Notes under the pieces: generated by a model | Databases searched by the model: none | Told to the model about the DNA's origin: nothing | What the model saw: the letters and a program-made list of their open reading frames with translations, nothing else | Translations under genes and position numbers: made by a program | Shown here: positions 1 to 64,000 of the stretch, piece by piece | How the letters are laid out: every line of letters starts with the position of its first letter | Position numbering within the stretch: position 1 is the first letter of the stretch | NCBI GenBank assembly: GCA_050253415.1 | Contig: JBFWJC010000002.1 | Coordinates: 64,001 to 128,000 of the forward strand | Reading direction: 5' to 3' | Origin: Pedobacter sp. | GTDB lineage: Bacteria; Desulfobacterota; Desulfuromonadia; Desulfuromonadales; Syntrophotaleaceae | DNA length: 64,000 nucleotides

Positions 1-2535
1 CTTGTAACCGAAGGGCCACTTTTTCTGAGCGTTTTGCAGCCAGCTATCCATTTTTTCGGCGATGGCGATGGGGTTGCCGGTCTGGTCGATGCCCGCTTCG
101 ACGGTCACGGTGCGGCGGCGGTCGCGGCGCAGAATTTTAGCCGGTTGCCAGGCGATTTCGATATCGGCTACCTGTTTAAGGGGGACGGACTGGCCGGTGC
201 GCTGGACATAGATGTTGTGGGTTTCCAGCTTGCCGAAATCCTGCCGGTCGGCGGCGGTGGAGCGCAGGGTGACCGGAATGACTTCATCCTGTTCGCGGTA
301 TTCGGTGGTGGTGATACCGCTGAGGATCGTTTGCAGCGACACCGCCACGTCACGACTGGTAAGGCCGGCCCGAAGGGCACGGGGCTGGTTGACGCGCACC
401 ACCAGTTTCTTGGTGCGAGCTCCCCAGTCGTCGGTGATGTTGAGGATGCCGGGCATGCCGGCCAGGTGCTCCTTAACCTCGTCACCGATGGTGAAAAGTT
501 TGTCGCTGTCTTTACCCGACAGGCGGATTTCCACCGGGTTGTCGATCGGCGGGCCAAGGTTGAGGGGCCGGATACGCGGGGTCAGGTCAGGAAAATGGCT
601 CTGGCAGAAGGCCTCCAGGCGCGGCAGCGAGACCTCGAGATTGTGGCGCCGGGAAGTGCCGTTGATCAGCACATAGGCGTATTCCGGGCTGGGCGGCTCC
701 GGTTTGTAGGGGAGCATGTAGCGTGGGGCACCTTCGCCGATGAAGGCGACCCAGTCGGTGATCCCTTCGCCACCCTCCTTGCGCACCAGATCTGTGTGCA
801 TGAAATCCTCGATCTGCTGCACCACGGCCTCGGTACGTTTCAGAGGGGTGCCCATGGGCAGGCGCAGCTCCGCGTAAAAGATAGCTTTCTCGTTGGCCGG
901 AAAAAACGATTTGGGGACCATCTGCAATCCGGCCATGGCGGCGATAAATACCACGACGATACCGGCCATACTTACCCATGGATGCTGCAGCAGACCCAAT
1001 AGTACCCGGCGGTACCCACGGTAAAAACGGGATTGAAAATTAACCGCTCCAGCCTTGCTGTCAGGGTGCAAAAAATGGGTGCACAGCAGCGGCGTCATGG
1101 TTAACGACAGCATCCAGGAACAGAGCAGCGTAATGGTGACCACCTTGAACAGTGGCGCGGTGTATTCGCCGGTGGACGATTTGGCCAGAAAAATCGGCAA
1201 AAAGGCGACGGCGGTAGTCAGCGACGAGGTCAGCAGAGGGATTTTCAGTTCCTGCGCTGAATCGATGGCGGCCTGCCGGGCCGGTTTGCCGTCGGCCATC
1301 TGCACCATGATCGATTCGCTCATAACGATGGCGTTGTCGACCAGCATGCCAAGTGCGATGATCATGGAGGCCAGTGACATCTGGTCGATGCCGATATTCA
1401 AAAATCCCATGACCATCAGCGACATGATCATCGCCATGGGGATCAGGCTGGCCACCACCAGGCCGGTACGCAGGCCTAGAAATAGCAGCATCATCACCAG
1501 CACGATGAGCATCGACTGCAGCAGGTTGTTGACGAACTCGTTGACCTTGCGTTCGACGTGCTTCGGTTGGAACGCAACCAGGTCGAAGTTGACGCCGATG
1601 GGGTAGGCTTGCTCAAAGCGGACCAGGGCTTGCTGGACTTCTTCGCCGAGCTTGAGGATATCGCCCCCTTCACGCAGATGGATGGCCAGGGTTAAAGCCG
1701 GCTGTCCGGCGTAATGAACTTTAGCCTTGGGCGGATCGATGTAACCGCGATGGATGGCGACGAGATCCTCCAGGAAAACCACATTCTGGCCGCCGGGAAC
1801 ATTGATGACGGTGCGCTTGAGGTCCTCGACCGAATCGAAGTTGCCGGTCGGCTCCAGCACGATCTGCTCTTTATCGGTGAAAATTTCGCCGCCGGGGATA
1901 ATGATATTACGCGCTTCGAGGATGCTTTTAAGCTGCAGGGGGGACAGGCCCAGTTCGGCCAGTCGGGCATTGTTGTACTCGACAAAGATCCGCTCTTGCT
2001 GCACACCCTGGATATCGACCTTGGCGATGTCGTCGCTGAGCAGCAGTTCGTTGCGGCAGTCGTCGGCGATTTTCTTGAGCTCGGCATAGCTGAAGTCCTT
2101 GCCGGTGATAGCGATGAGGGTGCCGAAAATATCGCCGAATTCGTCGTTGACGAAGGGGCCAACCACCTCCTCGGGAAGCTCGCCGGTAGCGCGTTGCACC
2201 TTGCGGCGTAAATTATCCCAGATGGGGCGCATGTTTTTATAACGTTCGAGGATGTTGACGAAGATGACCGACACGCCCGGCTTCGATTCGCTATCGATGT
2301 AATCGATTTCAGGGATTTCCTGGATGATCTTTTCCAGTTTGTCGGTGACCAGTTGCTCGACCCGCTCGGGGCTGGCACCAGGAAAATAGGTCAACACCTG
2401 GGCGGTGCGCACCACGAACCCCGGGTCTTCGTCGCGGGGCAGGGATTTGAAGAAGAACAGCCCCGCCAGCGCTACAACAGCCAGGGCTACATAGGTGATG
2501 CGGGTTTTGTCGAGGGCAGCGCGGGTAATATTCAT
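1..2535 (-). CDS. RND efflux permease (AcrB/AcrD/AcrF family), runs off left edge
   Basis: Manual translation from ATG 2535: MNITRAALDKTRITYVALAVVALAGLFFFKSLPRDEDPGF..FPGASPERVEQLVTDKLE; later LGMLVDNAIV motif; follows the MFP gene. Confidence 0.93.
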   Translation of the reverse strand, partial: MNITRAALDKTRITYVALAVVALAGLFFFKSLPRDEDPGFVVRTAQVLTYFPGASPERVEQLVTDKLEKIIQEIPEIDYIDSESKPGVSVIFVNILERYKNMRPIWDNLRRKVQRATGELPEEVVGPFVNDEFGDIFGTLIAITGKDFSYAELKKIADDCRNELLLSDDIAKVDIQGVQQERIFVEYNNARLAELGLSPLQLKSILEARNIIIPGGEIFTDKEQIVLEPTGNFDSVEDLKRTVINVPGGQNVVFLEDLVAIHRGYIDPPKAKVHYAGQPALTLAIHLREGGDILKLGEEVQQALVRFEQAYPIGVNFDLVAFQPKHVERKVNEFVNNLLQSMLIVLVMMLLFLGLRTGLVVASLIPMAMIMSLMVMGFLNIGIDQMSLASMIIALGMLVDNAIVMSESIMVQMADGKPARQAAIDSAQELKIPLLTSSLTTAVAFLPIFLAKSSTGEYTAPLFKVVTITLLCSWMLSLTMTPLLCTHFLHPDSKAGAVNFQSRFYRGYRRVLLGLLQHPWVSMAGIVVVFIAAMAGLQMVPKSFFPANEKAIFYAELRLPMGTPLKRTEAVVQQIEDFMHTDLVRKEGGEGITDWVAFIGEGAPRYMLPYKPEPPSPEYAYVLINGTSRRHNLEVSLPRLEAFCQSHFPDLTPRIRPLNLGPPIDNPVEIRLSGKDSDKLFTIGDEVKEHLAGMPGILNITDDWGARTKKLVVRVNQPRALRAGLTSRDVAVSLQTILSGITTTEYREQDEVIPVTLRSTAADRQDFGKLETHNIYVQRTGQSVPLKQVADIEIAWQPAKILRRDRRRTVTVEAGIDQTGNPIAIAEKMDSWLQNAQKKWPFGYK

Positions 2536-3635
2536 GGCGCCTGCTCCTTTTCCGCCAGCAGTTTGACCTGCTGCCCATCGTGGATAAGTGCGACGCCGGC
2601 AGTGACAATGCGATCACCGTTGTGCAATCCGGTGAAGATTTCCAGACCCTCTGCGGTAAGTTCGCCGATGCCCACAGGTTGGCGGCGGACTTTACCCTGC
2701 TCGGTATCTTCCGGTTCAACAATATACACAAACCGTCCATCGCGATCTTCGCCCACCGCTTCGGGGGGCACGACAAAACGGCTGCCACCGCTATCCCGTT
2801 GTGGAAAAGTAAAAGTGACCTCTGCTGCCATGCCGGGGCGGATAGCGCTATCGGCGCGATCGAGCCGCACCGTGACGGGGTAGGTTGTGGCATAGGTGGT
2901 GGCCGCTACCCCGACTTCGGTAACGCTGGCAGCAAAGGTACGCTGTGGCGAGGCATCAAAGCGAACCACAACCCTGCTGCCCCGCTCGATCCCGGTGATA
3001 AGGCTTTCGGGGACGGCGACGATGACTTCCGGCATGGCCCCGGCGGTCAGCTCCGCTACTACCTTGCCGGAGGCGACATTTTCCCCCTCCTCGACCGGTA
3101 CGCTGGCGATGGCCCCGTCGGTCGGCGCAGTCAGGCGCGTATAGCGCAGTTGCGAGCGGGCCAGTTCCAGTCTGGTTTCGCTGGCATGCACGGCGGCAGC
3201 CGCTGACTCGCTGGCGGCGCGGGCGGCGTCGAGATCGTTGCGTGAAGCATTACGATTTTCGTACAGCGCCCGTACGCGGGCATAATTGGCTTCGGCGTTG
3301 CGTGCCTGGGCGCGGGCTTTGGCCAGGGCGGCCTCGGCTTCCTGTTTTTGCAGTTCATAGTCTGTAGCATCGAGACGGGCGATCAGTTGGCCGGACTTCA
3401 CCCGGTCGCCGACCTTGACGGCGATTTGCTGTACGGCACCCGGCACGCGAAACGACAGCCGTGATTCCTGGCCGGCTTTGGCAATGCCGGAAAAAGCCCG
3501 GGCCGTATCGCCGCTGACCGCTTGTACCGTCTGGGAGCGCACCGGCCGCAGTAGAGGTTCCTGCGTCGGAGCGTTGTCACGGCAGGCCGGCAGGCAAAGA
3601 ATTATCGTCAGGACAGCAAGGTATCGGAGGCGCAT
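2532..3635 (-). CDS. RND efflux periplasmic adaptor (MFP), lipoprotein
   Basis: LPAC lipobox, VKVGDRVKSGQLIARLD lipoyl-like motif, coiled coil, IRPGM; start trimmed to MRLRYL. Confidence 0.92.
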   Translation of the reverse strand: MRLRYLAVLTIILCLPACRDNAPTQEPLLRPVRSQTVQAVSGDTARAFSGIAKAGQESRLSFRVPGAVQQIAVKVGDRVKSGQLIARLDATDYELQKQEAEAALAKARAQARNAEANYARVRALYENRNASRNDLDAARAASESAAAAVHASETRLELARSQLRYTRLTAPTDGAIASVPVEEGENVASGKVVAELTAGAMPEVIVAVPESLITGIERGSRVVVRFDASPQRTFAASVTEVGVAATTYATTYPVTVRLDRADSAIRPGMAAEVTFTFPQRDSGGSRFVVPPEAVGEDRDGRFVYIVEPEDTEQGKVRRQPVGIGELTAEGLEIFTGLHNGDRIVTAGVALIHDGQQVKLLAEKEQAP

Positions 3636-3639
3636 GGGG

Positions 3640-6099
3640 CTACTCCCTGGCGGAAAGCCGGTCAGATTCAGAGGGGGTGATCGGGGCGGATTGCAGGTAA
3701 AGCTCAAGTCGCTGAAACCATTGCTCGCGGTCGTCGGCACTGAGGAAAAAGTCGAATTGGCCGACCGAGCGCTGCACGGCCATAAGATCGAGCAGAAAGT
3801 CGAACACGGCATTGGCTGCGGTCTGCTCCGCGGTCAGCGCGGCATTCTGGGCATCGAGTAAATCGAGGATGGAAACCACGCCGCGCGAGTAGGCATCCGT
3901 TACCAGCTCAAGGTTTTTACCGGCGGCTTGCGCTCCCTCGCGGGACAGGCGAATGCCGGTGTGAGAGGCGCGGCTTTTCTGCAGGGTGGAACGGATGCGC
4001 TGTTCCAGTCTTGCGGCAAGAGCTTTGCGTTCCAGTTGGAGCTGTTCAAGCTGCCGCTCGGCCTGCAGCATGTCGGCCCAGCGGGAGCCGCCGGAAAACA
4101 ACGGCAGGGAGAGCCGCAGGCCCACATTCCAGCTGGTATCGTCAGCCTCGGTAATGTCGACAGGGATGAGGCCCTTGAGACGGCTGAAGGGGGAGTCGAC
4201 GCCCTCGCCTTCTTCGCCCAAGAGTTGAGTGATACCTGCTTGCAGCGACAGTTCAGGAACCCAGAAAGCCCGCCGCGCGGCGGTTCTGGCTCGCTGTTGG
4301 GCGGCAATGGCGGCGTCCAGTCGTTGTAATTCGGGGGCGATCTTGAGCCCCTCTCGGACCATGAAGTTGCGGAACCGGGCAAACGCCGCAGGGGTGGAAA
4401 GCTGCGCGAACATGCGCGGGTCGCTGGCAAGCAGCGCTGGGTCGTCCTGCCCTTGACCCAAAGTGGTAAAAGTTTCTTCAAGTGGCCGATGCAACACGCG
4501 ATTGAGAGCGATTTCAGCTTGAGTACGGGATACATCGGCATCGATAAGGGAGCGCCGGTCCCGGGCCAGCTGATTTTCCCAGCGATACACTTCGGCAGGG
4601 CTGGAAAAGCCGACTTCGCGACGGGTGCGGGCCAAATCGAGGTTGGAGCGAGTCAGACGCAGGTTGTTTTTCTGCACGGTCTGCAGGGTTTTGGCGCGCA
4701 AGACGTTAAGGTAGCTGGTAGCAGCTTCCTGGATGACATCGAGGCGCAGTTGCCGCAATTCTTCCTGGCGGCCTGTTTGCTGAAGCTTCTGGATATCGTA
4801 ATTGGCCCAGGCAGGTTCCGAGTAAAGCGATTGGCGCAGTTCCAGCGAGGTGCTCAGGCTGCGTTCGGCCTGGGTACCGAAGCTCGCTGCGGCGCGATCC
4901 TCATCGATCATGGCGCCGGTCGCCGAGAGGCCAAGTTGGGGCAGCAGGTTGGCGCGGGCCTTGCGAATATCTTCCAGGCCTGCGGCCACTTTGCGGTCGG
5001 CAGCAGCCAGATCGAGATTGACAGCGATGGCTTCCTTGACGACCGACTCCAGAGACCAGTGACGCATAGCGTTAACCGGTTCGGCGAACAGTTGCTCCGC
5101 CTCGATCAGGGTGTTCCAGGTAGGAGAGAAGCCGATGGCGCGGGCCGTGGCCATATTGAGGGTCAATCGTTCGTCACGCGCGATGGTGGCCGGCAGGTTG
5201 GCGGCATCCTCACCCAACAGGATACGTTGCAGGTTGAGCGCGGTACGGCGTGCCAGACGGGCGAAGTCGGTAGCCGGCGCGGCGCCCGCCAGAATGCCTT
5301 TTTCGACTTCTTCGTAACCCAGGTAGGAGAAAGTCGGCAGTTTGCGGTCGATAAGCCCTTTGACCAGGAGATCGAACTCCGTCGCCGGCAGCAGCAGAGG
5401 GGTCAGGTAAACAGCCTCGGTATCGTGTGGCAGGGCGGCCAGAGCCGGAGCGGCCTGTCCGTCCAGTGGAATGACCGTCAGGTCGATGCCATCTGCGGCA
5501 AGTTGCTTTTTAAGGTTGCGGGCGATCTCCGGGATCGCTTCATGGTAGGCGCGAAGGCTCAGGATAACCAGCTTTCGGTAGGGGATCAGTTCGTGAAACA
5601 GGCGCAGGTCGCGCAACAGAGGATTTACCGAAGCGATGTAGGTGAAATTATGCATGCCGCTACTGCCGTTGCTGGCAGGTAGCTGCTGGGCAGACCGGTC
5701 TGTAGCATAAGGGGCGATACAGGGCTTGGGCATAGGGCCGCGGCGGGCAAGATCCTGTCCCGACAGAATACCGAGGGCGAGGACGATGTCGACCTGGGGA
5801 TCGTTAAGTAATTGACCGACGCGGAGGTGAACGCTGTCCTTGCTCCAGTCGGCCGTCAGGATCGCGCGCTCAGGGAAACGTATGTCGAACTCATCCTTCA
5901 GAAGTTCGTTGATTTCCGATTGAAACAGGCGCATCACGGAGTCATTGCCTTCCCACGGGCCATCCAGAACCACCCCTATTCGCACCGGTTGGGCGAATGC
6001 CATGAGAGGGAAGGCCAACGGGATCAACACGCCGAACAGCAAAACAGCAACTCGGCGGTGGAAGGAGGAGCTGTTCGGGGGGGAGCCGTGGTTCGCCAT
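3640..6099 (-). CDS. TolC-family outer-membrane factor with N-terminal ABC substrate-binding-like domain
   Basis: C-terminal OEP repeats (LLPQL..., YSRGVVSILDLLDAQ); about 340 aa extra periplasmic N-terminal domain. Confidence 0.85.
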   Translation of the reverse strand: MANHGSPPNSSSFHRRVAVLLFGVLIPLAFPLMAFAQPVRIGVVLDGPWEGNDSVMRLFQSEINELLKDEFDIRFPERAILTADWSKDSVHLRVGQLLNDPQVDIVLALGILSGQDLARRGPMPKPCIAPYATDRSAQQLPASNGSSGMHNFTYIASVNPLLRDLRLFHELIPYRKLVILSLRAYHEAIPEIARNLKKQLAADGIDLTVIPLDGQAAPALAALPHDTEAVYLTPLLLPATEFDLLVKGLIDRKLPTFSYLGYEEVEKGILAGAAPATDFARLARRTALNLQRILLGEDAANLPATIARDERLTLNMATARAIGFSPTWNTLIEAEQLFAEPVNAMRHWSLESVVKEAIAVNLDLAAADRKVAAGLEDIRKARANLLPQLGLSATGAMIDEDRAAASFGTQAERSLSTSLELRQSLYSEPAWANYDIQKLQQTGRQEELRQLRLDVIQEAATSYLNVLRAKTLQTVQKNNLRLTRSNLDLARTRREVGFSSPAEVYRWENQLARDRRSLIDADVSRTQAEIALNRVLHRPLEETFTTLGQGQDDPALLASDPRMFAQLSTPAAFARFRNFMVREGLKIAPELQRLDAAIAAQQRARTAARRAFWVPELSLQAGITQLLGEEGEGVDSPFSRLKGLIPVDITEADDTSWNVGLRLSLPLFSGGSRWADMLQAERQLEQLQLERKALAARLEQRIRSTLQKSRASHTGIRLSREGAQAAGKNLELVTDAYSRGVVSILDLLDAQNAALTAEQTAANAVFDFLLDLMAVQRSVGQFDFFLSADDREQWFQRLELYLQSAPITPSESDRLSARE

Positions 6100-6197
6100 G
6101 GGCAATGATCCTTGGGATTATTTGGTGATGAAGCGTACCAGCTCAGGGGGATTTGCTCCGGTCGCCGGCGTTGGTTATTGCATACGTCCGAATGTTC

Positions 6198-6617
6198 TTA
6201 ATGTAATGCCTTTTCCATTAAACTCACCAGTTGGTCCAGTTCACTGGCGCTCAAAGCGCGCGCCATGCCGTCGACGTATTCACGGCAAGCCTCTTCGTAG
6301 GCATCGGCGACCTGTTTGCCTTCCCGGGTGAGGTGGATGAAATAGACACGGCGGTCGCTATCGGATTGGCACTTGGTGACATATCCTTGTTCGATCAGCT
6401 TGTTGACGATACCCGTGACGGCCGGTTTGCTGAGGTTCAGGGTTTTTGCCAGGCCGGTGAAGGTCAAATCCGTACAGTGATTGATGGCGTTGATATATTG
6501 AAATTGGGTGATGTTTATTTCTCGCGCCCCGATTTTACGCAGTTTCTGCGCCTTGGCGTTGACCAGAGATCGGGAAACGATCTCGAATATTTGCATGATG
6601 CGTTGCTTGTGATCCAT
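6198..6617 (-). CDS. MarR family transcriptional regulator
   Basis: Winged HTH (LAKTLNLSKPAVTGIVNKL) and DRRVYFIHLTREG motif; upstream of efflux operon. Confidence 0.92.
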   Translation of the reverse strand: MDHKQRIMQIFEIVSRSLVNAKAQKLRKIGAREINITQFQYINAINHCTDLTFTGLAKTLNLSKPAVTGIVNKLIEQGYVTKCQSDSDRRVYFIHLTREGKQVADAYEEACREYVDGMARALSASELDQLVSLMEKALH

Positions 6618-6892
6618 GAAATAAAGTTGACCTCTGTTAATTGGTTAGTTCGGTTAACAAAATATATGAGGTTTTAAGGTTTTGTCAATTCCGTATACGG
6701 AATCATGGGTTGAGGCTAAAGAAATATTCATAAGGAATCAAGGGAGGGAAATTCTGCGGATGCGAGGCTTGGAGTAATCGCATTTCGTACGAAAGGAAAA
6801 CAAAGGGAAAACGCCGCTGGGTCATGGCATGGCACAAACCGGCAGTTCTTGATCCATGGTAATCAGGGTTGGGCAGTCTGGCGGAATTGAAA

Positions 6893-6923
6893 CGGCCGCC
6901 GGGACATTTACCCGGCGGCCGTG
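6893..6923. terminator. GC-rich hairpin downstream of cysteine synthase
   Basis: cggccgccggg-N-cccggcggccg inverted repeat. Confidence 0.5.
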
Positions 6924-6945
6924 GCAGGTTTGAATGAGCCCGGTA

Positions 6946-7872
6946 TCAGGGTGGGCAACAGGCGCAGGTGGAGCGGAACAGGGTGGTGCTCAGGTAGCGG
7001 TCGCCGCGATCCGGCAACAGGGTGACGATGATGCCGCTCTCCATGCCGCGGGCCACTTCCAGCGCGCCGGCGACGGCCGCGCCGCTCGACATGCCGGCGA
7101 ACACACCCTCGCGAATGGCTAAAACGCGAGCTGTCTCGAAAGCCGTATCGTCATCGATAACGAGTTTGGCGTCCAGATTCTCCGGCTTGTAGATATCCGG
7201 TACGATGGCTTCCTTCATGTTTTTCAGGCCCTGCACTTTGTGGCCGATGACGGGCTCGATGCCAACGATACGGATGGCCGGGTTTTGTTCCTTGAGATAG
7301 GCGCCGGTGCCCATAAGGGTGCCGGAAGTTCCCATGCCGGCCACGAATACATCGATCTTGCCTTCGGTCTGGGCATAGATCTCCGGGCCGGTCGAGTAGT
7401 AGTGCGACAGAGGATTGTTCGGGTTGGCGTACTGGTTCGGCATGTAATAGAAATCGGGCTTTTCCGCCAGGATACGGTGTGCCATGCGGATGGCCCCATC
7501 GGTGGCCTCGGCCGGTGGCGACAGGATGACTTCGGCGCCGTAAGCTTCCAGAACGGCGCGGCGTTCCATGCTGACACAGCCGGGCATGACCAGCTTGACC
7601 CGGTAGCCCCTGGCTGCCCCGATCATGGCCAGGGCAATGCCGGTATTTCCGGACGTCGGTTCCAGGATCGTTTTACCCTTGGTCAGGGCGCCGGATTCTT
7701 CGGCTTTGCGGATCATGTGCCAGGCTGGGCGGTCTTTGACCGAACCGCCAGGATTGTTACCTTCGAGCTTGGCGAAAATGCGAACCCCCGGATGGGTGTT
7801 GAGCTGAGTCAATTCTACCAGAGGGGTGTTGCCGATAGCGTTGGTCAAGCCGAAAGCGGGGTTGGTTTTCAT
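6946..7872 (-). CDS. cysM: Cysteine synthase (PLP-dependent, CysM-like)
   Basis: KLEGNNPGGSVKDR, EPTSGNTG, GMGTSGT, PDRGDRYLS motifs. Confidence 0.9.
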   Translation of the reverse strand: MKTNPAFGLTNAIGNTPLVELTQLNTHPGVRIFAKLEGNNPGGSVKDRPAWHMIRKAEESGALTKGKTILEPTSGNTGIALAMIGAARGYRVKLVMPGCVSMERRAVLEAYGAEVILSPPAEATDGAIRMAHRILAEKPDFYYMPNQYANPNNPLSHYYSTGPEIYAQTEGKIDVFVAGMGTSGTLMGTGAYLKEQNPAIRIVGIEPVIGHKVQGLKNMKEAIVPDIYKPENLDAKLVIDDDTAFETARVLAIREGVFAGMSSGAAVAGALEVARGMESGIIVTLLPDRGDRYLSTTLFRSTCACCPP

Positions 7873-7960
7873 GAGGTTTTTGCCCTTGCTAAGATGTTGG
7901 CGTAATAAAAAGGGTAGGCTGGCTCGCCATGTAATGAGGAAGTTGCCAAATTGAGATTTT

Positions 7961-8070
7961 TATCACCACGAAGTACACGAAAGTAGAGCCAAAAAGGTTT
8001 AAGTATTCAACAAAATCGAGCGTTAAGTATAAAGTCTTTCTTCGTGCTCTTCGTGTCCTTCGTGGTGATA
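7961..8070. repeat. Inverted repeat built from 9-bp-period CACGAAG units
   Basis: tatcaccacgaagtacacgaa ... ttcgtgctcttcgtgtccttcgtggtgata; same family at 25165-25440. Confidence 0.75.
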
Positions 8071-8184
8071 AGCCAGCCCTTGTTACTCTTAAGTGAATGA
8101 CACAGATAAACTGGCCGGCCCGGAGTTTTTTATACTACAAAAACACCCATACCGAAGACAACAGCCTTTTTATGCCCATAGTGT

Positions 8185-10026
8185 TTACAGGATTCCGTGT
8201 AAGGGGCCGCCCGGTGCGGCCAGTGCTTCGATACGCCGCACGGTGGCGGGATCGTCCTCCAGGGGGGTGGGATGATGCGGTTTAAGTCGTGCATCGAGTA
8301 CCAGGGGCCCGGCACACCCCCAATGTTTGAGATGCGTGCTGGCGTCGATACCGTAGAGGTCGGTGGCGGGATCGGATCGGGTAAAGGCGATCCACAGAAA
8401 GTTATCCAGGTGCGCGGCAGCAAAGTCGCTATCGTCGACCAGCGTCACCCACGGGAATTCACGGATGGGGTGGCCTGGGGCGAATGACGTACAAAAATCC
8501 TCAACGGCAGGATCGCACTGACCGCGTATGCCCGTGGCGGGTGGTGCCTGGATGGCCAGCAATCCGGGCAACACCAGGCGGGGGGCGGTGAATCCCCCCG
8601 GCAATGTCAGGTCTGCGGGTAATTCCGTGGGCAAGGTACGTATCGGCGGGCCGGCGGCGGCGATGACGACCTTGGATCCCTGATGCATGGCGGGGCCGCT
8701 GTAATCGAGAGTGTCGATGCTGGTGCGGGTCTGGAAATGCAGGTCCCGTCGCCAATCGACGCGTTCCAAAAGGTGTCCCAGGAACGCACCGACATCGTGA
8801 ATGTCCAGGTGTGGCGCGTCTTCGCCAGCGACCATCAGCAGATACTTGGCCAAAGACAGTTGACCAGTGCCGAGCAGCGCATTGGCCTGGGTCAGCATTT
8901 CCCTCGGTTGGCGATGCGGCTCGTAGGGAAGGTAGCGTTCGCTGCCGATGGCCAGCAGCAGAGGGTGTACGCCGGCTGCATCGACCGCATGCACGGCCCG
9001 AACGCCCTTGACCAGACTTGGCACCAGAGGGCCGGTCAATTCGTGAATAAAGGCACCGAATACGCTGTCTTCCTGAGGGGGGCGGCCGACGCTGGTAAAC
9101 GGCCAGATGGCATCGGGGCGATGGTACACAGCATCTACTGCCAAAACGGGAAAGTCGTGCTCCAGGCTGTAGTAGCCGAGGTGGTCGCCGAACGGTCCTT
9201 CCGGTAGCAATTTGTCGGGAATGATGGTGCCGCAGATGCAAAAATCGGCCTGGGCAGCGATGGCCGGGCCATGCTCCGGGCGCGAAAATTCCATGCGGCG
9301 TCCACCGAGAAGGCCGGCGAAACACAGCTCCGGCATGTCTTCCGGCAACGGCATGATGGCAGCCAGCGTAAGGCTAGGCGGGCCGCCGACAAAGATGTTG
9401 ACGCGCAGCGGTTGCTGTTGTTTCAATGCTTCGGCGTGATGTATGCCAATGCCGCGATGAAGTTGGTAGTGCAGGCCGATTTCCCGGTTGATTGCATAGC
9501 GATTGCCGGCAAGCTGAACGCGGTACATGCCGAGGTTGGCATGGCGCAGTCCAGGTTGTTGCGGACTTTCCGAGTAGACCAGAGGCAAGGTAATGAAGGG
9601 GCCTCCGTCCTGCGGCCAGGAGACCATCTGTGGAAGTTGGTCGATCGTGGTGCGGCAGCGCGTCACCGCCGGATGACGAACGGATTGCGGCCACATATGC
9701 CAGGCGCTGCGCAGGGCTCGGGGCCAGACGGTTGGATGCTTGAGCAGTGCCAGGGGATCGGTGCCTGCTTGCAGCAGGCGCTGGACCGTATCGAGTGTGT
9801 CGCGGAACAGGAAGCGGGTGCGCTCCATGGTGCCGAACAGGTTGGCCAGCATGGGAAACCGGCAGCCTTTGACGTTGGTAAACAGCAGAGCCGGACCGCC
9901 TGCCTGGCAGGCACGTCTCTGTATAACCGCCGCTTCCAGTCGGGCATCGATTTCGTGATCGACGCGAATCAGCTGGCCGGTTCGTTCAAGGTCGCGGACA
10001 CATTCGGTGAGATTTCGATAACCCAT
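8185..10026 (-). CDS. UbiD family (prFMN) decarboxylase, possibly menaquinone-pathway type
   Basis: NLGMYRVQ, PEGPFGDHLGYYS, GRPPQED, DTLDYS motifs; start set at MGYRNL. Confidence 0.9.
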   Translation of the reverse strand: MGYRNLTECVRDLERTGQLIRVDHEIDARLEAAVIQRRACQAGGPALLFTNVKGCRFPMLANLFGTMERTRFLFRDTLDTVQRLLQAGTDPLALLKHPTVWPRALRSAWHMWPQSVRHPAVTRCRTTIDQLPQMVSWPQDGGPFITLPLVYSESPQQPGLRHANLGMYRVQLAGNRYAINREIGLHYQLHRGIGIHHAEALKQQQPLRVNIFVGGPPSLTLAAIMPLPEDMPELCFAGLLGGRRMEFSRPEHGPAIAAQADFCICGTIIPDKLLPEGPFGDHLGYYSLEHDFPVLAVDAVYHRPDAIWPFTSVGRPPQEDSVFGAFIHELTGPLVPSLVKGVRAVHAVDAAGVHPLLLAIGSERYLPYEPHRQPREMLTQANALLGTGQLSLAKYLLMVAGEDAPHLDIHDVGAFLGHLLERVDWRRDLHFQTRTSIDTLDYSGPAMHQGSKVVIAAAGPPIRTLPTELPADLTLPGGFTAPRLVLPGLLAIQAPPATGIRGQCDPAVEDFCTSFAPGHPIREFPWVTLVDDSDFAAAHLDNFLWIAFTRSDPATDLYGIDASTHLKHWGCAGPLVLDARLKPHHPTPLEDDPATVRRIEALAAPGGPLHGIL

Positions 10027-10069
10027 GGGGTATCCTGTTGCAGGTTTTTTGCGGGCGATAATCAACAAG

Positions 10070-10121
10070 TTAAAAGGGGAAAAGGGGAAAAGGGGGCATG
10101 TGCCCCCTTTTCCCCTTTTAA
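10070..10121. terminator. Long palindromic hairpin between SHOCT gene and ubiD
   Basis: aaggggaaaagggggcatgtgcccccttttcccctt. Confidence 0.55.
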
Positions 10122-10140
10122 GGTCGTTCACTACAGAAAA

Positions 10141-11085
10141 TCAGATACTGTCGAGAATTTCCTGTTTTTTGGAACGGAATTCATCGTCGTTGATAAGACC
10201 CTTGTCTTTGAGTTGCTGCAGGATCTGCAGGCGCTGCTCGATTTTATTCAGTCCCATCGGTTCTGCCGGTGCGGCGAGCGGTGCGCCGGAAGCTGAAGTC
10301 TGCTTCATCTGTTCGATAGACTGTTCCATTTTCTGGATTTTCTGCTGAATTTTCTGCTGCTCTGATTCGAATTGAGCGCTGTCTTCCCAGATCTGTGCCG
10401 CTTCACGGAAAGTGTCCGGGGTCGGATTCAATATCAGCCAATCGTATCGCGTGACAACATCGCTGGTGATAGCGCCGTTGGTTTTATATTTCATGCCGAT
10501 CCGGGGCGCAATCGTCCAGTTGGTTGTGCGACGAGTATATTTGCGGCTTCCCGGTACGAGGGGATGCCTGCTCCGGTCAATGTTTTCAGTATGTTTTTCG
10601 TGAAGGGTGCCGATAATCAGGTTGAGTCGATCGTTGTTGATAAACAACCGATAGGTGGACATCTCCGGGGCCGTTTGCCCTTGGTGAATACCGGCAGTAG
10701 CGAAGGTGATATCCTCGTCAGGGCCGGCTTGGGCCAAGCCATGGCTGATGGTTTCACCGAGGATTTCCAGTTCTTCAGGGCTGAAGACCGGTACCGGGTT
10801 CTCCTCTCCCTCGAACTTAACCTCCAGGGAGCCGAGTGTCTTGCGGATCAAGTTGGCGGAGAGGTTGGCGGGGTGGTCGTTGGACGCTACCATAATGCTG
10901 TCGCGGTCCTGACTTTCGATACGCACGAACTGGTCTTGATTCGTCCAGATAACCGACTTCACATTGGAGTTTGCACTCTTCTGTAGATTGGCACCGCAAC
11001 CGGCAAGGGACAGAGCCAGGACCGTTGAGATAATCATAACCCCATACAACATTGCAGATTTACCTGAAACAGCCTTGCTCCTCAT
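10141..11085 (-). CDS. SHOCT-domain lipoprotein
   Basis: LAGC lipobox; C-terminal LQQLKDKGLINDDEFRSKKQEIL SHOCT motif. Confidence 0.8.
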   Translation of the reverse strand: MRSKAVSGKSAMLYGVMIISTVLALSLAGCGANLQKSANSNVKSVIWTNQDQFVRIESQDRDSIMVASNDHPANLSANLIRKTLGSLEVKFEGEENPVPVFSPEELEILGETISHGLAQAGPDEDITFATAGIHQGQTAPEMSTYRLFINNDRLNLIIGTLHEKHTENIDRSRHPLVPGSRKYTRRTTNWTIAPRIGMKYKTNGAITSDVVTRYDWLILNPTPDTFREAAQIWEDSAQFESEQQKIQQKIQKMEQSIEQMKQTSASGAPLAAPAEPMGLNKIEQRLQILQQLKDKGLINDDEFRSKKQEILDSI

Positions 11086-11432
11086 TGAAATCTCCTTCGA
11101 TCGAATGGATAAGTAGTCGATTGCGATTTCGTGATAATAGGATTGAAACGGTAAGAGGTCAAACAGTTTTTGGGCTTTTGGTACTTTCTGTATACGCCAT
11201 AGCGCGGAATGTAAGGGTTTGGAACAGAAAGATGGTTTGCCTGTCTGGTTGCCCGGCTCTGATAGTCGGAAGTTTCCAGTCGGGTATCGATTTTATATCG
11301 ATGCGAACCAGTGTTACAGAACCTTCAAGGCTGTGAACACATGCAAGCACCTTGCAAAAGGCCCCTGTACAAAAAAAGGAAAGGGGGCTGTTGCCCCCTT
11401 TCCCGGATGGTGCGCGAATGTATTTTGATAGC

Positions 11433-12440
11433 TTAGAGGTTGTCGAGAATTTCCTGCCTCTTGGCCTGGTATTCGTCTTCGCTGATAAGCTCTTCGTCTC
11501 GCAGGTCCTTCAGCCGGCGCAGGCGGATTTTGATGGAATCCGTTGCCTCGGTTTGGGCCGGTTGCACAATGGCGGGAGCGGCGGACGGAGCCTGTTTCAT
11601 GGACTTCATGTCTTGCTTCAAGGCTTCCAGTTCAGCACGCAGACGCTCCTGTTCGGCGCTGACCTGGGCGCTTTCCTGACGTACCTGGCTGGCTTCCTGG
11701 AAGGCTGCCTTGGCCGTTTCTTTGGCGGCCTGTTTCTCGGCACGAACAGCTTGCCAGAGTTTAGGGTTGGGATCCAGGATAAGCCAGTTATAGCGTTCGA
11801 TGTCGCCCTGTTTTTTTGTTTCAACGCCAGCTTGTTGAGAAACTCCCCAAGGTTCGGCCGGTTCCCAAGAGCGAGGGGCTTTGTATTTACGGCTGCCGGG
11901 CAGGAAAGGATGCATGCGGCGGTCTTCTTCTTCGTCATAGTCTTCGTGTAGGCGGCCCAGGATCAAGTTGAGTTTACCCTGGGAAAAAAAGATCCGGCCG
12001 GTGGTCACGGAACGATCATGGGAGAAAGAGACCAAGCCTCTGTGGATGCCGACAATAGCAAAGGCAACATCCTCTTTGGGGGTCGCTGCAGCCAAGGCCT
12101 GGCTGACTGCATCCTGCAGAATATTCAGCTCTGCAAAGGTAAACAGTGGTTCGCGCTTGTCCCGCCCGGGGTAATTTATTTCCAGGGTGCCAAGCATATC
12201 CCGAATCAGTTCCGGTTTCAGGGTGACCGGATGAGCGTTTTGCTCTGTTGGTTGCTCACCACGATCTTGCGGCTCCAAACGAACATATTGGTCCCGGTGC
12301 TTCCAGAAACTCTTTTGGGTGCCTGCTTGAGCATCGGGCAGTGCGATTGAAACATTTATTATCGCCAGGGCCAAAAACAACGCGGCGAGAGGTTTGACCC
12401 GGACGGCGGCAATCCGCCGAAAAACAGCGTATTTCTCCAT
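11433..12440 (-). CDS. SHOCT-domain secreted protein, paralog of 10141-11085
   Basis: Signal peptide; shares DQ(F/Y)VR.E.QDR, N.HP..L, LNLI.G.LHE, PGSRKY, Y.WLIL.P; C-terminal SHOCT. Confidence 0.8.
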   Translation of the reverse strand: MEKYAVFRRIAAVRVKPLAALFLALAIINVSIALPDAQAGTQKSFWKHRDQYVRLEPQDRGEQPTEQNAHPVTLKPELIRDMLGTLEINYPGRDKREPLFTFAELNILQDAVSQALAAATPKEDVAFAIVGIHRGLVSFSHDRSVTTGRIFFSQGKLNLILGRLHEDYDEEEDRRMHPFLPGSRKYKAPRSWEPAEPWGVSQQAGVETKKQGDIERYNWLILDPNPKLWQAVRAEKQAAKETAKAAFQEASQVRQESAQVSAEQERLRAELEALKQDMKSMKQAPSAAPAIVQPAQTEATDSIKIRLRRLKDLRDEELISEDEYQAKRQEILDNL

Positions 12441-12910
12441 TATTTAATCTCCTTGGCAATACATAGGGATAACCATCGAAAAAGCCTCTTCGATAATAGA
12501 ATTTGAGGGCCGGCAGGTCAAACACTTTTTGGTCGGAAGCAAGTCGGGTTTTTACATAAAAAAAGCGGGTCACAGGGTGCGACCCGCTCGATGCCATGCA
12601 TATAAAGTCCAGTTTTACTTCGGATGTGCTGCTTCGTAGGATTGCATTCCTTCATCAACGGTAAATTCAACACCGCATGTCGTACATTTGAGCAATGTTT
12701 TTTCACTTACGGTCTTTTTGGCTGGCGTGCAACCCATCATAAGAAGGAGCATTAACAGGCCAGCTAAAGCTATGATTCTACGCATGGTATTTATCCTTTC
12801 GACAGAATTGACAAAAGAGTTATTCGAGATCGATAAAACCCATCAATTACAGTTTTATGTTACCAGCGAGAACTCACAAGCTGCAACCACTTGTTTTATT
12901 GCATTACAAC

Positions 12911-12938
12911 TCGGGCCCCTTAAACAACGGGGCCCGAG
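12911..12938 (-). terminator. Hairpin downstream of porin
   Basis: tcgggcccc-N-ggggcccga. Confidence 0.5.
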
Positions 12939-12957
12939 AGTGCATGGTATTGTCCGA

Positions 12958-14193
12958 TTACCAGACGAAGAAGGTGCCGAGGTTGATCAGGTCGACTTTC
13001 TGGTCGGAACCGTCAAACCACTGGTTTTCGGCAATACTGTACTCGAAAACCAGTTTCAAGAAGGGGTTGATGTCGTGGGAGACCAGGAAGGTCAGCATGT
13101 TCTGCTCTTCCAGTTCGGCATCGCCGCCGCCTGTGCGTACACCTTTTTCATAACTGGTTTCATCCATTTCATTGGCGCCGTAACAGATGCCCAGTTTGGT
13201 TTTGCCGTACGCGTTGTCAAAGGTATAGGTACCCTGCAGCAGGTAGCCCATGCTGTCACGTTCTTCGTTAACCGGGTCAAGTGAATCGGTGTCGAGCATC
13301 AGGGTTGAACCGAGAGCCTGGCCGCCAAAGCCGGAAGCAACCAACTCAAATCCCATGAAACCAACCTGGATACCGCCGCCGTAGCCGTTCGCTTCGACGC
13401 TGTCACCAGTGTCCTGGAACTCGGCTTCCTGGTAGAGGAAGTTACCCCAGACTTTGTAGGTGGTGTCTCCGTAAGCGCCGGCGTAGGACAGTTCGCCCTC
13501 AACGCGCGGGGTTGTGGTTTTTGTAGCAAAGCGGGCTGCGCCATCGCCGATGGCACCGCTGGTACCGATCTGGCTGGGATCGTATATGCCGAGAGCCAGC
13601 TTGAAGCCATGGAAATCGGGGGTGGTGTAACGGACCTGGGCGTTGAACTGGGGATAGATGTAGCCGTAGCCGATGTTGCCCAGGGTGGTGCCGCCGCCGC
13701 CGACTGCGCCAGCGATGCCGGAGCCCATCAGGGACATGGCGGTCAGAGTGTTCTGGCCGAGGAACAGGCTGAGGCCTTTACCTACCATCACCTGACCGAA
13801 ATTGCCGTCCACCGTGAAAAAGATTTCACGAAGGTCGATCTGGGTGCTGAAGCTGTTTTTAGTGTTGGCGTTCTGCGGGTTGGGGTAGAAACCAACACGG
13901 GCCGCCATATCGAGGCCGCCGATGGTCGGAGCCTTGATGTTGAAGGCCAGGATGCCGGGCAAAAAGCCGCTGCGCAGGCGGAAGCCTTCTTGGTCGTCCG
14001 ACAGGGTGATGCCGTTGAGGACACCGGAGGGACGTGCGTCGCCGGTCTGGTAGATGCCGAACAGGTTAACCATGCCGTCGGTGCTGAAGGACCAGCCGTC
14101 GGAGCCGCCTACAACAACAGCGGCCTGGGCACTGCTGGCAAGGAAGAGCAGAGCGGCCAGTACGGCCAGGATATTGAATTTGCGAGATTTCAT
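12958..14193 (-). CDS. Outer-membrane porin
   Basis: Signal peptide, alternating beta-strand pattern, QVRYTTPDF motif, terminal aromatic residue (FFVW). Confidence 0.85.
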   Translation of the reverse strand: MKSRKFNILAVLAALLFLASSAQAAVVVGGSDGWSFSTDGMVNLFGIYQTGDARPSGVLNGITLSDDQEGFRLRSGFLPGILAFNIKAPTIGGLDMAARVGFYPNPQNANTKNSFSTQIDLREIFFTVDGNFGQVMVGKGLSLFLGQNTLTAMSLMGSGIAGAVGGGGTTLGNIGYGYIYPQFNAQVRYTTPDFHGFKLALGIYDPSQIGTSGAIGDGAARFATKTTTPRVEGELSYAGAYGDTTYKVWGNFLYQEAEFQDTGDSVEANGYGGGIQVGFMGFELVASGFGGQALGSTLMLDTDSLDPVNEERDSMGYLLQGTYTFDNAYGKTKLGICYGANEMDETSYEKGVRTGGGDAELEEQNMLTFLVSHDINPFLKLVFEYSIAENQWFDGSDQKVDLINLGTFFVW

Positions 14194-14518
14194 GCGGTCT
14201 TACCTCCTGAATCCAAGAATGAAAAAATTTGTTTCCATCCGCTTACATTAAAACTTGCTGGTGGATTGGGCGCCTTGGGGGCCCGATCCGTAGGTAACCT
14301 CGGCCATTCGATTCTGCCTGATGCGGGTGCCGGAGCGGGTCGGGTAGATCCGGTACGGAGTGGCCTGCATGCCTCCCCTGCCTGCATCATTCGAAAGGCT
14401 TTGGTCGATAAACCTCCCATAGAAAAGCGTAAGGATAAATCCGGGCCTGAAAATTAACGTTTTCACCTCCTTTTGAAGGCCCTATGGTGAAGAAAAATAA
14501 ACAGCCGTTCTATCGAGC

Positions 14519-14533
14519 GCAATTTCGGTGCCA
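14519..14533 (-). promoter_or_regulatory. sigma-54 (-24/-12) promoter upstream of porin
   Basis: Minus strand TGGCACCGAAATTGC matches TGGCAC-N5-TTGC exactly. Confidence 0.7.
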
Positions 14534-15050
14534 TATTAGCTGTGCGACGACGAGGTTTTAAAAACAATTTGTAATACAGTAGCTTATGTAAAATTTGAAT
14601 TCCGTAAACGATAAGCTGCCAATTCAAACTGGCGCAAAAAGTTCCATATTGTGTCTAAGTGTTACAAAATGGCGTTTAAGTTGTTCGTGTGATGGTGAAA
14701 GATTCAGGGGGGATGACCTTTTTTGGCAGCAATGTCTCCCCAAGTCCTATCGCTAAGATGCCGAAAACAGATAAAAACGATAGAAGCAAAAGTAAATTGC
14801 ACATACTGTAACGAGTTTTAGCGGATTTGCAATATGTGGGGTGTAAAGATTTGCTCGAAACTTTGTATCATTTTGTCGCATGCAGATATTTTTTTTATTC
14901 GCTGCCTGTGGTGATTGTCCGCAAAATAATGTTTTATGGATTCGGTGGTTGTCGCGTTTGTCCACAGGCAATGCGAATGAAAGTATTTTCGGAGCGGTCT
15001 GCTATGCTTGCTGGTATCGGTGGCGTGTTTGCGACTTGGAGAAGGGGGCG

Positions 15051-15503
15051 ATGGCTGTGGAAAGTGCGGATGAGTTGAAGGGCCAGATCAATGAGTTATT
15101 GGCAGGGCAGCAACTTGCGGTCCTGGCTACCCGGAGCGATGGCGCACCGCACACCAGTTTGGTTGCCTTTCGGGTCTCTGCGGATCTGCGTCACCTGTTA
15201 TTTGTAACGGGGCGTGCTACGCGAAAATTCAATTTTTTGCAAAGCGACAATCGCGCCTCACTTTTAATCGACAATCGGTCTCATCAATCCTCGGATTTTC
15301 GTCTGGCCATGGCGTTGACGGCCCGTGGGAGGGTCAAGGAGGTTGACGGTAAGGGGCATATGGCGATGTTGACTTCATACGTTGAACGTTTCCCCTGTCT
15401 GGAGGAATTTGCCCGTTCGCCCGGAACCGCACTCATGTGTCTGGAAGTCGACCGGTATTCTCTGGTACGCCGCTTTCAGGACGTGGTGGAGTTGATATTC
15501 TGA
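15051..15503 (+). CDS. Pyridoxamine 5'-phosphate oxidase-like FMN-binding protein
   Basis: AVLAT..DG.PHTSLVAF, T.RATRK..L..DNR split-barrel pattern. Confidence 0.8.
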   Translation: MAVESADELKGQINELLAGQQLAVLATRSDGAPHTSLVAFRVSADLRHLLFVTGRATRKFNFLQSDNRASLLIDNRSHQSSDFRLAMALTARGRVKEVDGKGHMAMLTSYVERFPCLEEFARSPGTALMCLEVDRYSLVRRFQDVVELIF

Positions 15504-15504
15504 T

Positions 15505-17700
15505 ATGAGCATGGTGGTGGATCTTACCTCAGCGCAGGAGATGTCGCGCAGTCAGATCGGCGGCAAGGCCATGGCTCTGGCGCGATGGCAGTCGCGGGGC
15601 GCGCAGGTACCTGCTGGAGTGGTCGTGACCACCTCGGCATATCACCGCTTCATATCTGAAACCAGGCTGGCCAACGCACTGCATATGGAGTTGGGTCGCA
15701 AAGATTTTGCCCAGATGCGTTGGGAGGAATTGTGGGACGCGGCTTTGCGTATCCGACACCTGTTTCTCGACACGCCTTTGCCCCCCGACCTTGAGGAAGG
15801 GCTTGCTGCATCCATGCCGGAATTTTTGTTGGTGCTGCCGGTAGCGGTTCGATCCTCGGCTCCGGAAGAAGACGGCGGCAAACAGTCGTTTGCCGGTCTG
15901 CATGAATCGTACGTTCATGTGCATGGCTGGCCGGCAGTAAAGTCCTGCATTCAGCTGGTGTGGGCATCCCTGTGGTCCGACCGGGCGCTTTTGTATCGGC
16001 AGGAATTAGGGCTCGGCGTCGAACATAGCGCCATGGCGGTTCTCATTCAGACCCTGGTGGTCGGGCAACGTTCCGGGATCGCTTTCAGCCGTAGCCCCGA
16101 GCATGCCGACGAGGCTGTGGTAGAGGCCGTGTGGGGGTTGAACCAGGGGTTGGTGGATGGAATCGTGGAGCCCGATCGCTGGCGCCTGGACCGCACTAGC
16201 GGAGCGATCCTTGAGCATGTGGCGCCGCACCGGCTTCACCAATTCGTTCCGGTCGGTGAAGAGCTGCAACGCCAGCAGCTGTCAGCATGTCAGGCTAATT
16301 GTGCGCCTCTGGACAAGGACGCGTTGCAGCAGGTATGGCAGCTGGCGGCCAGTGCGGAGCAGGTTTTCGGTTCGCCGCAAGATGTGGAATGGACCCTGAA
16401 TCCACAAGGTCTGTGGGCTTTGCAGGCGCGGCCGATCACCGGTCTGGCAGGGAGTGGTGATGATGAGCGCGGCTGGTACCTGAGTTTGCGGCGCAGTGTC
16501 GATCAGCTGGAGGATCTCCGTCATTGTTTGGAAACCCATCTTTTGCCGGCCATGGGAAAACGCACGGCCTTCTGGCAGGAGGTACTTGGTGCAACGCTGT
16601 CGACGCAGGAGATAACGACTGTCCTGTCGAAGCTGGGTCGCGAGATAGGGCGGTGGCGCAACGCCTATCGGCAGCTGTGTATTCCCATGGCGCACGGCAT
16701 GAGGCTGTTCGGTCAATTTTATAACGATACCGTGCACCCCGATGATCCCTTTGCTTTTGTCTCCCTTCTCGGGGATGAAACGCTGCTCAGTGTGCAACGT
16801 AACCGCGCTTTGCTGGAAATGGCCGAACGGCTGCGCCGTGCGCCGGAGCTGGTTACCCGGCTGAAAAACGGAGGTCGTCTGCCCGAAACGCATCCTTTGG
16901 CTAAGCGCGTGGAGGACTTCGATGCCGATTGGGGCGAGCTTTTGTGGCCGGGCGAGGCTGCTGAAAAGCGAATCAAGGCTTTGTGGCGGTTGTTGCTGCA
17001 GGCTGCGGAAAAAGCAGGGTGTGGCCATAGCTTGCATGGTCTGAATCGGGAAGATTTTATGAACGAGGTGCCCGCCGAGCGGCGCCTGTTTGCCGCGCGT
17101 CTGCTTGAGATAGCCCGTGCCAGTTACCGCCTGCGAGATGACGATAATATCTATCTCGGTCGTCTTGAGGCCTGCCTGAAAACCGCGGCAGCAGAAGGGC
17201 GGAGGCGATTGGCCACGGAGTCCATTCCCGACTTGCAGCGGGCGTTGGCGCAGGTTGAGACCCTGCTGGCAAAAGGTTCGAAAACGCAACCCGTGCAGGT
17301 CAGCTGCCCCGCTCCCTGGCAACAGGTGGTGGCGCGGCAGTTGGTCGGACAACCCGCCGGCCCGGGATTGGCGAGGGGCCGGGCCCGGGTGATCCGGGAC
17401 AATGGGGAGCTTGCAGACTTTCAAAAGGGTGAAATCCTGGTCTGCGATGCGGTTGATCCGGTCATGACCGTGGTGGCGCCGTTGGCGGCAGCGATCGTAG
17501 AGCGACGCGGCGGCATGCTGATCCACGGAGCCATTATTGCCCGGGAATACGGCTTGGCCTGCGTGACCGGAGTGCCGGATGCCACCGACGTCATTCAGAA
17601 CGGGGACCGTTTGACGGTCGACGGGTATCTGGGCATCGTGATACGGCATGGAACAGAGGTATTGGATCCGCATTCCCCCGGTGGGGCAGAACACTTTTGA
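15505..17700 (+). CDS. PEP-synthase/PPDK-like phosphotransferase (ATP-grasp + His swivel, RPH-like layout)
   Basis: GGKA, VAVRSSAPEED..SFAG, QDVEW, LQARPIT; C-terminal GGMLIHGAIIAREYG swivel motif. Confidence 0.85.
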   Translation: MSMVVDLTSAQEMSRSQIGGKAMALARWQSRGAQVPAGVVVTTSAYHRFISETRLANALHMELGRKDFAQMRWEELWDAALRIRHLFLDTPLPPDLEEGLAASMPEFLLVLPVAVRSSAPEEDGGKQSFAGLHESYVHVHGWPAVKSCIQLVWASLWSDRALLYRQELGLGVEHSAMAVLIQTLVVGQRSGIAFSRSPEHADEAVVEAVWGLNQGLVDGIVEPDRWRLDRTSGAILEHVAPHRLHQFVPVGEELQRQQLSACQANCAPLDKDALQQVWQLAASAEQVFGSPQDVEWTLNPQGLWALQARPITGLAGSGDDERGWYLSLRRSVDQLEDLRHCLETHLLPAMGKRTAFWQEVLGATLSTQEITTVLSKLGREIGRWRNAYRQLCIPMAHGMRLFGQFYNDTVHPDDPFAFVSLLGDETLLSVQRNRALLEMAERLRRAPELVTRLKNGGRLPETHPLAKRVEDFDADWGELLWPGEAAEKRIKALWRLLLQAAEKAGCGHSLHGLNREDFMNEVPAERRLFAARLLEIARASYRLRDDDNIYLGRLEACLKTAAAEGRRRLATESIPDLQRALAQVETLLAKGSKTQPVQVSCPAPWQQVVARQLVGQPAGPGLARGRARVIRDNGELADFQKGEILVCDAVDPVMTVVAPLAAAIVERRGGMLIHGAIIAREYGLACVTGVPDATDVIQNGDRLTVDGYLGIVIRHGTEVLDPHSPGGAEHF

Positions 17701-17742
17701 GGATGTTGGCCCGGGGGCAAACCCGAACAACAGGAGGCGACC

Positions 17743-17961
17743 ATGACCTACGGCAAGGAACGGGTGTATAAAAAGGTGGAAGTCATCGGGGTTTCACCGG
17801 TCAGCATCGAAGACGCTATCAAGTCGGCTTTGCACCGGGCCCATCATAGTCTCGAACGGGTATCCTGGTTTGAGGTGGAAGAGGTGCGCGGGCATGTCGA
17901 CGAAAAGGGCGAGGTCAGCGAATATCAGGTGGTGCTCAAGGTGGCGTTCCAACTCAAATAG
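17743..17961 (+). CDS. Dodecin (flavin-binding)
   Basis: VYKKVEVIGVS..SIEDAI..WFEV.E.RG..EYQV.LKVAF. Confidence 0.92.
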   Translation: MTYGKERVYKKVEVIGVSPVSIEDAIKSALHRAHHSLERVSWFEVEEVRGHVDEKGEVSEYQVVLKVAFQLK

Positions 17962-18042
17962 TTTGCCCTCTGAATGCAGGTCAAACCGGTGATTTGTTTA
18001 ATCCTGTTTTCATGTGGGAAAAGAGTCGTTTCCGGATGAAAA

Positions 18043-18798
18043 CTACCCCAGCAGCAGTTTGACGGCAAACACCGCTACCGCAAGGGACACGACCCGTTTC
18101 ATCCAGGCGTGTCCCTTTTTTACCGCCAGGTGGGCGGCCAGCCATCCTCCGGCGGCGTTGCCGGCGGCCAGCGACAGGCCGAGCTGATAGTTGACCTGTC
18201 CGTGCCGAATGAAGACGCCAAGCGCAATCAGGGTGAAAAAGAACACCACGGTGACCTTGATGGCATTGGTCTGCACCAGATCGAGGCCCTGAAACAGCAA
18301 TCCGGCAATAATCAGAAATCCGACCCCCGCCTGGACGAAGCCGCCATATACGCCGATAGAGAAAAAGCTCGCCAGTAAGACGACAATCTTGCCTGCCGAA
18401 AGCTGCAATGCCCGTCCTTGCAGGCGTTTGGCCGGATCCCACAGCGTAAGCGCCAGTACCCCGAGCATGATTCCCGCCAGCAGTTTCTGGAACAGAGCGT
18501 CGTCGATCTGCACGGCCAGACGCGCACCAAAATAGCTGCCGAGGACCGCCGGTGCCGCGCAGAGCAGGGCCAGCCGCCAGGACAAGACGCCAAGCCGGTG
18601 AAAGCCGGTGATGGCGAACAGGTTCTGCACCAGGATGGCGATACGGTTGGTACCGTTGGCGGTGGCAGCCGGCAGCCCCATGAAGATCAACAGGGGCAGG
18701 GTCAGCAGGGAGCCGCCGCCGGCCAGCACGTTAAGGACTCCAGCCATCACGCCGACCAGCGCCAGTAGCAACATGTGCGGCCACGATGGATCGGTCAT
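18043..18798 (-). CDS. Sulfite exporter TauE/SafE family
   Basis: AGGGSLLTLP, ANGTNR, GVYGGFVQAGVG; multiple TM segments. Confidence 0.88.
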   Translation of the reverse strand: MTDPSWPHMLLLALVGVMAGVLNVLAGGGSLLTLPLLIFMGLPAATANGTNRIAILVQNLFAITGFHRLGVLSWRLALLCAAPAVLGSYFGARLAVQIDDALFQKLLAGIMLGVLALTLWDPAKRLQGRALQLSAGKIVVLLASFFSIGVYGGFVQAGVGFLIIAGLLFQGLDLVQTNAIKVTVVFFFTLIALGVFIRHGQVNYQLGLSLAAGNAAGGWLAAHLAVKKGHAWMKRVVSLAVAVFAVKLLLG

Positions 18799-19553
18799 GG
18801 CGTTTTGGCCAGCAGGGTTTGAATCACGTCGCCGGCCATGGTCAAGCCGAACATCGGCGGAATATAGGAGGAGCTGCCGAGGGTGACACGTTGTCTTGCC
18901 GGTGTCGCTTCCGGGGACGGCGCCGGCAGGTTGGAGGGGACCGAAGGCTCGTCACTGAGGGGACGGTATTCTTCCAGGGAATAGACCACCCGGACGCCCT
19001 TGCGGATACCTCGCCGGCCGAGTTCCTTGCGGATGACGCGGGCCATGCGGCATTTCTGGGTATGGGACAGATCGCCGACCCGGATCAGGCTGGTGTCGAG
19101 TTTGTTGGCGGCGCCCATGGCGGATATGACCGGAATGCCTCGCTGCCTGCAACTTTCGATGAGGTGCAGCTTGGCGGTAATGCTGTCGATGCAGTCGAGC
19201 AGATAGTCGTACCCCTCTGCCAGCAGTTCCGCGTCGGTGTCGGCGCTGTAAAACACATGCCGGGCGCGCACATCGACTTCGGGGTTGATGGCCAGACAGC
19301 GCTCGGCCATGACATCCACCTTGCGGCGTCCCACGGTGTATTCCAGAGCGTGGATCTGGCGGTTGATGTTGCTCGGCATGATGGTGTCGAAATCGACCAG
19401 GGTCAGGCGTCCGACGCCGGCACGGACCAGCGCTTCGGTAGCATAGCTACCGACTCCGCCGACCCCTATCACGGCAATGGATGCGCCGGCCAGAGATTGC
19501 AGACCGTCGCTGCCGATGAGGCGTTCCAGGCGGGAAAAGCGATGTTCTTGCAT
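18795..19553 (-). CDS. tcdA: tRNA threonylcarbamoyladenosine dehydratase (ThiF family)
   Basis: GVGGVGS, SNINRQ, DCID, GAANKLD, VVYSLE. Confidence 0.88.
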   Translation of the reverse strand: MQEHRFSRLERLIGSDGLQSLAGASIAVIGVGGVGSYATEALVRAGVGRLTLVDFDTIMPSNINRQIHALEYTVGRRKVDVMAERCLAINPEVDVRARHVFYSADTDAELLAEGYDYLLDCIDSITAKLHLIESCRQRGIPVISAMGAANKLDTSLIRVGDLSHTQKCRMARVIRKELGRRGIRKGVRVVYSLEEYRPLSDEPSVPSNLPAPSPEATPARQRVTLGSSSYIPPMFGLTMAGDVIQTLLAKTP

Positions 19554-19585
19554 GGCTGTAAAACCTTTCAAACAGAGTCGTTATT

Positions 19586-20374
19586 TCAATCGGAGCCAAG
19601 CCGCAGCAGGCGCCCGGCATTGGCAGTGGTGATACGGGCGGTCTGGTCCGGGGTCCAATGCCGCAGGGAACCGACCTGTTCGGCGATCAACCGCAGGTAG
19701 CATGGGCGGTTGACTTGCCCCCGGTACGGGGCGGGCGGCAGATCCGGTGCGTCGCTTTCCAGCACGATCCAGTCGGCCGGCAAAGCCTGCAGCACCTGCG
19801 GGGCGCGGCGTGCCCCTGGCCACGTCAACGGCCCACCGAAGGCCAGGCCGAAGCCGAGCTCAATCGCGGCAAGGGCCGTTTCCAGGCTGCCGGAGAAGCC
19901 GTGCCAGATCCCGCCCACGCGGGCTGCCCCTTGCTGTCGCAAAATCTCCAGCAGGCGCCCGGTGGCCTTACGGCAGTGCAGCACCATCGGCAGGCCTGCG
20001 GCCACGGCTATTCGTATCTGATCCCGCAAGGCCTGCTCCTGCATGGCTGCCGGAGGCATGCCGGGCGTGCCGTCCAGACCTATTTCGCCCACGGCTGCGA
20101 CAGCCTCGCTGGAAAGCAGTTCTTCGAGTGCGGCCGCAGCCTCGGGATTCCAGTCGGCGCTCGCCAGAGGGTGTACCCCGGGGGCGGCAAGTGCGCCAGG
20201 TATGGATTCAACCACCGAGAGCAGGGCATGCCAGTCCCGGGGGAGTACGCCCGGCACCAGAAAGTGGCCGATGCCCTTGCGTCGGGCCTGTGCCGCTTCG
20301 GATACGGGGTCCATCTCCGCCGGCAGGCGATCGAAGTGGACATGGGTGTCGAACAGCATCGGATAATTTTCCAT
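19586..20374 (-). CDS. TatD family hydrolase
   Basis: DTHVH, GVHP, GEIGLD, LHCRKA, HGFSGS, ESDAP. Confidence 0.92.
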   Translation of the reverse strand: MENYPMLFDTHVHFDRLPAEMDPVSEAAQARRKGIGHFLVPGVLPRDWHALLSVVESIPGALAAPGVHPLASADWNPEAAAALEELLSSEAVAAVGEIGLDGTPGMPPAAMQEQALRDQIRIAVAAGLPMVLHCRKATGRLLEILRQQGAARVGGIWHGFSGSLETALAAIELGFGLAFGGPLTWPGARRAPQVLQALPADWIVLESDAPDLPPAPYRGQVNRPCYLRLIAEQVGSLRHWTPDQTARITTANAGRLLRLGSD

Positions 20375-20545
20375 GGTGCCATTATGCTAGCACACGCACC
20401 GGGCCCGGGGAAGATGCCGCAGTTGCGAAAGAGCAGGCCGGGAGAGTATGCGTCCTCCGGACATTCAAATATTCATATTGTAATATATGTTGCAGATGTG
20501 TTATTTATATCGCCAGCTTATACCATTTTATGACAGGAGATTGAC

Positions 20546-20803
20546 ATGAACATCCGATATCAGACTCAAAATACCTGCGCCCGTCTTATCGATATCCAGC
20601 TTGAAGGTGACGTCGTGACCGGCGTGCAATTTTCCGGCGGTTGTTCCGGCAATGCCCAGGGTGTTGGTGCCCTGGTGAAAAATCGTCCCATGGGCGAAGT
20701 TGTCCAACTGCTGCGCGGTATCGACTGCGGCGGCAAGGGCACCAGCTGCCCCGATCAACTGGCGAAGGCTCTGCAAGAAAAGATGGCGTGTACATCCCGC
20801 TGA
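20546..20803 (+). CDS. TIGR03905-like TSCPD-domain protein
   Basis: TC..I, GGC.GN.QG, GI.CG.KGTSCPDQL. Confidence 0.85.
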   Translation: MNIRYQTQNTCARLIDIQLEGDVVTGVQFSGGCSGNAQGVGALVKNRPMGEVVQLLRGIDCGGKGTSCPDQLAKALQEKMACTSR

Positions 20804-20828
20804 GACGCGAAATAGTTTAATGCACCAT

Positions 20829-20863
20829 AAAAGCCGGCCCTTACAGGGGGCCGGCTTTTTTTA
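20829..20863. terminator. Bidirectional intrinsic terminator
   Basis: aaaagccggccc-N-gggccggctttttt between convergent genes. Confidence 0.8.
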
Positions 20864-20875
20864 TGGGTGAAAAGT

Positions 20876-21133
20876 TTATTCTGAAGTGCCACCGGTGGTC
20901 CGTGAGTAAATCAGCCAGTAGAAGACCGGAATCACCAGCAGGGTAAAGAGGGTCGAAGCGAACACGCCGAAAATGATGGACCAGGCGAGTCCGGAAAAGA
21001 TCGGATCGAGGGTGATGATCCAGTTGCCGAGCATGGTCTCCACGGCATCGCTCAGAACCTGTGTGAGATCAACGGCTTCTGCATGCAAGCTAAAGGGCAG
21101 GAGAACCAGAAACAGTACCATCCAGGGTGTCAT
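20876..21133 (-). pseudogene. Chimeric remnant: signal-peptide N-terminus fused to C-terminal helices of an RND permease
   Basis: TMLGNWIITLDPIFSGLAWSIIFGVFASTLFTLLVIPVFY resembles the last two TMs of AcrB-family proteins. Confidence 0.6.
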
Positions 21134-21533
21134 GACAGCAGCCCTTCTGGGCGATGCGGCAGGTGATCGTTTGCGGAAGAGTTATCGGTATAAGTAAGGG
21201 TTTAATAGTGTTTTATAATACCTGTCCGGAAACGGATTGCCACGCAGGTTTGTGTGTTTATGTTTCAAGGGTAGAAGATTTATTCCCTGGGTTCGTAACG
21301 CGGGTCATTCTTTTATGTACGGACAATGCTCGAATATATGAATCTGTTTGTGGAAGGAGGGTTCAGGTTGGAAACGGTATTTGGTAATGGATGATTTTGC
21401 CTTGATTTCCCTGAGTGTGGCAGATAGACTCCCGAAATCTTCATAAAACGCAGAGAGTGGTCTCTGATCGCGGATCATACAGTTTAAAAATGTCGATGCA
21501 GGATTTCTGAAACAGGTTTCTTGGGAGGAGCGT

Positions 21534-22625
21534 ATGAAAAAAATCGTGATGATGGCTCTGTTGGTGCTGTTTGTCGGCCTCGGTGGGCTCGCCGGATGCG
21601 GCAAGGATCAGGAACAACAGTCGCCTGCAGCGGAGCCTGAAACCGCTGCCCCGGCCAAAAAGGATCCCCTGGCCGGATGGCAACCGCAGTTCGATCCCTC
21701 CGCGGCGGAATATACCTACCTTCTGTCCAATCTGTCTCATCCGTCTATCGAAGGAGTTGCGGTCGGTTACCATATCCGTGACAAGGTCTGGGAGCGCAGC
21801 GGCGGTCGGCTGTACGTCGATTACCGGCCTCTGTCGCAGCTCGGTCAGGAAAAAGGTGTACTGAGCAAGCTCAAGCTCGGAGCGGTGCAGGGCGTGCTCT
21901 GCTCGTCGGTGGCGGCGGCCAATATCGCCGATACCCTGGGCATCGTCAATCTTCCCTTTGTCATCGATAGCGCAGAAAAACTGGAAAAATTCCGCAACGA
22001 TCCGGAACTGTTCGACGAATTCCGTAACAGCGCTCTGCAACAGAAACTGATGGTGGTCGATATCAGCAGCTACGGTTCGTACGGCTGGGCCACCAAAACC
22101 CCGGTACGGACTCTTGAGGATGCCCGTCAGGTCAATTTCCGTATTGCCGAAGCGCCGGTTAACGCTGATACCTATCGCGCCTGGGGGATGAAATTCACGG
22201 TTATGCCCTGGGGAGACGTGCCCCAGGCTCTGCAGACCGGGGTAATCGATGGACTCGATCATACGCCGACAGTTTGCAATATCAGTCACAAGTTCGAAGT
22301 GGCACGCTACTTTACCCGGGTCAATTACGCTCAGGGACTGTTCATTCATCTCATGAACAAAGCCTGGTTCGAGCGGCTTCCCGAAGACCTGCAACAGATC
22401 CTGCTGGAGGTCATCACCGAGGAGAGCGCCGCCGCCCGCCAGCGTGACCAGGTGCAGCAGCAGGAGCAGATTGCCGCCGCCGAAGCCGACGGTGTGCAGT
22501 TTTTGGAGCTGACCCCGGAGGCTCGTGCGGAACTTATCAAACGCAGCGCGTCTGTGTATGAAACCTGGGGCGCAAAAGTGGGGCCGGAGTACCTGGCCAA
22601 AGTTCGCCAACGCCTGGCCCAATAA
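21534..22625 (+). CDS. dctP: TRAP transporter substrate-binding lipoprotein
   Basis: LAGC lipobox; SQLGQE, FRIAE, MPWGDVPQALQTGVIDG. Confidence 0.9.
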   Translation: MKKIVMMALLVLFVGLGGLAGCGKDQEQQSPAAEPETAAPAKKDPLAGWQPQFDPSAAEYTYLLSNLSHPSIEGVAVGYHIRDKVWERSGGRLYVDYRPLSQLGQEKGVLSKLKLGAVQGVLCSSVAAANIADTLGIVNLPFVIDSAEKLEKFRNDPELFDEFRNSALQQKLMVVDISSYGSYGWATKTPVRTLEDARQVNFRIAEAPVNADTYRAWGMKFTVMPWGDVPQALQTGVIDGLDHTPTVCNISHKFEVARYFTRVNYAQGLFIHLMNKAWFERLPEDLQQILLEVITEESAAARQRDQVQQQEQIAAAEADGVQFLELTPEARAELIKRSASVYETWGAKVGPEYLAKVRQRLAQ

Positions 22626-22637
22626 TCGCTGGATGTC

Positions 22638-23153
22638 ATGACCCGACGCATACTTGAAAAATTTGATCGTTTGCTGGGCGGGATCGAGGATTGGTCGCTG
22701 TTTTTAAGTGTCATCCTTGCCCTGCTGGTGGCTTTGGCCAACGTTGCCTTGCGCAAGCTGTCGCCCATCAGTCTTTACTGGTCGGACGAGGTGGTGCGCA
22801 AGACGATTTTCTTTTCGGCTTTTATCGGCTGCAGCGCCGCTGTGCGGCGTCGCGCCTTGATCCGCATCGACGCTTTGCCCCAGATGCTGCCGGTGCTGAA
22901 AAAGCCACTGACATTATTGAGTCATCTGGCCGTTTTGACTTTCGCCACAGTGATTATAATCCTTGGCTGGAAGTTTACCGTTGCCGCTTTTAACGATCCC
23001 TTCGCCCGGACTTCGACGCTGCAGATCCCCGAATGGTGGTTTTACGCGGTTTTCCCGACGATGGGGGTGTTGCTGGTGGTGCATACTCTGCTGGTGATGA
23101 TCGAAGACTGGTGCGGCAAGCGCGACGGTTCCGATCCCGATACGGTCGACTGA
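22638..23153 (+). CDS. dctQ: TRAP transporter small permease
   Basis: 4 TM, WSDEV, IRID; between dctP and dctM. Confidence 0.88.
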   Translation: MTRRILEKFDRLLGGIEDWSLFLSVILALLVALANVALRKLSPISLYWSDEVVRKTIFFSAFIGCSAAVRRRALIRIDALPQMLPVLKKPLTLLSHLAVLTFATVIIILGWKFTVAAFNDPFARTSTLQIPEWWFYAVFPTMGVLLVVHTLLVMIEDWCGKRDGSDPDTVD

Positions 23154-23169
23154 CCAGGAACAGGTATTT

Positions 23170-24453
23170 ATGGAGTCTCAGGTTCTTATCGTCCTGGCAT
23201 TGCTGATCGGCAGCCTGGCGGCTACCGTGCCGGTGTTTATCTCGCTGTTTTTTGCCGGGATGGCCGGGCTTATGCTGGCCGGTATCGATGCGCAGATCGT
23301 GGTCGAAGTGTTGTATGGCAGCATGGACAAATTCGCGCTGATCGTGGTGCTGTTTTTTGTGCTGTGCGGCAATATCATGACCAGCGGCAGCATCGTTCAC
23401 AAGCTTATAAAGACGGCCGATGCTCTGGTCGGTTTTCTACCCGGCGGACTGGCTGTGGCCGGTGTGCTGGCGTGCGGCTTTTTCGGCGCCATCTCCGGTT
23501 CGACAGTCGCGACGGTGGTAGCTATCGGCGGGTTCATGATTCCGGCCCTGATCAAGCACGGCTACGATCCTGAATTCAGCGTCGGCCTCATGACCACCGC
23601 GCCGGTACTGGGTGTGGTTATTCCCCCGTCCATTTCGATGATTCTGTATGCAATGATTTCCAACGATTCGCTGGAGTCGCTGTTTCTTACCGGTTTCGTG
23701 CCCGGGGTGTTGATCATCGTTGCCATGTCCATCTATGCCGGGCTGTTTTGCCGCAACCGAGGCCAACAGACCCGCAAGCGTCCGACGGTGAAAGAACTGC
23801 TGGCGGTGCTGCGCGAAAGTATCTGGGCGCTGCTGTTGCCGCTATTGATCTTTGGCGGCATCTATTCGGGCATTTTCACCGCCAACGAGGCGGCGGTGGT
23901 CGCTTGTTTTTACGCATTCATCGTGGAAATATTCATCCACAAGGATATGCGTCTGCGTGATGTGAAAAATGTCGTGGTATCGTCGGCGATTACCTCCGCT
24001 ACCCTGCTGGTGATCGTATCCGGGGCGTCGGTGTTCGGCGAATACCTGACCTTTGAGCGGATTCCCGACCAGATCGCCCAGGCGGTCATGGGCAGTGTGC
24101 AAAGTCCCTGGGTGTTTCTGCTGGCGGTCAATGTATTGCTGCTGGTAGTCGGGATGTTCATGGATATTATCTCCGCCACCCTGATACTGACGCCGATTTT
24201 CCTGCCGCTGCTCAGCCGCTTTGGTATCGACAGCCTGCATTTCGGTTTGATTATGACGCTGAACCTCGGCATCGGATACTGCACCCCGCCGCTGGGGGTG
24301 TCTCTGTATATCTCCGGAGCGGTGGCGGATCGCAATCTGGTTTACGTTTCGCGGGCGGTGCTGCCGTTTCTGGTGATCCAGGTAGCGCTGTTGCTGTTGC
24401 TGACGTATGTGCCGGATCTGGTGTTGTGGTTGCCGCGCTTGGTGTACGGATAA
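23170..24453 (+). CDS. dctM: TRAP transporter large permease
   Basis: FGAISGS, IPPSI, GIFTANEA, TPPLG. Confidence 0.93.
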   Translation: MESQVLIVLALLIGSLAATVPVFISLFFAGMAGLMLAGIDAQIVVEVLYGSMDKFALIVVLFFVLCGNIMTSGSIVHKLIKTADALVGFLPGGLAVAGVLACGFFGAISGSTVATVVAIGGFMIPALIKHGYDPEFSVGLMTTAPVLGVVIPPSISMILYAMISNDSLESLFLTGFVPGVLIIVAMSIYAGLFCRNRGQQTRKRPTVKELLAVLRESIWALLLPLLIFGGIYSGIFTANEAAVVACFYAFIVEIFIHKDMRLRDVKNVVVSSAITSATLLVIVSGASVFGEYLTFERIPDQIAQAVMGSVQSPWVFLLAVNVLLLVVGMFMDIISATLILTPIFLPLLSRFGIDSLHFGLIMTLNLGIGYCTPPLGVSLYISGAVADRNLVYVSRAVLPFLVIQVALLLLLTYVPDLVLWLPRLVYG

Positions 24454-24475
24454 GAGCCGTACAGGGAGGAACGTC

Positions 24476-24898
24476 ATGAAGATTCTTCTGCCCATCGATC
24501 GTTCGGAAGTCAGTGCCCGCCTAGTCACAGGGATCGTTGAGCGCACCCACTGGTTGCCTCCGGGAACCTTGACCCTGCTTCACGTGGTCGATATGGATCG
24601 GCTCGCTTACCGCATGATCCCCGATTTCCAGCTGGAGATGGTTTCGGCCAAGGCCACTGAGGCCGGTGCCGCATTGCTGGAGGAGCAGGCCACCGTGTTG
24701 AGGGATGCCGGGCTGAAGGTGGAAACCCGATTGGAAACCGGCGCACCCCGCGAAGTGATCCCACGCGTGGCCAACGATGAGCGGTTCGCTCTGCTGATTC
24801 TGGGGCGTCGTGGCATCGGCGAGGTTCGCGACGTGCTGTTCGGCACAGTAACCAACCATGCCCTGCATCGGGTGCGCTGTCCGGTGCTGTTGTTCTGA
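24476..24898 (+). CDS. Universal stress protein
   Basis: KILLPIDRS, LILGRRG..LFGTVT..CPVL. Confidence 0.9.
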   Translation: MKILLPIDRSEVSARLVTGIVERTHWLPPGTLTLLHVVDMDRLAYRMIPDFQLEMVSAKATEAGAALLEEQATVLRDAGLKVETRLETGAPREVIPRVANDERFALLILGRRGIGEVRDVLFGTVTNHALHRVRCPVLLF

Positions 24899-25164
24899 AC
24901 CTTGCCTCCTGCAGAGCTTTTTGAGCAGCCGTCTTTCCATGTGGAAGCGGCTGTTCTGTTTTTTGGGCGGCAAAATTCCAAAGACATTCATCGCAGAGCG
25001 CGCAGAGGGCGCTGAGAAAATCAAGAAAAGAGAACCGGGGATTTGCAAATTTTCAATTCTGGTGATGCACTTGGCTCCAGTGATTTGTTTTGCCCTTCGA
25101 TCTTTTTGCACATTTGTGGTCCTTTGGGACTCTGAGGCAAAAAACACAGAATCTAAAAGCTTGA

Positions 25165-25440
25165 ACCACGAAGATCACGAAGGACACGAAGAAGTTCCGA
25201 TAACGACAAAGCCATTACGAACAGGGATATTCAGGAGAGACAGGATGAAAACCAGAGGCCTTGGGTTTAAGGCTTTATCCTGATCATCCTGCATATCCCT
25301 GTAAAAGCAAGATTGACAAGGAGAACGATCATTAGCATATAAGATCACGGAGGACACGAAGGGAAAAACTAAGGCAAGAGCCAACCATAAGGGTCTGTTT
25401 TGTAAGTATTACTTCGTGCTCTTCGTGCCCTTCGTGGTGA
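25165..25440. repeat. Nested inverted repeats of 9-bp-period units (CACGAAG and CAGGAT families)
   Basis: accacgaagatcacgaaggacacgaag / acagggatattcaggagagacaggat..atcctgatcatcctgcatatccctgt / cttcgtgctcttcgtgcccttcgtggt. Confidence 0.75.
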
Positions 25441-25733
25441 AAATTCTATTTGGTTGTCCGCTTCACGCTGGCGGTGCAGCGATTTTTGAAGATTTGGGGC
25501 AACTTGAGAATAGTGCATAAACAGATTTTCAAAAATCACCAACAAACGATCCCTTGGCAGATCGGTATTTATCTGGGATCTCAGTTCTTTCCGCGGTTAA
25601 ATGCATGGCCTTTCGCAGCTTCAGGATCAGGAATAACTATTCCCAAATAGTTTGTTTTCCCTTATGTTGGTCAGGCTACGACGTGAATCCGGCAATCCGG
25701 AACAATGGGTTGCCCTATGCTATGGAGGGTATC

Positions 25734-26327
25734 ATGGAACGATTGGCGAACGCCGATGGCCTGGTGGTTAGTCAGAAAAAAGAGTGGGGCGAGATTCTTA
25801 CGGGATTCGAAACCCGCAATCGGTATAGAATATTGGATACGCAGGGGCAGGAACTGTTCCTGGCGGCCGAAGAGGGCGGCAACCTGCTGCTGCGCTGGTT
25901 TCTGAAGGCACTGCGCCCGTTCACGGTACAGGTCCGGGGCATGGACGATGTAAGTCTGTTGCGGGTAAAAAGACCCTTCCGGTTCTTTTTTCACGAAGCG
26001 GTTGTCAGCGATGCCGCAGGTCGGATGTTAGGCACCATACGTCGCCGCTTTGCGTTGCTGAGGCGCATCTATACGGTGACCGATAGTCACGGGCAGGAGA
26101 TTTGTGAGCTGTTCGGCCCGATTTTGCGCCCCTGGACCTTTGAAATGCGCCAGGGGGGCATTGCGCAGGGCAAGATATGTAAAAAGTGGAGCGGCCTGCT
26201 CAAGGAAGGCTTCACCGATGCGGATAATTTCGGCGTGACTTTTCAGTCCGGCTGGAGCGACGAGCATAAGGCGTTGCTGCTTGGCGCGGTATTCCTCATC
26301 GATTTCGTTCATTTTGAAAAACGCTGA
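25734..26327 (+). CDS. Scramblase/LURP-one-related protein
   Basis: GFETRNRY.I, I.KKWSG..KE.FTDADNF.V.F, KALLLGAVFLIDF. Confidence 0.85.
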   Translation: MERLANADGLVVSQKKEWGEILTGFETRNRYRILDTQGQELFLAAEEGGNLLLRWFLKALRPFTVQVRGMDDVSLLRVKRPFRFFFHEAVVSDAAGRMLGTIRRRFALLRRIYTVTDSHGQEICELFGPILRPWTFEMRQGGIAQGKICKKWSGLLKEGFTDADNFGVTFQSGWSDEHKALLLGAVFLIDFVHFEKR

Positions 26328-26343
26328 AACGGGCGGAGATAGC

Positions 26344-27339
26344 GTGCAGAGTAATCAGCCTTTGAAACGATGGCAGTGTTTGATCCTGGCTGCTTGTCTG
26401 GGGCTGTGCGGTTGTGCCTCGGCGCAGGTGGCTGCACCGTCCGCCGCCGCGCCCGTGACGCGGCAATCTGCTGCCTATGCTACGGCCCTGGGCATCGGGC
26501 ATCTCGAAGCGGGCGGGTTAACCGAAACCTCGGGCCTGGCCGCCTCCCGGCAGACCGACGGTGTGCTGTGGGCGGTAAATGACAGCGGCAATGCACCTGA
26601 ATTGTTCGCCCTTGGCAGTCGTGGCAAGGACCGTGGTACGGTACGCGTTGCCGGGGTGAAAAATATCGATTGGGAGGACTTGGCGTCCTTTACCTGGCAG
26701 GGCAAGGCCTATCTGTTGGTAGCGGATGTTGGCGACAACCGGTCGGTGCGTCCCGAAGTGCTGCTGCATGTGGTGCCGGAACCGCTTCCCGGTAAGGATG
26801 GACGCTTTTCCGGCACGGTGAAGCCGGCCTGGAGCATTCGCCTGCGCTTTGAAGACGGCCCGCGCGACTGCGAAGGGGTGGCGGTGGATGAACAGGACGG
26901 GCAGATATGGCTGATGAGTAAACGTACCGATTTGCCGATCCTGTACCAGGTGCCCTTGCGTCCCGCCCGACCGGAACAGTTGCAGACCGCCCGCCGCGTC
27001 TTTGAAGTAAGCAATCTTCCTGCTCCTACCAGCGGCGATCTGTCGCAGGTCTACGGGCGTTTTCGCTCCTGGCCCACGGCCTTCGATATGCAGGCCGCTG
27101 GCCGGGCAGCAGTGATCCTTACCTATAAGGACGCCTATCTTTATGTGCGCCGGGGCAGCGAGCCCTGGACGGCAACCCTGGCACGTTCGCCGCAGATTCT
27201 GCGGTTGCCGGCCGCCGAAATGTTGCCGCAGCGCGAAGCGATTTGTTTTACACAGGATGACGCCTTGCTGGTGACTTCCGAAGGGCCGGGGGCGGCTCTT
27301 TTCAGACTGTCTGCCGGTACGGGGAATCCCCCGTTCTAA
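26344..27339 (+). CDS. Putative beta-propeller lipoprotein of unknown function
   Basis: LCGC lipobox; ETSGLAAS, NDSG, DWEDLA, D.GDN, DCEGV repeats. Confidence 0.7.
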   Translation: MQSNQPLKRWQCLILAACLGLCGCASAQVAAPSAAAPVTRQSAAYATALGIGHLEAGGLTETSGLAASRQTDGVLWAVNDSGNAPELFALGSRGKDRGTVRVAGVKNIDWEDLASFTWQGKAYLLVADVGDNRSVRPEVLLHVVPEPLPGKDGRFSGTVKPAWSIRLRFEDGPRDCEGVAVDEQDGQIWLMSKRTDLPILYQVPLRPARPEQLQTARRVFEVSNLPAPTSGDLSQVYGRFRSWPTAFDMQAAGRAAVILTYKDAYLYVRRGSEPWTATLARSPQILRLPAAEMLPQREAICFTQDDALLVTSEGPGAALFRLSAGTGNPPF

Positions 27340-27370
27340 AGCCGGAAAAGGTGCCACATCGATGCATGAC

Positions 27371-27865
27371 ATGAAATATCTCACCGGTTATCCGGAAAAA
27401 GTAGCCGGTCAGGTTGCACAGTTGATCGCACAGGACAAACTCGGCGCGTTTTTGAAAGGCAAATACCCGGTTGCCCACGAAATCACCACCGACAAGGCCC
27501 TGTACGACTTTACCGTTGAGCTCAAAAACCGGTTTCTACGTAAATCACCGCCGTTGAGCAAAGTCGTCTATGACGGCAAGATCAACGTGATTCATCAGGC
27601 CTTGGGGGTGCATGCCTTTGTGTCGCGGGTGCAGGGGGCGAAGCTCAAGGCGAAGCACGAGATCCGCATCGGTATGGTTTTCAAGCAGGCGCCGTTGGAG
27701 TTTTTGCAGATGATCGTGGTTCACGAATTGGCCCATATGAAAGAAAAGGACCACAACAAGGCTTTTTACAATCTCTGTGAATACATGGAGCCGAACTATC
27801 ACCAGCTGGAATTCGATGTGCGCTTGTACCTGACGCAGTTGGAGGTCTTCGGCAGTCTCTATTGA
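27371..27865 (+). CDS. YgjP/DUF45-like M48 metal-dependent hydrolase
   Basis: VVHELAH..EKDHNKAFY motif. Confidence 0.85.
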   Translation: MKYLTGYPEKVAGQVAQLIAQDKLGAFLKGKYPVAHEITTDKALYDFTVELKNRFLRKSPPLSKVVYDGKINVIHQALGVHAFVSRVQGAKLKAKHEIRIGMVFKQAPLEFLQMIVVHELAHMKEKDHNKAFYNLCEYMEPNYHQLEFDVRLYLTQLEVFGSLY

Positions 27866-27908
27866 TCAGAGGGACATGCCGGGGAAAACCTTGGCATGGG
27901 GAAAAAAC

Positions 27909-27943
27909 TGAGGCAGCCATCCGTAGGGATGGCTGCCTCTTTT
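27909..27943. terminator. Bidirectional terminator
   Basis: gaggcagccatcc-gta-gggatggctgcctc flanked by A and T runs. Confidence 0.75.
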
Positions 27944-27967
27944 CGTTATGCGCAGCTCAGTATCGGT

Positions 27968-28813
27968 TCAGGCTTCCGTGGCGCGTCGCACCTGCCACCA
28001 GCGCCACACGCAGACGCCAATGGACGATGCAAGGTAGGCCAGGCCGGTGAGCAGTACGGTAGTGGCGCCGGACGGCAGATCGTACTGGTAAGAAACCGCC
28101 AGTCCGCCGGTGGTGAAAAAGGCTCCCAGCACGGTGGCCAGCAACATCATGCGGCTCAGGGAGTGCACAAACTGACCGGCGATGGCCGCCGGCAGCGCCA
28201 GCAGGGCGATGACCAGAATCAGACCGACCACCTGGATGAGGATTACCACGGTCAGGGCGACCAGGCAAAGCAGCAGCAAAGAGAAGAAATCGACCGAAAC
28301 CTGACGTAGACGCGCGAATTCCTCATCGAAGGATACCACCAGCAGTTGCTTGAAAAACAGCAACACCAGCAGCACGATGCCGACATCCAGCCAGAAGATC
28401 AGGGTCAGGTGGCCTTGCGGGATCATCAGGATATTGCCGAACAGGTAGCTCATCAGGTCGACGTTGTAGCCGGGGGTGCGGGCGATGAGCAGCACCCCTA
28501 CGGCCATGCCGACCGCCCACAGGGCACTGATGGTGGTGTCTTCCTGTTTTTTCCAGCGGATGCTGACCCAGCCGATGATCAGCGCGGCAACCAGGGCCGC
28601 AACGATGGCTCCGCCAAAAGGACTGCGACCCAGGAAGTAGGCCAGCCCCATGCCCCCAAGGACGGCATGGGCGATGCCTCCGGCGATATAGCCGATGCGT
28701 CGCACCACCACGTAGGATCCGGCTACGCCGCAGGCGACGCTGGCCAGCAGGCCGCCGAGCAGGGCGTTTTGCATGAAAGGCTGAGAGACGAGGGCTTCCA
28801 GAAAAGTATTCAT
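27968..28813 (-). CDS. znuB: Zn/Mn ABC transporter permease
   Basis: GIAHAVLGG, YLFGNIL, VVGLILVIALL. Confidence 0.88.
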   Translation of the reverse strand: MNTFLEALVSQPFMQNALLGGLLASVACGVAGSYVVVRRIGYIAGGIAHAVLGGMGLAYFLGRSPFGGAIVAALVAALIIGWVSIRWKKQEDTTISALWAVGMAVGVLLIARTPGYNVDLMSYLFGNILMIPQGHLTLIFWLDVGIVLLVLLFFKQLLVVSFDEEFARLRQVSVDFFSLLLLCLVALTVVILIQVVGLILVIALLALPAAIAGQFVHSLSRMMLLATVLGAFFTTGGLAVSYQYDLPSGATTVLLTGLAYLASSIGVCVWRWWQVRRATEA

Positions 28814-28821
28814 AGATATTC

Positions 28822-29565
28822 TCAGTGGGTGTGAAGGATCGTATCATGGTGCACGGCCCGCAACGGAGCGCCGTACAACTGTTCGATCATCTCGCCGGTG
28901 ATTTCCGAGGTGGCATGGCATACCAGGGTACGGTTAAGACAGGCGACCCGGGTGATGTAACGGGAGATGAAACCGATGTCGTGGGAGACGACCAGGATCG
29001 TAAGTCTCTGGCTGAGCCGCTTGAGGAGTTCGAAGACCCCTTCTTCGATTTTGGGATCGATGTGAGCGGTCGGTTCATCGAGGATCAGCACATCCGGTTG
29101 GCAGGCCAGGGCGCGGGCGATAAGGACGCGTTGCAACTGTCCGCCGGACAGGGCGGTCAGGGGGCGCTGAGCCAGGTCGGCGAGTTCCACCTCTTCCAGT
29201 GCCTGCATGGCCAGTTGGTGATCCTCGCGACGATAACCGCCGATCAGGCGTGTTTTTCCCAGTCGCCCCTGCAGTACGGTTTCCCGCACGCTGATGGGAA
29301 AGTTGCGGTCGAAGGTGGCGAATTGAGGCACATAGCCGATGCGCAGGCGCGCTTCGGACGGTGATGTACCGAATACCCGGACCTGTCCCTTTTGCGGCAC
29401 CAGTAATCCAAGGATGATTTTAAGCAAGGTGCTTTTGCCGCTGCCGTTAGGGCCGACGATGCCCAGGAATTCCTGTTCGTGGACCGTCAAGCTGACGTCC
29501 TGCAGCACCATGTGTTCTTCGTAGCGGAACGAGACGTCTTCCAGAGATATGATCGGTTCACTCAT
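28822..29565 (-). CDS. znuC: Zn/Mn ABC transporter ATPase
   Basis: GPNGSGKS, LSGGQ, LDEPT, VSHD. Confidence 0.9.
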   Translation of the reverse strand: MSEPIISLEDVSFRYEEHMVLQDVSLTVHEQEFLGIVGPNGSGKSTLLKIILGLLVPQKGQVRVFGTSPSEARLRIGYVPQFATFDRNFPISVRETVLQGRLGKTRLIGGYRREDHQLAMQALEEVELADLAQRPLTALSGGQLQRVLIARALACQPDVLILDEPTAHIDPKIEEGVFELLKRLSQRLTILVVSHDIGFISRYITRVACLNRTLVCHATSEITGEMIEQLYGAPLRAVHHDTILHTH

Positions 29566-29566
29566 G

Positions 29567-30475
29567 TCAGTTTTCCAGTGAGGTGAAAAAGGCGTTGGCG
29601 GCCTTGCGCAGATTGTCGATATAGTTCTCCGCCAGTGGGTCGATAGGCACGACCTTTCCGCCGATAGCGCGAGCTACGGTATTGGCAGTGGTACGGCTGA
29701 ACTGCGGCTGAACAAAAATAACATGGATGTTTTCCTGCCTGGCAAGGGCGATGATCCTGGCCAGACTACGGGGACCCGGCTCTTTGCCGGAAGCCTCGAT
29801 GGCGAGTTGCTGCAGGCCGTATGTATCGGCAAAATAACCCCACGAGGGGTGAAACACCAAAAATTTCCGATGCTGGATCCTGCCAAGGCGGCTGCGCAGT
29901 TGAATGTCGAGGGCTGTCAGATCTGCCGCCAGAGAATCGAAGCCGGCCTGGTAATCTTTGGCGTGCGCCGGGTCGACCTTGGTCAGGGTTGCACGGATGT
30001 GATCAGCCATGGAGCGGGCCAATACAGGGCTGGTCCAGATGTGAGGGTCGAGAGTTGCATCCGAAGGCTCTTCAGCATGGTCTGTCCCGCTATGTTCCCC
30101 CTCGTCGTGGTGATCTTCGATTTGCCGCAGGCGTATGCCGTCGCGCAGGTCGACGATGCGCAGCTTCGGATTGAGTGCCGTGATGCGTTTCATCCAGATC
30201 TGTTCAAAGGTCACACCCACCCGGAAGTATATTTGCGCCCGGCTCAGTTCCGTCATCTGGCGCGGAGTCGGCTCATAGGTGTGGGGGCTCTGGCCCGGTC
30301 CGACCATGGCCTGGGTGTTTACATGGGAACCGCCGACGCGTTCGACCAGATATTTCATGGGCAGAACGCTGACGAATACCCGAATTGGCGCATTGCCCGG
30401 TTGTTTGGCCAGGCCCGGGGTGGCCAGTGAAAGTGCAATCAGCAGGGGTGCCAGTATGCGTGTCCATCGGGTCAT
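29567..30475 (-). CDS. znuA: Zn ABC transporter substrate-binding protein
   Basis: SPHTYEP, His-rich loop, DPHIW, FHPSWGY. Confidence 0.88.
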   Translation of the reverse strand: MTRWTRILAPLLIALSLATPGLAKQPGNAPIRVFVSVLPMKYLVERVGGSHVNTQAMVGPGQSPHTYEPTPRQMTELSRAQIYFRVGVTFEQIWMKRITALNPKLRIVDLRDGIRLRQIEDHHDEGEHSGTDHAEEPSDATLDPHIWTSPVLARSMADHIRATLTKVDPAHAKDYQAGFDSLAADLTALDIQLRSRLGRIQHRKFLVFHPSWGYFADTYGLQQLAIEASGKEPGPRSLARIIALARQENIHVIFVQPQFSRTTANTVARAIGGKVVPIDPLAENYIDNLRKAANAFFTSLEN

Positions 30476-30581
30476 AAGGTCAAGCTCCGGTTGGTGACAG
30501 GTCCCTGGCATGAACAGCCGTGCCTGGGAAACTTTACGAATTATAACATGTTGCCGGCGACGTAAGGCTCATGGCGGGTCT

Positions 30582-31208
30582 TTACGCGGCCTTTTGCAGA
30601 AGCTCATGCAGAAAACCGGTCAGCCCGTGCATGGTTAGCGAAACGGCCTTGGCCGCCAGGAAAATATAAAGAATCCGCGGGATGATCATGGCGGCATAGC
30701 CACCGATAATTCGCATCAAAGAATGGGATCCGCAGGCAATCAGGTAGACGATCAGACAGCTGGCGACGGATACGGTCAGCATGTGCAGCGGGGTGCGGTT
30801 TTGGGCCAGAATGATGGTGACCGCCAGGGTTCCCGGTCCGACGATGATGGGAAAAGCCAGGGGGAAGATGGCGCGGGTACGGAAATCCTCGGAGAGCAGA
30901 TTGTAACTGAGAGAACCGCTCATGACGCCACGCACGGCGACGATAAACAGTAAGATTCCACCGGCGATGCGGAATTCATCCAGGGTGACCTCGAACAGGT
31001 GGGTCAGGCTCCAGTCACCGAGCAGGGCAAAGCCGATGATCATGGCCCCGGCGGTCAGGACGCCCAATCGGATGACGACCAGGCGCTTGGGTTTATCCAT
31101 GCCTGAGGTCAGATCACGGTAAACGGGAATATTGCCAAGCGGATTGATAACCGCGAGCAGCAGCAAAGTGTCATGAAGAAGCGTGGTAAAAGTTCCGAGG
31201 TTGTGCAT
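30582..31208 (-). CDS. MarC family membrane protein
   Basis: INPLGN, FRIAGG, PLAFPIIVGPGT. Confidence 0.88.
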   Translation of the reverse strand: MHNLGTFTTLLHDTLLLLAVINPLGNIPVYRDLTSGMDKPKRLVVIRLGVLTAGAMIIGFALLGDWSLTHLFEVTLDEFRIAGGILLFIVAVRGVMSGSLSYNLLSEDFRTRAIFPLAFPIIVGPGTLAVTIILAQNRTPLHMLTVSVASCLIVYLIACGSHSLMRIIGGYAAMIIPRILYIFLAAKAVSLTMHGLTGFLHELLQKAA

Positions 31209-31577
31209 GCCGGACTCCCTGGGGCGTTGGGGCGAAGAATTTCACCTTGAAAAGGTAAGACGGATGAAACTCTGACGCTGTTTCGGGCGGCTGTACGCGA
31301 AGTTTAGCATAGCCCAATTCTCATTACAGCAATATATTTGAACGGTGGTTGTTTGCGGGGCGCTTCGCGGCAGGGAAATGAGGGCTATGCCCAGTTGGTC
31401 CCCACGGGGACATCGTGCTTGACATGCCAGGGGCAAAGGGCTAGAAAAAAAGAGCCTTTAGGTGCCGAAAGGGTGCTCGACCGTTTGCTCTGCAGCCCTT
31501 GGCAAACCGTTACCCCGGCTCGGGGCACAGGTCGAACGCACCTGGTCCCCGGTTGTTTTTGGAGGTTCGACAGCAGC

Positions 31578-32039
31578 ATGCTTGAACAGGACGCGCAACA
31601 ACTCAACCAACGGTTTTCCAGTCAGATCCCCATGGCCCGGCAGATGGGGCTTCGCATCACGGCCTGGGACGGATGCAGTCTGCGCATGGACGCGCCGCTG
31701 GCTCCCAACCTCAACGACAAGGGCACGGGATTTGCCGGGTCGATAGCGACGCTGGCCACCTTTGCCGGTTGGGCGGTGGCAACCTTGCTGGCAGAAAAAG
31801 TGGTTGGGACGCATTGTGAGGCGGCGGTATTCGAGAGCGAGATAAGTTATCGTGCTCCGGTTACCGGAGATTTTTACGCGCTGGTTCCGGTGCCCTCAAC
31901 AGAGGACATGCAAGCTTTCGAGGCGTCTCTCGCAGAACGGGGGCGCGCCAAGTTGACCCTGACCGCCACTATCTTCCAGGACGGTGTAGGAAAAGTCCGC
32001 TACCGCGGGCGTTACGCGGTGCGGGTGGGTAAGATGTAG
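31578..32039 (+). CDS. YiiD C-terminal-like hotdog thioesterase
   Basis: IPMARQMG, APLAPNLN.KGT.FAGS. Confidence 0.82.
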   Translation: MLEQDAQQLNQRFSSQIPMARQMGLRITAWDGCSLRMDAPLAPNLNDKGTGFAGSIATLATFAGWAVATLLAEKVVGTHCEAAVFESEISYRAPVTGDFYALVPVPSTEDMQAFEASLAERGRAKLTLTATIFQDGVGKVRYRGRYAVRVGKM

Positions 32040-32163
32040 AGATCGTTTCATATCCAAGCTTTTAAGTGTTAAGCTGATGGCCATCCTATGAAGTTTTGCG
32101 AATACATCATCCTTTGGCAAATGCTTGATGCTGTAAGCCGGCAACCTAAAGCAAAGGCGCATC

Positions 32164-32748
32164 ATGTTTCTGAATGTCTATCTAAAACTGTTTGTCATCC
32201 TGACACCGTTTTTCGTCATGTCGGCGTTTCTGTCCCTGACCCGGGGCTTTACCCCCACTGAGCGCAAGAAGGCGGCGGGCAAGGTGACGCTGGCTATCGT
32301 TCTGTCGGTATTCACCATCTACCTGTTCGGCAGGCACATCTTCGCCCTGTTCGGGATTACCCTCGATGCTTTTCGCATCGGCGCCGGTGCGGTACTGTTC
32401 CTGTCGGCCGTCAGCATGGTGCGCGGGCCGACCGCTGTAACACCGCCGTCGCCCGGCGAGGATGTGGCGGTGGTGCCGCTGGCCATCCCCATCGCTGTGG
32501 GGCCGGGGACCATCGGTGCCCTGCTGGTCATGGCGGCGGAGCCCAAGAGCCTGGCGGCGCGGTTGGTGACGGCCGGGGCCATGCTGGCCGCCATCGCCAC
32601 CGTCGGCCTGTTGCTGAGCGTGGCCGGCCGTCTGGAAAAGGTGGTGGGGCACCAGGGTCTGACCATCCTGACCAAATTGACCGGGCTGTTCGTATCGGCC
32701 ATTGCGGCGCAGATCTTCTTTACCGGTTTGAAAAACTTCCTGGCCTGA
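32164..32748 (+). CDS. MarC family membrane protein
   Basis: FRIGAG, VPLAIPIAVGPGT. Confidence 0.88.
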   Translation: MFLNVYLKLFVILTPFFVMSAFLSLTRGFTPTERKKAAGKVTLAIVLSVFTIYLFGRHIFALFGITLDAFRIGAGAVLFLSAVSMVRGPTAVTPPSPGEDVAVVPLAIPIAVGPGTIGALLVMAAEPKSLAARLVTAGAMLAAIATVGLLLSVAGRLEKVVGHQGLTILTKLTGLFVSAIAAQIFFTGLKNFLA

Positions 32749-32777
32749 CGGGCCTTTCCTGAACAAGGATATCTTCC

Positions 32778-33440
32778 ATGACCATGCAGAAACAGCGCGA
32801 AGCCATCGTCCGCTACGGGCGTAAAATGATCACCTCCCAGCTGACCACCGGTGCGGGCGGCAACCTGAGTATTCTGGACCGCGCCAGCGGCCAGGTCGCC
32901 ATCAGCCCCAGCGGCATCGAGTATTTCGATCTGCAGCCGCAGGATGTGGTCATCACCGATCTTGACGGACAGGTTCTGGATGGCCAATACAAGCCCTCCA
33001 GCGAGCTCGGTTTTCATCTGGCCCTGTACCGTCAGCGTCCGGATGTGAACGCCGTGCTGCATACCCACTCGGTGTACGCCACCACCATGGCCTGCCTCGG
33101 GTGGGAGATCCCGGCGGTGCATTATCTGGTGGGTTTCTCCGGCCACAAGGTGCCGCTGGCCCCTTATGCCACCTTCGGCACCGAGGAACTGGCCCGCAAC
33201 GTGGCAGACGGCATCGGCGCTTACAACGCCGTGCTGCTGGCCAACCACGGCCTGGTGGCTGTCGGCAGTGACCTGAGCCGGGCGTTTAATACCGCCGAGG
33301 AGATCGAGCTGGTGGCGCGTATCTACTATCAGACCAAGTCGGTGGGCAACCCGGTGATCCTGCCGGAGACTGAAATGGAGCGGGTGCTGGAAAAATTCGC
33401 CACCTACGGACAATCTCCCAAGGAAGACGGCGATGTTTGA
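32778..33440 (+). CDS. Class II aldolase (L-fuculose-1-phosphate aldolase-like)
   Basis: GGNLS, SPSG, PSSE..FH, HTHS, NHG zinc ligands. Confidence 0.9.
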   Translation: MTMQKQREAIVRYGRKMITSQLTTGAGGNLSILDRASGQVAISPSGIEYFDLQPQDVVITDLDGQVLDGQYKPSSELGFHLALYRQRPDVNAVLHTHSVYATTMACLGWEIPAVHYLVGFSGHKVPLAPYATFGTEELARNVADGIGAYNAVLLANHGLVAVGSDLSRAFNTAEEIELVARIYYQTKSVGNPVILPETEMERVLEKFATYGQSPKEDGDV

Positions 33441-34578
33441 TTTCGACCGCATCATCGACCGCAGCGGTACCGGCTCCCTCAAGTGGGATCGTTACGCCGG
33501 TCGCGACGTGCTGCCCCTGTGGGTGGCGGATATGGATTTTCCCGCGCCGCCGGCGGTGGTCGCCGCCCTGCAGCAGCGTGTTGGCCACGGCGTGTTCGGC
33601 TACACCCATGTCTCCGACGAGCTGGTCGAAGTGATCCTGGCACGGCTTTGGGATCGTTATAAGTGGCGGGTGAAAGCCGAGGCGCTGGTCTGGTTGCCAG
33701 GCCTGGTGGTGGGCCTCAACGTGGCCTGCCGGGCGGTGGGCGGCAGGGGCAGCGAAGTGCTGACCATGACCCCCATCTATCCGCCGTTTCTGTCCGCGCC
33801 GGGCTTGTCGGAACGCACCCTGGTGACCATCCCCATGGTTCAGGAGGGGGCGCAGTGGCTCATCGATTTCGACGCCATGGAAAAGGCCGTGACCCCGGCA
33901 GCCCGTTTGCTGTTGCTGTGCAGCCCGCAGAACCCCACCGGCCGGGTGTTTACCCGCAAGGAACTGGAACAGCTGGCCGATTTCTGCCAGCGCCACAATC
34001 TGGTGCTCTGTTCCGATGAAATCCATTGCGACCTGGTGCTGGAACCGGGCATCGAGCATATCCCCACGGCGTCCCTCGATGCCGAGGTGGCAGCCCGCAC
34101 CATTACCCTCATGGCGCCGAGCAAAACCTTCAATCTGCCGGGATTGAACTGCGCCTTCGCCATTATCCCCGACGCCGGGCTGCGTGGACGCTTTCAGCGT
34201 GCCATGGCCGGCATCGTGCCCTATGTCAACCTGCTTGGTTACGTCGGTGCCCTGGCCGCATATCGCGACAGCGGCGACTGGCACGCCGCGCTGCTCGACT
34301 ACCTGCGCGGCAATCGCGATCTGGTACTCGAGGCCGTGGCGGATATGCCGGGGCTCAGCGCCACCCATGGCGAGGCGACCTATCTCACCTGGATCGACGC
34401 CCGTGGCACCGGCCTTGATGATCCGGCAGGCTTTTTCGAAAAGGCCGGGGTGGGGCTGTCCGACGGGCGGGAATTCGGTTTGCCCGGGTTTGTGCGGCTG
34501 AATTACGGTTGTCCGAGGGTGGTGTTGCAGCAGGCGTTGGAGCGGATGCGCAAGGCGTTGGTGACAAGTGACTGGTGA
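33433..34578 (+). CDS. PatB/MalY family C-S lyase (PLP)
   Basis: LWVADMDF, SPQNPTG, SDEIH, APSKTFN, FVRLN. Confidence 0.92.
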   Translation: MFDFDRIIDRSGTGSLKWDRYAGRDVLPLWVADMDFPAPPAVVAALQQRVGHGVFGYTHVSDELVEVILARLWDRYKWRVKAEALVWLPGLVVGLNVACRAVGGRGSEVLTMTPIYPPFLSAPGLSERTLVTIPMVQEGAQWLIDFDAMEKAVTPAARLLLLCSPQNPTGRVFTRKELEQLADFCQRHNLVLCSDEIHCDLVLEPGIEHIPTASLDAEVAARTITLMAPSKTFNLPGLNCAFAIIPDAGLRGRFQRAMAGIVPYVNLLGYVGALAAYRDSGDWHAALLDYLRGNRDLVLEAVADMPGLSATHGEATYLTWIDARGTGLDDPAGFFEKAGVGLSDGREFGLPGFVRLNYGCPRVVLQQALERMRKALVTSDW

Positions 34579-34693
34579 CTGGTGACTGGTGACTGGTGAC
34601 TGGTGACTGGTGACTGGTGACTGGTGACTGGTGACTGGTGACTGGTGACTGGTGACTGGTGACTGGTGACTGGTGACTGGTGACTGGTGACTG
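34561..34693 (+). repeat. Heptamer tandem repeat (GTGACTG) x18 plus one imperfect unit
   Basis: Counted directly: 34568-34693 is 18 perfect copies. Confidence 0.97.
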
Positions 34694-34730
34694 GCCTGAG
34701 CTTTGAGCTGTTCGGCCCTGATAACCTAAA

Positions 34731-35275
34731 CCGGCGGGACGCGCCCCGCCAGGCGCCTTACTTTTTGTCCAAGCCAACAAAAAGTAAGCAAAAAAATGGC
34801 TCCCCTGCGGGGGGCTTGGTGTCGCTGAGGGGTGAGTTGGCTAACTGCGGTTGTGTTTTGCGGCCTCGTCGTGGATTCTTTCGGCTCCCTCCTCTTTTGA
34901 GGGATGGGTGGTGGTTACGATGGGCTGGTTCTTTTGCGAGGCGGGCGTCAAAGGGCAGTTGGTGTGAAAAACTGAACTAAACCATAAGCCTGGCCTGGTT
35001 GCCGGTGTTTTAACAGTGTAGCGCCGGTGTTGTCTTTGTCGTTGCCTTTTGCCCCCCCTGTGACGCAGCCGGAGCGGAGCAATTGACGGGCGAAACAGGC
35101 GGAAGACTGAGCGCAGCGAATCTCTTCCTGCCCGCCCGGCGGGGGCGTGACCCCGCGGTCTTGAGGTTGATTTTTTGGGTTAAAAGCTTAAACCGTAACT
35201 TCAAGTTCGCCGGTCCCGGCCGGCAGCCGGGTTACTTTCTTTACCCGTCCAAAGAAAGTAACCAAAGAAAGACGT
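34731..35275. repeat. Two related palindromic intergenic elements
   Basis: cttactttttg..caaaaagtaagcaaaaa (~34757-34797) and gttactttcttt..aaagaaagtaaccaaagaaa (~35231-35270), each after a GC-rich stretch. Confidence 0.6.
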
Positions 35276-35591
35276 AGGGTCTGGCTTCGCCGTTATGTCT
35301 GGCGCGAAGTTTTTTGCGTCAAACCACTGTGGTAGCGATTGAAAGACGGTGCGTCTCCGTTCGGCTTCTTTGCCCAGCGGTTGCGGTTCGCGCAGATCGT
35401 AGCGCAGCTGTTGCAGGCACCGGCAGTGCTGGATTTTATAATCGTCTTTGCCTGCTTTTTTTATCTGTCATGACAATAAGTTAGCATGCCTCCGGGAGTG
35501 CTGGACTATTCATGGCCTTTTATAATAATCGATTGTCCTGCTTGGGGGATGATTTAGCCCCCGGATACCCATACGAAACGGATTAAATTTC

Positions 35592-36710
35592 ATGCCCCTT
35601 TACCGCGAAGCCATCAGCGACCTGATCGTTAACCTTCCACGTCGCGATCTGCGCACCATGATCCGCACCGTGCGGGCTCTGTACCGCCTCAGCGGTTTAT
35701 CTGCCTATCGTGAAATGGTGCTGCCCCAACTGCCCGAAGCGGCTCGTTTCGATCCGGGGCACGATGCGGTGATGATGGGGTACGATTTTCATCTGACCGA
35801 GGACGGGCCGCGCCTTATCGAAGTCAATACCAACGCCGGGGGAGCTTTGCTTTCCTATCTGGCGCGCTACCCGGATGAAGCTACGGCGCGTGCTGCCATG
35901 AGCGAAAAACTCAAAAAGGCTTTTCTGGAACCTTTTGCCGAGGAGATGAAGGCGTTTTCCCATGGCCGGCAAGACCGGCCCCGGCATATCGCGATTGTCG
36001 ATGAAAAGCCCGAGGAACAGTTCCTGTACCATGAAATGGAGGCGTTCGCCGGATTGTTCCGCGAATGGGGTGCCACGGCGCAAGTGATTGATCCGGGCGA
36101 ATTGCAGGCTGGTGCCGATGGGGTGGCGCTGAATGGCGAAGCTGTCGATCTGGTTTATAACCGGCATTGCGATTTTTATCTCGAAGAGCCCGTTATGGCC
36201 GGTATCCGCGCGGCATACCTGTCGGGCAACGTCTGTCTGACGCCCAACCCCTTTGCCTACGGTTTGCTGGGAGATAAAAGGCGCATGGTGCTGTGGTCCG
36301 ATGCCGATGCCCTTGCCGATCTGGGCGTGGAGCAGGAGGATAGTGACTTGCTGCAGCAGGTGGTGCCGGTCAGCCGTGTGTTGCGCACGCAAGATCCCGA
36401 TGAACTATGGAAAGATCGGCGCAACTGGGTATTCAAGCCCGTCGACCGGTTCGGCAGCCGCGGGGTGCTGGTCGGGGAAAAGATTTCGCGTAAGCGTTTC
36501 GATGAACTCGATCCCGCCACCACGCTGGTACAGCAATTGGTCGCTCCCTCACTGACCCCGGCAGCGGCGGATGAAAAACCGATGAAAACCGACCTGCGGC
36601 TGTTCGTGTACCGGGATCGCATCCTTGGGATCGGTGCCCGTTTGTATCGCGGGCAGGTGACCAATCTGCGCACGGAAGGCGGAGGGTTTGCGCGGGTAAA
36701 GGTGGGTTGA
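35592..36710 (+). CDS. Circularly permuted ATP-grasp-like ligase of unknown function
   Basis: GYDFHL...PRLIEVNTNAGG, WVFKP...GSRG, VQQLV, K.DLR, RLY.GQ.TN..T.GGGF. Confidence 0.7.
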   Translation: MPLYREAISDLIVNLPRRDLRTMIRTVRALYRLSGLSAYREMVLPQLPEAARFDPGHDAVMMGYDFHLTEDGPRLIEVNTNAGGALLSYLARYPDEATARAAMSEKLKKAFLEPFAEEMKAFSHGRQDRPRHIAIVDEKPEEQFLYHEMEAFAGLFREWGATAQVIDPGELQAGADGVALNGEAVDLVYNRHCDFYLEEPVMAGIRAAYLSGNVCLTPNPFAYGLLGDKRRMVLWSDADALADLGVEQEDSDLLQQVVPVSRVLRTQDPDELWKDRRNWVFKPVDRFGSRGVLVGEKISRKRFDELDPATTLVQQLVAPSLTPAAADEKPMKTDLRLFVYRDRILGIGARLYRGQVTNLRTEGGGFARVKVG

Positions 36711-37090
36711 GGGGGGATACACCCCTATAGTATGTCGAGATCCTGAAAACCGTGGTGAATCATCATCACCAGCTTTTGAAAATAGGCAACATTCGTCCCT
36801 TTTTCTATATATTTTATGTTTCTGGTTTTTTTTAGTCCCTATCCCTGAATGTTCGATTGACAAGTGCTTTCCTTTGATGGATATTTAAAATTCCTAATCA
36901 TGCTTATTCATGAAACCATGTCTATTAGTTTGATACTCATAAGTATAGGCCAAATATGAAGAATCGCTGCAGGGGGGCTTACAGTCCGTCAAAGCCAGTA
37001 TAAATTCTCAATCGCCCATTGTGGTATCGTTCCATTATGCTCCGAGAGGGATAAATAGATTTGGTAAAGATGATCATCGACATCGCGTTA

Positions 37091-37131
37091 AAGCCGTTCT
37101 ATTCAGCAGATGCTGATAGCGCGGTTTTTTT
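37091..37131 (+). terminator. Terminator-like hairpin in leader of histidine kinase gene
   Basis: aagccgttctattcagc-agat-gctgatagcgcggttttttt, ending about 35 nt before the ATG. Confidence 0.55.
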
Positions 37132-37164
37132 GTTTGTGTCTCATGCCGACTCACGAGGTGCACG

Positions 37165-40077
37165 ATGATCAGGATTCTTTTCATCCTTGGCATTTGTTTG
37201 GCGTTATCAGGCCCGGCGCCGGGCGGAGCTTATTCCATAACAACAAAACCGAAGCTCATCGTCGGTGGCGACCGTAATTGTCCTCCCTACGAGTTTTATG
37301 AAAACGGGAAACCGACCGGTTTTGACATTGAGTTGATGCAGGCGGTGGCCGATGTCATGGGTTTCGAAGTGGAATTCAGGCTCGGTCCCTGGGTGGATGT
37401 CCGTCAAGGTCTGGATCAGGGCGCTGTCGATGCGATTGCCGGCATGTTTTATTCCGTGGATCGGAGCAGTCTGGTCGATTTTTCTGTGCCGCACACCATG
37501 GTTACTTCCGGCATATTCGTGCGCAAGGGGTCTCCGATACGTTCCTATGCGGATATTCAGGGCAAGGAAGTCATTGTCCAGCAAGGGGACATTATCCACG
37601 ATTCCCTGGGACGCAACGGCCTCGCTTCGCGCATCGTGACAGTGACGGATGTCGGGCAGGCGGTTAAGCTTCTTGCCTCCGGAAAACATGATTGTGCCAT
37701 CTTAACGTCCAGGCTGCAGGGCGAGCATTTTATTAAAACTTTCAGGTTGTCCAATCTCAGGGTTATCAACACCGACCAGCCTCAATTGCAGTACTGTTTC
37801 GCGGTGCGCAAAGACAACCAGCAACTGCTGTATAAACTCGATGAAGGGCTGAAAATCCTCAAAGTCAACGGCAAGTACCGGGAGATCTATGAAAAATGGT
37901 TCGGCGTATATGAAAGAGAGAATCTGTGGAAAATCGCAAAAGGCTATGTCTTTGCAGCGTTAGCGGTCTTTGCGTCCCTTTTTGCGGCTGGCTTCGCGTG
38001 GTCCCGGTCTTTACGCAAACAGGTCGGCATACGAACCGCGGAATTACGTGAGAGTGAGGAAAAATTCCGGATTTTAGCTGAGACGATTCCTTCCGCGATT
38101 ATTGTTTATCAGGAAGACAGGTTTGTTTATGTCAATCCTGCCGTTATTCAGGCTACCGGGTATTCGGAGCAGGAATGCATGCAGATGAAGTTCTGGGACC
38201 TGGCGAGCGACAATTTCAAGGAGTTGGTAAAAAGTCGCGGGCTGGCCCGGCAGCGGGGTGAAAAGATTCCTTCGCAGTACGAGTACCAGTGGGTTACGAA
38301 ATCCGGAGAGAAGAAGTGGGCTTTTATCTCGAGCGCCCGCATCGAATATAAGGGAAATCCTGCCGGTATTGCGATGTTGATCGACATTACCGATCGCAAA
38401 TATATCGAAGAAGAGCTGCATCGGGCGCATGCCGAATTGGAAATACGGGTAAAGGAGCGAACCGATGAGCTGGCCAGGGCGACGGAAGCCTTGATGGCTT
38501 CTGAAAAGGAAAAATCGCTCATTTTGAACATAACGGATGATGTCCTCCTATTTTTCGATCCCGACATGAAAATTCTGTGGGCCAATAAGGCCGCCGCCGG
38601 TTCTGTGGATATGACCTATGAAGAGCTGCGGGAGCGGCGCTGCTGGGAAGCATGGCATCAGCGCCAGGAGCCTTGTGTCGGGTGTCCGGTGCTGTTGGTC
38701 AGGGATACCGGGCAGCCGCAGGAAGCGGAAATGCATGCCCCTGACGAAAGAGTTTGGCATATTCGCGCCTATCCCGTTAAAGACGAAGCGGGGCGGCTTA
38801 TTGGCATGGTCGACTTTGCGCAAGACATCACTGATCGAAAGCAGATGGAAGAGGCGTTGCGGCAGGCCAACCTTGTTGTGGAAAACAGTCCGGTGGTGCT
38901 GTTCCGTTGGAAGGGTGACGATAAGTGGCCCGTTGAGATGGTTTCCGGCAATATTATACAGTTCGGTTATTCTCCCGATGAATTTCTCTCCGGCTCCATC
39001 ACCTATTCATCTATCATACTCCCTGACGATTTGGAACGTGTGACCAGGGAGCTTCACGCTTGGTGCCATAAAGGGGTGGACCAGTTCTGCCTGGAATACC
39101 GAATCTTGACCAAGGATGGTGATATCCGCTGGGTGAACAAGCACGCCAACATCGAAAGGGATGTCGCGGGAGGCGTAAAAAACTTCGAGGGGATCGTCAT
39201 CGATATTACCGAGCGCAAATTGGCCGAAGAAGAACTCGAGAGAAAGAAGAGTCGATTACAGGAACTAAACAGCACTCTGGAGAATCGCGTTCAGGAAGAG
39301 GTTGGAAAAAACCGGGAAAAGGACATCCTGCTGATTCAGCAGAACCGTCAGGCTGCAATGGGCGACCTGCTGGAGCATATCGCGCATCAATGGAAACAAC
39401 CGCTGACCGTTGTTTCCCTCATCATTCAGAGTCTGTGGTTTTCATTTTCCAAAAACGAGCTGACGGCCGCCACCATCCAGGAAACCATCAACACAACGAC
39501 CGATTTGCTGGAACATATGGCACAGACCATAGAAGTTTTCAGAGATTTTTACAGGCCGGACAAGGAAAAAACCGTATTCAGTATTAACGATTCCGTCGAC
39601 AACGCTTTGGCTTTTATTTCACCGGCGTTGAAGCATGACTCCATTGCCGTTGATGTGGATATCGATCCAGACCTCCTGGCGATAGGCTATCCGCGCGAAT
39701 ATATACAGGTGCTTCTCAATGTATTGTCCAATGCCAGGGAAGAATTAATAGAAAAAAAACCTGAAGACCCGAAGATAACGATAAGGGGTGTTGCTGAGGG
39801 AACCCAAGCCGTTGTTACGATAACCGACAATGCGGGGGGGATATCAGATTCGGTTATTCATAGCATTTTTGATCTGTATGTCACAACCAGGGAGGCGAAA
39901 GGTGGTACAGGTATCGGCCTCCACATGTCGAAAAATATCATCGAAAAAAATATGGACGGGTCATTGACCGCCCACAACACGGACTCCGGCGCTCAATTCA
40001 GGATAGCCATCAACATGCCAGAATGGAGTGCATCAGCGGGGACGGATAGACAGCATGGGGCAGCTCTCCTCAAATAA
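37165..40077 (+). CDS. Sensor histidine kinase with periplasmic solute-binding domain and three PAS domains
   Basis: PPYEF..GFDIEL SBP; DIT.RK PAS ends; IAHQWKQPL H-box; DNAGG and GTGIGL ATP boxes. Confidence 0.9.
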   Translation: MIRILFILGICLALSGPAPGGAYSITTKPKLIVGGDRNCPPYEFYENGKPTGFDIELMQAVADVMGFEVEFRLGPWVDVRQGLDQGAVDAIAGMFYSVDRSSLVDFSVPHTMVTSGIFVRKGSPIRSYADIQGKEVIVQQGDIIHDSLGRNGLASRIVTVTDVGQAVKLLASGKHDCAILTSRLQGEHFIKTFRLSNLRVINTDQPQLQYCFAVRKDNQQLLYKLDEGLKILKVNGKYREIYEKWFGVYERENLWKIAKGYVFAALAVFASLFAAGFAWSRSLRKQVGIRTAELRESEEKFRILAETIPSAIIVYQEDRFVYVNPAVIQATGYSEQECMQMKFWDLASDNFKELVKSRGLARQRGEKIPSQYEYQWVTKSGEKKWAFISSARIEYKGNPAGIAMLIDITDRKYIEEELHRAHAELEIRVKERTDELARATEALMASEKEKSLILNITDDVLLFFDPDMKILWANKAAAGSVDMTYEELRERRCWEAWHQRQEPCVGCPVLLVRDTGQPQEAEMHAPDERVWHIRAYPVKDEAGRLIGMVDFAQDITDRKQMEEALRQANLVVENSPVVLFRWKGDDKWPVEMVSGNIIQFGYSPDEFLSGSITYSSIILPDDLERVTRELHAWCHKGVDQFCLEYRILTKDGDIRWVNKHANIERDVAGGVKNFEGIVIDITERKLAEEELERKKSRLQELNSTLENRVQEEVGKNREKDILLIQQNRQAAMGDLLEHIAHQWKQPLTVVSLIIQSLWFSFSKNELTAATIQETINTTTDLLEHMAQTIEVFRDFYRPDKEKTVFSINDSVDNALAFISPALKHDSIAVDVDIDPDLLAIGYPREYIQVLLNVLSNAREELIEKKPEDPKITIRGVAEGTQAVVTITDNAGGISDSVIHSIFDLYVTTREAKGGTGIGLHMSKNIIEKNMDGSLTAHNTDSGAQFRIAINMPEWSASAGTDRQHGAALLK

Positions 40078-40533
40078 CTGAAGAAGCTCGGTTTTGATGG
40101 CGTCTCGGGTCTCCCGGAACGCCGCCATGACCTGACCTTCATCGCCGTTTGCATGTTCCGGATCCGGAAAACCAAGCAGATACAGCCGCTTTCCCCCATG
40201 ACTTGTGTGTTCCAGGTGAGGACATTCCTTGCCGCAGCGGCCACAGTAGCTGATGGCACCATGGACGTCGCACTTGTCCTCTTCCTTTTCCAACAGAGTG
40301 ATGACGTAGTCGAAGCTCTCCTCCTCAAAATCATCCACGTCCTTGGAATTTTGGCTGGAGATATCGATACCGATCTCTGCCATGACCGCCAGGGCCTTCC
40401 GGTTGACGGAAGTGGGTTCGGTTCCGGCTGAAAAGGCCATAACCTGGTCACCCAGGTAGTGGTTGATCAGTCCCTCGGCCATTTGGGAGCGGCAGGCGTT
40501 GTGGGTACTCTGGAATAGGACTCGGGTTTTCAT
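40033..40533 (-). CDS. ArsC/LMW-PTP family protein, atypical (P-loop Cys replaced by Ser)
   Basis: FQSTHNACRSQMAEG, SAGT, FPDP, FRETRD. Confidence 0.8.
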   Translation of the reverse strand: MKTRVLFQSTHNACRSQMAEGLINHYLGDQVMAFSAGTEPTSVNRKALAVMAEIGIDISSQNSKDVDDFEEESFDYVITLLEKEEDKCDVHGAISYCGRCGKECPHLEHTSHGGKRLYLLGFPDPEHANGDEGQVMAAFRETRDAIKTELLQLFEESCPMLSIRPR

Positions 40534-40624
40534 AACGTAATAATCCCGTTAAACAGCAGCGACGTTGCTTTTTTAGCATGCCCCCACCGTGTGCTTGATA
40601 GACAAGAGTATAAACTCTTGGACT

Positions 40625-42325
40625 TTAACTCTCCAGGCCTTTGCGCATAATCTGATGTCTCTGCCAATAGCGCCCCAGGGCGTCTTTGAGCTGCGACCGT
40701 TGTTTTCTGATTCCCGGCAGTTTTATCTTGGTGGTCTTGGCACCGAGCAACCCTTTTTCCGGGTGAATTATCTGGAGGATATCGCTACCGAAAGCATCTT
40801 CGTATTTCATGTTGGTCACGCTATCCCACGATAGAAGTTCATTTTCTTTTGGCAGGATCAGGCCCTTGTAACTTATGGTAATTCGCTTCCCGCCACGAAG
40901 CCCGAACTCCAGCGGCGGAAAATATTTGAGCACAATTTCTTCCTCGGATTCGTTCGCCGGCAGGAAACAATAGGCCAGTTTTTCCTCATGCGCCGAGGCA
41001 AAGCGGTTTTCGTAAAGCGCCCACAAAGCTTGTTCGATGTTGTCAGCGTTGGGAACATCGGGTATCCATGTGGTGTTTGCCGGCTGGGTAACGATCTGGC
41101 TGTAGTCTTGTTCGTTCACTTCAAAGCCAACGTTACGCATGCGTTCTCGCAGCGCAGGGTGAGAGTCGAAGGGGTGGGGGATGCTGGACTCACGCATCTC
41201 GTCGAGGAACTGCGCGGAAGCGGCATAGGGCGCTAAACCGGTAGCTATGCGATCGGCAATCTTGAGTTGGGACTCATGCCGATCTTCTTTGGCAAATAGT
41301 TTTTCCTCAATGACGTCACGGTAACGGGCGTAGCCGCTGATTTTGATCAAGGAGCGAACGAGCCCCTGTGCCGAAACCAAGGTGGCGGCAACATGGTCGG
41401 CAAGAAACTCGCGAGCGCGGCTATCGCGCTTGAGTGCAAACTCGAAGATCACCCGATACAGGCGAAGTACGTAGAAAGCAAGGATGGTGGCGCTTGCCGA
41501 GTACATCAAGGCACAATAAAAATCGTATTGGGCGAGTTTGGGGCCAAGCAGCGCGCTACTGGCTGTATCCCCGCCACGGAAGTGTGCCAATTCGTGCATG
41601 AGCACTGCATCGGCCTCACCGCGGTCGAGCAGGCGCAGCAAGGGTAAACTGACAAACAACGAGCGTCCGCTCAAAGTCCTGTCTTTGATACACAGCGGTG
41701 CTTCTGTGACGAAAAAATTCGTGTCGATACCCGCGACGATATTATCCGGAGGCGCTGTCCCGGCTTTTGCGGCCAGCTCGCGAACATGCGTCCAGATTGG
41801 CGAGGCATTACTTTCGTCGATCAATTCACCATCCAGGTTTGTAGCCTGGGGCACCTGTTTAAAAATGCAGACAACGGCGTGAAACACGCCCATGGCTGAG
41901 ATGATGGCGGCAATCCCGATCAGTTTCAGAAAATAGACCTTGAAAAAGAAAGCGGTAAGCCAAAAGGCCAACCAGACCAGCAACGCACCCTGTACAACGA
42001 TTTCGATAGCGCAGAACACCGTCAATAATCGCCACCCGGTCACGAAACTCAGATACTGCGTTCGGCGATTGGCAAACGCGGCGGCACCAAGAGAGCAGAT
42101 CGCTAGCAGCATGACAACCCCGGCAATCAAGATCGTCGTAGAGAGCTTGCCGGTGACCTGAAACTGCCACAAAGGCGAGAACGGCCTGGCGGCTATGTCG
42201 GTTGCCCCCGGAGGCAGGGCATAGCATACGAAGGACCATGCTATGAGAGGTACAAGGAACAGAGCCATCAAGGCTGATATGACGATCTTGATTAAATCTT
42301 TGCGCAGAGGGGCGGTGATGGACAT
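40625..42325 (-). CDS. M48 (HtpX/Ste24-like) membrane metallopeptidase
   Basis: N-terminal TMs; HELAH, REFLAD, SHP.L.ER. Confidence 0.85.
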   Translation of the reverse strand: MSITAPLRKDLIKIVISALMALFLVPLIAWSFVCYALPPGATDIAARPFSPLWQFQVTGKLSTTILIAGVVMLLAICSLGAAAFANRRTQYLSFVTGWRLLTVFCAIEIVVQGALLVWLAFWLTAFFFKVYFLKLIGIAAIISAMGVFHAVVCIFKQVPQATNLDGELIDESNASPIWTHVRELAAKAGTAPPDNIVAGIDTNFFVTEAPLCIKDRTLSGRSLFVSLPLLRLLDRGEADAVLMHELAHFRGGDTASSALLGPKLAQYDFYCALMYSASATILAFYVLRLYRVIFEFALKRDSRAREFLADHVAATLVSAQGLVRSLIKISGYARYRDVIEEKLFAKEDRHESQLKIADRIATGLAPYAASAQFLDEMRESSIPHPFDSHPALRERMRNVGFEVNEQDYSQIVTQPANTTWIPDVPNADNIEQALWALYENRFASAHEEKLAYCFLPANESEEEIVLKYFPPLEFGLRGGKRITISYKGLILPKENELLSWDSVTNMKYEDAFGSDILQIIHPEKGLLGAKTTKIKLPGIRKQRSQLKDALGRYWQRHQIMRKGLES

Positions 42326-42382
42326 GGCAAGGCTTCTCCCGTTTTTCGAGTTCTCTGGCTTCGTATTCAATGCTTGTTTTCT

Positions 42383-42552
42383 GGGGAAATTTAAAACTCA
42401 GGGACACTCCCCTGTTTTCTTTGGGTCACGTGATGTGGGTGTCCGGGGGCGACTATGCGAGCGATTATCGGCATGGGGGCAGGATAAAAGAAATCTAAAT
42501 TAGGGGCAATTAAATTTTATGTAAAATAGGGGGAGTGTCCCTGGTTTGTCCT
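42383..42552 (-). mobile_element. Internally deleted (MITE-like) derivative of the RAYT element at 45108-45869
   Basis: Same ends (cagggacactcccc / ggggagtgtccct), near-identical upstream region, and only about the first 18 transposase codons. Confidence 0.8.
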
Positions 42553-42590
42553 GGGAAATTGAGGGATACTCCCGAATGGCGCTGGTTTTC
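42553..42590 (+). repeat. REP-like repeat copy 1
   Basis: gggaaattgagggatactcccgaatggcgctggtttt; direct repeat at 44354-44390. Confidence 0.7.
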
Positions 42591-42667
42591 CTCTGCGGAA
42601 CGTCCCCTCTTGGCAAGTGAACTCCGAAGGCATATCTGGCGGCACAATGAGTCTCTGGGATGACCGG

Positions 42668-43246
42668 TTAGCTCAAAAGAAGCATGTCGGGCAAATTTTC
42701 AAAGACAAGTCGAACGTCATCGTATTGTTCGAGGACTCTTACGACTTCCGGATGCGGATTTGCCCATATTTCGGGTAAGTCCCGTTCTTCTCTGTCATGT
42801 ATCGAAAACGCAAGAGCCTCAACAGGAGGGGTGAATTTCGCATCAATCCCTGGCTTGTTGCCTCGGGCATCGATGCGGTACCATCCATATTCCTTTATGA
42901 ACACGGCGTTCAGTCCATGCAGGCAATATGGGGGCTCTTTATCATTCACAGATAAACGTTGATAACAGAGCCCAGTCGGGATTCCGTTTTTACGTAGCAG
43001 TGCTGCTAAAAGATGACTTTTGGCATAACAATAGCCTGTGCCGTAAAGCAGAACGTCCGAGGCGCGGCAAGTCACAGGGTTTAGTTTGTAATCCCAACTG
43101 TGCTTAATTTCGTCTCGAACGAATTCAAAGCAGCGTCGTATCAGGTCCTGTTCGCTCGAAGCCCCCTTCGCCAGTTGTGCTGCTTTTCGAATAATTTCAG
43201 GATTGTCAAAATCAATATATGTACTCTTTTGAAGATATTTATTCAT
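42668..43246 (-). CDS. Transglutaminase-like protein (putative gene cassette)
   Basis: GYCYAKSHL, HGLNA, IDARG triad motifs; stop codon lies within AGCTAAC (R'' box). Confidence 0.85.
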   Translation of the reverse strand: MNKYLQKSTYIDFDNPEIIRKAAQLAKGASSEQDLIRRCFEFVRDEIKHSWDYKLNPVTCRASDVLLYGTGYCYAKSHLLAALLRKNGIPTGLCYQRLSVNDKEPPYCLHGLNAVFIKEYGWYRIDARGNKPGIDAKFTPPVEALAFSIHDREERDLPEIWANPHPEVVRVLEQYDDVRLVFENLPDMLLLS

Positions 43247-43255
43247 AAGTGGCCT

Positions 43256-43352
43256 GGCTGACATGTGGGGTGAGGGGCGCGGGGGAGCCCAGTTCGGAAA
43301 AGGTACCATACCATTTTGTGGTCTTGCATCGACTGCATTGGCCTTGTCGGGT
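43256..43352 (-). other. Degenerate attC-like site between beta-lactamase and transglutaminase genes
   Basis: ACCCGAC..GTCAGCC variants of RYYYAAC..GTTRRRY; weak internal symmetry. Confidence 0.45.
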
Positions 43353-43354
43353 TT

Positions 43355-44230
43355 CTATCGATTTTTTAATAGAACATCGCAAGTGATTCGAGCTACATCA
43401 GCAATAACCGCACTTTTTGTGTCGTTGGAAGCGGCAGACCCCGTATAAAACACCGTGACAATGAAAGGATCAAGTCCTCTGGGAAAAACAATTGCAACGT
43501 CGTTGCTTGCTCCATTTCCCCCGCTTCCAGTCTTGTCACCGACTACCCAAAAATTGTCGAAACCCGCTCGGAGTTTTTTCGCCCCAGTCGTATTCCCAAA
43601 CATCCATGCCTTGAGTTGTTCTTTGGATGCGGGCGAAAGGTAATCACCCATCAAAATCTTATGGAGCGTTTCAGCCATCGCCTTTGGGGTGCTGGTATCA
43701 CGTAAGTCACCTGGTATGTTCGTATTCAAAGACGGCTCATTTCGATCTAAACGCGTTGTGTTGTCGCCGATGGAGCGAAGGTACTCTGTAAGTGCTTTGG
43801 GGCCACCTATCGCATCAAGGAGTAAGTTGGCAGCCGTATTGTCGCTGTATTGAATGGATGCGGCGTTCAATTCGGACACCGTCATATGTCCTGTACTTAG
43901 GTTGTCTTTTGTAATTGGCGCATACTCAAGAATATCACTTGATTTATAAGATATTGGTCTATCCAGAGCCTCCATATTTGTATCGACTCTGGACAGAATG
44001 GCAGCCCCTAACAAAGCTTTGAACGTACTGCACATCGCAAATCGCTCGTTTTCTCGATAAGAAAGAAGCGGTGTTCCATTAGCCGAAATGACCGAAACAC
44101 CAATCCGTCCACTACTTTCATTCTCAAGCGTTGAAATTCTAGATGTAAATTCTTTCGACGGAACCGGTTCTTCCGAAGCTAATGCCAGTGATGTGAGCAG
44201 AATCATAAACAAAGTTAAGACATATCGCAT
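43355..44230 (-). CDS. bla: Class A serine beta-lactamase (putative gene cassette)
   Basis: Signal peptide; CSTFK, SDN, EPSLN, KTG; GTTAGGT core site at 44269-44275 upstream. Confidence 0.95.
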   Translation of the reverse strand: MRYVLTLFMILLTSLALASEEPVPSKEFTSRISTLENESSGRIGVSVISANGTPLLSYRENERFAMCSTFKALLGAAILSRVDTNMEALDRPISYKSSDILEYAPITKDNLSTGHMTVSELNAASIQYSDNTAANLLLDAIGGPKALTEYLRSIGDNTTRLDRNEPSLNTNIPGDLRDTSTPKAMAETLHKILMGDYLSPASKEQLKAWMFGNTTGAKKLRAGFDNFWVVGDKTGSGGNGASNDVAIVFPRGLDPFIVTVFYTGSAASNDTKSAVIADVARITCDVLLKNR

Positions 44231-44353
44231 AAATTTGACTTCCTTGAGGGTAGAACGGTTTGGCCTAAACCTAACGAGCCTGTAGGAAAACCCCACAACT
44301 CTCTCGATTGATAAAAATCAGTCCCGGAATTTTATATCAAATCCATTTTTCTT

Positions 44354-44390
44354 GGGGGAAATTTAGGGATATCCGAATGGCGCTCGTTTT
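44354..44390 (+). repeat. REP-like repeat copy 2
   Basis: ggggaaatttagggatatccgaatggcgctcgtttt. Confidence 0.7.
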
Positions 44391-44557
44391 AAAAACAACA
44401 GGAACCCTTCGCATATTTTTCATTGCCACGAACCCTTGCTTGCGATAGCATCTCCGCCATTTCCAGCACTGCCGAATCATAGCAGCCGGTCACCCGCTCA
44501 TTTCACACGGCACGACAACGATCGCGCCGTAGCCTGTTTGCAGTTGAATTTCCTGAC

Positions 44558-45082
44558 ATGACCAACGACTCCTATATCACCTATCGCCCCATCGGCATCC
44601 TGCGATCCCCCTATACCCGGCGCATTGATGCACCTCATCAAAGCACAGTGGTGGAAGGCACTGAAACCGGAGCGTTGGCCACAGCTACCCTGGAACTTCA
44701 GGATTGGCTGGACGAGAAAGTCATCCAAGATCTGGCCGGCTTCGAGCGACTTTGGCTCATCTTCGACTTTAATCGGAGTGAAGGCTGGAAAAGCAGCGTC
44801 AAACCGCCCCGGGGTGGACCGAAGCGGGGTGTTCTGGCCACCCGCTCCCCTCATCGTCCCAATTCCATCGGCCTTTCGGCGGTGGAATTGGTCAAGATCG
44901 AAGGCAGGACGCTGCACCTTCGCGGCGTGGATCTCCTGGATGGCACCCCTGTTCTGGATATCAAACCCTACGTGCCCTACGCGGACGCCTTTCCCGACGC
45001 CAAGGCCGGCTGGATCGACGATCTGGATGAAAAGCTGGGACGTCATTCCGCGCCAGGACCTCGCAGGCCCAGGGGTGGGTAA
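44558..45082 (+). CDS. trmO: tRNA (t6A37)-methyltransferase TrmO/TsaA
   Basis: GVLATRSPHRPNSIGLS, DLLDGTPVLDIKPY. Confidence 0.92.
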   Translation: MTNDSYITYRPIGILRSPYTRRIDAPHQSTVVEGTETGALATATLELQDWLDEKVIQDLAGFERLWLIFDFNRSEGWKSSVKPPRGGPKRGVLATRSPHRPNSIGLSAVELVKIEGRTLHLRGVDLLDGTPVLDIKPYVPYADAFPDAKAGWIDDLDEKLGRHSAPGPRRPRGG

Positions 45083-45107
45083 GAACGCTGTCGTGGCCTT
45101 GCCTATC

Positions 45108-45869
45108 GGGAAATTCAGGGACACTTCCCTGTTTTCTTTCTGGCCTTCCTAGTTTACTCAACCTCAATACTTGATTCAGTTGCAGTTCCATTTTTTCAAT
45201 AAATACATCTGATCCGAAGGGGCGTCCTGATCTGGTAGCTTTGCGTAGCAAATTTTCTGTTTGTTCGTCTTCTTGCGACACAAATCTGGCGTAGGCTTCC
45301 CTGTTATCCAGAGAGAGCCAAGAAGGCTCAGTCAGCAGGTCATCCTTTGTACCGTTAATATGAGTTTTTGCACTGGACCAGCGATAAATTTCTGCCCTGT
45401 CGGCAAGTCCTGCTTTCACCGGATTATTTTCGATGTAGCGTGCAACAGACCAGAGGTATGCGTCATCTTCAACGATGCAGGAAAAAAAGCGATTCTGCCA
45501 AATTCGACCACCCTGTTTCAACTTTCGATTCAAGTATTGGGTATAGACCTGAGTAGTCAGGCCGACGCCACGTGAAAGGGAGTCTTCCTTATCGGGAACC
45601 GCAAGAGGTGCACATGGTTGTCCGTCAGACAGTAGGCCCAAAGTTGTAAAGAGTGCCGCCTAGAGTATTTATGAAGGAGTTTCAGATAAGTATGGCGATC
45701 CTCATCATCGAAAAAGGTCACAGGGCGATTGTTGCCACGTTGGGTCACGTAATGTGGGTGTCCAGGGGCGACTAAGCGAGCGATTCTTTTCATAGAGGAA
45801 GGATAAAAGAAATATAAATTAGAGGCAATTAAATTTTATATAAAATAGGGGGAGTGTCCCTAATTTTCC
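45108..45869 (-). mobile_element. REP-associated tyrosine transposase (Y1/HUH) element 1, frameshifted
   Basis: ORFs 45557-45793 (VTQRGNNR, NHVHLL) and 44961-45641 (WQNRF, YIENNPVKAG) join by a 1-nt shift near 45605; terminal IRs ggaaattcagggacacttccc / ggggagtgtccctaattttcc. Confidence 0.88.
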
Positions 45870-45973
45870 TACAACGACACTGATGAAGGGCGACGGCACA
45901 CCGTGACAGACAGCACCGCATTTTTCGGGCAGCAGCCAGGCCCCTTTCGTCCCGCTCGATCAATTGGTTAGAC
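45869..45973 (-). other. attC site
   Basis: Minus strand GTCTAAC...GTTGTAG with imperfect internal dyad; directly abuts the RAYT IR. Confidence 0.7.
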
Positions 45974-46547
45974 GATTACTTTAAATGCAAGAAACAGTTC
46001 TTCTTCCGGCACAAACTTATGCAAGGTTTTGCTCAAAATGGTTATTGAGTTAAAGCATTTATTTACTGTTTCCTGCCCGTTGGTTAAGTAGTCTGACTAC
46101 ATTTTTAGCAAGGCTTCGGCGTCAATTTCGCCGTTTCTGAACGGTATCGCCTTAGATTTTGGATGTATAAGCTTGTTTTGTATTTTGAATAGAAAGTCTA
46201 GGGTTTCGTATGCTTGCTGGTCTTTCGGAAAGTCTTTCCTGCAATCATTTTGATTAAAACTATGCATTTAGAGAATGTATCGAGTTTGTCGATATGTTTA
46301 CTAAAAAAGGAATCGCCCCAATTTATGGAAGCGTAATCGTTGACAAAAGATTCTAGGTCCATTGCAGTGAAGACAATCGTTTTTATGCCAGAGTTCTCTC
46401 TGGATTTTCCTATTTCGAAATAAAGGTAAGAATCTTCTTCTAGGGTTGGCTCACGGTCTAGTGAAAATGACTCATCAAAAAAATTTTTTCACTTGAGGGA
46501 AATTTTATATAGGTCCACCAGAAAGAATTTTATCTTGCGTAGCTCAT
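45968..46547 (-). pseudogene. Decayed HEPN-like cassette gene
   Basis: Manual translation SGIKTIVFTAMDLESFVNDYA...IQNKLIHPK with two stops and frameshifts; resembles 54214-54834. Confidence 0.7.
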
Positions 46548-46559
46548 AATTATTCTTTC

Positions 46560-46642
46560 GTCTAAAGCCGCCAACACGTGCGGCCTTAGAGTGGAGGCGA
46601 ATCCGAAACGGAAAGACCGTCACGTACTTGGCATTGTTATGC
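46560..46642 (-). other. attC site (G of R' box mutated to T)
   Basis: GCATAAC-aatgccaagtacgtg...cacgtgttggcggc-TTTAGAC. Confidence 0.75.
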
Positions 46643-46712
46643 TGCTTGCAGACAATATTATTCTATGAAAATAGGAAAATAACGGCCAAGCATCTTAGCC
46701 AGTTTAAAGAAG

Positions 46713-47453
46713 TCATGATTTCCTAAACACTAAAACATTTGATCTAAACAATTTAAAAAGAAAAGAAATTACTTTGCTATTGCACGCTAAGGAGTATTTC
46801 CCAGAGCGGTAGTACTTTAATATCAAACTTCCGTGATTTCCTAAGTACTCAAAACCGCTTTTTTCAAATGCCTCAACAATAGCGCTATTACTTCGATATT
46901 CAGTGTATTTTCTCACATACTGTAAGGCTTCTTCAGGATTAGTTTTGAATTTCTCTCTAAAAAATCCAAATCTAGCACACATATTATAATAAATCTTATT
47001 TTTTAATATTCCACCGAACGGAACTCCTACATGAGGCTCAAGAATAGAGTATTTGGAAGGAAAGTAGTGTATTACTAATCCACCTGTTCTAAGTATGCGT
47101 GAATTTTCAGATATAAAATCATCAATGTTTTTAACATGCTCTAGCACAGCTCTGCTAGCCACAACGTTAAATATACAATCTTCGAAAGGCCAAATATATT
47201 GATCTTCCGAACTTCGAATGCTTGATCTAGAGGTAGCCGACATTCTAATCTTTTTGATGTAGCCCTCATCCAGCAGTTTTTTTGTATGCGGTCCTAGTTT
47301 AAATTCAACGTCCGTACCGAAAGTCGTATAACCCTTTTTTTTCAACTCTATGACGTTTCCGCCGTTCCCACAACCTACATCTAGGATTGAAATATCGTGT
47401 TTGCTAGTATTTGCATAGGATCGAATTAGCTCCTCTAAAATTTCAAGGTACAT
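46713..47453 (-). CDS. Class I SAM-dependent methyltransferase (cassette)
   Basis: ILDVGCGNG, VLEHV, RILRTGG; AT-rich, bounded by attC sites. Confidence 0.85.
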   Translation of the reverse strand: MYLEILEELIRSYANTSKHDISILDVGCGNGGNVIELKKKGYTTFGTDVEFKLGPHTKKLLDEGYIKKIRMSATSRSSIRSSEDQYIWPFEDCIFNVVASRAVLEHVKNIDDFISENSRILRTGGLVIHYFPSKYSILEPHVGVPFGGILKNKIYYNMCARFGFFREKFKTNPEEALQYVRKYTEYRSNSAIVEAFEKSGFEYLGNHGSLILKYYRSGKYSLACNSKVISFLFKLFRSNVLVFRKS

Positions 47454-47510
47454 GCTTTCTTATTCCATAAAATATATTTTAATTACGCACTTGGCGCATT
47501 GAAAAACTTA

Positions 47511-47625
47511 GCACAACGGTTCATGATAACTGGCGGCGACGAATTGTTCGAACAACACCGCAATTTAGTTTTGCTTTTCAATTTAGCGCAGACGTATTTT
47601 CCGTCGGTTGATTAGTTTGTTAGCC
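47511..47625 (-). other. attC site
   Basis: GGCTAAC...GTTGTGC with dyad symmetry; homologous to 54110-54227. Confidence 0.8.
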
Positions 47626-48243
47626 CAATGGAATGTTTTGCAAAAGAGAATTTAGTGACTTTGAACCTGTAGGGCTGAGTAGCCATATGAAACCAAATAA
47701 GTTCAAAACCACGGTTACCCAAAATATGAATCTGAAGGATTCTTTTTTTGTCTTATGTCGTAAATTTTGCTGAGCGACTAATGCACCAGGCCAACCGCCA
47801 GCTAATGAAAACTTGTGCAAAGTGCTTTCCTGGATTCTCCATTTGCCTTTTTTGGAAGCGGACTTGTCCAATGCGTAGGCAATATATGTGAGGATGCTTA
47901 ACGATATGTAAATAATAAGGATGTGTATTGGAAGCTTCCCGCTTAGCACCGTAGCTGCCACAGTTCCCATAAATAGTATCGCTAATGCAAATGGAAATTT
48001 AGCCGAACTTTTGTTTTCGTACCTAACAGATCTTTCCTCTGCGCGAGTTGCGTTTATGGCACATTGACGACCTTTTTTGTCTATGGATTCACTGTAATTG
48101 ACTTTTTGACCGATCTCGGGTTGGCGGTAACGGTTGCTGAAGTCTTTGATATGGACAAAGATTTGTTTTCCACCAGAAGCGGGTAAAATAAAGCCGAATC
48201 CTTTGTCTTTGTTCCACGACGCGATGGTCCCTCTTTTTCTCAT
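47620..48243 (-). CDS. Cold-shock domain + DUF1294 protein (cassette)
   Basis: WNKDKGFGFI, IFVHI; DK.A....WRI.E.TL, GGWPGA, RHKT.K..F; stop within the R'' box. Confidence 0.9.
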   Translation of the reverse strand: MRKRGTIASWNKDKGFGFILPASGGKQIFVHIKDFSNRYRQPEIGQKVNYSESIDKKGRQCAINATRAEERSVRYENKSSAKFPFALAILFMGTVAATVLSGKLPIHILIIYISLSILTYIAYALDKSASKKGKWRIQESTLHKFSLAGGWPGALVAQQNLRHKTKKESFRFIFWVTVVLNLFGFIWLLSPTGSKSLNSLLQNIPLG

Positions 48244-48259
48244 ATCATTTTCTTTTAAG

Positions 48260-48338
48260 GGCTAACGTTAAGTTCACCGACGGCGTTCACGCCGTCCGAG
48301 CGTAGCGCAGCAAAGCGGTGTGCAACGATTGGTTAGCA
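48260..48338 (-). other. attC site
   Basis: TGCTAAC-caatcgttgcacaccg...cggtgaacttaac-GTTAGCC, clear dyad with extrahelical base. Confidence 0.85.
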
Positions 48339-48395
48339 AATTTTATTAATGGTTGCACTTGTTGATGTTTAATCACTATTTATCATTTTTAGAAA

Positions 48396-48688
48396 ATTTA
48401 TAATAAATTACAAAGCTAAATAGTGAAACTATCAATAAAGACAAAAATGAAAGTAAGCGACTTTTTGAGTAGTAAACTCTGGCAAGCTCCATTTGACTTT
48501 GCGTTGAATAATATGTTACCCAAGCATCACTTTCGATAAACCCAATGGAGTATTTGCTTCTATTTATTTGCCGAACTTCAAAGCCTCTACCTTCTTATCT
48601 CATCCCCTTTGAGTCCTGTCTTTTCAGCCATTGAGACAATTCATCTCTACCTGGAAATCGCTGTTGGTTTGCTGGGTTTGTGGGGTTT
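48396..48688 (-). pseudogene. 5'-truncated cassette ORF remnant with internal stop and C-terminal TM
   Basis: Manual translation ..FPGRDELSQWLKRQDSKGMR*EGRG...LLSFLSLLIVSLFSFVIYYKFSKNDK*; cut by the RAYT-2 end. Confidence 0.5.
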
Positions 48689-49616
48689 GGGGTCGGACCA
48701 AGCTAACCTGTTGAATCCATAAACAAAATATCAAGAAAATAGCTGTTATTCGAGCTTAAAACCACCTTTTGGGGACCAAAATCAACCCTGTAAGGTTCAG
48801 ATGCCTCCCTCAACACACATCGGTCGGCCTCTAGTTGCTCGATTTTTCTTCCCAGCCCCTGCCTACCAAGCCTAGTCTTTATATCTTCAATAAATCCCAT
48901 ACCACCAACAGCGATACTCTCAGTCCAGAAACTTTCCCTTTGATGATTTCTGTCGCTAATGGCCGCATCGACCCATTGCCGGTGCTGCCTGGAAAACTCC
49001 TTGGAGTCCGAAAATCCGCAAAGGTTCCTTAAGCCCGCCTGGTCAATCACACCATACCGTTCAGGCGGATTCTGGATCTCGTTGTAGCCACACATATCCC
49101 ATTCCGATGGATGATTCACCACACCAGCGCGGACCATGTTGAGGTCCATATAAACAAGGCATCTGACAAGGTGTTCATTCCGCTCAACAGCTGTAGCGTG
49201 ATAACGGTCTTCCCAGAACGCTCCCTTGCGCTTTTTGCGTTGATTGAATTCTTGGGCGGTTCGGCTGGCAATCAGTTGCAGGCTTTTTGGAATGACATCC
49301 GGGCTATCATCAATGACCAATAGATGGATATGATTGGACGTGACGACATAATTTAATATTCTCAAGCCAAAGCGTTTCTTGGCTTCAAACAGCCAGGACT
49401 TCCAACGTCTTCTGTCCTTGGCGAATTTGAGGAGGAACTCTTTTTTATGGCAACGATGGGTGATATGCCATACCTGCCCGGGAATATGATGTCGGTTTGC
49501 TCTTGCCATTCTTAGACATCTCTTTTTGCCAGTGAAAACGCGTCGCTAAGATCAAATAAAGGGAAAAATAAGCCTATTTTCCGAATCATTACAGTTGTTT
49601 AGCTTGGTCCGGCCCC
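48689..49616 (-). mobile_element. REP-associated tyrosine transposase element 2 with 18-bp terminal inverted repeats
   Basis: ggggtcggaccaagctaa / ttagcttggtccggcccc (17 of 18 match); no target duplication seen. Confidence 0.85.
48703..49509 (-). CDS. RAYT / Y1 HUH transposase, apparently intact
   Basis: HITHRC, NHIHLL (HUH), FWEDRYH, YMDLNMVRAG. Confidence 0.9.
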   Translation of the reverse strand: MARANRHHIPGQVWHITHRCHKKEFLLKFAKDRRRWKSWLFEAKKRFGLRILNYVVTSNHIHLLVIDDSPDVIPKSLQLIASRTAQEFNQRKKRKGAFWEDRYHATAVERNEHLVRCLVYMDLNMVRAGVVNHPSEWDMCGYNEIQNPPERYGVIDQAGLRNLCGFSDSKEFSRQHRQWVDAAISDRNHQRESFWTESIAVGGMGFIEDIKTRLGRQGLGRKIEQLEADRCVLREASEPYRVDFGPQKVVLSSNNSYFLDILFMDSTG

Positions 49617-50387
49617 GACAAAACCGCTTTCTACACTTAACATTCGATCTAGCAATATTTTGTGAATGGCAGAAATTGCCATTTCGACCATTATTGCCAT
49701 CTTACCGATTTCGAGATTTAGATCGTCACTATAATCTAATATTTGCAATGCTAATATTGCACGATTGCAACTGTTTTTTAAGTCATGTAACCGACATCTT
49801 TCATCCGTTTTAAGGGTAGCGGATCGAACTGCATAAAACTCCTGTGCAGCCAGGAACAATTCTTCAATTATTTTAAAGGTATGCTTTAATTCGCGTCGAT
49901 TCAAAAGTATAGTGTGATCATGTCGAAATTGGAGATTATATGCCTTGAAATAGGCATTCCTTAGATCTGTCCATGCTGTCAAAATTGATTCTTCAGAGAT
50001 TGCAGTTCTGATATCTTCAATAGTACAATTAGTGTCTTGCTTAGAAACTATTATATGTAATCTTGTGTTAAGAGGAATTGGTAAGGACAAATAGTTAAGT
50101 GATATTAGTAAAGGATGCGCTTTGTATTGTGATTTAATTAACTCATCAATATCATCTTGAGTTATATTAAGAATTTTAAGTGACTGTTTAGCCACAAGGG
50201 AATATTTAAAGTATGTATCCATTGAGTTTGTTGGTTTACTTATTTGTTGTTCGACTTTATTTTTTGTAGCCTTTAAGGCGCGACGTCTTAAAAATTTCAA
50301 GAAATAAGAGGATGCAGAGACGACTAATACTGTCCCTGCACCGCTAAATATCCAGTCCTTTGCGTCAATAACCCAATCAAGTGACAT
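49599..50387 (-). CDS. Hypothetical cassette protein with N-terminal TM; 3' end supplied by RAYT-2 IR
   Basis: KDWIFSGAGTVLVV N-terminal anchor; final GAGPS* encoded by the IR. Confidence 0.7.
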   Translation of the reverse strand: MSLDWVIDAKDWIFSGAGTVLVVSASSYFLKFLRRRALKATKNKVEQQISKPTNSMDTYFKYSLVAKQSLKILNITQDDIDELIKSQYKAHPLLISLNYLSLPIPLNTRLHIIVSKQDTNCTIEDIRTAISEESILTAWTDLRNAYFKAYNLQFRHDHTILLNRRELKHTFKIIEELFLAAQEFYAVRSATLKTDERCRLHDLKNSCNRAILALQILDYSDDLNLEIGKMAIMVEMAISAIHKILLDRMLSVESGFVGAGPS

Positions 50388-50440
50388 TTAATCACCTCTC
50401 GCCAATATTGACAAATTCATTCCATACTCATAGTCTTATT

Positions 50441-50556
50441 GTTTTAGTACCAAACTTACCGGCGGCAATGGAGCGCAGGAAACGTCCCTGAATTCCTCAC
50501 TGCGGCAAATTTGGAGCGCAGCGGAAAGTTTGTCCGACACCAGCGCATTGTTATGT
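50441..50556 (-). other. Chimeric or interrupted attC containing a REP-like motif
   Basis: ACATAAC left arm, then ggaattcagggacgtt, then a different attC-like right arm. Confidence 0.6.
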
Positions 50557-50567
50557 GAGGTTATCAC

Positions 50568-51428
50568 TCAGGCCACCTCTACCATCAGTGCTAAACACAT
50601 AATTCTTTCCCAATGGTTCACAAAGGGCGCAGCATCAATTGCGGGCTGCAAAATGGTGCTTTTTGCAACCTCAAGCTCCAATGGTATTTGCAACAAAGCT
50701 TGAATTTGCGCTAAATAAGTAACCAGCCTTGGGCCAGCCTCTTTTGAGAACCTTAAGTCTAAATTAAAATCATTAAAGTGTTTTTTTACTCGAAGTTTTT
50801 GGGTATCCTCCCAATGTTCTGGAGGTCTAACGAAGTACTCAATAACCCCAGGTTCACCGCCTGTATCTGCTGTATATCGAGCAAATATCCACTGCTCGTT
50901 GAAATACCGATCGTTATCCAAATATGGTTGAAGTACTTGTTCTGCTTCACTAGTGGCAAAGTTCTCTCCTTTGCCATCCATGTTGCAGTCTCTGCACGAG
51001 GGCACCAAGTTGACCGGCAATACCGAAAATTGTGGGTAGTGCGCTTTGGGCAGGAAATGATCCAAGTTTCGAGGGCGGCCGATACCACCGCAAAAAGGAC
51101 ATTTCTCGTTGGCCGCAGCCATCAAGGCATTATAAATTACGCGGGCAGGTTTATCCTCTTTTACAAAGTAAGTGCTATACAGCTTTAACAGATCCGATTT
51201 CTTTAGCTGCCCAACAACAACTGGGTCATGATCCCGGCCATTAGGAGTCGAAGGTATAGTGTACAGTTCTCCTCTAGAGGCTGACGCGGTATAGCCAACT
51301 GCACTAGCTTGCAAAAGGTGCATGTCGTTATCCACTTTTTGCAGTAATTCGTCATTGCCTGTGATTCCTTGGCGACACATTTCAATTACTTGCTCACTTG
51401 AATAAGCAGGTTGTTTAAGCTTTAACAT
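50568..51428 (-). CDS. HNH endonuclease (Septu PtuB-like)
   Basis: CPFCG...LDHFLPK...NLVPSCRDCN; TGATG coupling to the ATPase. Confidence 0.85.
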   Translation of the reverse strand: MLKLKQPAYSSEQVIEMCRQGITGNDELLQKVDNDMHLLQASAVGYTASASRGELYTIPSTPNGRDHDPVVVGQLKKSDLLKLYSTYFVKEDKPARVIYNALMAAANEKCPFCGGIGRPRNLDHFLPKAHYPQFSVLPVNLVPSCRDCNMDGKGENFATSEAEQVLQPYLDNDRYFNEQWIFARYTADTGGEPGVIEYFVRPPEHWEDTQKLRVKKHFNDFNLDLRFSKEAGPRLVTYLAQIQALLQIPLELEVAKSTILQPAIDAAPFVNHWERIMCLALMVEVA

Positions 51429-52945
51429 CAACCTGCGCTCCTATCGCGATGCGTTACAAGTGCTTTCAATAACGCACGCGCTTCTAAACCAAGTTGGTTG
51501 TTATATTCGTTCACTATCTGTTGGTATGAGCTTCCTCTCTCGACAGACTTTACCAATAAATCGTGAAAACCTGACTTCACCACTTCAAGCCCAAACACCT
51601 CTCTGGTTAAGACGCCAACATTTTCACCAAATGTCTCGATATCAGGTCTGCGCGGATCAGTGACCATACCAACCAGATTAATTTTCCAGGCACTAGACCT
51701 AGGAACTTCTTGCAGCACAACGGGTGAGTGTGTGGCTATAATTGACACACCATTTCGGTCATGAAGTAGTTCAGATAAAGCGCGAATAAAAGCTGATAGC
51801 AATGGTGGGTGAAGATGACTTTCTGGCTCATCAATAAGAACCAAAGTTTTTTCTTCAACGGTGGCAACTAGTCGAGTGATGGTTAGCAACACCACAGCAT
51901 GACCAGAGCTCATTCTTCTGATCGTTTTGTGCGCTTTTTTCGTTAGCTCCTCGCTGGAGAATTGAGTAAGGCCCTTCAATCCCATGCTTGCAAAATTTTC
52001 ATCTGATTCCAGTGTATCTATCGCTTTTAACCACCTATCGCGCTTAGAAATTTGACTAAAGCAAGATTTTAAAGCCTGGAGAAAGTCCTGGTGTATATCA
52101 TAAAGCCCCTTGAGAGTGTCACCTCCCTTTTTCAGTCCTATATAAAAATAACATGTCCCCAGAGAAGGATCTGGTTGTTCCATGGGAGGTTCAAAAGGGT
52201 CAAAAGCACTAAATGACACAGATACCAAACTACTGAAATAATCGGTATCAATAGGGCTGGCATGACAGCCCTCAACATCATAAAACTTGGCCTCTGACTG
52301 ACCTTTACTAGTGATGGCTTCGATCATCCCATTGAGGAGAGTTGTCTTGCCTACACCATTCCGGCCTATAATTGCATGAATATTAGTGCTCGGCCTTGAT
52401 TCAACCTCCACCTTAAACTTCAATTCGATACCAGAAATTTTATCTTTCCTGGGTCTAACAAACTTGAACTCAAAATTTGTCAGTGGGGGAAGGCAAGCCA
52501 ATACCCTAGAATACTGCCCTTTAATGACAGATAAGCTGACACCTCTCAGCAAGGAGGTTCGAAAAACTTCCTCCTCTTGAGCAAGCTCAATCAACTCAGG
52601 AGTTAAAACGATGTCTTTTAATGCTGTGAGTAATTTATTTCTGAACTGTACTGGCAAAGAAGATATTTTTTTGTAATAGTCAACATCTTGACCCACAGAA
52701 AAATACCCATCAGGCAACTGCTGGAAGGAATTGCTTAGTAATGAGTAAGTTGTTTTTTCTTTTGTTTGACCTTTAAAGCCAATTTTTACATTACCAAGGT
52801 CATGGAGAGACCCCTTATCGTCATGTAATTCTAGGTAAAACATGGTTACAAACGAGAAGTCATTCCAGTGGTCAATGGTTAGATAAGCAGTATTCAACCC
52901 AGACGGAGGAGTTTTTGCATCTCTTGGCAAAATAATAAAGTTCAT
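51428..52945 (-). CDS. ABC-type ATPase (Septu PtuA-like)
   Basis: GRNGVGKT, MSSG, LIDEPESHLHP, ATHSP; no TM partner gene. Confidence 0.88.
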   Translation of the reverse strand: MNFIILPRDAKTPPSGLNTAYLTIDHWNDFSFVTMFYLELHDDKGSLHDLGNVKIGFKGQTKEKTTYSLLSNSFQQLPDGYFSVGQDVDYYKKISSLPVQFRNKLLTALKDIVLTPELIELAQEEEVFRTSLLRGVSLSVIKGQYSRVLACLPPLTNFEFKFVRPRKDKISGIELKFKVEVESRPSTNIHAIIGRNGVGKTTLLNGMIEAITSKGQSEAKFYDVEGCHASPIDTDYFSSLVSVSFSAFDPFEPPMEQPDPSLGTCYFYIGLKKGGDTLKGLYDIHQDFLQALKSCFSQISKRDRWLKAIDTLESDENFASMGLKGLTQFSSEELTKKAHKTIRRMSSGHAVVLLTITRLVATVEEKTLVLIDEPESHLHPPLLSAFIRALSELLHDRNGVSIIATHSPVVLQEVPRSSAWKINLVGMVTDPRRPDIETFGENVGVLTREVFGLEVVKSGFHDLLVKSVERGSSYQQIVNEYNNQLGLEARALLKALVTHRDRSAG

Positions 52946-52976
52946 TTTTTAACACTACTTATTATCGGTGAATATC

Positions 52977-53079
52977 ACATAAATAATTGGTTTAAGCGGC
53001 AGCCCACCGCAGAACAAACTGGTTGATACTATTAGGGAAGTCCCCCGCTTCTTCTGTCCGCCTGAAATTCTTGTTAGCT
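52977..53079 (-). other. attC site (G of R' box mutated to T)
   Basis: AGCTAAC-aagaatttcaggcgg...ccgcttaaaccaatta-TTTATGT. Confidence 0.75.
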
Positions 53080-53083
53080 TTAC

Positions 53084-54085
53084 TTATTCCCAAGACTCGC
53101 CATTTAATTTGTTTGCTAGGTCCCTCGAATTAGTACATTCACCCACTAAACCATAAAAATACTTTTTTGATTGAAACATGCCCCCACTTGAGACTTTTCT
53201 GAAGTTTGTTTCTGAGCCATTAGACAGAATAAAAACTTGGAGGGGGGTCTTTTCGTTTTCTGCGGTCCTGTGCGCAGATGCGCTGATATGACCAATTGCA
53301 ATCTCTTCCAGTTTTTTATTTGATATATCTTTGTTTTTCCACTTCAACTTGACGTTTGACATATTTACGTCAACTGAAACAACCGCATCTATTTCGTATA
53401 TTTTTGATACGTTTTTATTGGCGTATGGGCCAAAGAACTTGGCTCGCCGATGTCTATAGGCCCCACCTTTGTCTGGGCACATATATGCTCCATTTTTAAC
53501 CTCATGTAGAGTTCCTCTGCAATTTACTACTTCCAAAAGTTTTTTCCATCTAGGCAAGCGTCCACTTCTATCTAAGTAGTTTTCGAACTCTTCAAGGTGG
53601 CTTTTAAAAACATCAGAAGACCGCGCTCCTTTTAAGCATTTCATAAATTCTTCAAAAGAAATAGCCTGTAGAATTATGCCTGACTCCTGCGCCACTGCTC
53701 TATCTTTAGAGAATCTTTCTTCATATTCTTCTGTTTGAAAATTTGATATTAGGAAAAGGATTTTTGTGCCGTTCTCAGAGCTAAGGCCATCAATATGCCT
53801 CTTAATCTGGCTTGAATAAAACCAGTCGGTGAGTTTTGTTTCGAAAAATATGGAAAAAGCCTTTTGGCTAATTGAAAGGTCCGGAATACTTTTTACCTCT
53901 TTATGTTGCTGGGCAAATGTTGGCCCTACCATTAGGTCAACATCACCAGATACCATTGATGTGATGGTTTCTTCGAAACTTGCTGGATTCTCAGAATAGA
54001 GCAACTTAAGAATGAGACCACAGTAATTAGTAAGTGAATTCTCTTTTTGGCGATAATCAGAAAAGAGTGAAATTTCTCGCCCCAT
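53084..54085 (-). CDS. Putative PD-(D/E)XK nuclease-domain protein (cassette)
   Basis: ENSLT helix, then IPDLSISQKAFSIFFETK (PD...ExK); start set at MGREI after the attC. Confidence 0.65.
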   Translation of the reverse strand: MGREISLFSDYRQKENSLTNYCGLILKLLYSENPASFEETITSMVSGDVDLMVGPTFAQQHKEVKSIPDLSISQKAFSIFFETKLTDWFYSSQIKRHIDGLSSENGTKILFLISNFQTEEYEERFSKDRAVAQESGIILQAISFEEFMKCLKGARSSDVFKSHLEEFENYLDRSGRLPRWKKLLEVVNCRGTLHEVKNGAYMCPDKGGAYRHRRAKFFGPYANKNVSKIYEIDAVVSVDVNMSNVKLKWKNKDISNKKLEEIAIGHISASAHRTAENEKTPLQVFILSNGSETNFRKVSSGGMFQSKKYFYGLVGECTNSRDLANKLNGESWE

Positions 54086-54109
54086 TTTTTTCCTTTTAAT
54101 TGTTTTGAA

Positions 54110-54227
54110 CGCTAACTGTTTATGATAACCGGCGGCGACGAACTGCTCGAACACCACCGCAATTTTAGATTTTGTTTCTCAATTTTGCACAGAAGCGTTT
54201 TCCGGCTGGTTGATTATGTTGTTAGGT
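54110..54227 (-). other. attC site
   Basis: ACCTAAC-aacataatcaaccag...ccggttatcataaaca-GTTAGCG. Confidence 0.82.
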
Positions 54228-54834
54228 TTTTCATTTTCAAACCAATGTCAGCATCTAAAGTTTTTAGATTTTCAATTATAAATTCAATGTCTTCTATTGT
54301 TTCTTCTACAGAAATTTCAGACGGGTGCAAAGTGACAAAGTCTTTCATTCTTTTGGAGTAAAACTCTTTTGTTTTTGGGTGGACAAGGCTATTTCTTTTG
54401 TCAAATAACTTTCTTGTCCAGTTTAATAATTCGTCATTTTTTTTAAGTTTTACCTCGAGACACATTAATAAGATTAACGACAGTTTTTCTGTAATGCCTA
54501 CACGCTCTAGATTCCTTTTGTAAAATTCACTACCAAGTCTCACTGCGCCGTAGTAATTTATTAAGCCTTCTACAGTCATGCATGCAAACAAAATTGAAGA
54601 TGTTGCGTATCTGTAGGCTTCTTCTCGTAGCCTATCGGTTTTGTAGCAAACAAATGATTCAATATTTTCCTGTCCAATGTCATAATTTTCTTTTCTTATT
54701 TTTTCCTCTTCTTCCGACAGAGTGGCTAATAATTTATTGTATTCATCTTTAAACTTGTACGCGGACTCATAATAAAAACGATGGGAACTTACCCACGCAC
54801 CGTCGGTGGCATAGGGGCGAATGTTTTTTGTCAT
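54214..54834 (-). CDS. HEPN-like protein (cassette)
   Basis: Helical; SSILFACMTVEGLIN followed by RNSLVH (Rx4H). Confidence 0.65.
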   Translation of the reverse strand: MTKNIRPYATDGAWVSSHRFYYESAYKFKDEYNKLLATLSEEEEKIRKENYDIGQENIESFVCYKTDRLREEAYRYATSSILFACMTVEGLINYYGAVRLGSEFYKRNLERVGITEKLSLILLMCLEVKLKKNDELLNWTRKLFDKRNSLVHPKTKEFYSKRMKDFVTLHPSEISVEETIEDIEFIIENLKTLDADIGLKMKNLTT

Positions 54835-54842
54835 ATTTTAAA

Positions 54843-54946
54843 AGCTAACGTTGTGGTAACCGGCTGCGTCGTGCCGGAACAAATTAGTAGAGACCTTTAC
54901 GGGAGTCGCCCCTGTATCACCAGTCCGGTTGACCTATTGGTTGGGA
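54843..54946 (-). other. attC site
   Basis: TCCCAAC-caataggtcaaccgg...ccggttaccacaac-GTTAGCT. Confidence 0.82.
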
Positions 54947-55075
54947 ATGGTGTAGGGCTTTGGTCTCATCATCATTCCAGACTCTGGGAATGATTTGAAG
55001 GTGCATGAGAAAACTCAACCCCTGATCATCAAAATATAAGCTTTCTCGCATCTTTCAATGTCGGATATCTTCAAG

Positions 55076-55408
55076 TCACTGAGCTCCTAAACGGACTATG
55101 CCATAATCAACTCCACCACGGGGCGAAGGGGCAAGTTTGACTTCATAAGTAACTTTCTTTCCATTACTATCAATATTCCAGTGCTCAACATATGATGACC
55201 CCTCTTTTCCAACCGTGTTAGCTGAAAGCAATTTGGGGTGAGCGTCTCCTCCTGCTGCTGACTCATATATGCCAATCATCCGCATTACATCAGACTGCAA
55301 TTTTGCATCAGCCACCGTTCCGTGAGATTGTGGGGCTACTGCACAGCCAGCAGCAATGAGTGCAATAAATACAAATGCAATGGGAAGTACTTTAAGAATC
55401 AACCTCAT
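55076..55408 (-). CDS. Small lipoprotein, first cassette of the array
   Basis: GGAGG RBS; AAGC lipobox; bounded by GTTGGGC and TCCCAAC. Confidence 0.75.
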   Translation of the reverse strand: MRLILKVLPIAFVFIALIAAGCAVAPQSHGTVADAKLQSDVMRMIGIYESAAGGDAHPKLLSANTVGKEGSSYVEHWNIDSNGKKVTYEVKLAPSPRGGVDYGIVRLGAQ

Positions 55409-55434
55409 GCCATCCTCCAAGTTAAAGTGTTCAT

Positions 55435-55500
55435 GCCCAACATTGTTGATAAGCGGAAAACTGTCCATCATATTACCCTTATAGAATGGACTATTTTCCA
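55435..55500 (-). other. Putative attI site
   Basis: GTTGGGC core matching the first cassette's TCCCAAC, with no attC hairpin upstream. Confidence 0.5.
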
Positions 55501-55929
55501 TTTATTGAATTATTAAAGGGGTAAAAGTGGAAAATATCGCCTTGATTTTTCCACCTGCTGATAAAGCCATGCCTGCATAGTTGCGCCGAGCAAGTTGCCT
55601 TGGTAGTCGGCCATAAAAAAGCCGCCCTCCGGTTCTTCTCCGGTTGGACGGCTCTAGTTGACCCCTGCGGTATATCTATTTGTCGGCATGTTCCCTCCTA
55701 AAAGATTCCACATTGACGATTCGCAAATGTAACTAATTTAACTATTGCAGGTCAAGGATTGAGTATGTCTTTGGAGAAAAAGTGGATTGTACCAGGGCGA
55801 AGCATAATCCGACGCCCAGGCTAATGCTCCAGGCTATGAGAAAAGCCTCCGGTTCAGCGATCGTGGGCTTTTTCTTATGGAAATATAGATACTTATATAA
55901 TTTCAGCACCCTTGGTTTATGCTCAAAGG

Positions 55930-56892
55930 TTACAGCGAAGACTGACGGTGTCTGATGAATGTTACGGCTCTTTCTTCAGACCAGTAACGGCCACCCCGAT
56001 TCATCGCCACAAAACCTACATGCCCGCCGTCTCGGGTGATCTCCAACGTGGTGTTCGGATTGCCTGCACACTCTTTCACCGGGTAACAGCCGCCTTCCAG
56101 GAAGGGGTCATCCAGAGAATTGACGATCAGCGATGGAACCTTGATCTGTTCTAGCCAGGGGAGGCAACTGCATTTCTCCCAATAGTCTTCGGCGCTGTTA
56201 AATCCATGAATGGGGGCCGTATATCTGCCGTCAAAATCCCGGAATGTTTTGAGCTTGTCATAATGATTATCGTCGATGTGTTGCGGGAACTGGACTTGCT
56301 TGGCTTTGACTTTTTCATGCAGCATTTTCAGGAAACGTTTCATGTACAGGGTGTTCGCTCTTCTTTCCAATGCGATGGAAGACGCCGTCAGGTCGCAGGG
56401 GACGGAGAAGGTAATGCTTCCTTTCACCGCCTCGGGTATCGTTTGGGCTTGCTTACCGAGATAAAGAAGGGTCATGTTGCCGCCCATGCTGAAACCGATG
56501 AGAAAGATATTTTTATACGACGACGCGGCATAATCGATGACGGTATGCAGGTCGTCAATAGCGCCGTTGTGGTATAAGCGAAACCGCCGATTCGGTTCTC
56601 CGCTGCACCCGCGATAGTTCCAGGCGAGGGCATCGATGCCTTCCTGGTTCATGGCACGAACCATCCCTTTGACATAGGCTCTGTGGGAATTTCCTTCGAG
56701 GCCGTGGGAAATGATGGCAAGGCTGTTGCTGCCGATGATCGACCAATCGAGGTCGAGAAAGTCCTGGTCGGGGGTTTCCAGGCGCTGACGCTGATAGACC
56801 ACATTGTCCACTTTTCGGAACAGGGTCGGGCAGATGGTGTGAACGTGTCCGTTGCGAAACCATAACGGCGCCCTGTAGTCGGAATTAATCAT
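55930..56892 (-). CDS. YheT-like alpha/beta hydrolase
   Basis: HGLEG, NYRGCSG, GFSMGG, DDPF, GGHVGF. Confidence 0.9.
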   Translation of the reverse strand: MINSDYRAPLWFRNGHVHTICPTLFRKVDNVVYQRQRLETPDQDFLDLDWSIIGSNSLAIISHGLEGNSHRAYVKGMVRAMNQEGIDALAWNYRGCSGEPNRRFRLYHNGAIDDLHTVIDYAASSYKNIFLIGFSMGGNMTLLYLGKQAQTIPEAVKGSITFSVPCDLTASSIALERRANTLYMKRFLKMLHEKVKAKQVQFPQHIDDNHYDKLKTFRDFDGRYTAPIHGFNSAEDYWEKCSCLPWLEQIKVPSLIVNSLDDPFLEGGCYPVKECAGNPNTTLEITRDGGHVGFVAMNRGGRYWSEERAVTFIRHRQSSL

Positions 56893-57070
56893 GGCAGAAC
56901 CTGCATTAAGAAAACGGCACCAAGGATGCCGTTTGCATGTTTAAAAGATGGCGATCTTTAAAAAGTCCGACTGGACAATGCATCGAACCCTTTACTTTGA
57001 CGGGCAAAGCGAAGCATGGCTTCCCTGGATAAATGGAAGGATTAATCGGCAACAGCTTAGAGCGGTGTCG

Positions 57071-57292
57071 CTATTGGATGCTGCAGACCTCCGGCCTATA
57101 GGCCAGCAACACGACGTGCAGGTCTTTTTCCAGCTTCTGCACCTTTTCAAGATCTTTTTCGCGAAGCTGTTTCACGGCGTTGCGAGGTTCGAGGGCGAGG
57201 ATGCAGGCCCCCAGTTCTTTTTCCAGGTTACGGATTTTGGCGATGGAAGATTCATCAAGATTGTTTGCGACTTTGTAATTTTCAGTGGCCAT
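57071..57292 (-). CDS. Small hypothetical protein with internal repeat
   Basis: GGAG RBS; two KI/V..LEK.L....LA repeats. Confidence 0.6.
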   Translation of the reverse strand: MATENYKVANNLDESSIAKIRNLEKELGACILALEPRNAVKQLREKDLEKVQKLEKDLHVVLLAYRPEVCSIQ

Positions 57293-57522
57293 GATGCTCT
57301 CCTTTGCTGCGGGAGGTTAAGCATTTTTCAATGCCATGGTTTCAGCTTAATGGCGGGTTCTGCTTTTTGTCAACCGATGCCTATGGCGTCTATTTATTAT
57401 ATCGCTTCGCCGACGTTAATGCGTTTCGCCGGGCGTTTCCTCTCTGAGGTGTCGCCGTTGTCTTGGTAATGTTTGTCGGCAGGATCCTGGCGATTCACCG
57501 ATTCCCTATGCGGCCTTGATAC

Positions 57523-57561
57523 AAAAAAATGGCCTTCCGAATGACGGAAGACCATTTTTTC
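57523..57561. terminator. Bidirectional terminator
   Basis: aaaaaaatggccttccg..cggaagaccattttttt. Confidence 0.7.
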
Positions 57562-57799
57562 ATTATATCGAAGTCAGAAATTCGGGCGTTGTTTACTGTG
57601 TGTCACCATAGAAAGGTTGAGCCGGTTTACCTATGGCGTCGTAGTGTCAATGCCCTTGTGAGGCTTGACCGTTTGGTAGAAATTGACGAAGCTCAGTAGG
57701 CTGATCTGAGATTTTCCCGAAGCACAAATGCCTCCTGTGGGACCTTTTTCAATCCTACCGTTCCTCAGCCTGGGACAGATAATGTATTGAGGCTAGGGA

Positions 57800-57949
57800 T
57801 TAATACGCTGGTTTGAATTCATGGCCGCAGTAAGGGCATTTTACCGTTGAGCCGGTATCCCCGTTAGCCATGTGGCTTCCGGTTGAGGCGCAACCGGCCA
57901 ATAAAAGAGCCGCAACCAAAATTCCGAACAGGACTTTAAATCGTTTCAT
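57800..57949 (-). CDS. 49-aa lipoprotein with CPYC motif
   Basis: GGAG RBS, LAGC lipobox, VKCPYCGHEF. Confidence 0.7.
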   Translation of the reverse strand: MKRFKVLFGILVAALLLAGCASTGSHMANGDTGSTVKCPYCGHEFKPAY

Positions 57950-58177
57950 AACCACATCTCCTTCCTCGTTTTCCTGCCGCAGGTAAGAAGTTTCCCGTTT
58001 GCCAGATTGGCAAACCGTCCAGTTACTAATGTTTAGTATAGCCCTTTTTGAATTTTTTTCCAAAAAAAGCCCAACTTACGATGGCTTAGAGCGGTGTTGG
58101 AATGATTGCGATGGCTGTAAGCTTCCGAAATGATTATGATACGTTGCCACAGTTGGTGACCGTTTTGCTGGTCGATA

Positions 58178-58222
58178 ATAAAAAATCCCCCTTCCTCAAA
58201 AGTTGAGGAAGGGGGATTGATT
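58178..58222. terminator. Intrinsic terminator after M23 peptidase
   Basis: aatcccccttcctcaa..ttgaggaagggggatt. Confidence 0.75.
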
Positions 58223-58278
58223 TGAACAACACACCTGTTTATGTGGCGTGCGTGGGTATTCTTTTGTGGACACATGGT

Positions 58279-59580
58279 CTACGGCTGGGCCATGACCTGA
58301 TCCCATTTGTCGGAGAAGTTATCTTTGATCCAGTGGCCGTCGAGCCATTCGCGAGGGTTGATCTCGATGCCGGCCAGGATAATGCCGAAGTGCAGGTGAT
58401 CGCCGCCGGCCATGCCGGTAGCGCCGGTGCGGCCGATGATCTGGCCTTTGCTGATCGTATCACCGACGTTGACATCGATGCTGCTCAGGTGGGAGTAAAG
58501 GCTCTGCAGTCCGAGGCCGTGGTCGATAATGACGCATTGGCCGTAGATGCCGAAGTCTTCGGCTAGCACCACGGTGCCGTTGTTGCTGGCCGGTACCGGG
58601 GATGCGGCCAGGGAGGCAAGGTCGAGACCGAGGTGGGTCTGATGATCGACCTTACGACTGTTAAACATGTAATCGCGTTGATCGTTGAATCCCGCCCGGG
58701 GCGCGGCGTTGGGCAGACGCAGGAAGGCTCCTTCCCACAGCGGCCGGTCGGCGGTTTTGGTCGCCAGTTCGTTGAGCCTGGCTACGTTTTTGGCGCGCAG
58801 TTCGCCATTGACCCTCAGGAACAGCTGCAGCGGATCGGTCGTTTCCGGAAAATACTGCTGGAAATCGGGCATTTTATTGTCGAGGAATTGCTGGCTGACA
58901 TTGATCTGGTCGACCCGCGGCGGACGCGGAATGGGATGGTAGTAGAAGCCTCCCGTACGCTGGTTGCCGGCCAGGTCTTCCACCACCACGCGGGGAGTGA
59001 AAGCGCTGCGCTCGGTGGTGTGAGGCCAGGCAAACAGGCAGGCGTAGACGCCGTTATCCTGCAGGTAGGCCGGGAAGAAACGGTCGGCAACCTGGACGCC
59101 GGCATATTGTACCGCCTCGGAAACACGGAACATGGTCAGGCCCGCGCCCCCTTCATAGACGTTGTGGGCGGTGGTCAGAACGGAAATGACGGGCGGTTTG
59201 GTGTCGTATTCCAGCGCAAAGCTCTGCTCCGCGCGATTGGCCAACGTGGCGTAATCGCTGGCGGTCACATTGATTTGCAAGGGGCCGTTTTTAAGGGACA
59301 GTTTTTCCAGGGTAAGGGGGATTTCCTGCTGCTTGATCCCACGCTGCAAGGTCGTGTTGACCAACTCCGTGACCTTGCCATTCTGCGAGACGCTGACGAT
59401 AAGAGTTTTCAGGCCGGCGTTATCGTCCTGCACAGTCAGTACGGGCGGCTTTTTGGCCGAAACGGCGCCACTGGCAGGACTTAGCGTCAACGCGGGGGCA
59501 TGGTTGTCACGCAGGAAAAGATAGCCGACGGCAGCGCCGACAACGAGCAACAACAGGATCATGATGGCATGGTTTTTCAA
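58279..59580 (-). CDS. M23 family metallopeptidase
   Basis: HLGLD, YSHL, GATG.A.G.HLHF. Confidence 0.92.
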   Translation of the reverse strand: MKNHAIMILLLLVVGAAVGYLFLRDNHAPALTLSPASGAVSAKKPPVLTVQDDNAGLKTLIVSVSQNGKVTELVNTTLQRGIKQQEIPLTLEKLSLKNGPLQINVTASDYATLANRAEQSFALEYDTKPPVISVLTTAHNVYEGGAGLTMFRVSEAVQYAGVQVADRFFPAYLQDNGVYACLFAWPHTTERSAFTPRVVVEDLAGNQRTGGFYYHPIPRPPRVDQINVSQQFLDNKMPDFQQYFPETTDPLQLFLRVNGELRAKNVARLNELATKTADRPLWEGAFLRLPNAAPRAGFNDQRDYMFNSRKVDHQTHLGLDLASLAASPVPASNNGTVVLAEDFGIYGQCVIIDHGLGLQSLYSHLSSIDVNVGDTISKGQIIGRTGATGMAGGDHLHFGIILAGIEINPREWLDGHWIKDNFSDKWDQVMAQP

Positions 59581-59678
59581 AGTCTTGTACCTCGCAAAAA
59601 ATTTCCTGAATCAGAATAAGTAAAAGAGGCCGTGCCTGCCTCTTTATGAAACGAAATATTTGCTGCTTTAAGCAAAGC

Positions 59679-60074
59679 TTAGCGTGCAGCGCCGCGATAC
59701 CAGAGGGCGGCTGTCAATCCCCACAGGGCATTGACCAGCAGGATCAGCGCCGGGGTCAAGGCGCCATAACCGAGTCCGAAAAGCCCTCGCCCTGCAGCGG
59801 GCATCAGATGCAGCAACATGAAGGACGAAGGGGCCAGGCTCCACAGCAGGCCGCGCATGGCAGGTCGTCCCGGGAGCAGGGGCAGGGTGAACAGCAATCC
59901 CCACAGGCCGCCAACAACGAGGCGTGGGTAAAGCCAGGACAGGGTCAGCACGGGGTGCAGGGAGATACCCATCCAAGCGATGACGCCGTCACGGCTCAGT
60001 TCCCAGAACAACAGGCTGGAGAGCAGGGCGCCGATTGCCCCGCCGGTGAAGGCAGCACTCAGGTTGCGCAGCAT
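59679..60074 (-). CDS. Hypothetical 4-TM membrane protein
   Basis: Hydrophobic segments, LYPRLV.GGLWG; start set at MLRNL. Confidence 0.65.
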   Translation of the reverse strand: MLRNLSAAFTGGAIGALLSSLLFWELSRDGVIAWMGISLHPVLTLSWLYPRLVVGGLWGLLFTLPLLPGRPAMRGLLWSLAPSSFMLLHLMPAAGRGLFGLGYGALTPALILLVNALWGLTAALWYRGAAR

Positions 60075-60084
60075 AGGTTCTCCT

Positions 60085-60477
60085 TTACTCCCAGCGTCCG
60101 CGACGCTTCTGAAGTGAAATGATTTCCACGTGACCGTGCTCGTTGATGAACGAGGTTGACAGCCAGCTGACGGCGGTGATGATAAGCGACCCCAGTACCG
60201 CCCACCAGAAGCCTTGCACATGGAATCCACCGATGACCCCCGATGCCATCATCAGCATCAACGCGTTGATGACAAAAGTGAACAGCCCCAGGGTGAGGAT
60301 GTTCAGTGGCAAGGTTACCAGCAGCAGAATGGGGCGAAAAAGAGCGTTAAGAATACCCAGTGCCGCTGCGGCAAAAAACGCGGAAAATGGCCCCCCCACC
60401 GTGATGCCGGGCAGCAGGTAGGCGGCAAGCAGAATAGCAAGGGTCAGCACAATCCAGCGAATCAGCATGCCTCGCAT
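60085..60477 (-). CDS. Phage-holin-family (YvlD-like, 4 TM) membrane protein
   Basis: LNALFRPIL..TLPL..LTLGLF.FVINA. Confidence 0.85.
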   Translation of the reverse strand: MRGMLIRWIVLTLAILLAAYLLPGITVGGPFSAFFAAAALGILNALFRPILLLVTLPLNILTLGLFTFVINALMLMMASGVIGGFHVQGFWWAVLGSLIITAVSWLSTSFINEHGHVEIISLQKRRGRWE

Positions 60478-60606
60478 CGGTACCTCCGGGGAAATGGATA
60501 ATGTTGGCCCGTGGCGTTATCCGTCCGCGGGCGATTGCATGAGGCCAAGAATAGCGTAAATCGAAGTTGGATAAAAGGGGGTACCGTATGCTCTTGAGGA
60601 TTGCAC

Positions 60607-61029
60607 TCAGCAGCAGGCGCAATACCACCCTGAAAACTGCGGCAGTAAGACATTGTCGATCACATGAATGATGCCGTTGCTGCAGCGGATATCGGTTTTG
60701 GTCAAGCCGGCGTTGTCGATGCGCAGGGCACCGACCTCCAGATGGGCGGTCAGGTTTTTGCCGTTGCGGGTTCCGATGCTTTCTTCGTCCTCAAGGGCGT
60801 CAAACGGGTGCTCGCCGTCGGCGATATGATAAGTGAGGATGTCGGTCAGCTTGGAACGGTTGAGCAGGATTTCCTCAAGATTGACGCGTGTGAAGGCCTG
60901 GTTGTCGGGAGCGAAAAGGGTGATACTTTTCACTTCGGCCAACGTGTCGAGCAGGCTGACTTTGTTGAGTGCATGCAACAAGGTTTCGAAGGCCGGGTCT
61001 TCCCTGAGGGTCGTGAGAATGTCTTTCAT
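60607..61029 (-). CDS. Fasciclin (FAS1) domain protein
   Basis: TLFAPDNQAF, ILTYH, NGIIHVIDNVL. Confidence 0.9.
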   Translation of the reverse strand: MKDILTTLREDPAFETLLHALNKVSLLDTLAEVKSITLFAPDNQAFTRVNLEEILLNRSKLTDILTYHIADGEHPFDALEDEESIGTRNGKNLTAHLEVGALRIDNAGLTKTDIRCSNGIIHVIDNVLLPQFSGWYCACC

Positions 61030-61164
61030 GGCGGTCTCCAGGATTGTTGTTGGTGAAACAATCATAACTTGATTCGTCTTGATTATATCATGCTATGCGG
61101 GATGTGGCAGCCGGCGTTTCTCGGGATTGGTGACCTCGATGCAGAGGGGAAGTGGTTCCGCGAC

Positions 61165-63201
61165 TCAGTCCCCGAGCATTGCCTTCATCCGGTCAAAGGC
61201 GCTGTTAGCCAATTGGTCTTTTTCCTCTTCGGTGCTGGCGGTCGGGGCATCGCTTGAGATTGCCTGCAGAACCTCCCCGGGGATTTCCTCGAGAAACCGG
61301 CTCGGGAAACGGGGTTGCATGACACCGAATTTTTTTCGGCGGGAGGTGCCGAGCAGGGTCAGTTTTTTTTGAGCCCGGGTGATGCCGACATAGCACAGGC
61401 GCCGCTCCTCTTCGATATCGCAGGATCCTTCCACCGATTTTTTATGGGGCAGCAGGTCCTCTTCCATCCCGACCAGGAACACGCACGGAAATTCCAGTCC
61501 CTTGCTGGCATGCAGGCTCATGAGGACGACGGCATCCCGTTGCAGCTTGGCATCCTTGTCCTGGCGCGGCGGTTCATCCCGATCCAGCAACGATACTTTT
61601 TCCAAAAACCCTTCCAGGGTCGGCTGGGTTTCGCGTTGCTCGTAGGAGGCCATGGCGTTAATGACCTCGGCCACGTTGGCCATGCGCCGCCGTGCCCGAT
61701 CCGGGTCCTGGGCGGTGCGCAGCAGGTCGTCTTCAAAACGCAATTCTTCGAGTAATTCGCGCCCCGTATCGCTGAGTTGCCCGACACGGAACCGGCGGCG
61801 GTAGTTTTCCATCAGGCGTATGAACCCATGGGCCGCCTCGACCACCTTGTCGCCGAGCCCTTCGACATTTTCGGCATTCTGCAAGACCTGCCACAACGGA
61901 ATATCGTGTTCCGCCGAAAAGCGGATCAGACGGTCGGCGCTGGTGTCGCCGATGCCGCGCTTGGGCGTGTTGAGGATGCGCAGCAGGTTGACCTCATCGC
62001 GCGGATTAAGCAGTACGCGGAAGTAGGCCATCACATCCTTGACTTCCTTGCGATCGAAAAACTGCTGGCCGCCGATCAGCACATAGGGAACGTTCTGATA
62101 CCGCAGCTGTTCTTCAAAAGCGCGTGACTGAACATTGGTGCGAAACAGGATGGAGAAATCGCGGTAACTGAGCTTTTCCTTGAACCTGTCGGTCATGATC
62201 CGTTCGACCACCGACCGGGCCTCGTCTTCGTCGTCGTCGCACAACAGGTAGTCGATCTTCTTGCCGGGGCCGTCTGCGGTCCATAAGGCTTTGATTTTAC
62301 GTTTGGTGTTGTTGCGGATGACGGCGTTGGCGGCGGTCAGGATATTGCCGGTGGAGCGGTAATTCTGCTCCAGGCGGATAACCATGGTGCCGGGGAAATC
62401 CTTTTCAAAATCGAGGATATTGCCCAGGTCGGCGCCGCGCCAGCCGTAGATGGACTGATCGTCATCGCCGACCACGCAAAGGTTGCGGTGCCCCTGGGCC
62501 AGCAGCCGCAGCAGCCGGTATTGGGCGGCGTTGGTGTCCTGGTATTCGTCGACCATCAGGTAGCGAAAGCGCAGCTGGTACTTTTCCAGCACGGCGGGTT
62601 TGTCCTGCAGCAGGCGCACGGCAAGCATGATCAAGTCGTCGAAGTCAACGGCGTTAAAGGCTTTAAGGGCGCGTTGGTAGCGGGGGTAGATGGTGCTTAC
62701 CACTTGGCCGTACTCGTCGCCATAACCCGGTTGGAAGGCTTCGGGGGGGATAAGACGGTTTTTGGCGTCGGAAATCAGGTACAGCACCCGGTCGGCATCG
62801 TATTTTCGCAGGCTGGTGTTGACCTCCTGCAACAGATCGCGGATCAGGCGCAGCTGGTCGGCTCCTCCATAGATGGAAAAATTCTTTTTGTAGCCGAGTT
62901 GCTCGATGTCTTCCTTGAGAATGCGTACGCAAAGGGCATGAAAGGTGCTGATGATCATGCCCTTGGCCTGCTTGCGGCCGACAATCCCTTCCACCCGTTC
63001 GCGCATCTCGCGGGCGGCCTTATTGGTAAAGGTGACGGATAAAATAGCTTGCGCGGGGATACCGATATCCTGCAGCAGGTAACCGATACGGCTGGTGATA
63101 ACCCGGGTTTTGCCGGAACCGGCACCGGCCAGAAGCAGCAGGGGGCCTTCCGTATGGCGCACGGCGGCAAGCTGTTGGTCGTTAAGGGCGGAAAGATCCA
63201 T
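61165..63201 (-). CDS. UvrD/Rep/PcrA family SF1 DNA helicase
   Basis: LAGAGSGKT, VDEYQDTN, VGDDDQSIY.WRGA, LEQNYRS, H.SKGLEF, EERRLCYVGITRA. Confidence 0.95.
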   Translation of the reverse strand: MDLSALNDQQLAAVRHTEGPLLLLAGAGSGKTRVITSRIGYLLQDIGIPAQAILSVTFTNKAAREMRERVEGIVGRKQAKGMIISTFHALCVRILKEDIEQLGYKKNFSIYGGADQLRLIRDLLQEVNTSLRKYDADRVLYLISDAKNRLIPPEAFQPGYGDEYGQVVSTIYPRYQRALKAFNAVDFDDLIMLAVRLLQDKPAVLEKYQLRFRYLMVDEYQDTNAAQYRLLRLLAQGHRNLCVVGDDDQSIYGWRGADLGNILDFEKDFPGTMVIRLEQNYRSTGNILTAANAVIRNNTKRKIKALWTADGPGKKIDYLLCDDDEDEARSVVERIMTDRFKEKLSYRDFSILFRTNVQSRAFEEQLRYQNVPYVLIGGQQFFDRKEVKDVMAYFRVLLNPRDEVNLLRILNTPKRGIGDTSADRLIRFSAEHDIPLWQVLQNAENVEGLGDKVVEAAHGFIRLMENYRRRFRVGQLSDTGRELLEELRFEDDLLRTAQDPDRARRRMANVAEVINAMASYEQRETQPTLEGFLEKVSLLDRDEPPRQDKDAKLQRDAVVLMSLHASKGLEFPCVFLVGMEEDLLPHKKSVEGSCDIEEERRLCYVGITRAQKKLTLLGTSRRKKFGVMQPRFPSRFLEEIPGEVLQAISSDAPTASTEEEKDQLANSAFDRMKAMLGD

Positions 63202-63701
63202 AATACGTGGCCGGGAGTGGGAAGTTAAACAAGGGATGGTCTGCAGCGAAAACTGCCGAAACAGGGCGGAACATAGCACAGCTGGCGATGCGCAGCAAGG
63301 GTGCCTGTAAGGGCTTTGGGGCGAATGTCTGCATCAGGCAACAAAGTGTGCTATCGCACAGTTGGAAACTGTGCTGAAGTGTTATCGAAACAACACGAAA
63401 GCATCTTGCTTTTCATGAGTGTTTCGGGTAGTGTGCCGCAAGTTTTGAGACAGCTGTTTTACTCTTCAGTCTTTACGGTGCGTCGTATGTTTAAAACTGT
63501 CGTTGTGCTTTTCAGCCTTATTTGGGCTTCGTTGTTGCTGGTTTCCTGGAGCGGCGGCGAGCAGGTACATCCCTCCCCCGAAACTAAAGTCGCGATGCAG
63601 CCTGATTTTTAGGCGCCGTCGCATCACCTCTGTTTTGTTCGATTCTTTCGGCCGCAGGCTTTGCCGGCGCGCCGCACGGTCATCATTTCCCTTTTTTTCG
63701 C

Positions 63702-64000
63702 TTAATCCTCTGCAACCCGACTCCCCTGACGCGTTCCACGTCGGCGTAATTCGTCTTCGATGGCGTTGAGCACTTCCCATTTGTTCAGCGACCACAGTGG
63801 CGCCAGCAAGGTATCGCGCGGTCCGTCCCCCGTCAGTCGGTGGATCAGGGTCCGTGCCGGTAACCGTTCAAGCACATCCGCCACCAGCGATACATATTCC
63901 TGTTGTTCCAGTATCTTGACGCCGCCTTGCTGATACAGGTCACCCAGCGGCGTGCCGCGCAGAACGTGCAGCAGATGCAGCTTGATACCATCGACCCTCA
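63702..64000 (-). CDS. TIGR01212-like radical SAM protein, C-terminal part
   Basis: VDGIKLHLLHVLRGT...IHRLTGDG...LAPLW..NK..VLN; runs off right edge. Confidence 0.8.
   Translation of the reverse strand, partial: RVDGIKLHLLHVLRGTPLGDLYQQGGVKILEQQEYVSLVADVLERLPARTLIHRLTGDGPRDTLLAPLWSLNKWEVLNAIEDELRRRGTRQGSRVAED

Follow-up and report, generated by a model that had tools for sequence, protein, structure and literature searches.

In many bacteria, mobile adaptive genes are stored mainly in integron arrays, and we know of only two kinds of mobile elements that home to attC sites. IS1111-attC insertion sequences, which encode DEDD transposases, target attC. Group IIC-attC introns are also attC-targeting mobile elements, as described in the available portion of PMC3001079. 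Clusters of attC sites lacking an integron-integrase are termed CALINs (Cury et al. 2016, PMC4889954, in the sections available). It is established that HUH transposases and IntI both act on folded single strands, a point discussed in the accessible part of PMC8266576. According to the excerpts available, TIRtrons or TIRYTs are terminal-inverted-repeat-associated tyrosine transposases (Di Nocera et al. 2013, PMC3733652; subclasses in Quentin et al. 2018, PMC6006769) with low-copy repeat families, some present as dimers or clusters, and the motif GGGGWSAS occurs in the repeats of many, though not all, published TIRtrons (PMC3733652). The words ‘integron’ and ‘attC’ do not occur in the main text of PMC3733652, PMC6006769 or PMC5581495. 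The sole published precedent, in the part of PMC7923331 available, is an IS200/IS605 element located distally in a CALIN, for which clustering of single-stranded DNA elements was speculated; beyond this anecdote we found no description in the literature of an array bias of TIRtron-type elements.

The DNA analysed here, a window of 64,000 nucleotides, contains on its minus strand (45869-55560) an integron array composed of an attI-like remnant and seven model-supported attC sites, without intI. Sites were called with two covariance models (R1 and R2), both trained on one genome and of low sensitivity; R1 was trained solely on the 14 attC beside the genome's true intI, and its structure was written by hand because RNAalifold gave only 6 pairs. 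A home-made finder combining core-site pairing with DNA folding was insensitive and unspecific, and was dropped in favor of the covariance models. The array reads as follows:

55455..55560, minus strand: attI-like, intI-proximal remnant at the start of the array, with ~90% identity over ~115 nt to the sequence adjacent to the start of the true intI (L004 ~5300-5415)
54843..54946, minus strand: attC (R1 93.1 bits, E=1.9e-22)
54110..54227, minus strand: attC (R1 27.0 bits, E=1.5e-4)
52977..53079, minus strand: attC (R1 33.9 bits, E=2e-6)
50436..50562, minus strand: degenerate attC-like site carrying a 29-nt insertion at its center; apart from this it aligns with three attC of the CCGCTGCGCTCC subfamily
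48260..48338, minus strand: attC (R1 27.4 bits, E=1.2e-4)
47511..47625, minus strand: attC (R1 34.6 bits, E=1.3e-6)
46560..46642, minus strand: weak attC (R1 13.2 bits, E=0.79; R2 21.7 bits)
45869..45973, minus strand: last attC of the array, with R′ box GTTGTAG (R1 29.6 bits, E=3e-5)

A preliminary description of this DNA had placed two transposons in a cassette array lacking IntI. The array itself is borne out: at least two attC in one orientation are present, in the form of seven minus-strand matches to a model built from the intI-linked array. The absence of IntI holds at the window locus, where no intI adjoins the sites as in a complete integron, but not for the genome, which encodes a full IntI on another contig (G000:C1:1750302-1751246; 447.6 bits against a cut-off of 265, the genome's sole match above it). 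With IntI encoded elsewhere and no neighboring intI, the cluster resembles a CALIN; it differs in retaining the attI-like remnant, whose similarity to the intI flank ends where intI would start, so the array probably derives from a complete integron, as a copy or as a relic. Minimum-energy folding of each strand of the last attC (45869..45973) gave no strong attC hairpin (z +0.7 and +1.2).

Two different Y1_Tnp/RAYT-like genes, RAYT-1 and RAYT-2, lie within this array, each with inverted repeats of its own, as had been described:

45108..45869, minus strand: E1, a TIRtron with a frameshifted RAYT-like gene (RAYT-1) between hairpin-containing inverted repeats
48689..49616, minus strand: E2, a TIRtron with an intact RAYT-like gene (RAYT-2, 48703..49509) and terminal inverted repeats at both ends

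RAYT-1 is broken, its two frames (45557..45793 and 45150..45641) overlapping. The E1 repeats (5′ at 45849-45869, 3′ at 45109-45129) are 21 nt long and 86% complementary, with the 3′ repeat folding at -7.2 kcal/mol (z -4.3). The E2 repeats (5′ at 49599-49616, 3′ at 48689-48706) are 18 nt long and 94% complementary, showed no fold on their own in silico, and include the RAYT-2 stop codon within the 3′ copy. In relatives from other genomes their consensus, GGGGTCGGACCAAGCTAAC, is kept at 63 left and 68 right ends, and a YAAC...GTTR pair conserved at their inner edge resembles attC core sites. E2 is placed inside a cassette. The claim that it truncates ORFs on both sides could not be confirmed: the upstream 262-aa ORF stops within the E2 repeat and lacks a homologue for comparison (neither 200 genomes of the order nor a set of 5.8 billion proteins yielded one), and the other side carries no ORF of at least 50 aa.

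The best NCBIfam model for both genes is REP_Tyr_transpos (NF047646), at 68.5 bits for RAYT-2 and 45.2 + 19.8 bits for the RAYT-1 fragments, short of the 80-bit cut-off; RAYT-2 also matches Pfam PF01797 (E=3.2e-10). The HUH motif is present as HIH in RAYT-2 and HVH in RAYT-1. A tyrosine in R-Y-x-x-x-N-P context (R-Y-I-x-N-N-P) lines up with DYIYINP in E. coli TnpAREP (PDB 4ER8), a segment in which we take the catalytic tyrosine of that enzyme to lie, with the phmmer match to 4ER8 being weak (E-value 0.14). Enzyme fold family and tyrosine context are shared with REPtrons such as E. coli TnpAREP and the Pseudomonas REPIN systems. The E1 repeats are moreover small hairpins inverted around the gene, one copy has GTAG before it, and the E1 deletion derivatives are REPIN-like. 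The elements differ from REPtrons in the sub-threshold scores, in E2 repeats without a fold of their own, in the several gene copies per genome found among relatives, and in repeat number: the 4.1-Mb genome holds 9 exact E1 cores (19 copies at ≤1 mismatch, against 6.2 expected by composition) and 4 exact E2 repeats, where REPtrons have tens to hundreds. The label ‘REP/RAYT’ in the strict sense, as used in the preliminary description, is accordingly set aside, since copy numbers are about 4-19 and not hundreds and the elements match the TIRtron/TIRYT class. Y1/HUH chemistry on single strands, with strand-specific insertion to be expected, is shared with IS200/IS605; the ends of that family are subterminal hairpins, whereas the window elements have inverted repeats, no tnpB and a tyrosine in the RAYT-type position, and NCBIfam transpos_IS200 reaches 28.7 bits against a cut-off of 55. 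With a RAYT-like Y1/HUH gene between terminal inverted repeats, ends conserved in relatives and no high-copy REPs, E1, E2 and a third element elsewhere in the genome are members of the described TIRtron/TIRYT class, a likeness drawn from published descriptions, in the portions available. The motifs GGGGAGTG (E1), GGGGTCGG (E2) and GGGGACGC (third element) are GGGG-led, and each fits 7 of the 8 positions of GGGGWSAS.

The distribution of these elements in the genome is markedly uneven. Eight of the nine exact E1 cores, representing four of five loci, lie ≤4 kb from attC matches, a zone that makes up 2.99% of the genome, and three of its five substantial Y1 genes are within arrays. Low-GC contigs without attC contain zero E1 repeats, none of the seven rve-type transposase matches is near an array, and no DDE_Tnp_1 match was found in this genome. 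In a complete sister genome of the same genus, two arrays contain 6 of the 9 exact cores. The preliminary description had proposed that an even spread without attC bias would refute its reading; copies are instead concentrated at arrays in both genomes. That two unrelated transposons merely met in one array, with coincidental motif matches, might be argued from there being just two elements in the window, from the uninformativeness of 7-nt motifs and from the weakness of the motif at 42598-42613. Such chance co-location is already contradicted by the counts, as the enrichment, always in one orientation, appears in two genomes and, over many taxa, in two gene families, and we give it almost no credence.

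Relatives in other genomes extend the pattern. Among 80 E2 loci, which are the relatives closest to an E2 copy that itself sits in an array, 19 have 36 attC matches at E≤1, and two more loci appear with filters off (21/80 within 8 kb); in the remaining 59 no attC was detected over that distance, which makes arrays a preferred target at best. In a uniform genome-wide list, 5 of 50 E2 loci have attC within 8 kb, against ~0.45 expected from 112 attC matches in ~200 Mb. For E1, 7 of 29 relatives (±1.5 kb per locus) have attC matches, four of them at E<1e-6. Six multi-copy RAYT-1 clusters were considered as classical arrays and rejected as such, an attC match being found in three of the regions and none in the other three. 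Outer E2 flanks (600 nt) are alike in just one pair of loci, and 67 of 68 sampled copies have unrelated flanks; the sampled copies thus sit in independent insertion contexts and did not share one travelling cassette. With conserved repeat pairs, unrelated flanks and deletion derivatives, E1 and E2 are discrete mobile units, and elements of this kind occur in Desulfobacterota, Gamma- and Betaproteobacteria, Scalindua and others.

These counts also bear on a passive origin, in which elements land anywhere, survive mainly in arrays because these are dispensable, spread between genomes in cassettes moved by IntI, and owe their orientation to selection, which might act against antisense transcription or favor read-through expression from an array promoter. 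Insertion sequences are indeed frequent in integrons or their vicinity, with 12% of CALINs and 23% of complete integrons affected (PMC4889954, in the part available). DDE transposases show some excess near attC as well, at 4 of the 150 DDE_Tnp_1 genes listed for 32 of the genomes above, against ~1.4 expected, in a small control that compares two tables by eye and includes many IS copies on short contigs. E2 keeps no fixed distance from attC, the genome has a working-looking IntI, and the array adjacent to E1 is wholly different between the two sister species. Against passive accumulation stand the unrelated E2 flanks, the rve transposases away from arrays and the attC-free low-GC contigs devoid of E1 repeats, together with two features described below, orientation and contact with attC; on balance we regard it as unlikely, though a serious alternative.

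Orientation relative to attC is fixed. All attC matches at E≤1 lie on the transposase strand, 38/38 (36 + 2) for E2 and 15/15 (11 + 4) for E1 relatives, and 53 co-oriented matches of 53 are hard to obtain from tolerance alone. The five solo E1 repeats in this genome's arrays are likewise all co-oriented with attC. While the window array runs against the usual replication rule, which other arrays follow, the elements follow the array, a hint only, given a single genome and skew as a rough proxy. Selection or expression needs could alternatively produce such co-orientation.

Contact with attC is closer for the E1 type than for E2. The first repeat base of E1 is position 45869, the last base of the attC R′ box (minus strand GTCGTTGTAGGAAAATTAGGGACAC), where the R1 attC match ends; the abutment reported earlier is thus confirmed. 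E1-type repeats lie 0-2 nt past R′ both here and at L009 8803-8835, beside a 22.4-bit attC match, and by-eye readings of half sites, on which the cases inside attC depend, place such repeats directly after the L″ half of attC in L009 (~9449-9516), L097 and L131. Two further by-eye junctions (L017 and L019) were left uncounted, as R2 with filters off gave no call. The third element starts 18 nt past an R′ and one E2 relative 13 nt past another; distances in the E2 family to the nearest attC run 13, 34, 39, 133, 257 ... 5024 nt, and look like random placement within cassettes, with no fixed spacing. The E1 type is tied more closely than E2 to the attC hairpin itself, and its more frequent contact with attC than with cassette interiors speaks against passive accumulation. 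The preference for integron arrays and the single orientation relative to attC recall IS1111-attC elements and group IIC-attC introns. Those use a DEDD transposase or reverse splicing at one defined attC position, whereas the window elements have HUH/Y1 chemistry and varied positions (R′ foot, central loop, cassette interior), lying 0-18 nt past R′, after L″ or hundreds of nucleotides away.

We favor the explanation, at a probability of roughly 0.55, that TIRtrons have inserted repeatedly, repeat-to-repeat, into cassette arrays by strand-specific targeting of single strands. RAYT-like enzymes would integrate strand-specifically into single-stranded DNA, and arrays packed with attC would extrude or fold hairpins that leave single-stranded DNA unusually accessible on one strand. 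Insertion could fall in the loop that separates the L boxes, at the foot beside R′, or on the top strand displaced in transcription or replication. The expected outcome would be a regional, orientation-fixed preference with no single exact site, and by-products may include split or truncated attC, ORF-less repeat ‘cassettes’ and elements left at the distal array end. Both the single-strand targeting and the strand that serves are what we infer from these patterns. Weighing against the explanation, E1 has an orthologue (intact, 226 aa, 95% nucleotide identity) at the same chromosomal position in the sister species, so that the E1/attC junction in the window is one old event and not a fresh one, and the attC beside E1 folds poorly in silico.

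If this explanation is correct, a third attC-homing kind of element, working by HUH single-strand chemistry, would exist across many taxa, and would act as a natural reporter, showing when attC DNA becomes single-stranded in cells and which of its strands does so. It would also account for some CALIN ends and some cassettes that are split or fused. ISfinder, to our knowledge, holds no RAYT/TIRYT elements, and integron surveys that rely on it for insertion-sequence screening would have a blind spot. One intact enzyme, RAYT-2, together with defined oligonucleotides would allow a direct test of the idea of attC cleavage.

That idea, the reading of the preliminary description, goes further: RAYT-like enzymes would recognize and cleave folded attC strands, and delete or move cassettes without IntI. 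The attC bias it calls for is seen, and orientation is invariant; RAYT cutting of attC and cassette moving are unsupported. The use of folded single strands by both systems (PMC8266576, in the part available) is in keeping with it, as are the E1-type repeats at the R′ foot or central attC with half sites left, the YAAC...GTTR pair in the E2 repeats, the turnover between sister species of the array beside a retained E1, and the similar speculation on the CALIN-adjacent IS200/IS605 element (PMC7923331, as far as available). The genome's IntI, however, explains the turnover and can act in trans, insertions do not share one attC position, and RAYT-1 of the window is broken. Contigs from four public runs over 42000-56500 contain no junction lacking E2 or a cassette and none that joins across E1, E2 or a cassette, though such contigs drop rare variants and are uninformative on rare excision; the joints seen were between paralogous attC (47515-47625 and 54110-54227) or came from the genome's third mini-element mapping on E1. 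We consider cleavage of attC by these enzymes improbable.

We think it equally doubtful that TIRYT enzymes use folded attC as surrogate element ends, forming a second, integrase-independent array engine that nicks at or beside hairpins. Were this so, cassettes would be deleted, fused or moved and array ends fixed, attC-like hairpins might be seeded behind genes, with a bearing on the origin of cassettes, and the process would have left as footprints the YAAC...GTTR pair in E2 repeats and the half attC next to repeats of the E1 type.

A REP-like motif had been reported to recur at two attC sites. The copy at ~50478-50497 (minus strand GGAATTCAGGGACG) does match the outer half of the E1 repeat and lies inside the 29-nt insertion of the attC-like site, but the repeat core ACACTCCCC is absent, and the surrounding site is called by neither R1 nor R2. 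The ‘broken attC’ at 42598-42613 could not be upheld, having no attC model match and only a 10-nt motif in common. Present there instead are a deletion copy of E1 and two further repeat-like copies:

42383..42550, minus strand: miniature internally deleted E1 copy of 170 nt, with both ends and the gene's first codons kept
42548..42590, plus strand: solo repeat like the E1 3′ end, GGGAAATTGAGGGATAC, and 86% identical to the 44350-44390 copy along 37 nt
44350..44390, plus strand: another solo repeat of this type, which is conserved in the sister species

The miniature copy, overlooked in the preliminary description, shares 88% identity with the 5′ part of E1 along 127 nt and 93% with the E1 3′ end along 29 nt, and another deletion derivative of E1 is present at G000:C1:2142-2357. 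The two solo repeats flank transglutaminase-like and class A beta-lactamase genes.

The low-GC block of the window (GC 0.37-0.42 against ~0.55-0.60 in its surroundings) is an integron cassette array on the minus strand. A true integron integrase is encoded at G000:C1:1750302-1751246 (G000 being the source genome and C1, C2 and C13 its contigs), where a genome profile search gave 447.6 bits to TIGR02249 against a cut-off of 265. Since our covariance model R1 was trained solely on 14 aligned attC sites from this intI-linked array, it provides an independent test of the array in the window. With filters off, R1 called seven attC sites there, every one on the minus strand, six with E-values of 1.9e-22 to 1.5e-4 and one weak (E=0.79); its other eight window matches had E > 1. 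Genome-wide, R1 gave 59 matches at E<=1 in approximately ten clusters. Integron remnants stand beside two of the arrays:

55455-55560, minus strand: attI-like start of the window array, ~90% identical to the DNA adjoining the intI start codon of the true integron
G000:C2:470321-470557 (2321-2557 of extracted locus L010): integron-integrase fragment just upstream of a second array, 95.7 bits, covering profile positions 228-306 only

At its opening end the window array has the attI-like flank only, with intI missing; having attI but no integrase, it counts as a CALIN (attC cluster without an integron integrase) by the definition of PMC4889954. The preliminary description of an 'array lacking IntI' is thus accurate for the immediate neighborhood, where no intI is found, but not for the genome, which encodes a full IntI elsewhere. 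The integrase fragment on C2 is a decayed second integron. Duplications were also seen in the other arrays: one cassette (ORF and attC) is present twice in the intI-linked array (L004 5420-5934 and 9534-10032), and a gene of ~850 nt is tandemly duplicated within the second array region (L010 6398-8260; G000:C2:474397-476259), the copies, roughly 7360-8260 versus 6440-7340, being near-identical by eye.

Two RAYT genes, each between its own terminal repeats, lie in the window array, as had been proposed, along with smaller relatives of the first:

48689-49616: E2, intact 268-aa gene (RAYT-2), Pfam Y1_Tnp E=3.2e-10, NCBIfam REP_Tyr_transpos 68.5 bits against a cut-off of 80; 18-nt inverted repeats, 94% complementary
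45108-45869: E1, gene (RAYT-1) split into two overlapping frames; 21-nt inverted repeats
42383-42550: 170-nt mini-copy of E1 retaining both ends and the first gene codons, absent from the preliminary description
42548-42590 and 44350-44390: two solo repeat-like copies in direct orientation, bracketing a transglutaminase-like and a class A beta-lactamase gene

Both proteins carry an HUH motif and a tyrosine in an R-Y-x-x-x-N-P context. The tyrosine segment aligns with DYIYINP of Escherichia coli TnpAREP (4ER8), and the position of the expected IS200-type tyrosine is a phenylalanine, as in TnpAREP, which makes both enzymes RAYT-type and not IS200-type. Within the E1 repeats there is a small hairpin (folding energy of the 3′ copy -7.2 kcal/mol, z -4.3); the same folding calculation found no self-folding in the E2 repeats. 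The stop codon of RAYT-2 falls within the 3′ repeat of E2. Repeat families are small: the 13-nt core of E1 has 9 exact copies in 4.1 Mb, and 19 with <=1 mismatch versus 6.2 expected by composition, and the E2 repeat has 4 exact copies in the same 4.1 Mb. With a gene between terminal inverted repeats, repeat families of low copy number and a motif led by GGGG that agrees with the published GGGGWSAS at 7 of 8 positions, E1 and E2 match the TIRtron/TIRYT class of Di Nocera et al. 2013 (PMC3733652) and Quentin et al. 2018 (PMC6006769), and they are ordinary members of this already described class.

Contact between E1 and attC is direct. The last attC, read on the minus strand, terminates ...GTCGTTGTAG, and its final G is also the first base of the E1 repeat, which bears out the reported abutment of the repeat on the attC R′ box. 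Other proposed contacts fared less well. The repeat motif at ~50478-50497 is real and sits in a 29-nt insertion of a stretch alignable to three attC sites, but neither R1 nor the broader attC model R2 calls a site there, and no attC model supports the 'broken attC' suggested at 42598-42613. Truncation of cassette ORFs on both sides of E2 was not borne out either: the upstream 262-aa ORF does stop in the E2 repeat, but offers no homologue for comparison (none in 200 genomes of the order, nor in a large protein set), and the other side has no ORF of >=50 aa.

The preliminary description had proposed that repeat copies be mapped genome-wide against attC, and when this was done they proved to be clustered. 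Within an attC zone defined as <=4 kb from the 57 best attC matches (122,812 nt, 2.99% of the genome) lie 8 of the 9 exact E1 cores, spread across four different arrays, with the ninth outside; counted by locus, the figure is 4/5. Substantial Y1 genes are in arrays in 3/5 cases in this genome, compared with 0/7 rve-type transposase matches; no DDE_Tnp_1 gene was found in it. All five solo E1 repeats in arrays are oriented like the attC top strand; the three copies facing the other way form the distal ends of E1 and the two mini-elements. In a complete genome of the same genus, 6 of 9 exact E1 cores fall within two arrays and 3 elsewhere.

Two further RAYT-like elements occur in the genome:

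G000:C2:473685-474360 (L010 5688-6360): third element, inverted repeats around a GGGGACGCCC hairpin, starting 18 nt after an attC R′ box
Contig C13: fourth element, with a long C-terminal extension (323-aa frame versus 226-268 aa in the others), far from all attC matches

In the gene of the third element HFN replaces HUH, and insertion of an E1-type hairpin has truncated it. By its extension, the fourth looks akin to the HTH-bearing subclass, as far as the consulted part of the published account describes it. Elsewhere, a 122-nt ORF-less 'cassette' (L009 8810-8931; G000:C1:343809-343930) consists of two direct E1-type hairpins between two attC sites, and ~11 perfect tandem GGGGAAAA units (L008 4195-4290; G000:C2:382195-382290) immediately precede a degenerate Y1 transposase gene.

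The association extends to other genomes. The RAYT-2 family is very large: of 8000 scored candidates, at least 7926 proteins belong to it at E<=1e-10, and Desulfuromonas, Geobacter, Pelotalea and Scalindua are among the named carriers. A pattern scan with one genome per species confirmed 600 relatives, from which the best 80 loci were kept. In these 80, R1 gave 22 attC matches at E<=1 in 15 loci and R2 gave 36 matches in 19 loci; turning filters off added two, bringing attC to 21/80 loci. All matches at E<=1 share the strand of the transposase gene; just two matches fall on the opposite strand, with E-values of 1.6 and 2.3. As a yardstick, the first 50 host genomes were searched whole, giving 112 attC matches in ~200 Mb, so that ~0.9% of sequence lies <=8 kb from a match; by this list, 5/50 E2-relative loci have a match versus ~0.45 expected. 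As a control for mobile elements in general, DDE_Tnp_1 genes in 32 of the attC-bearing genomes lay <=8 kb from a listed attC in 4 of the 150 matches listed (19 more fall outside that list), the tables being compared by eye. The RAYT-1 family has matches in 200/401 genomes of the class at E<=1e-15. Across 29 RAYT-1 loci, each taken with 1.5 kb on either side, R2 with filters off found 11 attC matches in 7 loci, four at E<1e-6 and 11/11 co-oriented with the gene; for multi-copy RAYT-1 clusters, co-oriented attC was present at 3/6.

A repeat pair of consensus GGGGTCGGACCAAGCTAAC is kept at 63 left and 68 right ends of E2 relatives, and the 600-nt flanks beyond the repeats resemble each other in a single pair of loci only. 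E2 elements have therefore moved repeat-to-repeat into different places, rather than as one cassette. Gaps from E2 to the nearest attC are 13, 34, 39, 133, 257, 311, 361, 405 and 754 nt and beyond, with no fixed site. E1-type repeats contact attC more often than E2: they lie 0-2 nt past R′ at window position 45869 and at L009 8803-8835 (adjoining a 22.4-bit attC match), and directly follow an R″-L″ half of attC, with the other half absent or displaced, at L009 ~9449-9516, L097 and L131 (by-eye assignments rather than model calls). In L098 and L099 they lie 150-180 nt inside cassettes.

The inner edge of both E2-family repeats carries a conserved YAAC...GTTR pair (window 49595-49600 and 48705-48710; YAAC frequencies T/C 0.6-0.98, A 0.94-0.98, A 0.65-0.87, C 0.63-0.71), which resembles the attC R″/R′ core sites and also the IS608 cleavage site, TTAC. 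Directly outside both repeats, many copies show short tandem duplications of the flank (window 48640-48688; 34 nt outside the repeats in L014-L093), in units of ~8-17 nt, which open with CCCC at the 3′ flank and close with GGGG at the 5′ flank; these may be stutter from repeated end processing. A conserved palindrome, TTTTTGCCGGCAAAAA, flanked by CTTA/TAAG, precedes the start codon by ~20-60 nt (window ~49520-49560 and relatives) and may be an operator or binding hairpin.

A sister species shares the chromosomal layout of beta-lactamase gene, solo repeat, trmO and E1, the last being 95% identical and carrying a 226-aa gene that is intact. Past E1, a single cassette and a truncated attC are all that precede the shared chromosomal flank. 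It follows that E1 is old and orthologous and that the adjacent array has wholly turned over. The sister E1 has an extra 386-nt insertion exactly at its 3′ end, flanked by tandem E1-type repeats (L095 1072-1457), and its repeat is tandemly duplicated at both ends; the repeat system has therefore been active since the species split. Remodelling of the array by RAYTs independently of IntI had been suggested, but IntI acting in trans is enough to account for the turnover beside E1, and public contigs over 42000-56500 contained no junction for or against attC cutting or IntI-less remodelling. The transglutaminase-like and beta-lactamase (NF033103, 326.7 bits) genes lie between direct repeat copies resembling the 3′ end of E1; because the sister species keeps trmO, the repeat and the 5′ part of the beta-lactamase gene, this segment is chromosomal and not a cassette.

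In most sedentary integrons the attC bottom strand is on the leading-strand template (25/30 in the part of PMC5371416 consulted). By local GC skew, 7/9 arrays here obey this rule. The window array is an exception, but its orientation is still the one that E1 and E2 follow, which weakly favors orientation being dictated by the array (through attC strand or transcription) rather than by replication direction alone. The bias of these elements for integron arrays, with fixed orientation, is unusual and was not found described: 'integron' and 'attC' have 0 occurrences in the main texts (supplements aside) of PMC3733652, PMC6006769 and PMC5581495. The sole exception in the literature found is PMC7923331, which reports one IS200/IS605 element next to a CALIN and speculates along similar lines.

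Two cassettes of the window array have contents of separate interest. A single cassette at 50568-52945 (minus strand) holds a two-gene module, of which the first gene encodes a 505-aa AAA/ABC-type ATPase (AAA_21, with weak PtuA and restriction-associated ATPase matches) and the second a protein of 287 aa that faintly matches a retron-type HNH; the module looks like a Septu-like anti-phage pair kept as an integron cassette. The product of the cassette at 47620-48243 (minus strand) joins a cold-shock domain to DUF1294 and weakly matches a retron Se72 effector.

Follow-up and report, generated by a model that had tools for sequence, protein, structure and literature searches.

Background

How a class A beta-lactamase gene came to lie between two short direct repeats, just past the distal end of an integron array that has no integrase, is the question raised by the 64,000-nucleotide stretch of DNA considered here (the window). 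An initial annotation of this DNA saw in the gene (bla) a possibly novel resistance determinant and proposed that bla, which lies with a neighbouring transglutaminase-like gene between the repeats, could be moved either by an integron integrase (IntI) or by a RAYT transposase. In Table 1, we have listed the features on which an answer depends, the two repeats being designated L37 and R35. Within 4 kb, this locus brings together a genuine integron array, REPs with their RAYT, and relics of insertion sequence (IS) ends, and the borders of the 1.8-kb module that bla and the transglutaminase-like gene form coincide with the short repeats.

Table 1. Positions in the window of the genes, repeats and attC sites discussed in the text
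Feature	Position	Strand	Description
Variable island	36712..58275		~21.6 kb; holds the module, trmO, RAYT copies and the array
Internally deleted RAYT copy	42383..42552		REP, 127 nt of RAYT 5' end, inverted REP
L37, left direct repeat	42553..42589	+	37 nt; decayed REP, then a tail of 16 nt that resembles the terminal inverted repeat (TIR) of an IS4-type element
Transglutaminase-like gene	42668..43264	-	Cysteine peptidase superfamily; start candidates 43246, 43264, 43309
bla, class A serine beta-lactamase gene	43355..44233	-	292 aa; signal-peptide-like N-terminus; NF033103
GTTAGGT heptamer	44269..44275	-	35 nt upstream of the bla ATG
R35, right direct repeat	44356..44390	+	35 nt; make-up as L37, 2 nt shorter
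Extra trmO copy	44558..45082	+	tRNA methyltransferase; TIGR00104, 123.1 bits (cut-off 93.25)
RAYT element	45105..45875	-	REP, frameshifted Y1/HUH transposase gene (~45115-45817), inverted REP
Integrase-less attC cassette array (CALIN)	45866..54946	-	Six attC sites; covariance models R1 and R2, 27-100 bits
attC sites 1-3 of array	45866-45973, 47508-47625, 48257-48338	-	R1, R2
attC sites 4-6 of array	52975-53079, 54107-54227, 54840-54946	-	R1, R2

The enzyme and its relatives

The ORF of bla, if read from a GTG, extends over 43355-44296 of the minus strand; translation probably begins at the ATG at 44233, which has AGGAAG ahead of it and is also the start of the copy in a second genome of the genus (G006). 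The description of bla as an intact-looking class A enzyme in the initial annotation is borne out by a complete ORF in which all of the expected motifs are present. Within the clade of the protein, STFK (Ser70-x-x-Lys73), SDN (Ser130-Asp-Asn) and KTG (Lys234-Thr/Ser-Gly) are each invariant in 40 of the 40 aligned members, as are R164, E166 and N170 of the omega loop (RNEPSLN here) among the 40 aligned relatives, and Asn165 is near-invariant. The protein passes the generic class A model NF033103 (326.7 bits against a cut-off of 200), and when named families (CTX-M, SED/CdiA, PAD, PEN, BKC/GPC, BEL and others) were compared by their curated cut-offs, none among the best 25 of 102 matched families reached its own, the highest score being that of SED/CdiA (279.3 against 580); CTX-M reached 273.6 against 570. 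In so far as the enzyme belongs to no named family, the suggestion of novelty stands, the generic model being the only one of these 25 over its cut-off.

A predicted structure of the protein (pLDDT 89.3 overall, with omega-loop residues 166-169 of low confidence at <50) finds its best matches among solved class A enzymes, with TM scores of 0.94-0.96. The identities of the protein to these matches are 52-54% for reconstructed ancestors, 46-47% for BEL-1, 42-46% for GES and for TEM-1 and its variants, and 44% for a CTX-M-14 mutant. Compared with Ambler class A as represented by NF033103 and the nearest natural solved enzymes, the fold and catalytic motifs are alike and the protein likewise has an export signal and a length of ~290 aa, but it is only 42-47% identical to BEL-1, GES, TEM-1 and CTX-M and falls under every named-family cut-off shown. 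Judged from its sequence and modelled fold, bla encodes a complete, predicted exported class A serine beta-lactamase of an environmental lineage outside the named families; as an enzyme it is an ordinary new member of class A. By analogy with the family, the periplasmic enzyme would acylate beta-lactams on Ser70, after which Glu166 and Asn170 would activate a water molecule and release the hydrolysed drug. A strict scan found no sigma-70 consensus promoter upstream of bla, which, given that strictness, is no evidence that the gene is silent. With bla, the environmental resistome gains an uncharacterised class A lineage, with an anaerobic Desulfuromonadales-type organism as its host.

Acquisition of bla

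Rather than a vertically inherited enzyme of the genus, which the initial annotation had set against its own reading, bla proved to be a gene of very restricted distribution. It was found in 2 of 41 related genomes, counting the genome studied here (G000), and in one of the six other genomes of the genus (G006); four of the five in which it was not found are at least 90% complete. Any class A gene scoring over the cut-off is found in 5 of the 233 genomes of the order, G000 again counted, and those of the two other carriers examined (G052 and G074) are only 42-44% identical to bla. The closest named relatives are from Moraxellaceae (77%), Paraglaciecola (75%) and Burkholderiales (71%). The G+C content of bla is 45.2%, lower than that of the core flanks (57.4%) and of the genome (52.9%), and the block that contains it is 96.2% identical to G006, whereas the flanking DNA is 81-94% identical. 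The whole variable island is absent from genome G004, where the core sides lie 90 bp apart (3.5 kb in G002).

A further copy, with 88% identity at the protein level and 89% at the DNA level, was found on metagenome contig L093, and its likeness to the window is confined to 43350-44279, i.e., the ORF, ~48 nt upstream and at most ~35 nt downstream. The sequences on either side of the L093 copy are unrelated to the window, and a Pfam scan of 10 ORFs lying less than 4 kb from it recognised no mobile-element gene. A repeat search at three loci of bla relatives likewise gave no repeated intergenic element. These comparisons demonstrate that bla arrived by horizontal transfer in a very compact piece of DNA, consisting of the ORF with a leader of ~48 nt and a trailer of at most ~35 nt. 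The movement of the gene in this unusually tight form is recent, and the copies, 89% identical in their DNA, lie in unrelated genomes and have no recognisable mobile element in common.

The integron array and the search for attC sites

The instinct of the initial annotation to look towards integrons was well founded, given the real six-attC array that begins at 45866 and the complete integron on contig C1 of the same genome. The covariance models R1 and R2, which were built from the genus's own attC sites, recover the six sites of the array and also 15 attC in the C1 integron; the integron integrase model TIGR02249 has 12 matches in the genome, none of them in the window. An array of six attC with no intI nearby and intI elsewhere in the genome corresponds to the CALIN of Cury et al. 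2016 (PMC4889954), but the likeness is that of the neighbouring array and not of the bla module, and in the present case the last attC is directly adjoined by a RAYT element. Module and array are oriented alike and lie 1.6 kb apart, with trmO and the broken RAYT element between them. The extra trmO has 59.4% G+C, and the other copies in the genus are only ~71% identical to it in DNA.

The degenerate attC that had been placed after bla could not be recovered. With filters off, R1 and R2 found nothing above noise on the minus strand of 42000-45866, and three candidate attC stretches fold no better than shuffled sequences (z +1.83, -0.87 and -0.80), the first of these, after the transglutaminase-like gene, folding worse than its shuffles. 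No GTT occurs in the spacer between the two genes. Beside relatives of bla, the models gave nothing in 17 genome loci or in 10 of 42 metagenome loci, and nothing at loci L015-L018, L062, L063 and L066-L068; the sole match at such loci (L014, 16.6 bits, E 0.32) is the weak site seen in G006. These models are genus-specific, so that they say little about other types of attC and could miss a divergent or eroded site. A generic attC finder (RYYYAAC...GTTRRRY plus folding) was tried and set aside, as it did not separate the known attC of C1 from the background.

The start of bla after a GTTAGGT core was correctly noted in so far as the heptamer is there, but GTTRRRY is no more frequent in the window than chance would have it (78 observed against 111.6 +/- 10.9 expected). 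The heptamer also lies inside the leader held in common with L093, where likeness begins 4 nt upstream of it. Moreover, the L093 copy has at most ~35 nt of downstream sequence in common with ours, which implies that no attC travels with bla. The preprint 10.1101/2022.09.11.507474 concerns the insertion of cassettes by IntI outside att sites; such an insertion would still leave an attC, and there is none here.

The transglutaminase-like gene (PF01841, 52.5 bits; 98% identical in G006) has a 70% homologue in G183 that is a true cassette, with an attC directly upstream and another downstream, and in both genes the stop codon lies inside GCTAAC; of the seven examined loci with a homologue, only one has attC sites. 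Both bla and the transglutaminase-like gene are bracketed by the repeats as had been described, but the label of cassette, in the integron sense, is not supported for either of them, and movement as IntI cassettes, for which an attC beside bla or the transglutaminase-like gene was looked for and not found, is not supported. The bla module does not appear to be an integron cassette today, and its junctions are probably not the work of IntI.

Several types of class A beta-lactamase (GES, BEL, VEB and CARB) are cassette-borne. The bla gene resembles them in being compact, in having no consensus promoter, in lying on the strand of an array 1.6 kb away and in its presence in a genome with a complete integron; it differs from them in the missing 3' attC and in the L093 copy, which has no 3' sequence in common beyond at most ~35 nt.

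The repeats, the RAYT elements and the IS4-type tails

The ~37-bp direct repeats reported around both genes are real (37 and 35 nt). L37 and R35 match in 33 of 37 aligned columns, with two mismatches and one 2-nt gap, and their 18-nt core is repeat family D9. A short-word BLAST search of the 4.1-Mb genome gave neither of them a full-length match beyond themselves; the best further match of each is the 18-nt core of the other, and the rest are 12-20 nt long, a size expected by chance. Their kinship with the RAYT ends was also rightly recognised, in that GGGAAATTnAGGGA is common to both repeats and to the REPs flanking the RAYT gene. The predicted hairpins are weak (-2.5 kcal/mol, z 0.0, for L37; -0.5 kcal/mol, z +1.4, for R35) when set against that of a comparison REP at 45105-45140 (-7.2 kcal/mol, z -4.3). 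With such hairpins and two full-length copies in the genome, L37 and R35 look like decayed derivatives of REPs and not like working REPs.

The RAYT gene itself, which matches NF047646 and PF01797 in two pieces, lies between inverted REPs (45109-45129 and 45849-45869). In G006 it is one intact ORF of 234 aa, from which the G000 copy differs by two single-base gaps. The internally deleted copy to the left of L37 is 88% identical at 42421-42547 to 45740-45866 and contains inverted repeat I8, which pairs 42399-42412 with 42530-42543, and RAYT fragments occur at several other places in G000. Movement of the module by the neighbouring RAYT, the second route that had been proposed, is not supported, in view of the frame-breaking length differences that split this gene relative to G006 and of the weak hairpins of the repeats. 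In G000 the RAYT element directly adjoins an attC at its crossover end, and in G005 it is placed between two attC sites; no account of RAYT elements within cassette arrays came up in a narrow literature search. As in the REP/RAYT systems treated in PMC5581495 and PMC3184786, the RAYT gene lies between inverted REPs, from which L37 and R35 derive. The present locus differs in its broken RAYT and its partial copies at several sites, in the weak hairpins of L37 and R35 and in the IS-like tail added to them, and carriage of cargo genes between REPs is not a property described for such systems.

The 16-nt tail of both repeats, GAATGGCGCTnGTTTT, is identical to the opening 16 nt of each of the two terminal inverted repeats in an IS4-type element of 1.55 kb, full copies of which are present in the sister species G003 and G005 (the G003 copy has a DDE_Tnp_1 transposase, PF01609, 92.5 bits). 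In the two full copies examined, a REP hairpin adjoins each of the four ends, and a third solo site with REP plus tail occurs in G000 at C2:218130. At L37 and R35 the likeness to the IS extends no further than these 16 nt. No matching IS4-type transposase was found in G000 and no inverted partner of the tail within the window; among the fetched loci that were searched, the transposase matched in L073 only, at the end of an IS copy not beside bla. The tails are in direct and not inverted orientation and so cannot serve as the two ends of a transposon; the module does not qualify as a composite or non-autonomous transposon of the IS4 type.

Breakpoints at the repeats in related genomes

The initial annotation had proposed a search in relatives for empty sites with one repeat; breakpoints were found at or near the outer edges of the repeats, in G006 and in metagenome contigs. 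Likeness to G006 begins 20 nt inside of L37, which places L37 outside the common block; R35 is kept there with one mismatch, the left REP is different and the tail is missing. G006 also has, at a position with only one REP in G000, a 387-bp extra segment between tandem direct REPs, which shows a gain or loss at REPs within this very block. In metagenome runs X2 and X3, two extra C give R35 the 37-nt form of L37. One X2 contig diverges within L37, at 42562, and those contigs of X2 and X3 that have trmO only diverge at 44392. In run X5, the left repeat is without its first 16 nt, and one short contig (88% likeness) joins 42383 to 44392, the letters between the two sides not being known. From these observations we infer that the repeats mark junctions at which recombination involving REP-type sites has joined modules or eliminated them. 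The differences in the left repeat among carriers, and an X5 joint known from one short contig, weigh against this reading.

The placing of a class A bla between short non-coding repeats close to integron remains recalls the integron mobilization unit in which two MITEs surround blaGES-5. L37 and R35 are 35-37 nt long and directly oriented; the elements of integron mobilization units are 288 bp long, have terminal inverted repeats and have been shown to transpose (Poirel et al. 2009, as summarised in PMC3184786).

Explanations for the module

We consider it probable, with some confidence but well short of certainty, that bla is an acquired class A gene in a repeat-bounded module, that this module is not an integron cassette today and that the repeats are recombination junctions; Campbell-type integration of a one-repeat circle could have produced the module, or deletion between the repeats could remove it. 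An unlikely alternative is that bla and the transglutaminase-like gene once closed the array as two cassettes or as a single fused one, since decayed, which IntI formerly moved and cannot move now, with attC eroded or overwritten by REP and IS-end sequence. The real array on the same strand ending at 45866, the attC on both sides of the G183 homologue and the GCTAAC common to the two stop codons would all fit, as would the CGTTAGG 35 nt upstream of the bla ATG, the failure to find a consensus promoter there and a G+C content (45-46% in the module) that is nearer to that of the integron arrays (40-42%) than to that of the core (57%). Against this must be placed the attC scores that do not rise above noise, the stretch after the transglutaminase-like gene with its z of +1.83, the presence of attC at one in seven of the homologue loci, the 89% identical L093 copy, with which bla shares no 3' sequence and hence no travelling attC and which has the GTTAGGT and 4 nt upstream of it as well, and the oppositely oriented trmO and the RAYT element that intervene between module and array. 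That bla is simply a native chromosomal gene of the genus amid a coincidental local cluster of REPs is extremely unlikely. Such a gene might be expected from the identical locus and 96% identity in G006 and from the local abundance of REPs, but bla was not found in five of the six other genus genomes, G004 is without the whole island, the G+C of bla is 12 points under that of the core flanks, its block exceeds those flanks in identity to G006 and there is the copy in the unrelated contig L093; this reading is already largely refuted.

Two other explanations give the repeats the part of mobile ends. The module may be a REP-flanked unit moved by a Y1/HUH transposase of the RAYT type, with the repeats as its ends and an intact RAYT, e.g., that of G006, acting in trans. 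The kinship of the repeats with the REPs on either side of the RAYT gene, from whose family they derive, is in agreement with this, as are the breakpoints at the repeat edges, the several RAYT fragments in G000, the REP number that differs between G000 and G006 inside a 96% identical block, and the like orientation of the repeats. Like-oriented ends are the geometry used by enzymes of the IS200/IS605 type. We nevertheless hold the explanation to be highly unlikely in view of the frameshifts in the adjoining gene, hairpins of -2.5 and -0.5 kcal/mol as opposed to -7.2 for a genuine REP, and the occurrence of both carriers, G000 and G006, at one locus, a second insertion site not having been seen. 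RAYTs are, furthermore, described in PMC5581495 as mostly single-copy, vertically inherited, housekeeping-like genes. That the tails are relics of IS4-type transposition, solo ends of an element that once stood beside the module or brought it in before being deleted, is also quite unlikely. Such a history would explain the identity of the tail with the terminal 16 nt of the IS, the REP hairpins adjoining all four IS ends and the third solo site, but not the direct orientation of the tails, the end of IS likeness at 16 nt or the lack of such a transposase in G000, and at the fetched loci the transposase match was limited to L073 and was not beside bla.

The mobile context of bla is unusual and only partly explained. 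One may speculate, as a distinctly doubtful idea, that REP-type repeats with an IS-end-like tail serve small promoterless modules as junctions of an attachment-like kind at the end where an integron array decays, and that in Pelobacter a second cassette-like system, working on hairpins or repeats and driven by RAYT or by another recombinase, captured bla. A second system of this kind would be able to insert or delete bla as a unit, and the placements of RAYT elements by attC sites in G000 and G005 would then reflect a mechanistic tie between two machineries for which single-stranded hairpins are the common substrate. If recombination does take place at the repeats, they would represent an overlooked route for resistance genes, one that is unseen by screens based on attC sites and on IS elements.

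Occurrence in public data

No RNA data set is among the public runs listed for this stretch, and a literature search on Pelobacter, beta-lactamase and integrons returned nothing on this gene by title. The surmise that the host is a probable environmental anaerobe is supported: the closest named record is Pelobacter sp., and the stretch or parts of it occur in public metagenome runs labelled as landfill, sediment and shale-gas.

The beta-lactamase gene and its protein

The direct repeats L37 (left) and R35 (right) in the window enclose a module of two minus-strand ORFs within 42553-44390, a transglutaminase-like gene and one for a beta-lactamase, bla (see the table of features). The initial annotation had described the latter as encoding an intact-looking class A enzyme, and this is borne out by a score of 326.7 bits with the NCBI class A beta-lactamase model (cut-off 200), by the motifs of its translation (STFK, SDN, R164-N-E166-P-S-L-N170 and KTG) and by the fold of its structural model. 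Pfam Beta-lactamase2 matches at 149.8 bits, and the copy in G006, another genome of the genus, starts at the ATG equivalent to 44233. When the window protein is aligned with 39 relatives of 51-85% identity, the residues of STFK, SDN and KTG together with R164, E166, P, S, L and N170 are invariant in all 40 sequences, and Asn165 is nearly so. The AlphaFold model from this alignment has a mean pLDDT of 89.3, with low confidence only in the signal-peptide region and the omega loop (below 50 at residues 166-169); the loop, residues 161-179, is the sole internal region of low confidence. Foldseek aligns the model with class A enzymes at TM 0.94-0.96. The identities, with which sequence search agrees, are 52-54% (reconstructed ancestral enzymes), 46-47% (BEL-1), 42-46% (GES, TEM-1 and TEM-1 variants) and 44% (a CTX-M-14 mutant). 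The best-scoring 25 of the 102 families matched include no named one that comes near its own cut-off; SED/CdiA, for example, has 279.3 bits (cut-off 580) and CTX-M 273.6 bits (cut-off 570). The window gene is intact and encodes a class A enzyme whose lineage has no name. The start of the predicted protein resembles a Sec signal peptide that ends in ALA followed by S, and by analogy the enzyme would use the standard Ser70/Glu166 mechanism.

Features of the window and of the source genome
Feature	Location	Strand	Remarks
Deleted RAYT copy	42383-42552		internally deleted; immediately left of L37; 127-nt core 88% identical to RAYT 5' end
L37	42553-42589		left direct repeat
Transglutaminase-like ORF	42668-43264	-	start uncertain; Transglut_core 52.5 bits
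bla ORF	43355-44296	-	from GTG; likely start ATG 44233, preceded by AGGAAG
R35	44356-44390		right direct repeat
attC	45866-45973	-	R1
attC	47508-47625	-	R1
attC	48257-48338	-	R1
attC	52975-53079	-	R1
attC	54107-54227	-	R1
attC	54840-54946	-	R1, 100.4 bits
Complete integron	C1:1750302-1759659 (locus L058)		IntI and at least 15 attC sites

Acquisition of bla

The bla protein is found in two of 41 related genomes, including the source genome (G000). The initial annotation had raised near identity to a vertically inherited enzyme of the genus as grounds for setting its reading aside; among the six other genus genomes the gene is present in G006 alone (96%), and the class A copies of G052 and G074, from the order, are merely 42-44% identical to it. 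The class A family model is passed in five of the 233 genomes of the order, G000 included. The closest named record is from a Pelobacter sp. MAG (96%, L014), followed by a Moraxellaceae MAG (77%), Paraglaciecola arctica (75%) and a Burkholderiales MAG (71%), and unnamed metagenome proteins stand at 95, 86, 85 and 84%. The gene was gained by horizontal transfer and is not vertical in the genus.

A metagenome search yielded 42 loci encoding bla relatives, among them L093, on a 198-kb contig of 43% G+C, whose copy has 88% protein and 89% DNA identity. The DNA likeness is limited to window 43350-44279, beginning at GCTCGTTA, 4 nt upstream of a GTTAGGT heptamer, and is lost by ~35 nt past the bla stop codon. 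Against the 233 genomes of the order, bla is the only part of L093 that matches G000 and G006, and its flanks give just two short matches (74% and 69% identity), in other families. A Pfam scan of 10 ORFs within 4 kb of this copy recognises no mobile-element gene. A transglutaminase-like gene, trmO or RAYT (REP-associated tyrosine transposase) gene stands beside bla in none of the 42 metagenome loci and in one of 44 genome loci (L014).

Is bla an integron cassette?

Integron cassettes bear their attC site at the 3' end, and since the window and L093 have no 3' sequence in common, bla appears in two contexts without a travelling attC. The initial annotation had taken the gene for a cassette that starts after a GTTAGGT core and is followed by a degenerate attC. 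The heptamer is indeed there (44269-44275), but the window holds 78 copies of GTTRRRY against 111.6 +/- 10.9 expected, so that on its own it carries no weight. Covariance model R1 was built on an alignment of 14 attC sites of the complete integron on contig C1 of G000, where IntI scores 447.6 bits (cut-off 265), the array reaches the contig end and R1 recovers 15 sites; model R2 used 31 attC sites from three loci. In 42000-45866 neither model finds a minus-strand attC, the matches being plus-strand noise in coding sequence of at most 6.8 bits. Folding is no better than in shuffles for the candidate stretch that follows the transglutaminase-like gene (z +1.83), for the one separating it from bla (z -0.87) or for the one upstream of bla (z -0.80), and the 90-nt spacer between the genes lacks any GTT. 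These searches show no attC belonging to bla, and the proposed cassette is not sustained.

A genuine array does lie nearby. R1 finds six window attC sites, all on the minus strand between minus-strand ORFs, and R2, with filters off over 36000-59000, returns the same six at 37-98 bits and all else at 11 bits or less; they therefore form a real integrase-less cassette array 1.6 kb from bla. No window ORF is an integrase gene, all 12 TIGR02249 matches of the genome lie outside the window, and integron integrases pass the cut-off in six of seven genus genomes, G000 included, with none at the island locus. The array corresponds to a CALIN (attC cluster without integron integrase) in the sense in which Cury et al. 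2016 (PMC4889954) use the term.

For the transglutaminase-like gene several features keep the cassette idea alive. Homologues of 36-72% identity occur in 27 of the 233 genomes of the order, G000 included, and the G183 homologue (70%) is directly flanked by attC sites, upstream at L087 1383-1492 and downstream at 2077-2183; the attC models find none at the other six homologue loci examined. The stop codon context is GGCTAAC in G183 and AGCTAAC in the window, the module is oriented like the array, and its G+C content (45-46%) is nearer that of the arrays (40-42%) than that of the core (57%).

REP-derived repeats as possible junctions

The two ~37-bp direct repeats, and their kinship to the ends of the RAYT element, are confirmed. 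L37 and R35 match in 33 of 37 aligned columns, with an 18-nt core. The first half of each, GGGAAATTnAGGGAtA, is the REP found on both sides of the RAYT gene (45105-45140 and 45845-45875) and in tandem copies in G006; the second half, GAATGGCGCTnGTTTT, is identical to the 16 nt with which both terminal inverted repeats of a 1.55-kb element in G003 and G005 begin. A real REP-derived direct repeat brackets the two genes of the module. Across the whole of G000, short-word BLAST finds no full-length match to either repeat besides itself; the best further match of each is the other's 18-nt core, and the rest are of chance size (12-20 nt). A third solo REP-plus-tail site lies at C2:218130. As hairpins L37 (-2.5 kcal/mol, z 0.0) and R35 (-0.5 kcal/mol, z +1.4) are weak; the genuine REP at 45105-45140 reaches -7.2 kcal/mol (z -4.3).

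The 1.55-kb element encodes, in its G003 copy, a DDE_Tnp_1 transposase (PF01609, 92.5 bits) that is absent from G000, and a REP hairpin adjoins each of the four ends in the two full copies examined. This IS4-type element occurs at L081 (G003:C30:2900-4900), L082 (G005:C1:2853000-2855000) and L073 (G010); its terminal repeats start GAATGGCGCTAG, and ...TCC or ...TCCC precedes every examined end, mostly within a REP hairpin. Its ends suggest that it targets REPs, or that they themselves extend into REP-like sequence.

Likeness to G006 begins 20 nt right of L37; R35 is kept there with one mismatch, and the left REP of G006 has no tail. The gap between trmO and the RAYT gene holds a single REP in G000 and a 387-bp segment between tandem direct REPs in G006 (L013 10885-11272); the two genomes thus differ, within one block, by a segment present or absent at REPs. 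This segment comprises ~270 nt of A+T-rich DNA with tandem direct REPs on both sides, in a block otherwise 96% identical.

Contigs, rather than raw reads, of public metagenome runs were compared with window 42300-46000 at 88% likeness. Run X4, which is not independent, shows the arrangement of G006 again. The sediment runs X2 and X3 have a left side of the G000 type, and two extra C in their R35 give it an L37-like reading; one X2 contig diverges from the window at 42562, and X2 and X3 contigs diverging at 44392, one base outside R35, have one common foreign sequence to the left. Summed depth in these two runs is ~82-388 for trmO (44408-45151) vs ~0.5-20 for bla and the transglutaminase-like gene. 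In X5 (shale gas) a 2257-nt contig covers 42524-44434 without the first 16 nt of L37, and another (depth 157, shorter side 43 nt, letters between the sides not known) joins 42383 to 44392, leaving out L37, R35, the two genes and the deleted RAYT copy. These data, which are leads because short contigs underlie them, are consistent with modules whose limits are the repeats and with an allele without the bla module, which may have joined or been lost by recombination at REP-type repeats.

The surrounding island

Core synteny with the genus stops near 36712 and restarts at 58276, and as these edges are 90 bp apart in G004 and 3.5 kb apart in G002, the whole 21.6 kb is a variable island. The hot spot (36712-58275) has a 372-aa ORF on one side and an M23 peptidase gene on the other, and is occupied in G005 by a different cassette array. 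Block 42609-45111 shows 96.2% identity to G006 and the RAYT element 94.9%, vs 81-94% for surrounding DNA common to both (87.6, 93.7, 87.8, 81.2, 85.3, 89.7 and 90.1%). Left of the block, where G000 has an M48 peptidase gene, genes for an MFS transporter and a small multidrug resistance (SMR) protein are found in G006 (L013 5935-8069).

The module is adjoined by the genuine cassette array and by a broken RAYT element, whose gene is one intact 234-aa ORF in G006 and is split by two single-base gaps in G000; further partial or distant RAYT copies lie elsewhere in G000. The last attC has GTTG at its crossover end, and 1 nt beyond this the element's outer REP starts (window 45840-45975); at the homologous locus of G005, a CALIN of at least 10 attC sites without bla, the transglutaminase-like gene or trmO, the homologous RAYT element lies between two of the sites (L083 16880-18909). 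In this genus, RAYT elements thus seem to reside within cassette arrays.

The extra trmO looks like a separately acquired module, given its depth above that of bla and the divergence of its flanks at REPs. In the sediment and shale-gas contigs its summed depth is well above bla, and divergence falls at 44392 and 45100-45139, the REPs on each side; this copy (window 44392-45140) has 59.4% G+C. Among the cassettes of the array (45866-54946, minus strand) are one for a methyltransferase (46713-47453) and one for a CSD-DUF1294 protein (47620-48243), the region of the latter being 87% identical to G004 DNA ~3.4 kb from an IntI gene, and a 4.6-kb multi-gene stretch encodes an AAA_21 ATPase (51428-52945) as well as a second Y1 transposase (48703-49509). 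In the C1 integron, a 300-nt stretch occurs twice at 100% identity (L058 11430-11729 and 15528-15827).

Follow-up and report, generated by a model that had tools for sequence, protein, structure and literature searches.

The window analyzed here, a 64-kb stretch of contig C2 (C2:64001-128000), contains a run of AT-rich genes separated by imperfect palindromes, and raises the question of how an apparent integron cassette array comes to stand without an integrase. An earlier note, made from the sequence alone, had read it as a CALIN with a putative attI, its integrase either lost or acting in trans. The element is an ordinary instance of an already described kind, with a genuine attI and eight cassettes but no adjoining integrase, and is a CALIN that has retained its attI and is probably serviceable in trans.

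The array, its flanks and its attI module

The array spans 45869-55564 on the minus strand; it opens with an attI module, after which come eight cassettes, each closed by an attC site. The AT-richness and the shared minus-strand orientation of the ORFs reported earlier are both borne out, with a GC content of 0.36-0.45 across 46001-56000 as compared to about 0.52-0.64 for most of the window. The limits first proposed (42600..55500) need correction, however, because neither of the covariance models described below (R1 and R2) detects an attC below 45869 in the 64-kb window; the 42600-45868 segment is not demonstrably array, and its genes are trmO, on the plus strand, one for a class A beta-lactamase and one that is transglutaminase-like, alongside a REP-type transposase element. 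The attI module and its surroundings are as follows:

55930..56892, minus strand: upstream flank, alpha/beta hydrolase gene (Pfam Abhydrolase_1), co-oriented with the array
55437..55564, minus strand: attI module, 128 nt, 88% identical to C1:1751306-1751433, which adjoins intI
45111..45866, minus strand: downstream boundary, REP-type Y1 transposase element with a frameshifted gene, abutting attC8

The hydrolase gene is separated from the array by 365 nt of non-coding DNA, and its product is 94% identical at the amino acid level in a sister genome (G006). It had been called YheT-like, and although it matches PRK10985, which we take to be the YheT model, over its full length, the score of 219.7 bits lies under the 267-bit cut-off. 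At the downstream boundary, Pfam Y1_Tnp matches both ORF pieces of the transposase element (21.9 bits, E 2e-4, and 18.3 bits, E 2.7e-3), each below the curated cut-off of 23 bits; the element is 94.9% identical in G006, and a 154-nt miniature copy of it is present at 42394-42547 (direct repeats D1 and D3).

The attI proposed earlier is corroborated by its counterpart at C1:1751306-1751433, which sits between the intact intI of contig C1 and the first cassette there; similarity between the two ends at the GTT. The canonical crossover (G|TT) is at 55444-55442, and the module includes GGAAAA and TTTTCC motifs, two of each, whose orientation alternates, with a core in which an L-like box (TATCAAC) is followed by AAT and an R box (GTTGGGC). 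It retains 79 of the 87 columns that are invariant among seven intI-linked attI sites; put as a proportion, 90.6% of invariant positions are kept, compared to at least 94.6% in six of the seven intI-linked sites when each is left out in turn, and three of the changes fall in the repeat adjoining the crossover. At least four attI modules are present in this genome.

attC sites and the cassette footprint

Eight RYYYAAC...GTTRRRY palindromes of 79-118 nt map within the array, in agreement with the earlier description, except that two end in TTT instead of GTT:

attC1, 54843..54946, minus strand: TCCCAAC...GTTAGCT, 104 nt; 99.5 bits with R1, 90.4 bits with R2
attC2, 54110..54227, minus strand: ACCTAAC...GTTAGCG, 118 nt; 45.2 bits with R1, 47.4 bits with R2
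attC3, 52977..53079, minus strand: AGCTAAC...TTTATGT, 103 nt; 30.0 bits with R1, 34.2 bits with R2
attC4, 50445..50556, minus strand: degenerate, starting ACATAAC; found by eye
attC5, 48260..48338, minus strand: TGCTAAC...GTTAGCC, 79 nt; 22.8 bits with R2, E 0.0033
attC6, 47511..47625, minus strand: GGCTAAC...GTTGTGC, 115 nt; 48.9 bits with R1, 53.4 bits with R2
attC7, 46560..46642, minus strand: GCATAAC...TTTAGAC, 83 nt; 15.4 bits with R2, exact ends
attC8, 45869..45973, minus strand: GTCTAAC...GTTGTAG, 105 nt, the last of the array; 43.1 bits with R1, 59.0 bits with R2

Both covariance models were built from this genome's own sites, none of them inside the window: R1 from seven attC sites adjoining intI on contig C1, and R2 from 52 matches. 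R1 matches five of the eight sites (E<=1.2e-4), each with exact ends and in minus-strand orientation, and its next best match across the 64 kb has an E value of 0.21; it misses attC5. R2 finds six of the eight with E<0.01 and attC7 (46642-46560) weakly, with an E value of 0.28 when the whole window is searched and of 0.043 when the search is confined to the 9.9-kb array; attC7 is built like a site at C1:5902-5822. Neither model scores attC4 (50556-50445) at E<=10, a site with an imperfect palindrome inside and no clear R' box. When the other seven sites are aligned, 96.7% of pair cells pair, as compared to 25-40% in slid controls, and there are compensatory changes at eight of the 14 pairs; attC3 has an unpaired cell at pair 7-161. 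By our reading of the alignments, the R''-L'' arm carries the unpaired bases, an arrangement also seen in canonical attC sites. The earlier note had regarded a failure of an attC model to score the palindromes as grounds against its reading; these independent models do score them, and support their identification as attC sites. Impairment is nonetheless considerable, affecting three of the eight window sites (attC4, which goes unscored, and attC3 and attC7, whose cleavage triplets are changed from GTT to TTT), compared to none of 11 read in the intI-linked array.

The start of each cassette was compared with the inverse core at that cassette's own end. All seven pairs quoted earlier are present, and 24 of their 28 variable positions match, whereas permutation gives a mean of 14.0 matches and reaches 24 in just two of 5040 permutations; the two boxes within one attC as arrayed match at just one or two of four positions. 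This shows that IntI-type site-specific recombination, acting at G|TT, put the cassettes in place.

Cassette genes

The genes carried by the eight cassettes are as follows:

54849..55443, minus strand: cassette 1; ORF 55408-55076, 110 aa
54214..54834, minus strand: cassette 2 ORF, 206 aa
53084..54085, minus strand: cassette 3 ORF, 333 aa
51428..52945, minus strand: cassette 4 gene A, PtuA-type AAA ATPase, 505 aa; Pfam AAA_21 and AAA_15
50568..51431, minus strand: cassette 4 gene B, partner protein, 287 aa; full-length PADLOC match to PDC-M01B, E 2.5e-112
49599..50387, minus strand: cassette 5 ORF, 262 aa
48694..49611, minus strand: REP-associated tyrosine transposase element inside cassette 5; gene 48703-49509, 268 aa
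47620..48243, minus strand: cassette 6 ORF, 207 aa, cold-shock domain and DUF1294 (Pfam CSD, DUF1294)
46713..47453, minus strand: cassette 7 ORF, SAM-dependent methyltransferase, 246 aa; Pfam Methyltransf_23, _11 and _25
45974..46559, minus strand: cassette 8, decayed gene, frameshifted once and interrupted by in-frame stops (three-frame translation)

Cassette 4, in which two overlapping genes share one cassette, is a predicted Septu-like defense pair. Gene A has full-length PADLOC matches to PtuA1 (E 6.7e-210) and PDC-M01A (E 8.2e-210), and with its PDC-M01B partner, also full length, resembles Septu (PtuA ATPase plus PtuB HNH nuclease) and PDC-M01. It differs from Septu in that gene B matches PDC-M01B and PDC-M62B, with no PtuB-named profile among the best 25 of 54 matches; gene B has no Pfam match, and we read in it a putative Cys/His HNH-like motif. 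Integron cassettes encoding phage defense have been described (10.1101/2024.07.02.601719).

The cassette 1 ORF has no match in Pfam, NCBIfam or PADLOC, and its product appears to begin with a signal peptide bearing an L-I-A-A-G-C lipobox. As leads only, the cassette 2 protein may be HEPN-like, having an R-N-x3-H motif by reading and a RiboL-PSP-HEPN cluster as its Atlas structural neighbor (TM 0.57), and the cassette 3 protein may be PD-(D/E)XK nuclease-like; the cassette 3 ORF has neither a family nor a PDB sequence match, and its nearest Atlas clusters are labelled PD-(D/E)XK, with PDDEXK_4 in 29-30% of members. The transposase in cassette 5 scores 68.5 bits against NF047646 (cut-off 80) and matches Pfam Y1_Tnp (E 3.2e-10), and its element is bounded by perfect 13-nt inverted repeats at 48694-48706 and 49599-49611. 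A 'KLIHPK' segment of cassette 8 resembles cassette 2.

Origin of an integrase-less array

That no integrase lies beside the attI holds for the window as a whole: a six-frame TIGR02249 search has no match in C2:64001-128000, and the best tblastn hit of the genome's IntI to the window has an E value of 0.82, revealing neither integrase nor remnant. The search for an IntI elsewhere that the earlier note had suggested is fruitful, and the genome's only intact integron integrase is on contig C1 (333 aa, no stops; TIGR02249 447.9 bits, cut-off 265). It is accompanied by the 88%-identical attI and by attC sequence classes matching those of the window; three of the attC sites in the intI-linked array are 85-90% identical to attC1. 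Because an intact IntI is encoded on another contig, action in trans on the window array is possible, in keeping with the earlier CALIN reading; supplying IntI in trans is routine in published recombination assays.

Comparison with relatives shows that the gene order of the array is not fixed, whereas a fixed order in distant relatives is what the earlier note had named as grounds against its reading: among 16 family genomes, just two of the cassettes (1 and 6) find matches, as do the transposase and attC sequences. G006 has the hydrolase gene, the non-coding DNA next to it and ~19 nt from the start of attI, and likewise lacks intI, but a single, different cassette in a stretch of about 1 kb stands there in place of the 9.7 kb of the window. 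This sister-species locus is a fossil, its attI deleted to about 19 nt. Cassette 1 is also the sixth cassette of the intI-linked array of G006, where it lies behind an attC and its homology to the window starts exactly at the crossover GTT. It is 91% identical between the two, and the flanks are 89.7% identical; divergence is thus at about the level of the flanks, and insertion may therefore predate loss of intI. A same-genus genome has an 87%-identical copy of cassette 6 a few kb from its intI.

Sedentary chromosomal integrons, of which the Vibrio cholerae superintegron is an example, resemble the window array in being chromosomal with a base composition differing from the host, in having a few homogeneous attC classes common to the genome, and in carrying cassettes mostly of unknown function that include defense genes. 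They differ in that the window array has only eight cassettes and no cis integrase, and this genome has about ten attC clusters with its several attI modules (classification criteria in PMC4889954). CALINs, already described by Cury et al. 2016 (PMC4889954), resemble the window array as well: they have at least two attC sites and no intI or recognizable intI pseudogene nearby (95% are without such a pseudogene), IntI is encoded elsewhere in the genome in about half of cases, and loss of the integrase from one of a genome's several integrons is named explicitly. Unlike these, the window array has a recognizable attI, the reference that makes it so being the intI-linked attI of the same genome; the attI search of that survey used exact matches to classes 1-3, and attI retention in CALINs is thus outside its scope. 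Xanthomonas has integrons with a decayed intI, as well as CALINs at conserved positions, and as here an ancestral platform has lost integrase activity while arrays persist, with mobilization of CALINs in trans already stated (10.1101/2025.06.18.660453); there, however, intI usually stays as a pseudogene downstream of ilvD, whereas the window locus has no intI remnant and an intact paralogous integron is in the same genome. The new detail is the recurrence of orphan attI modules across this bacterial family.

We favor, with moderate confidence, the explanation that this is an integrase-less integron platform that lost intI before the split from G006 and has since been open to IntI in trans. The locus would go back to one of the several integrons that this genus typically has, with intI lost before this species and G006 diverged. 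IntI from elsewhere in the genome could since then have excised cassettes at attC sites 1, 2, 5, 6 and 8, which we take to be excisable because they keep the GTT and are scored by the models, and could also insert cassettes at the window attI. The middle and distal parts of the array would meanwhile be decaying to fixed genes, as suggested by the TTT triplets of attC3 and attC7, the missing R' box of attC4, the cassette 8 pseudogene and the two REP-type transposase insertions. This course of events is inferred from sequence, and the impaired attC sites, the divergence of the attI, the fossil state of the sister-species locus and the flank-level divergence of cassette 1 speak against it.

It is possible, though we consider it unlikely, that the array is instead a fossil throughout, a once complete integron with no IntI-mediated event after the loss of intI and with its genes becoming fixed chromosomal ones, so that differences from relatives reflect ordinary deletions, transposase insertions and events before the loss. 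The same signs of decay favor this, as do the divergence of the attI at conserved positions beyond most intI-linked sites, the flank-level divergence of cassette 1, and the shrinkage of the G006 copy by a non-site-specific deletion joining attI nt ~19 to mid-attC; CALINs have also been viewed as a possible step towards stabilization (Cury et al. 2016, PMC4889954). However, the core of the attI and the two attC sites nearest to it remain undamaged and score highly, and the single cassette in G006 has no counterpart in the window array, such that content differs beyond deletion. Moreover, a contig from another metagenome has a 99%-identical cassette 1 whose similarity to the window is bounded at 54844 and 55441, the sequence beyond either end being unlike, and its different downstream neighbor indicates that the attC1 junction changed recently in one lineage.

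Two further alternatives to a platform open in trans seem very improbable, to a similar degree. The array could have grown from direct chromosomal insertion at a secondary attG-type GTT and never have been a platform, a route proposed for SALINs and small CALINs, which likewise place cassettes away from the integrase (Loot et al., 10.1101/2022.09.11.507474); but SALINs are described there as lacking attI and as single or very small, and what precedes the first cassette is not the bare GTT that a secondary site in host DNA would offer but a complete attI module of 128 nt, with homology to the intI-adjoining one. Alternatively, the array could be an assembly artifact or a split integron, continuing or cut from the intI-linked array of C1 to which the attI would belong. 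The assembly is a draft of 18 contigs, several of which end within cassette arrays (the C1 end, the C8 end and C16), and in the likely source run the de Bruijn contigs are interrupted where attC and attI repeats occur. The window array is nevertheless internal to C2, flanked by 45 kb and 8 kb of contig sequence within the window alone; the attI copies differ at 12% of positions, an array from a split would be expected to lack attI, and the independent G006 genome has the same hydrolase-attI junction. Finally, there is a negligible chance that the palindromes are another repeat family (REP-like or terminators) with fortuitous AAC/GTT ends, for while REP-type transposases and repeats are present in the region, free-energy z-scores against shuffled interiors are unremarkable (+1.2 to -2.8) and Rfam gives no match, the sites are found by a model trained beside intI, all 45 R1 matches genome-wide fall within ten clusters, of which the intI-linked one and three others open at an attI module or remnant, and the complementarity of cassette starts to their own ends is joined by homology of the attI.

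attC sites and cassette boundaries

The array lies in the interior of contig C2, flanked to either side by chromosomal genes, and its GC content is 0.36-0.45 at 46-56 kb versus approximately 0.52-0.64 over most of the window. The attI module is followed by eight units, each with one or two ORFs and then an imperfect palindrome of 79-118 nt that starts with ..YAAC and ends with GTT.....

55930-56892, minus strand: alpha/beta hydrolase gene, upstream of the array and co-oriented with it
55437-55564, minus strand: attI module
54946-54843, minus strand: attC1 palindrome
54227-54110, minus strand: attC2 palindrome
53079-52977, minus strand: attC3 palindrome
50556-50445, minus strand: attC4 palindrome, with an inner imperfect palindrome and no clear R' box
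48338-48260, minus strand: attC5 palindrome
47625-47511, minus strand: attC6 palindrome
46642-46560, minus strand: attC7 palindrome
45973-45869, minus strand: attC8 palindrome

We searched the window with two covariance models trained on sites elsewhere in the same genome. The first, R1, was built from seven of the eleven attC sites read beside the integrase gene (intI) on contig C1, with the structure set by hand to three pairs in the R box, 11 pairs in the L helix and two unpaired columns on the R''-L'' arm; all 98 of 98 pair cells in these training sites pair, and five pairs show compensatory changes. With filters off, R1 recovers five of the eight palindromes, with scores of 30-99.5 bits and E values between 1.4e-21 and 1.2e-4; each match is on the minus strand and has ends identical to those set by eye. 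The next-best match in the 64-kb window has an E of 0.21. The second model, R2, was made from 52 matches at seven non-window loci (two of the 52 being attI modules); it additionally finds attC5 (E 0.0033) and scores attC7 weakly (E 0.28), and attC4 is scored by neither model in the window search. The palindromes, which the earlier note had taken for attC sites, are thus recognized as such by in-house models trained off the window, six of the eight at E<0.01 and one at E 0.28. A CALIN, an attC cluster without an integrase gene, has at least two attC sites recognized by an attC covariance model and no more than about 4 kb apart; the array corresponds to the definition of Cury et al. 2016 (PMC4889954), and its reading as an integron cassette array of this kind is both correctly observed and correctly interpreted.

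The window sites also have the architecture that defines an attC site, in which R'' (..AAC) pairs with R' (GTT..), L'' and L' form a helix, and unpaired bases occur on the R''-L'' arm only. When the seven scored sites are aligned to the model, 96.7% of the cells pair and eight of 14 pairs are compensatory, counts that favor the structure because the alignment was fitted to the model; a slid-partner control on the same sites gives 25-40%. In the R1 alignments the bulge columns belong to the top strand's 5' arm.

Several other approaches to these sites were set aside. Rfam at its gathering score returned no matches for the window, and a first detector, which demanded complementarity of R'' and R' within one site, was conceptually wrong for in-array sites and found only attC5. 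A heuristic that combined RYYYAAC/GTTRRRY with banded alignment of the arms suffered from a high background, with 584 loci scoring 12 or more in 4.1 Mb, and caught only one of the eight window sites, yet highlighted the other arrays in the genome. Folding energy was rejected as a criterion: when the DNA was folded with or without constraints, the z-scores relative to shuffled interiors ranged from +1.2 to -2.8, and energy alone therefore does not discriminate attC sites. MAFFT alignments of the eight window sites, of ten mixed C1 sites and of nine short-class sites put the R' and L' boxes out of register, and no model was based on them. We note also a strong palindrome at 10060-10195 of about -30 kcal/mol, which is the only weak attC-model match outside the array (R2 18.7 bits, E 0.037, plus strand).

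The cassettes have been placed by site-specific recombination at G|TT. The key point of the earlier note, that the start of each cassette complements the box at its own end, is borne out: in the seven cassettes whose two ends are both defined, the start triplet (GTT, with TTT at two sites) is followed by four variable bases, and these complement the inverse core at the end of the same cassette at 24 of 28 positions. The mean over 5040 reassignments is 14.0, and a value of 24 is reached by only two of them; the two boxes of any one in-array attC match at one or two of four positions. Cassette 5 was left out of this comparison because the R' box of attC4 is not clear.

The attI module and an integrase in trans

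The putative attI proved to be real. Over 128 nt it shares 88% identity with the stretch that separates the start of intI from cassette one in the intI-linked array (C1:1751306-1751433). The similarity ends at GTTGG, which is the crossover, and the homology holds in alignments of five and of 14 copies. GGAAAA and TTTTCC motifs, two of each, alternate in orientation within the module, and an L-like box and an R box surround the crossover; all of these are putative IntI-binding elements. Among 87 columns invariant in seven intI-linked copies the window attI retains 79. In a leave-one-out control the intI-linked copies retain 88-100%, six of the seven at 94.6% or more, the window copy retains 90.6% and the other orphan modules retain 83-92%. 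Orphan modules are thus somewhat more diverged than intI-linked ones, a comparison that is confounded by kinship. Three further copies in the genome are followed by attC sites and have no intI.

C1:335760-335885: full attI copy
C3:106416-106534: full attI copy
C1:7562-7597: attI remnant of 36 nt

A hairpin upstream of three orphan attI loci was considered as a shared element and rejected, BLAST homology being confined to the attI module. A scan of 55350-56000 gave two promoter-like sites where 1.6 are expected, so that the Pc promoter is not located by it, and no terminator under the scan rule. R1, which has no attI in its training set, matches the attI modules weakly (window 55435-55518, 15.7 bits; locus L009 1853-1936, 20.1 bits; locus L010 2806-2889, 14.8 bits), which may point to attI having an attC-like fold of some kind or boxes in common with attC.

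In a complete integron intI adjoins attI and is normally divergent from the cassettes. This is not the arrangement at the window locus, where the attI is preceded, in minus-strand order, by 365 nt of non-coding DNA and then the co-oriented hydrolase gene. A six-frame search with TIGR02249 gave no integron integrase match in C2:64001-128000, the best tblastn match of the genome's IntI to the whole window has an E of 0.82, and at the nucleotide level only the attI part of the intI region matches the window, all in agreement with the earlier report that no integrase lies beside the attI.

The cognate integrase is nevertheless present in trans. The six-frame genome search yields one integron integrase above the curated cut-off of 265 bits, on contig C1 at 447.6 bits; it is intact (333 aa, 447.9 bits as a protein), its closest named relatives come from Desulfuromonadales MAGs, and all eleven of the sites read in its linked array end in GTT. 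Genome-wide, R1 has 45 matches at E<=0.01, all within ten clusters, several of which reach contig ends, such that some may be joined.

attC clusters in the genome, by number of R1 matches
intI-linked array, C1 end: 10
C1:336-342 kb: 7
C8 end: 7
Window array: 5
C16: 4
C1 start: 3
C5: 3
C2:175-178 kb (three attC at 174894-177531, minus strand): 3
C3: 2
C2:471 kb: 1

The single match at C2:471387-471486 lies about 830 nt downstream of, and on the same strand as, a 111-aa ORF at C2:470321-470557 whose match to the integron-integrase model (95.7 bits) is confined to the C-terminal quarter; together they may be a remnant of another integron.

Orphan attI modules in the family and the origin of the array

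Of 16 other genomes in the family, 11 carry the attI module, often in multiple copies, and it is absent from all of 24 genomes from other families of the order. We fetched 12 attI loci. Six have an adjacent IntI of at least 78% identity, five (the window included) have no IntI within about 1.5 kb, and at one (contig C57 of genome G008) an attI-like module adjoins a tyrosine recombinase 33% identical to our genome's IntI. The complete genome G005, of the same genus, has four modules, two of which abut intI. The other two, in G005 C1:3548000-3567900, have no integrase and are separated by 8.7 kb; before each stand near-identical copies of an EAL-domain gene and of a gene for a 225-aa protein. 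A segment made up of these two genes and attI has thus been duplicated in tandem, with different cassettes after each copy.

The hydrolase flank is found in only two other family genomes. In the sister genome G006 the syntenic locus has the hydrolase gene (94% amino acid identity), matching intergenic DNA and, of attI, the first ~19 nt; this stub is fused to the right half, from the middle, of a long-class attC (positions 17560-17640 of the extracted locus); the joint is a non-site-specific deletion that destroyed the sister's docking site. One cassette absent from the window follows, then the same REP-type transposase element, and then the trmO, beta-lactamase and transglutaminase block at 96% identity, with about 1 kb of different content in place of the 9.7 kb in the window. 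Because the hydrolase-attI junction is shared, the integrase-less junction is older than the split of the two species.

Cassette content varies between relatives. A comparison of the whole array with the family genomes gives no matches beyond cassettes 1 and 6, the transposase and attC sequences. Cassette 1 is 91% identical to the sixth cassette of the intI-linked array of G006, whose IntI is 97% identical to ours, and the alignment starts exactly at GTT, with an attC upstream in G006 and the attI in the window. In G004, cassette 6 has a copy within a few kb of intI, and a contig from another metagenome carries cassette 1 at about 99% identity over 54844-55441 with different sequence on both sides. 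Joints in metagenome contigs (such as the one in X4 that links 50555 to 54846) were not used, as they are short and attC similarity could produce them.

We lean towards the view that the array is serviced in trans while partly decaying. The integron would have lost intI cleanly and retained its attI, thereby becoming a CALIN, and IntI made elsewhere in the genome would still act on it. Cury et al. 2016 (PMC4889954) name loss of the integrase from one of several integrons as one origin of CALINs, place half of CALINs in IntI-encoding genomes, and give 95% of CALINs as being without a nearby intI pseudogene; mobilization of CALINs in trans is given as known in 10.1101/2025.06.18.660453.

That the array is purely a fossil seems less likely to us, with a number of features speaking for it and against action in trans. 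GTT is replaced by TTT in two attC sites and a third lacks an R' box, versus no such change in the eleven sites read beside intI; cassette 8 is a pseudogene; REP-type transposases sit within cassette 5 and directly next to attC8; in the sister species the locus is a fossil left by deletion; and cassette 1 has diverged between the species as much as the flanks have, so that this cassette could be older than the loss of intI. These are to be set beside the intact IntI on C1 and the cassettes shared with other arrays. Origin by insertion at attG or other secondary sites, a route to CALINs described in 10.1101/2022.09.11.507474, does not fit because an attI is present at the array start, and origin from a split array was rejected in favor of integrase loss with the attI kept.

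Servicing in trans could extend beyond this locus. We put forward only tentatively a distributed integron, in which family genomes would keep several attI modules and fewer integrases, each attI would be a docking module downstream of a different chromosomal gene, and orphan attI modules would capture and release cassettes via IntI in trans; the proportions of attI with intI permit it (one of four full-length modules in the window's genome, two of four in G005 and six of the 12 fetched loci). If so, one integrase would serve many arrays in different transcriptional contexts, and attI-bearing CALINs would be working parts of a system and not wreckage.

The new points are modest, namely the demonstrable attI of a CALIN and the recurrence of orphan attI modules in the family, and they leave current understanding unchanged. 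The array does provide a checkable example of one CALIN origin, clean integrase loss with attI retained; such an origin can seldom be demonstrated, since annotation of attI sites does not extend beyond classes 1-3. Orphan attI modules in an environmental bacterial family also offer a natural system for the servicing of several docking sites by one integrase in trans.

Cassette content and neighboring elements

The eight cassettes encode the following.

Cassette 1: putative small lipoprotein, by our reading of the sequence
Cassette 2: member of a widespread family, with a RiboL-PSP-HEPN structural neighbor (TM 0.57)
Cassette 3: protein whose nearest clusters are labelled PD-(D/E)XK
Cassette 4: two-gene Septu-like pair (PtuA1/PDC-M01A E ~1e-209 and PDC-M01B E 2.5e-112)
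Cassette 5: ORF with an inserted transposase
Cassette 6: cold-shock domain and DUF1294
Cassette 7: SAM-dependent methyltransferase
Cassette 8: decayed gene

Septu consists of a PtuA-type ATPase and an adjacent HNH nuclease, PtuB. In cassette 4, gene A matches the PtuA1 profile at E 6.7e-210; gene B matches PDC-M01B with no PtuB-named profile among the 25 matches listed, and its HNH motif is our own reading. PDB sequence searches with the proteins of cassettes 2, 3 and 5 gave nothing meaningful. The Septu-like pair, together with the two nuclease-like proteins, which we regard as leads, fits the recent view that integrons store phage defense genes; defense genes in integron cassettes are reported in 10.1101/2024.07.02.601719.

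The class A beta-lactamase gene at 43355-44296 (minus strand; bla_class_A model NF033103, 326.7 bits against a 200-bit cut-off) was considered as a resistance gene cassette and rejected, as no attC was scored between 42300 and 45868; the only R2 match overlapping this interval has 10.9 bits and E 4.2 on the plus strand. The gene adjoins a transglutaminase-like gene (42668-43309, minus strand) and trmO (44558-45082, plus strand), and the block, which is 96% identical in G006 versus 81-90% for the surrounding flanks, lies between a REP-type transposase element and the element's miniature copy. This Y1-transposase element (45111-45866), whose gene is frameshifted, abuts attC8, and the 154-nt miniature (42394-42547), located 2.6 kb further on, consists of its two joined ends (repeats D1 and D3).

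The REP-associated tyrosine transposase within cassette 5 (48694-49611) has perfect 13-nt inverted repeats on each side, the left of which provides the stop codon of the 262-aa cassette 5 ORF, and its homologues occur in or near arrays of many family genomes. The AT-rich spacer of the same cassette contains, just before attC5, a 38-codon ORF for a small hydrophobic peptide (~48385-48500, minus strand).
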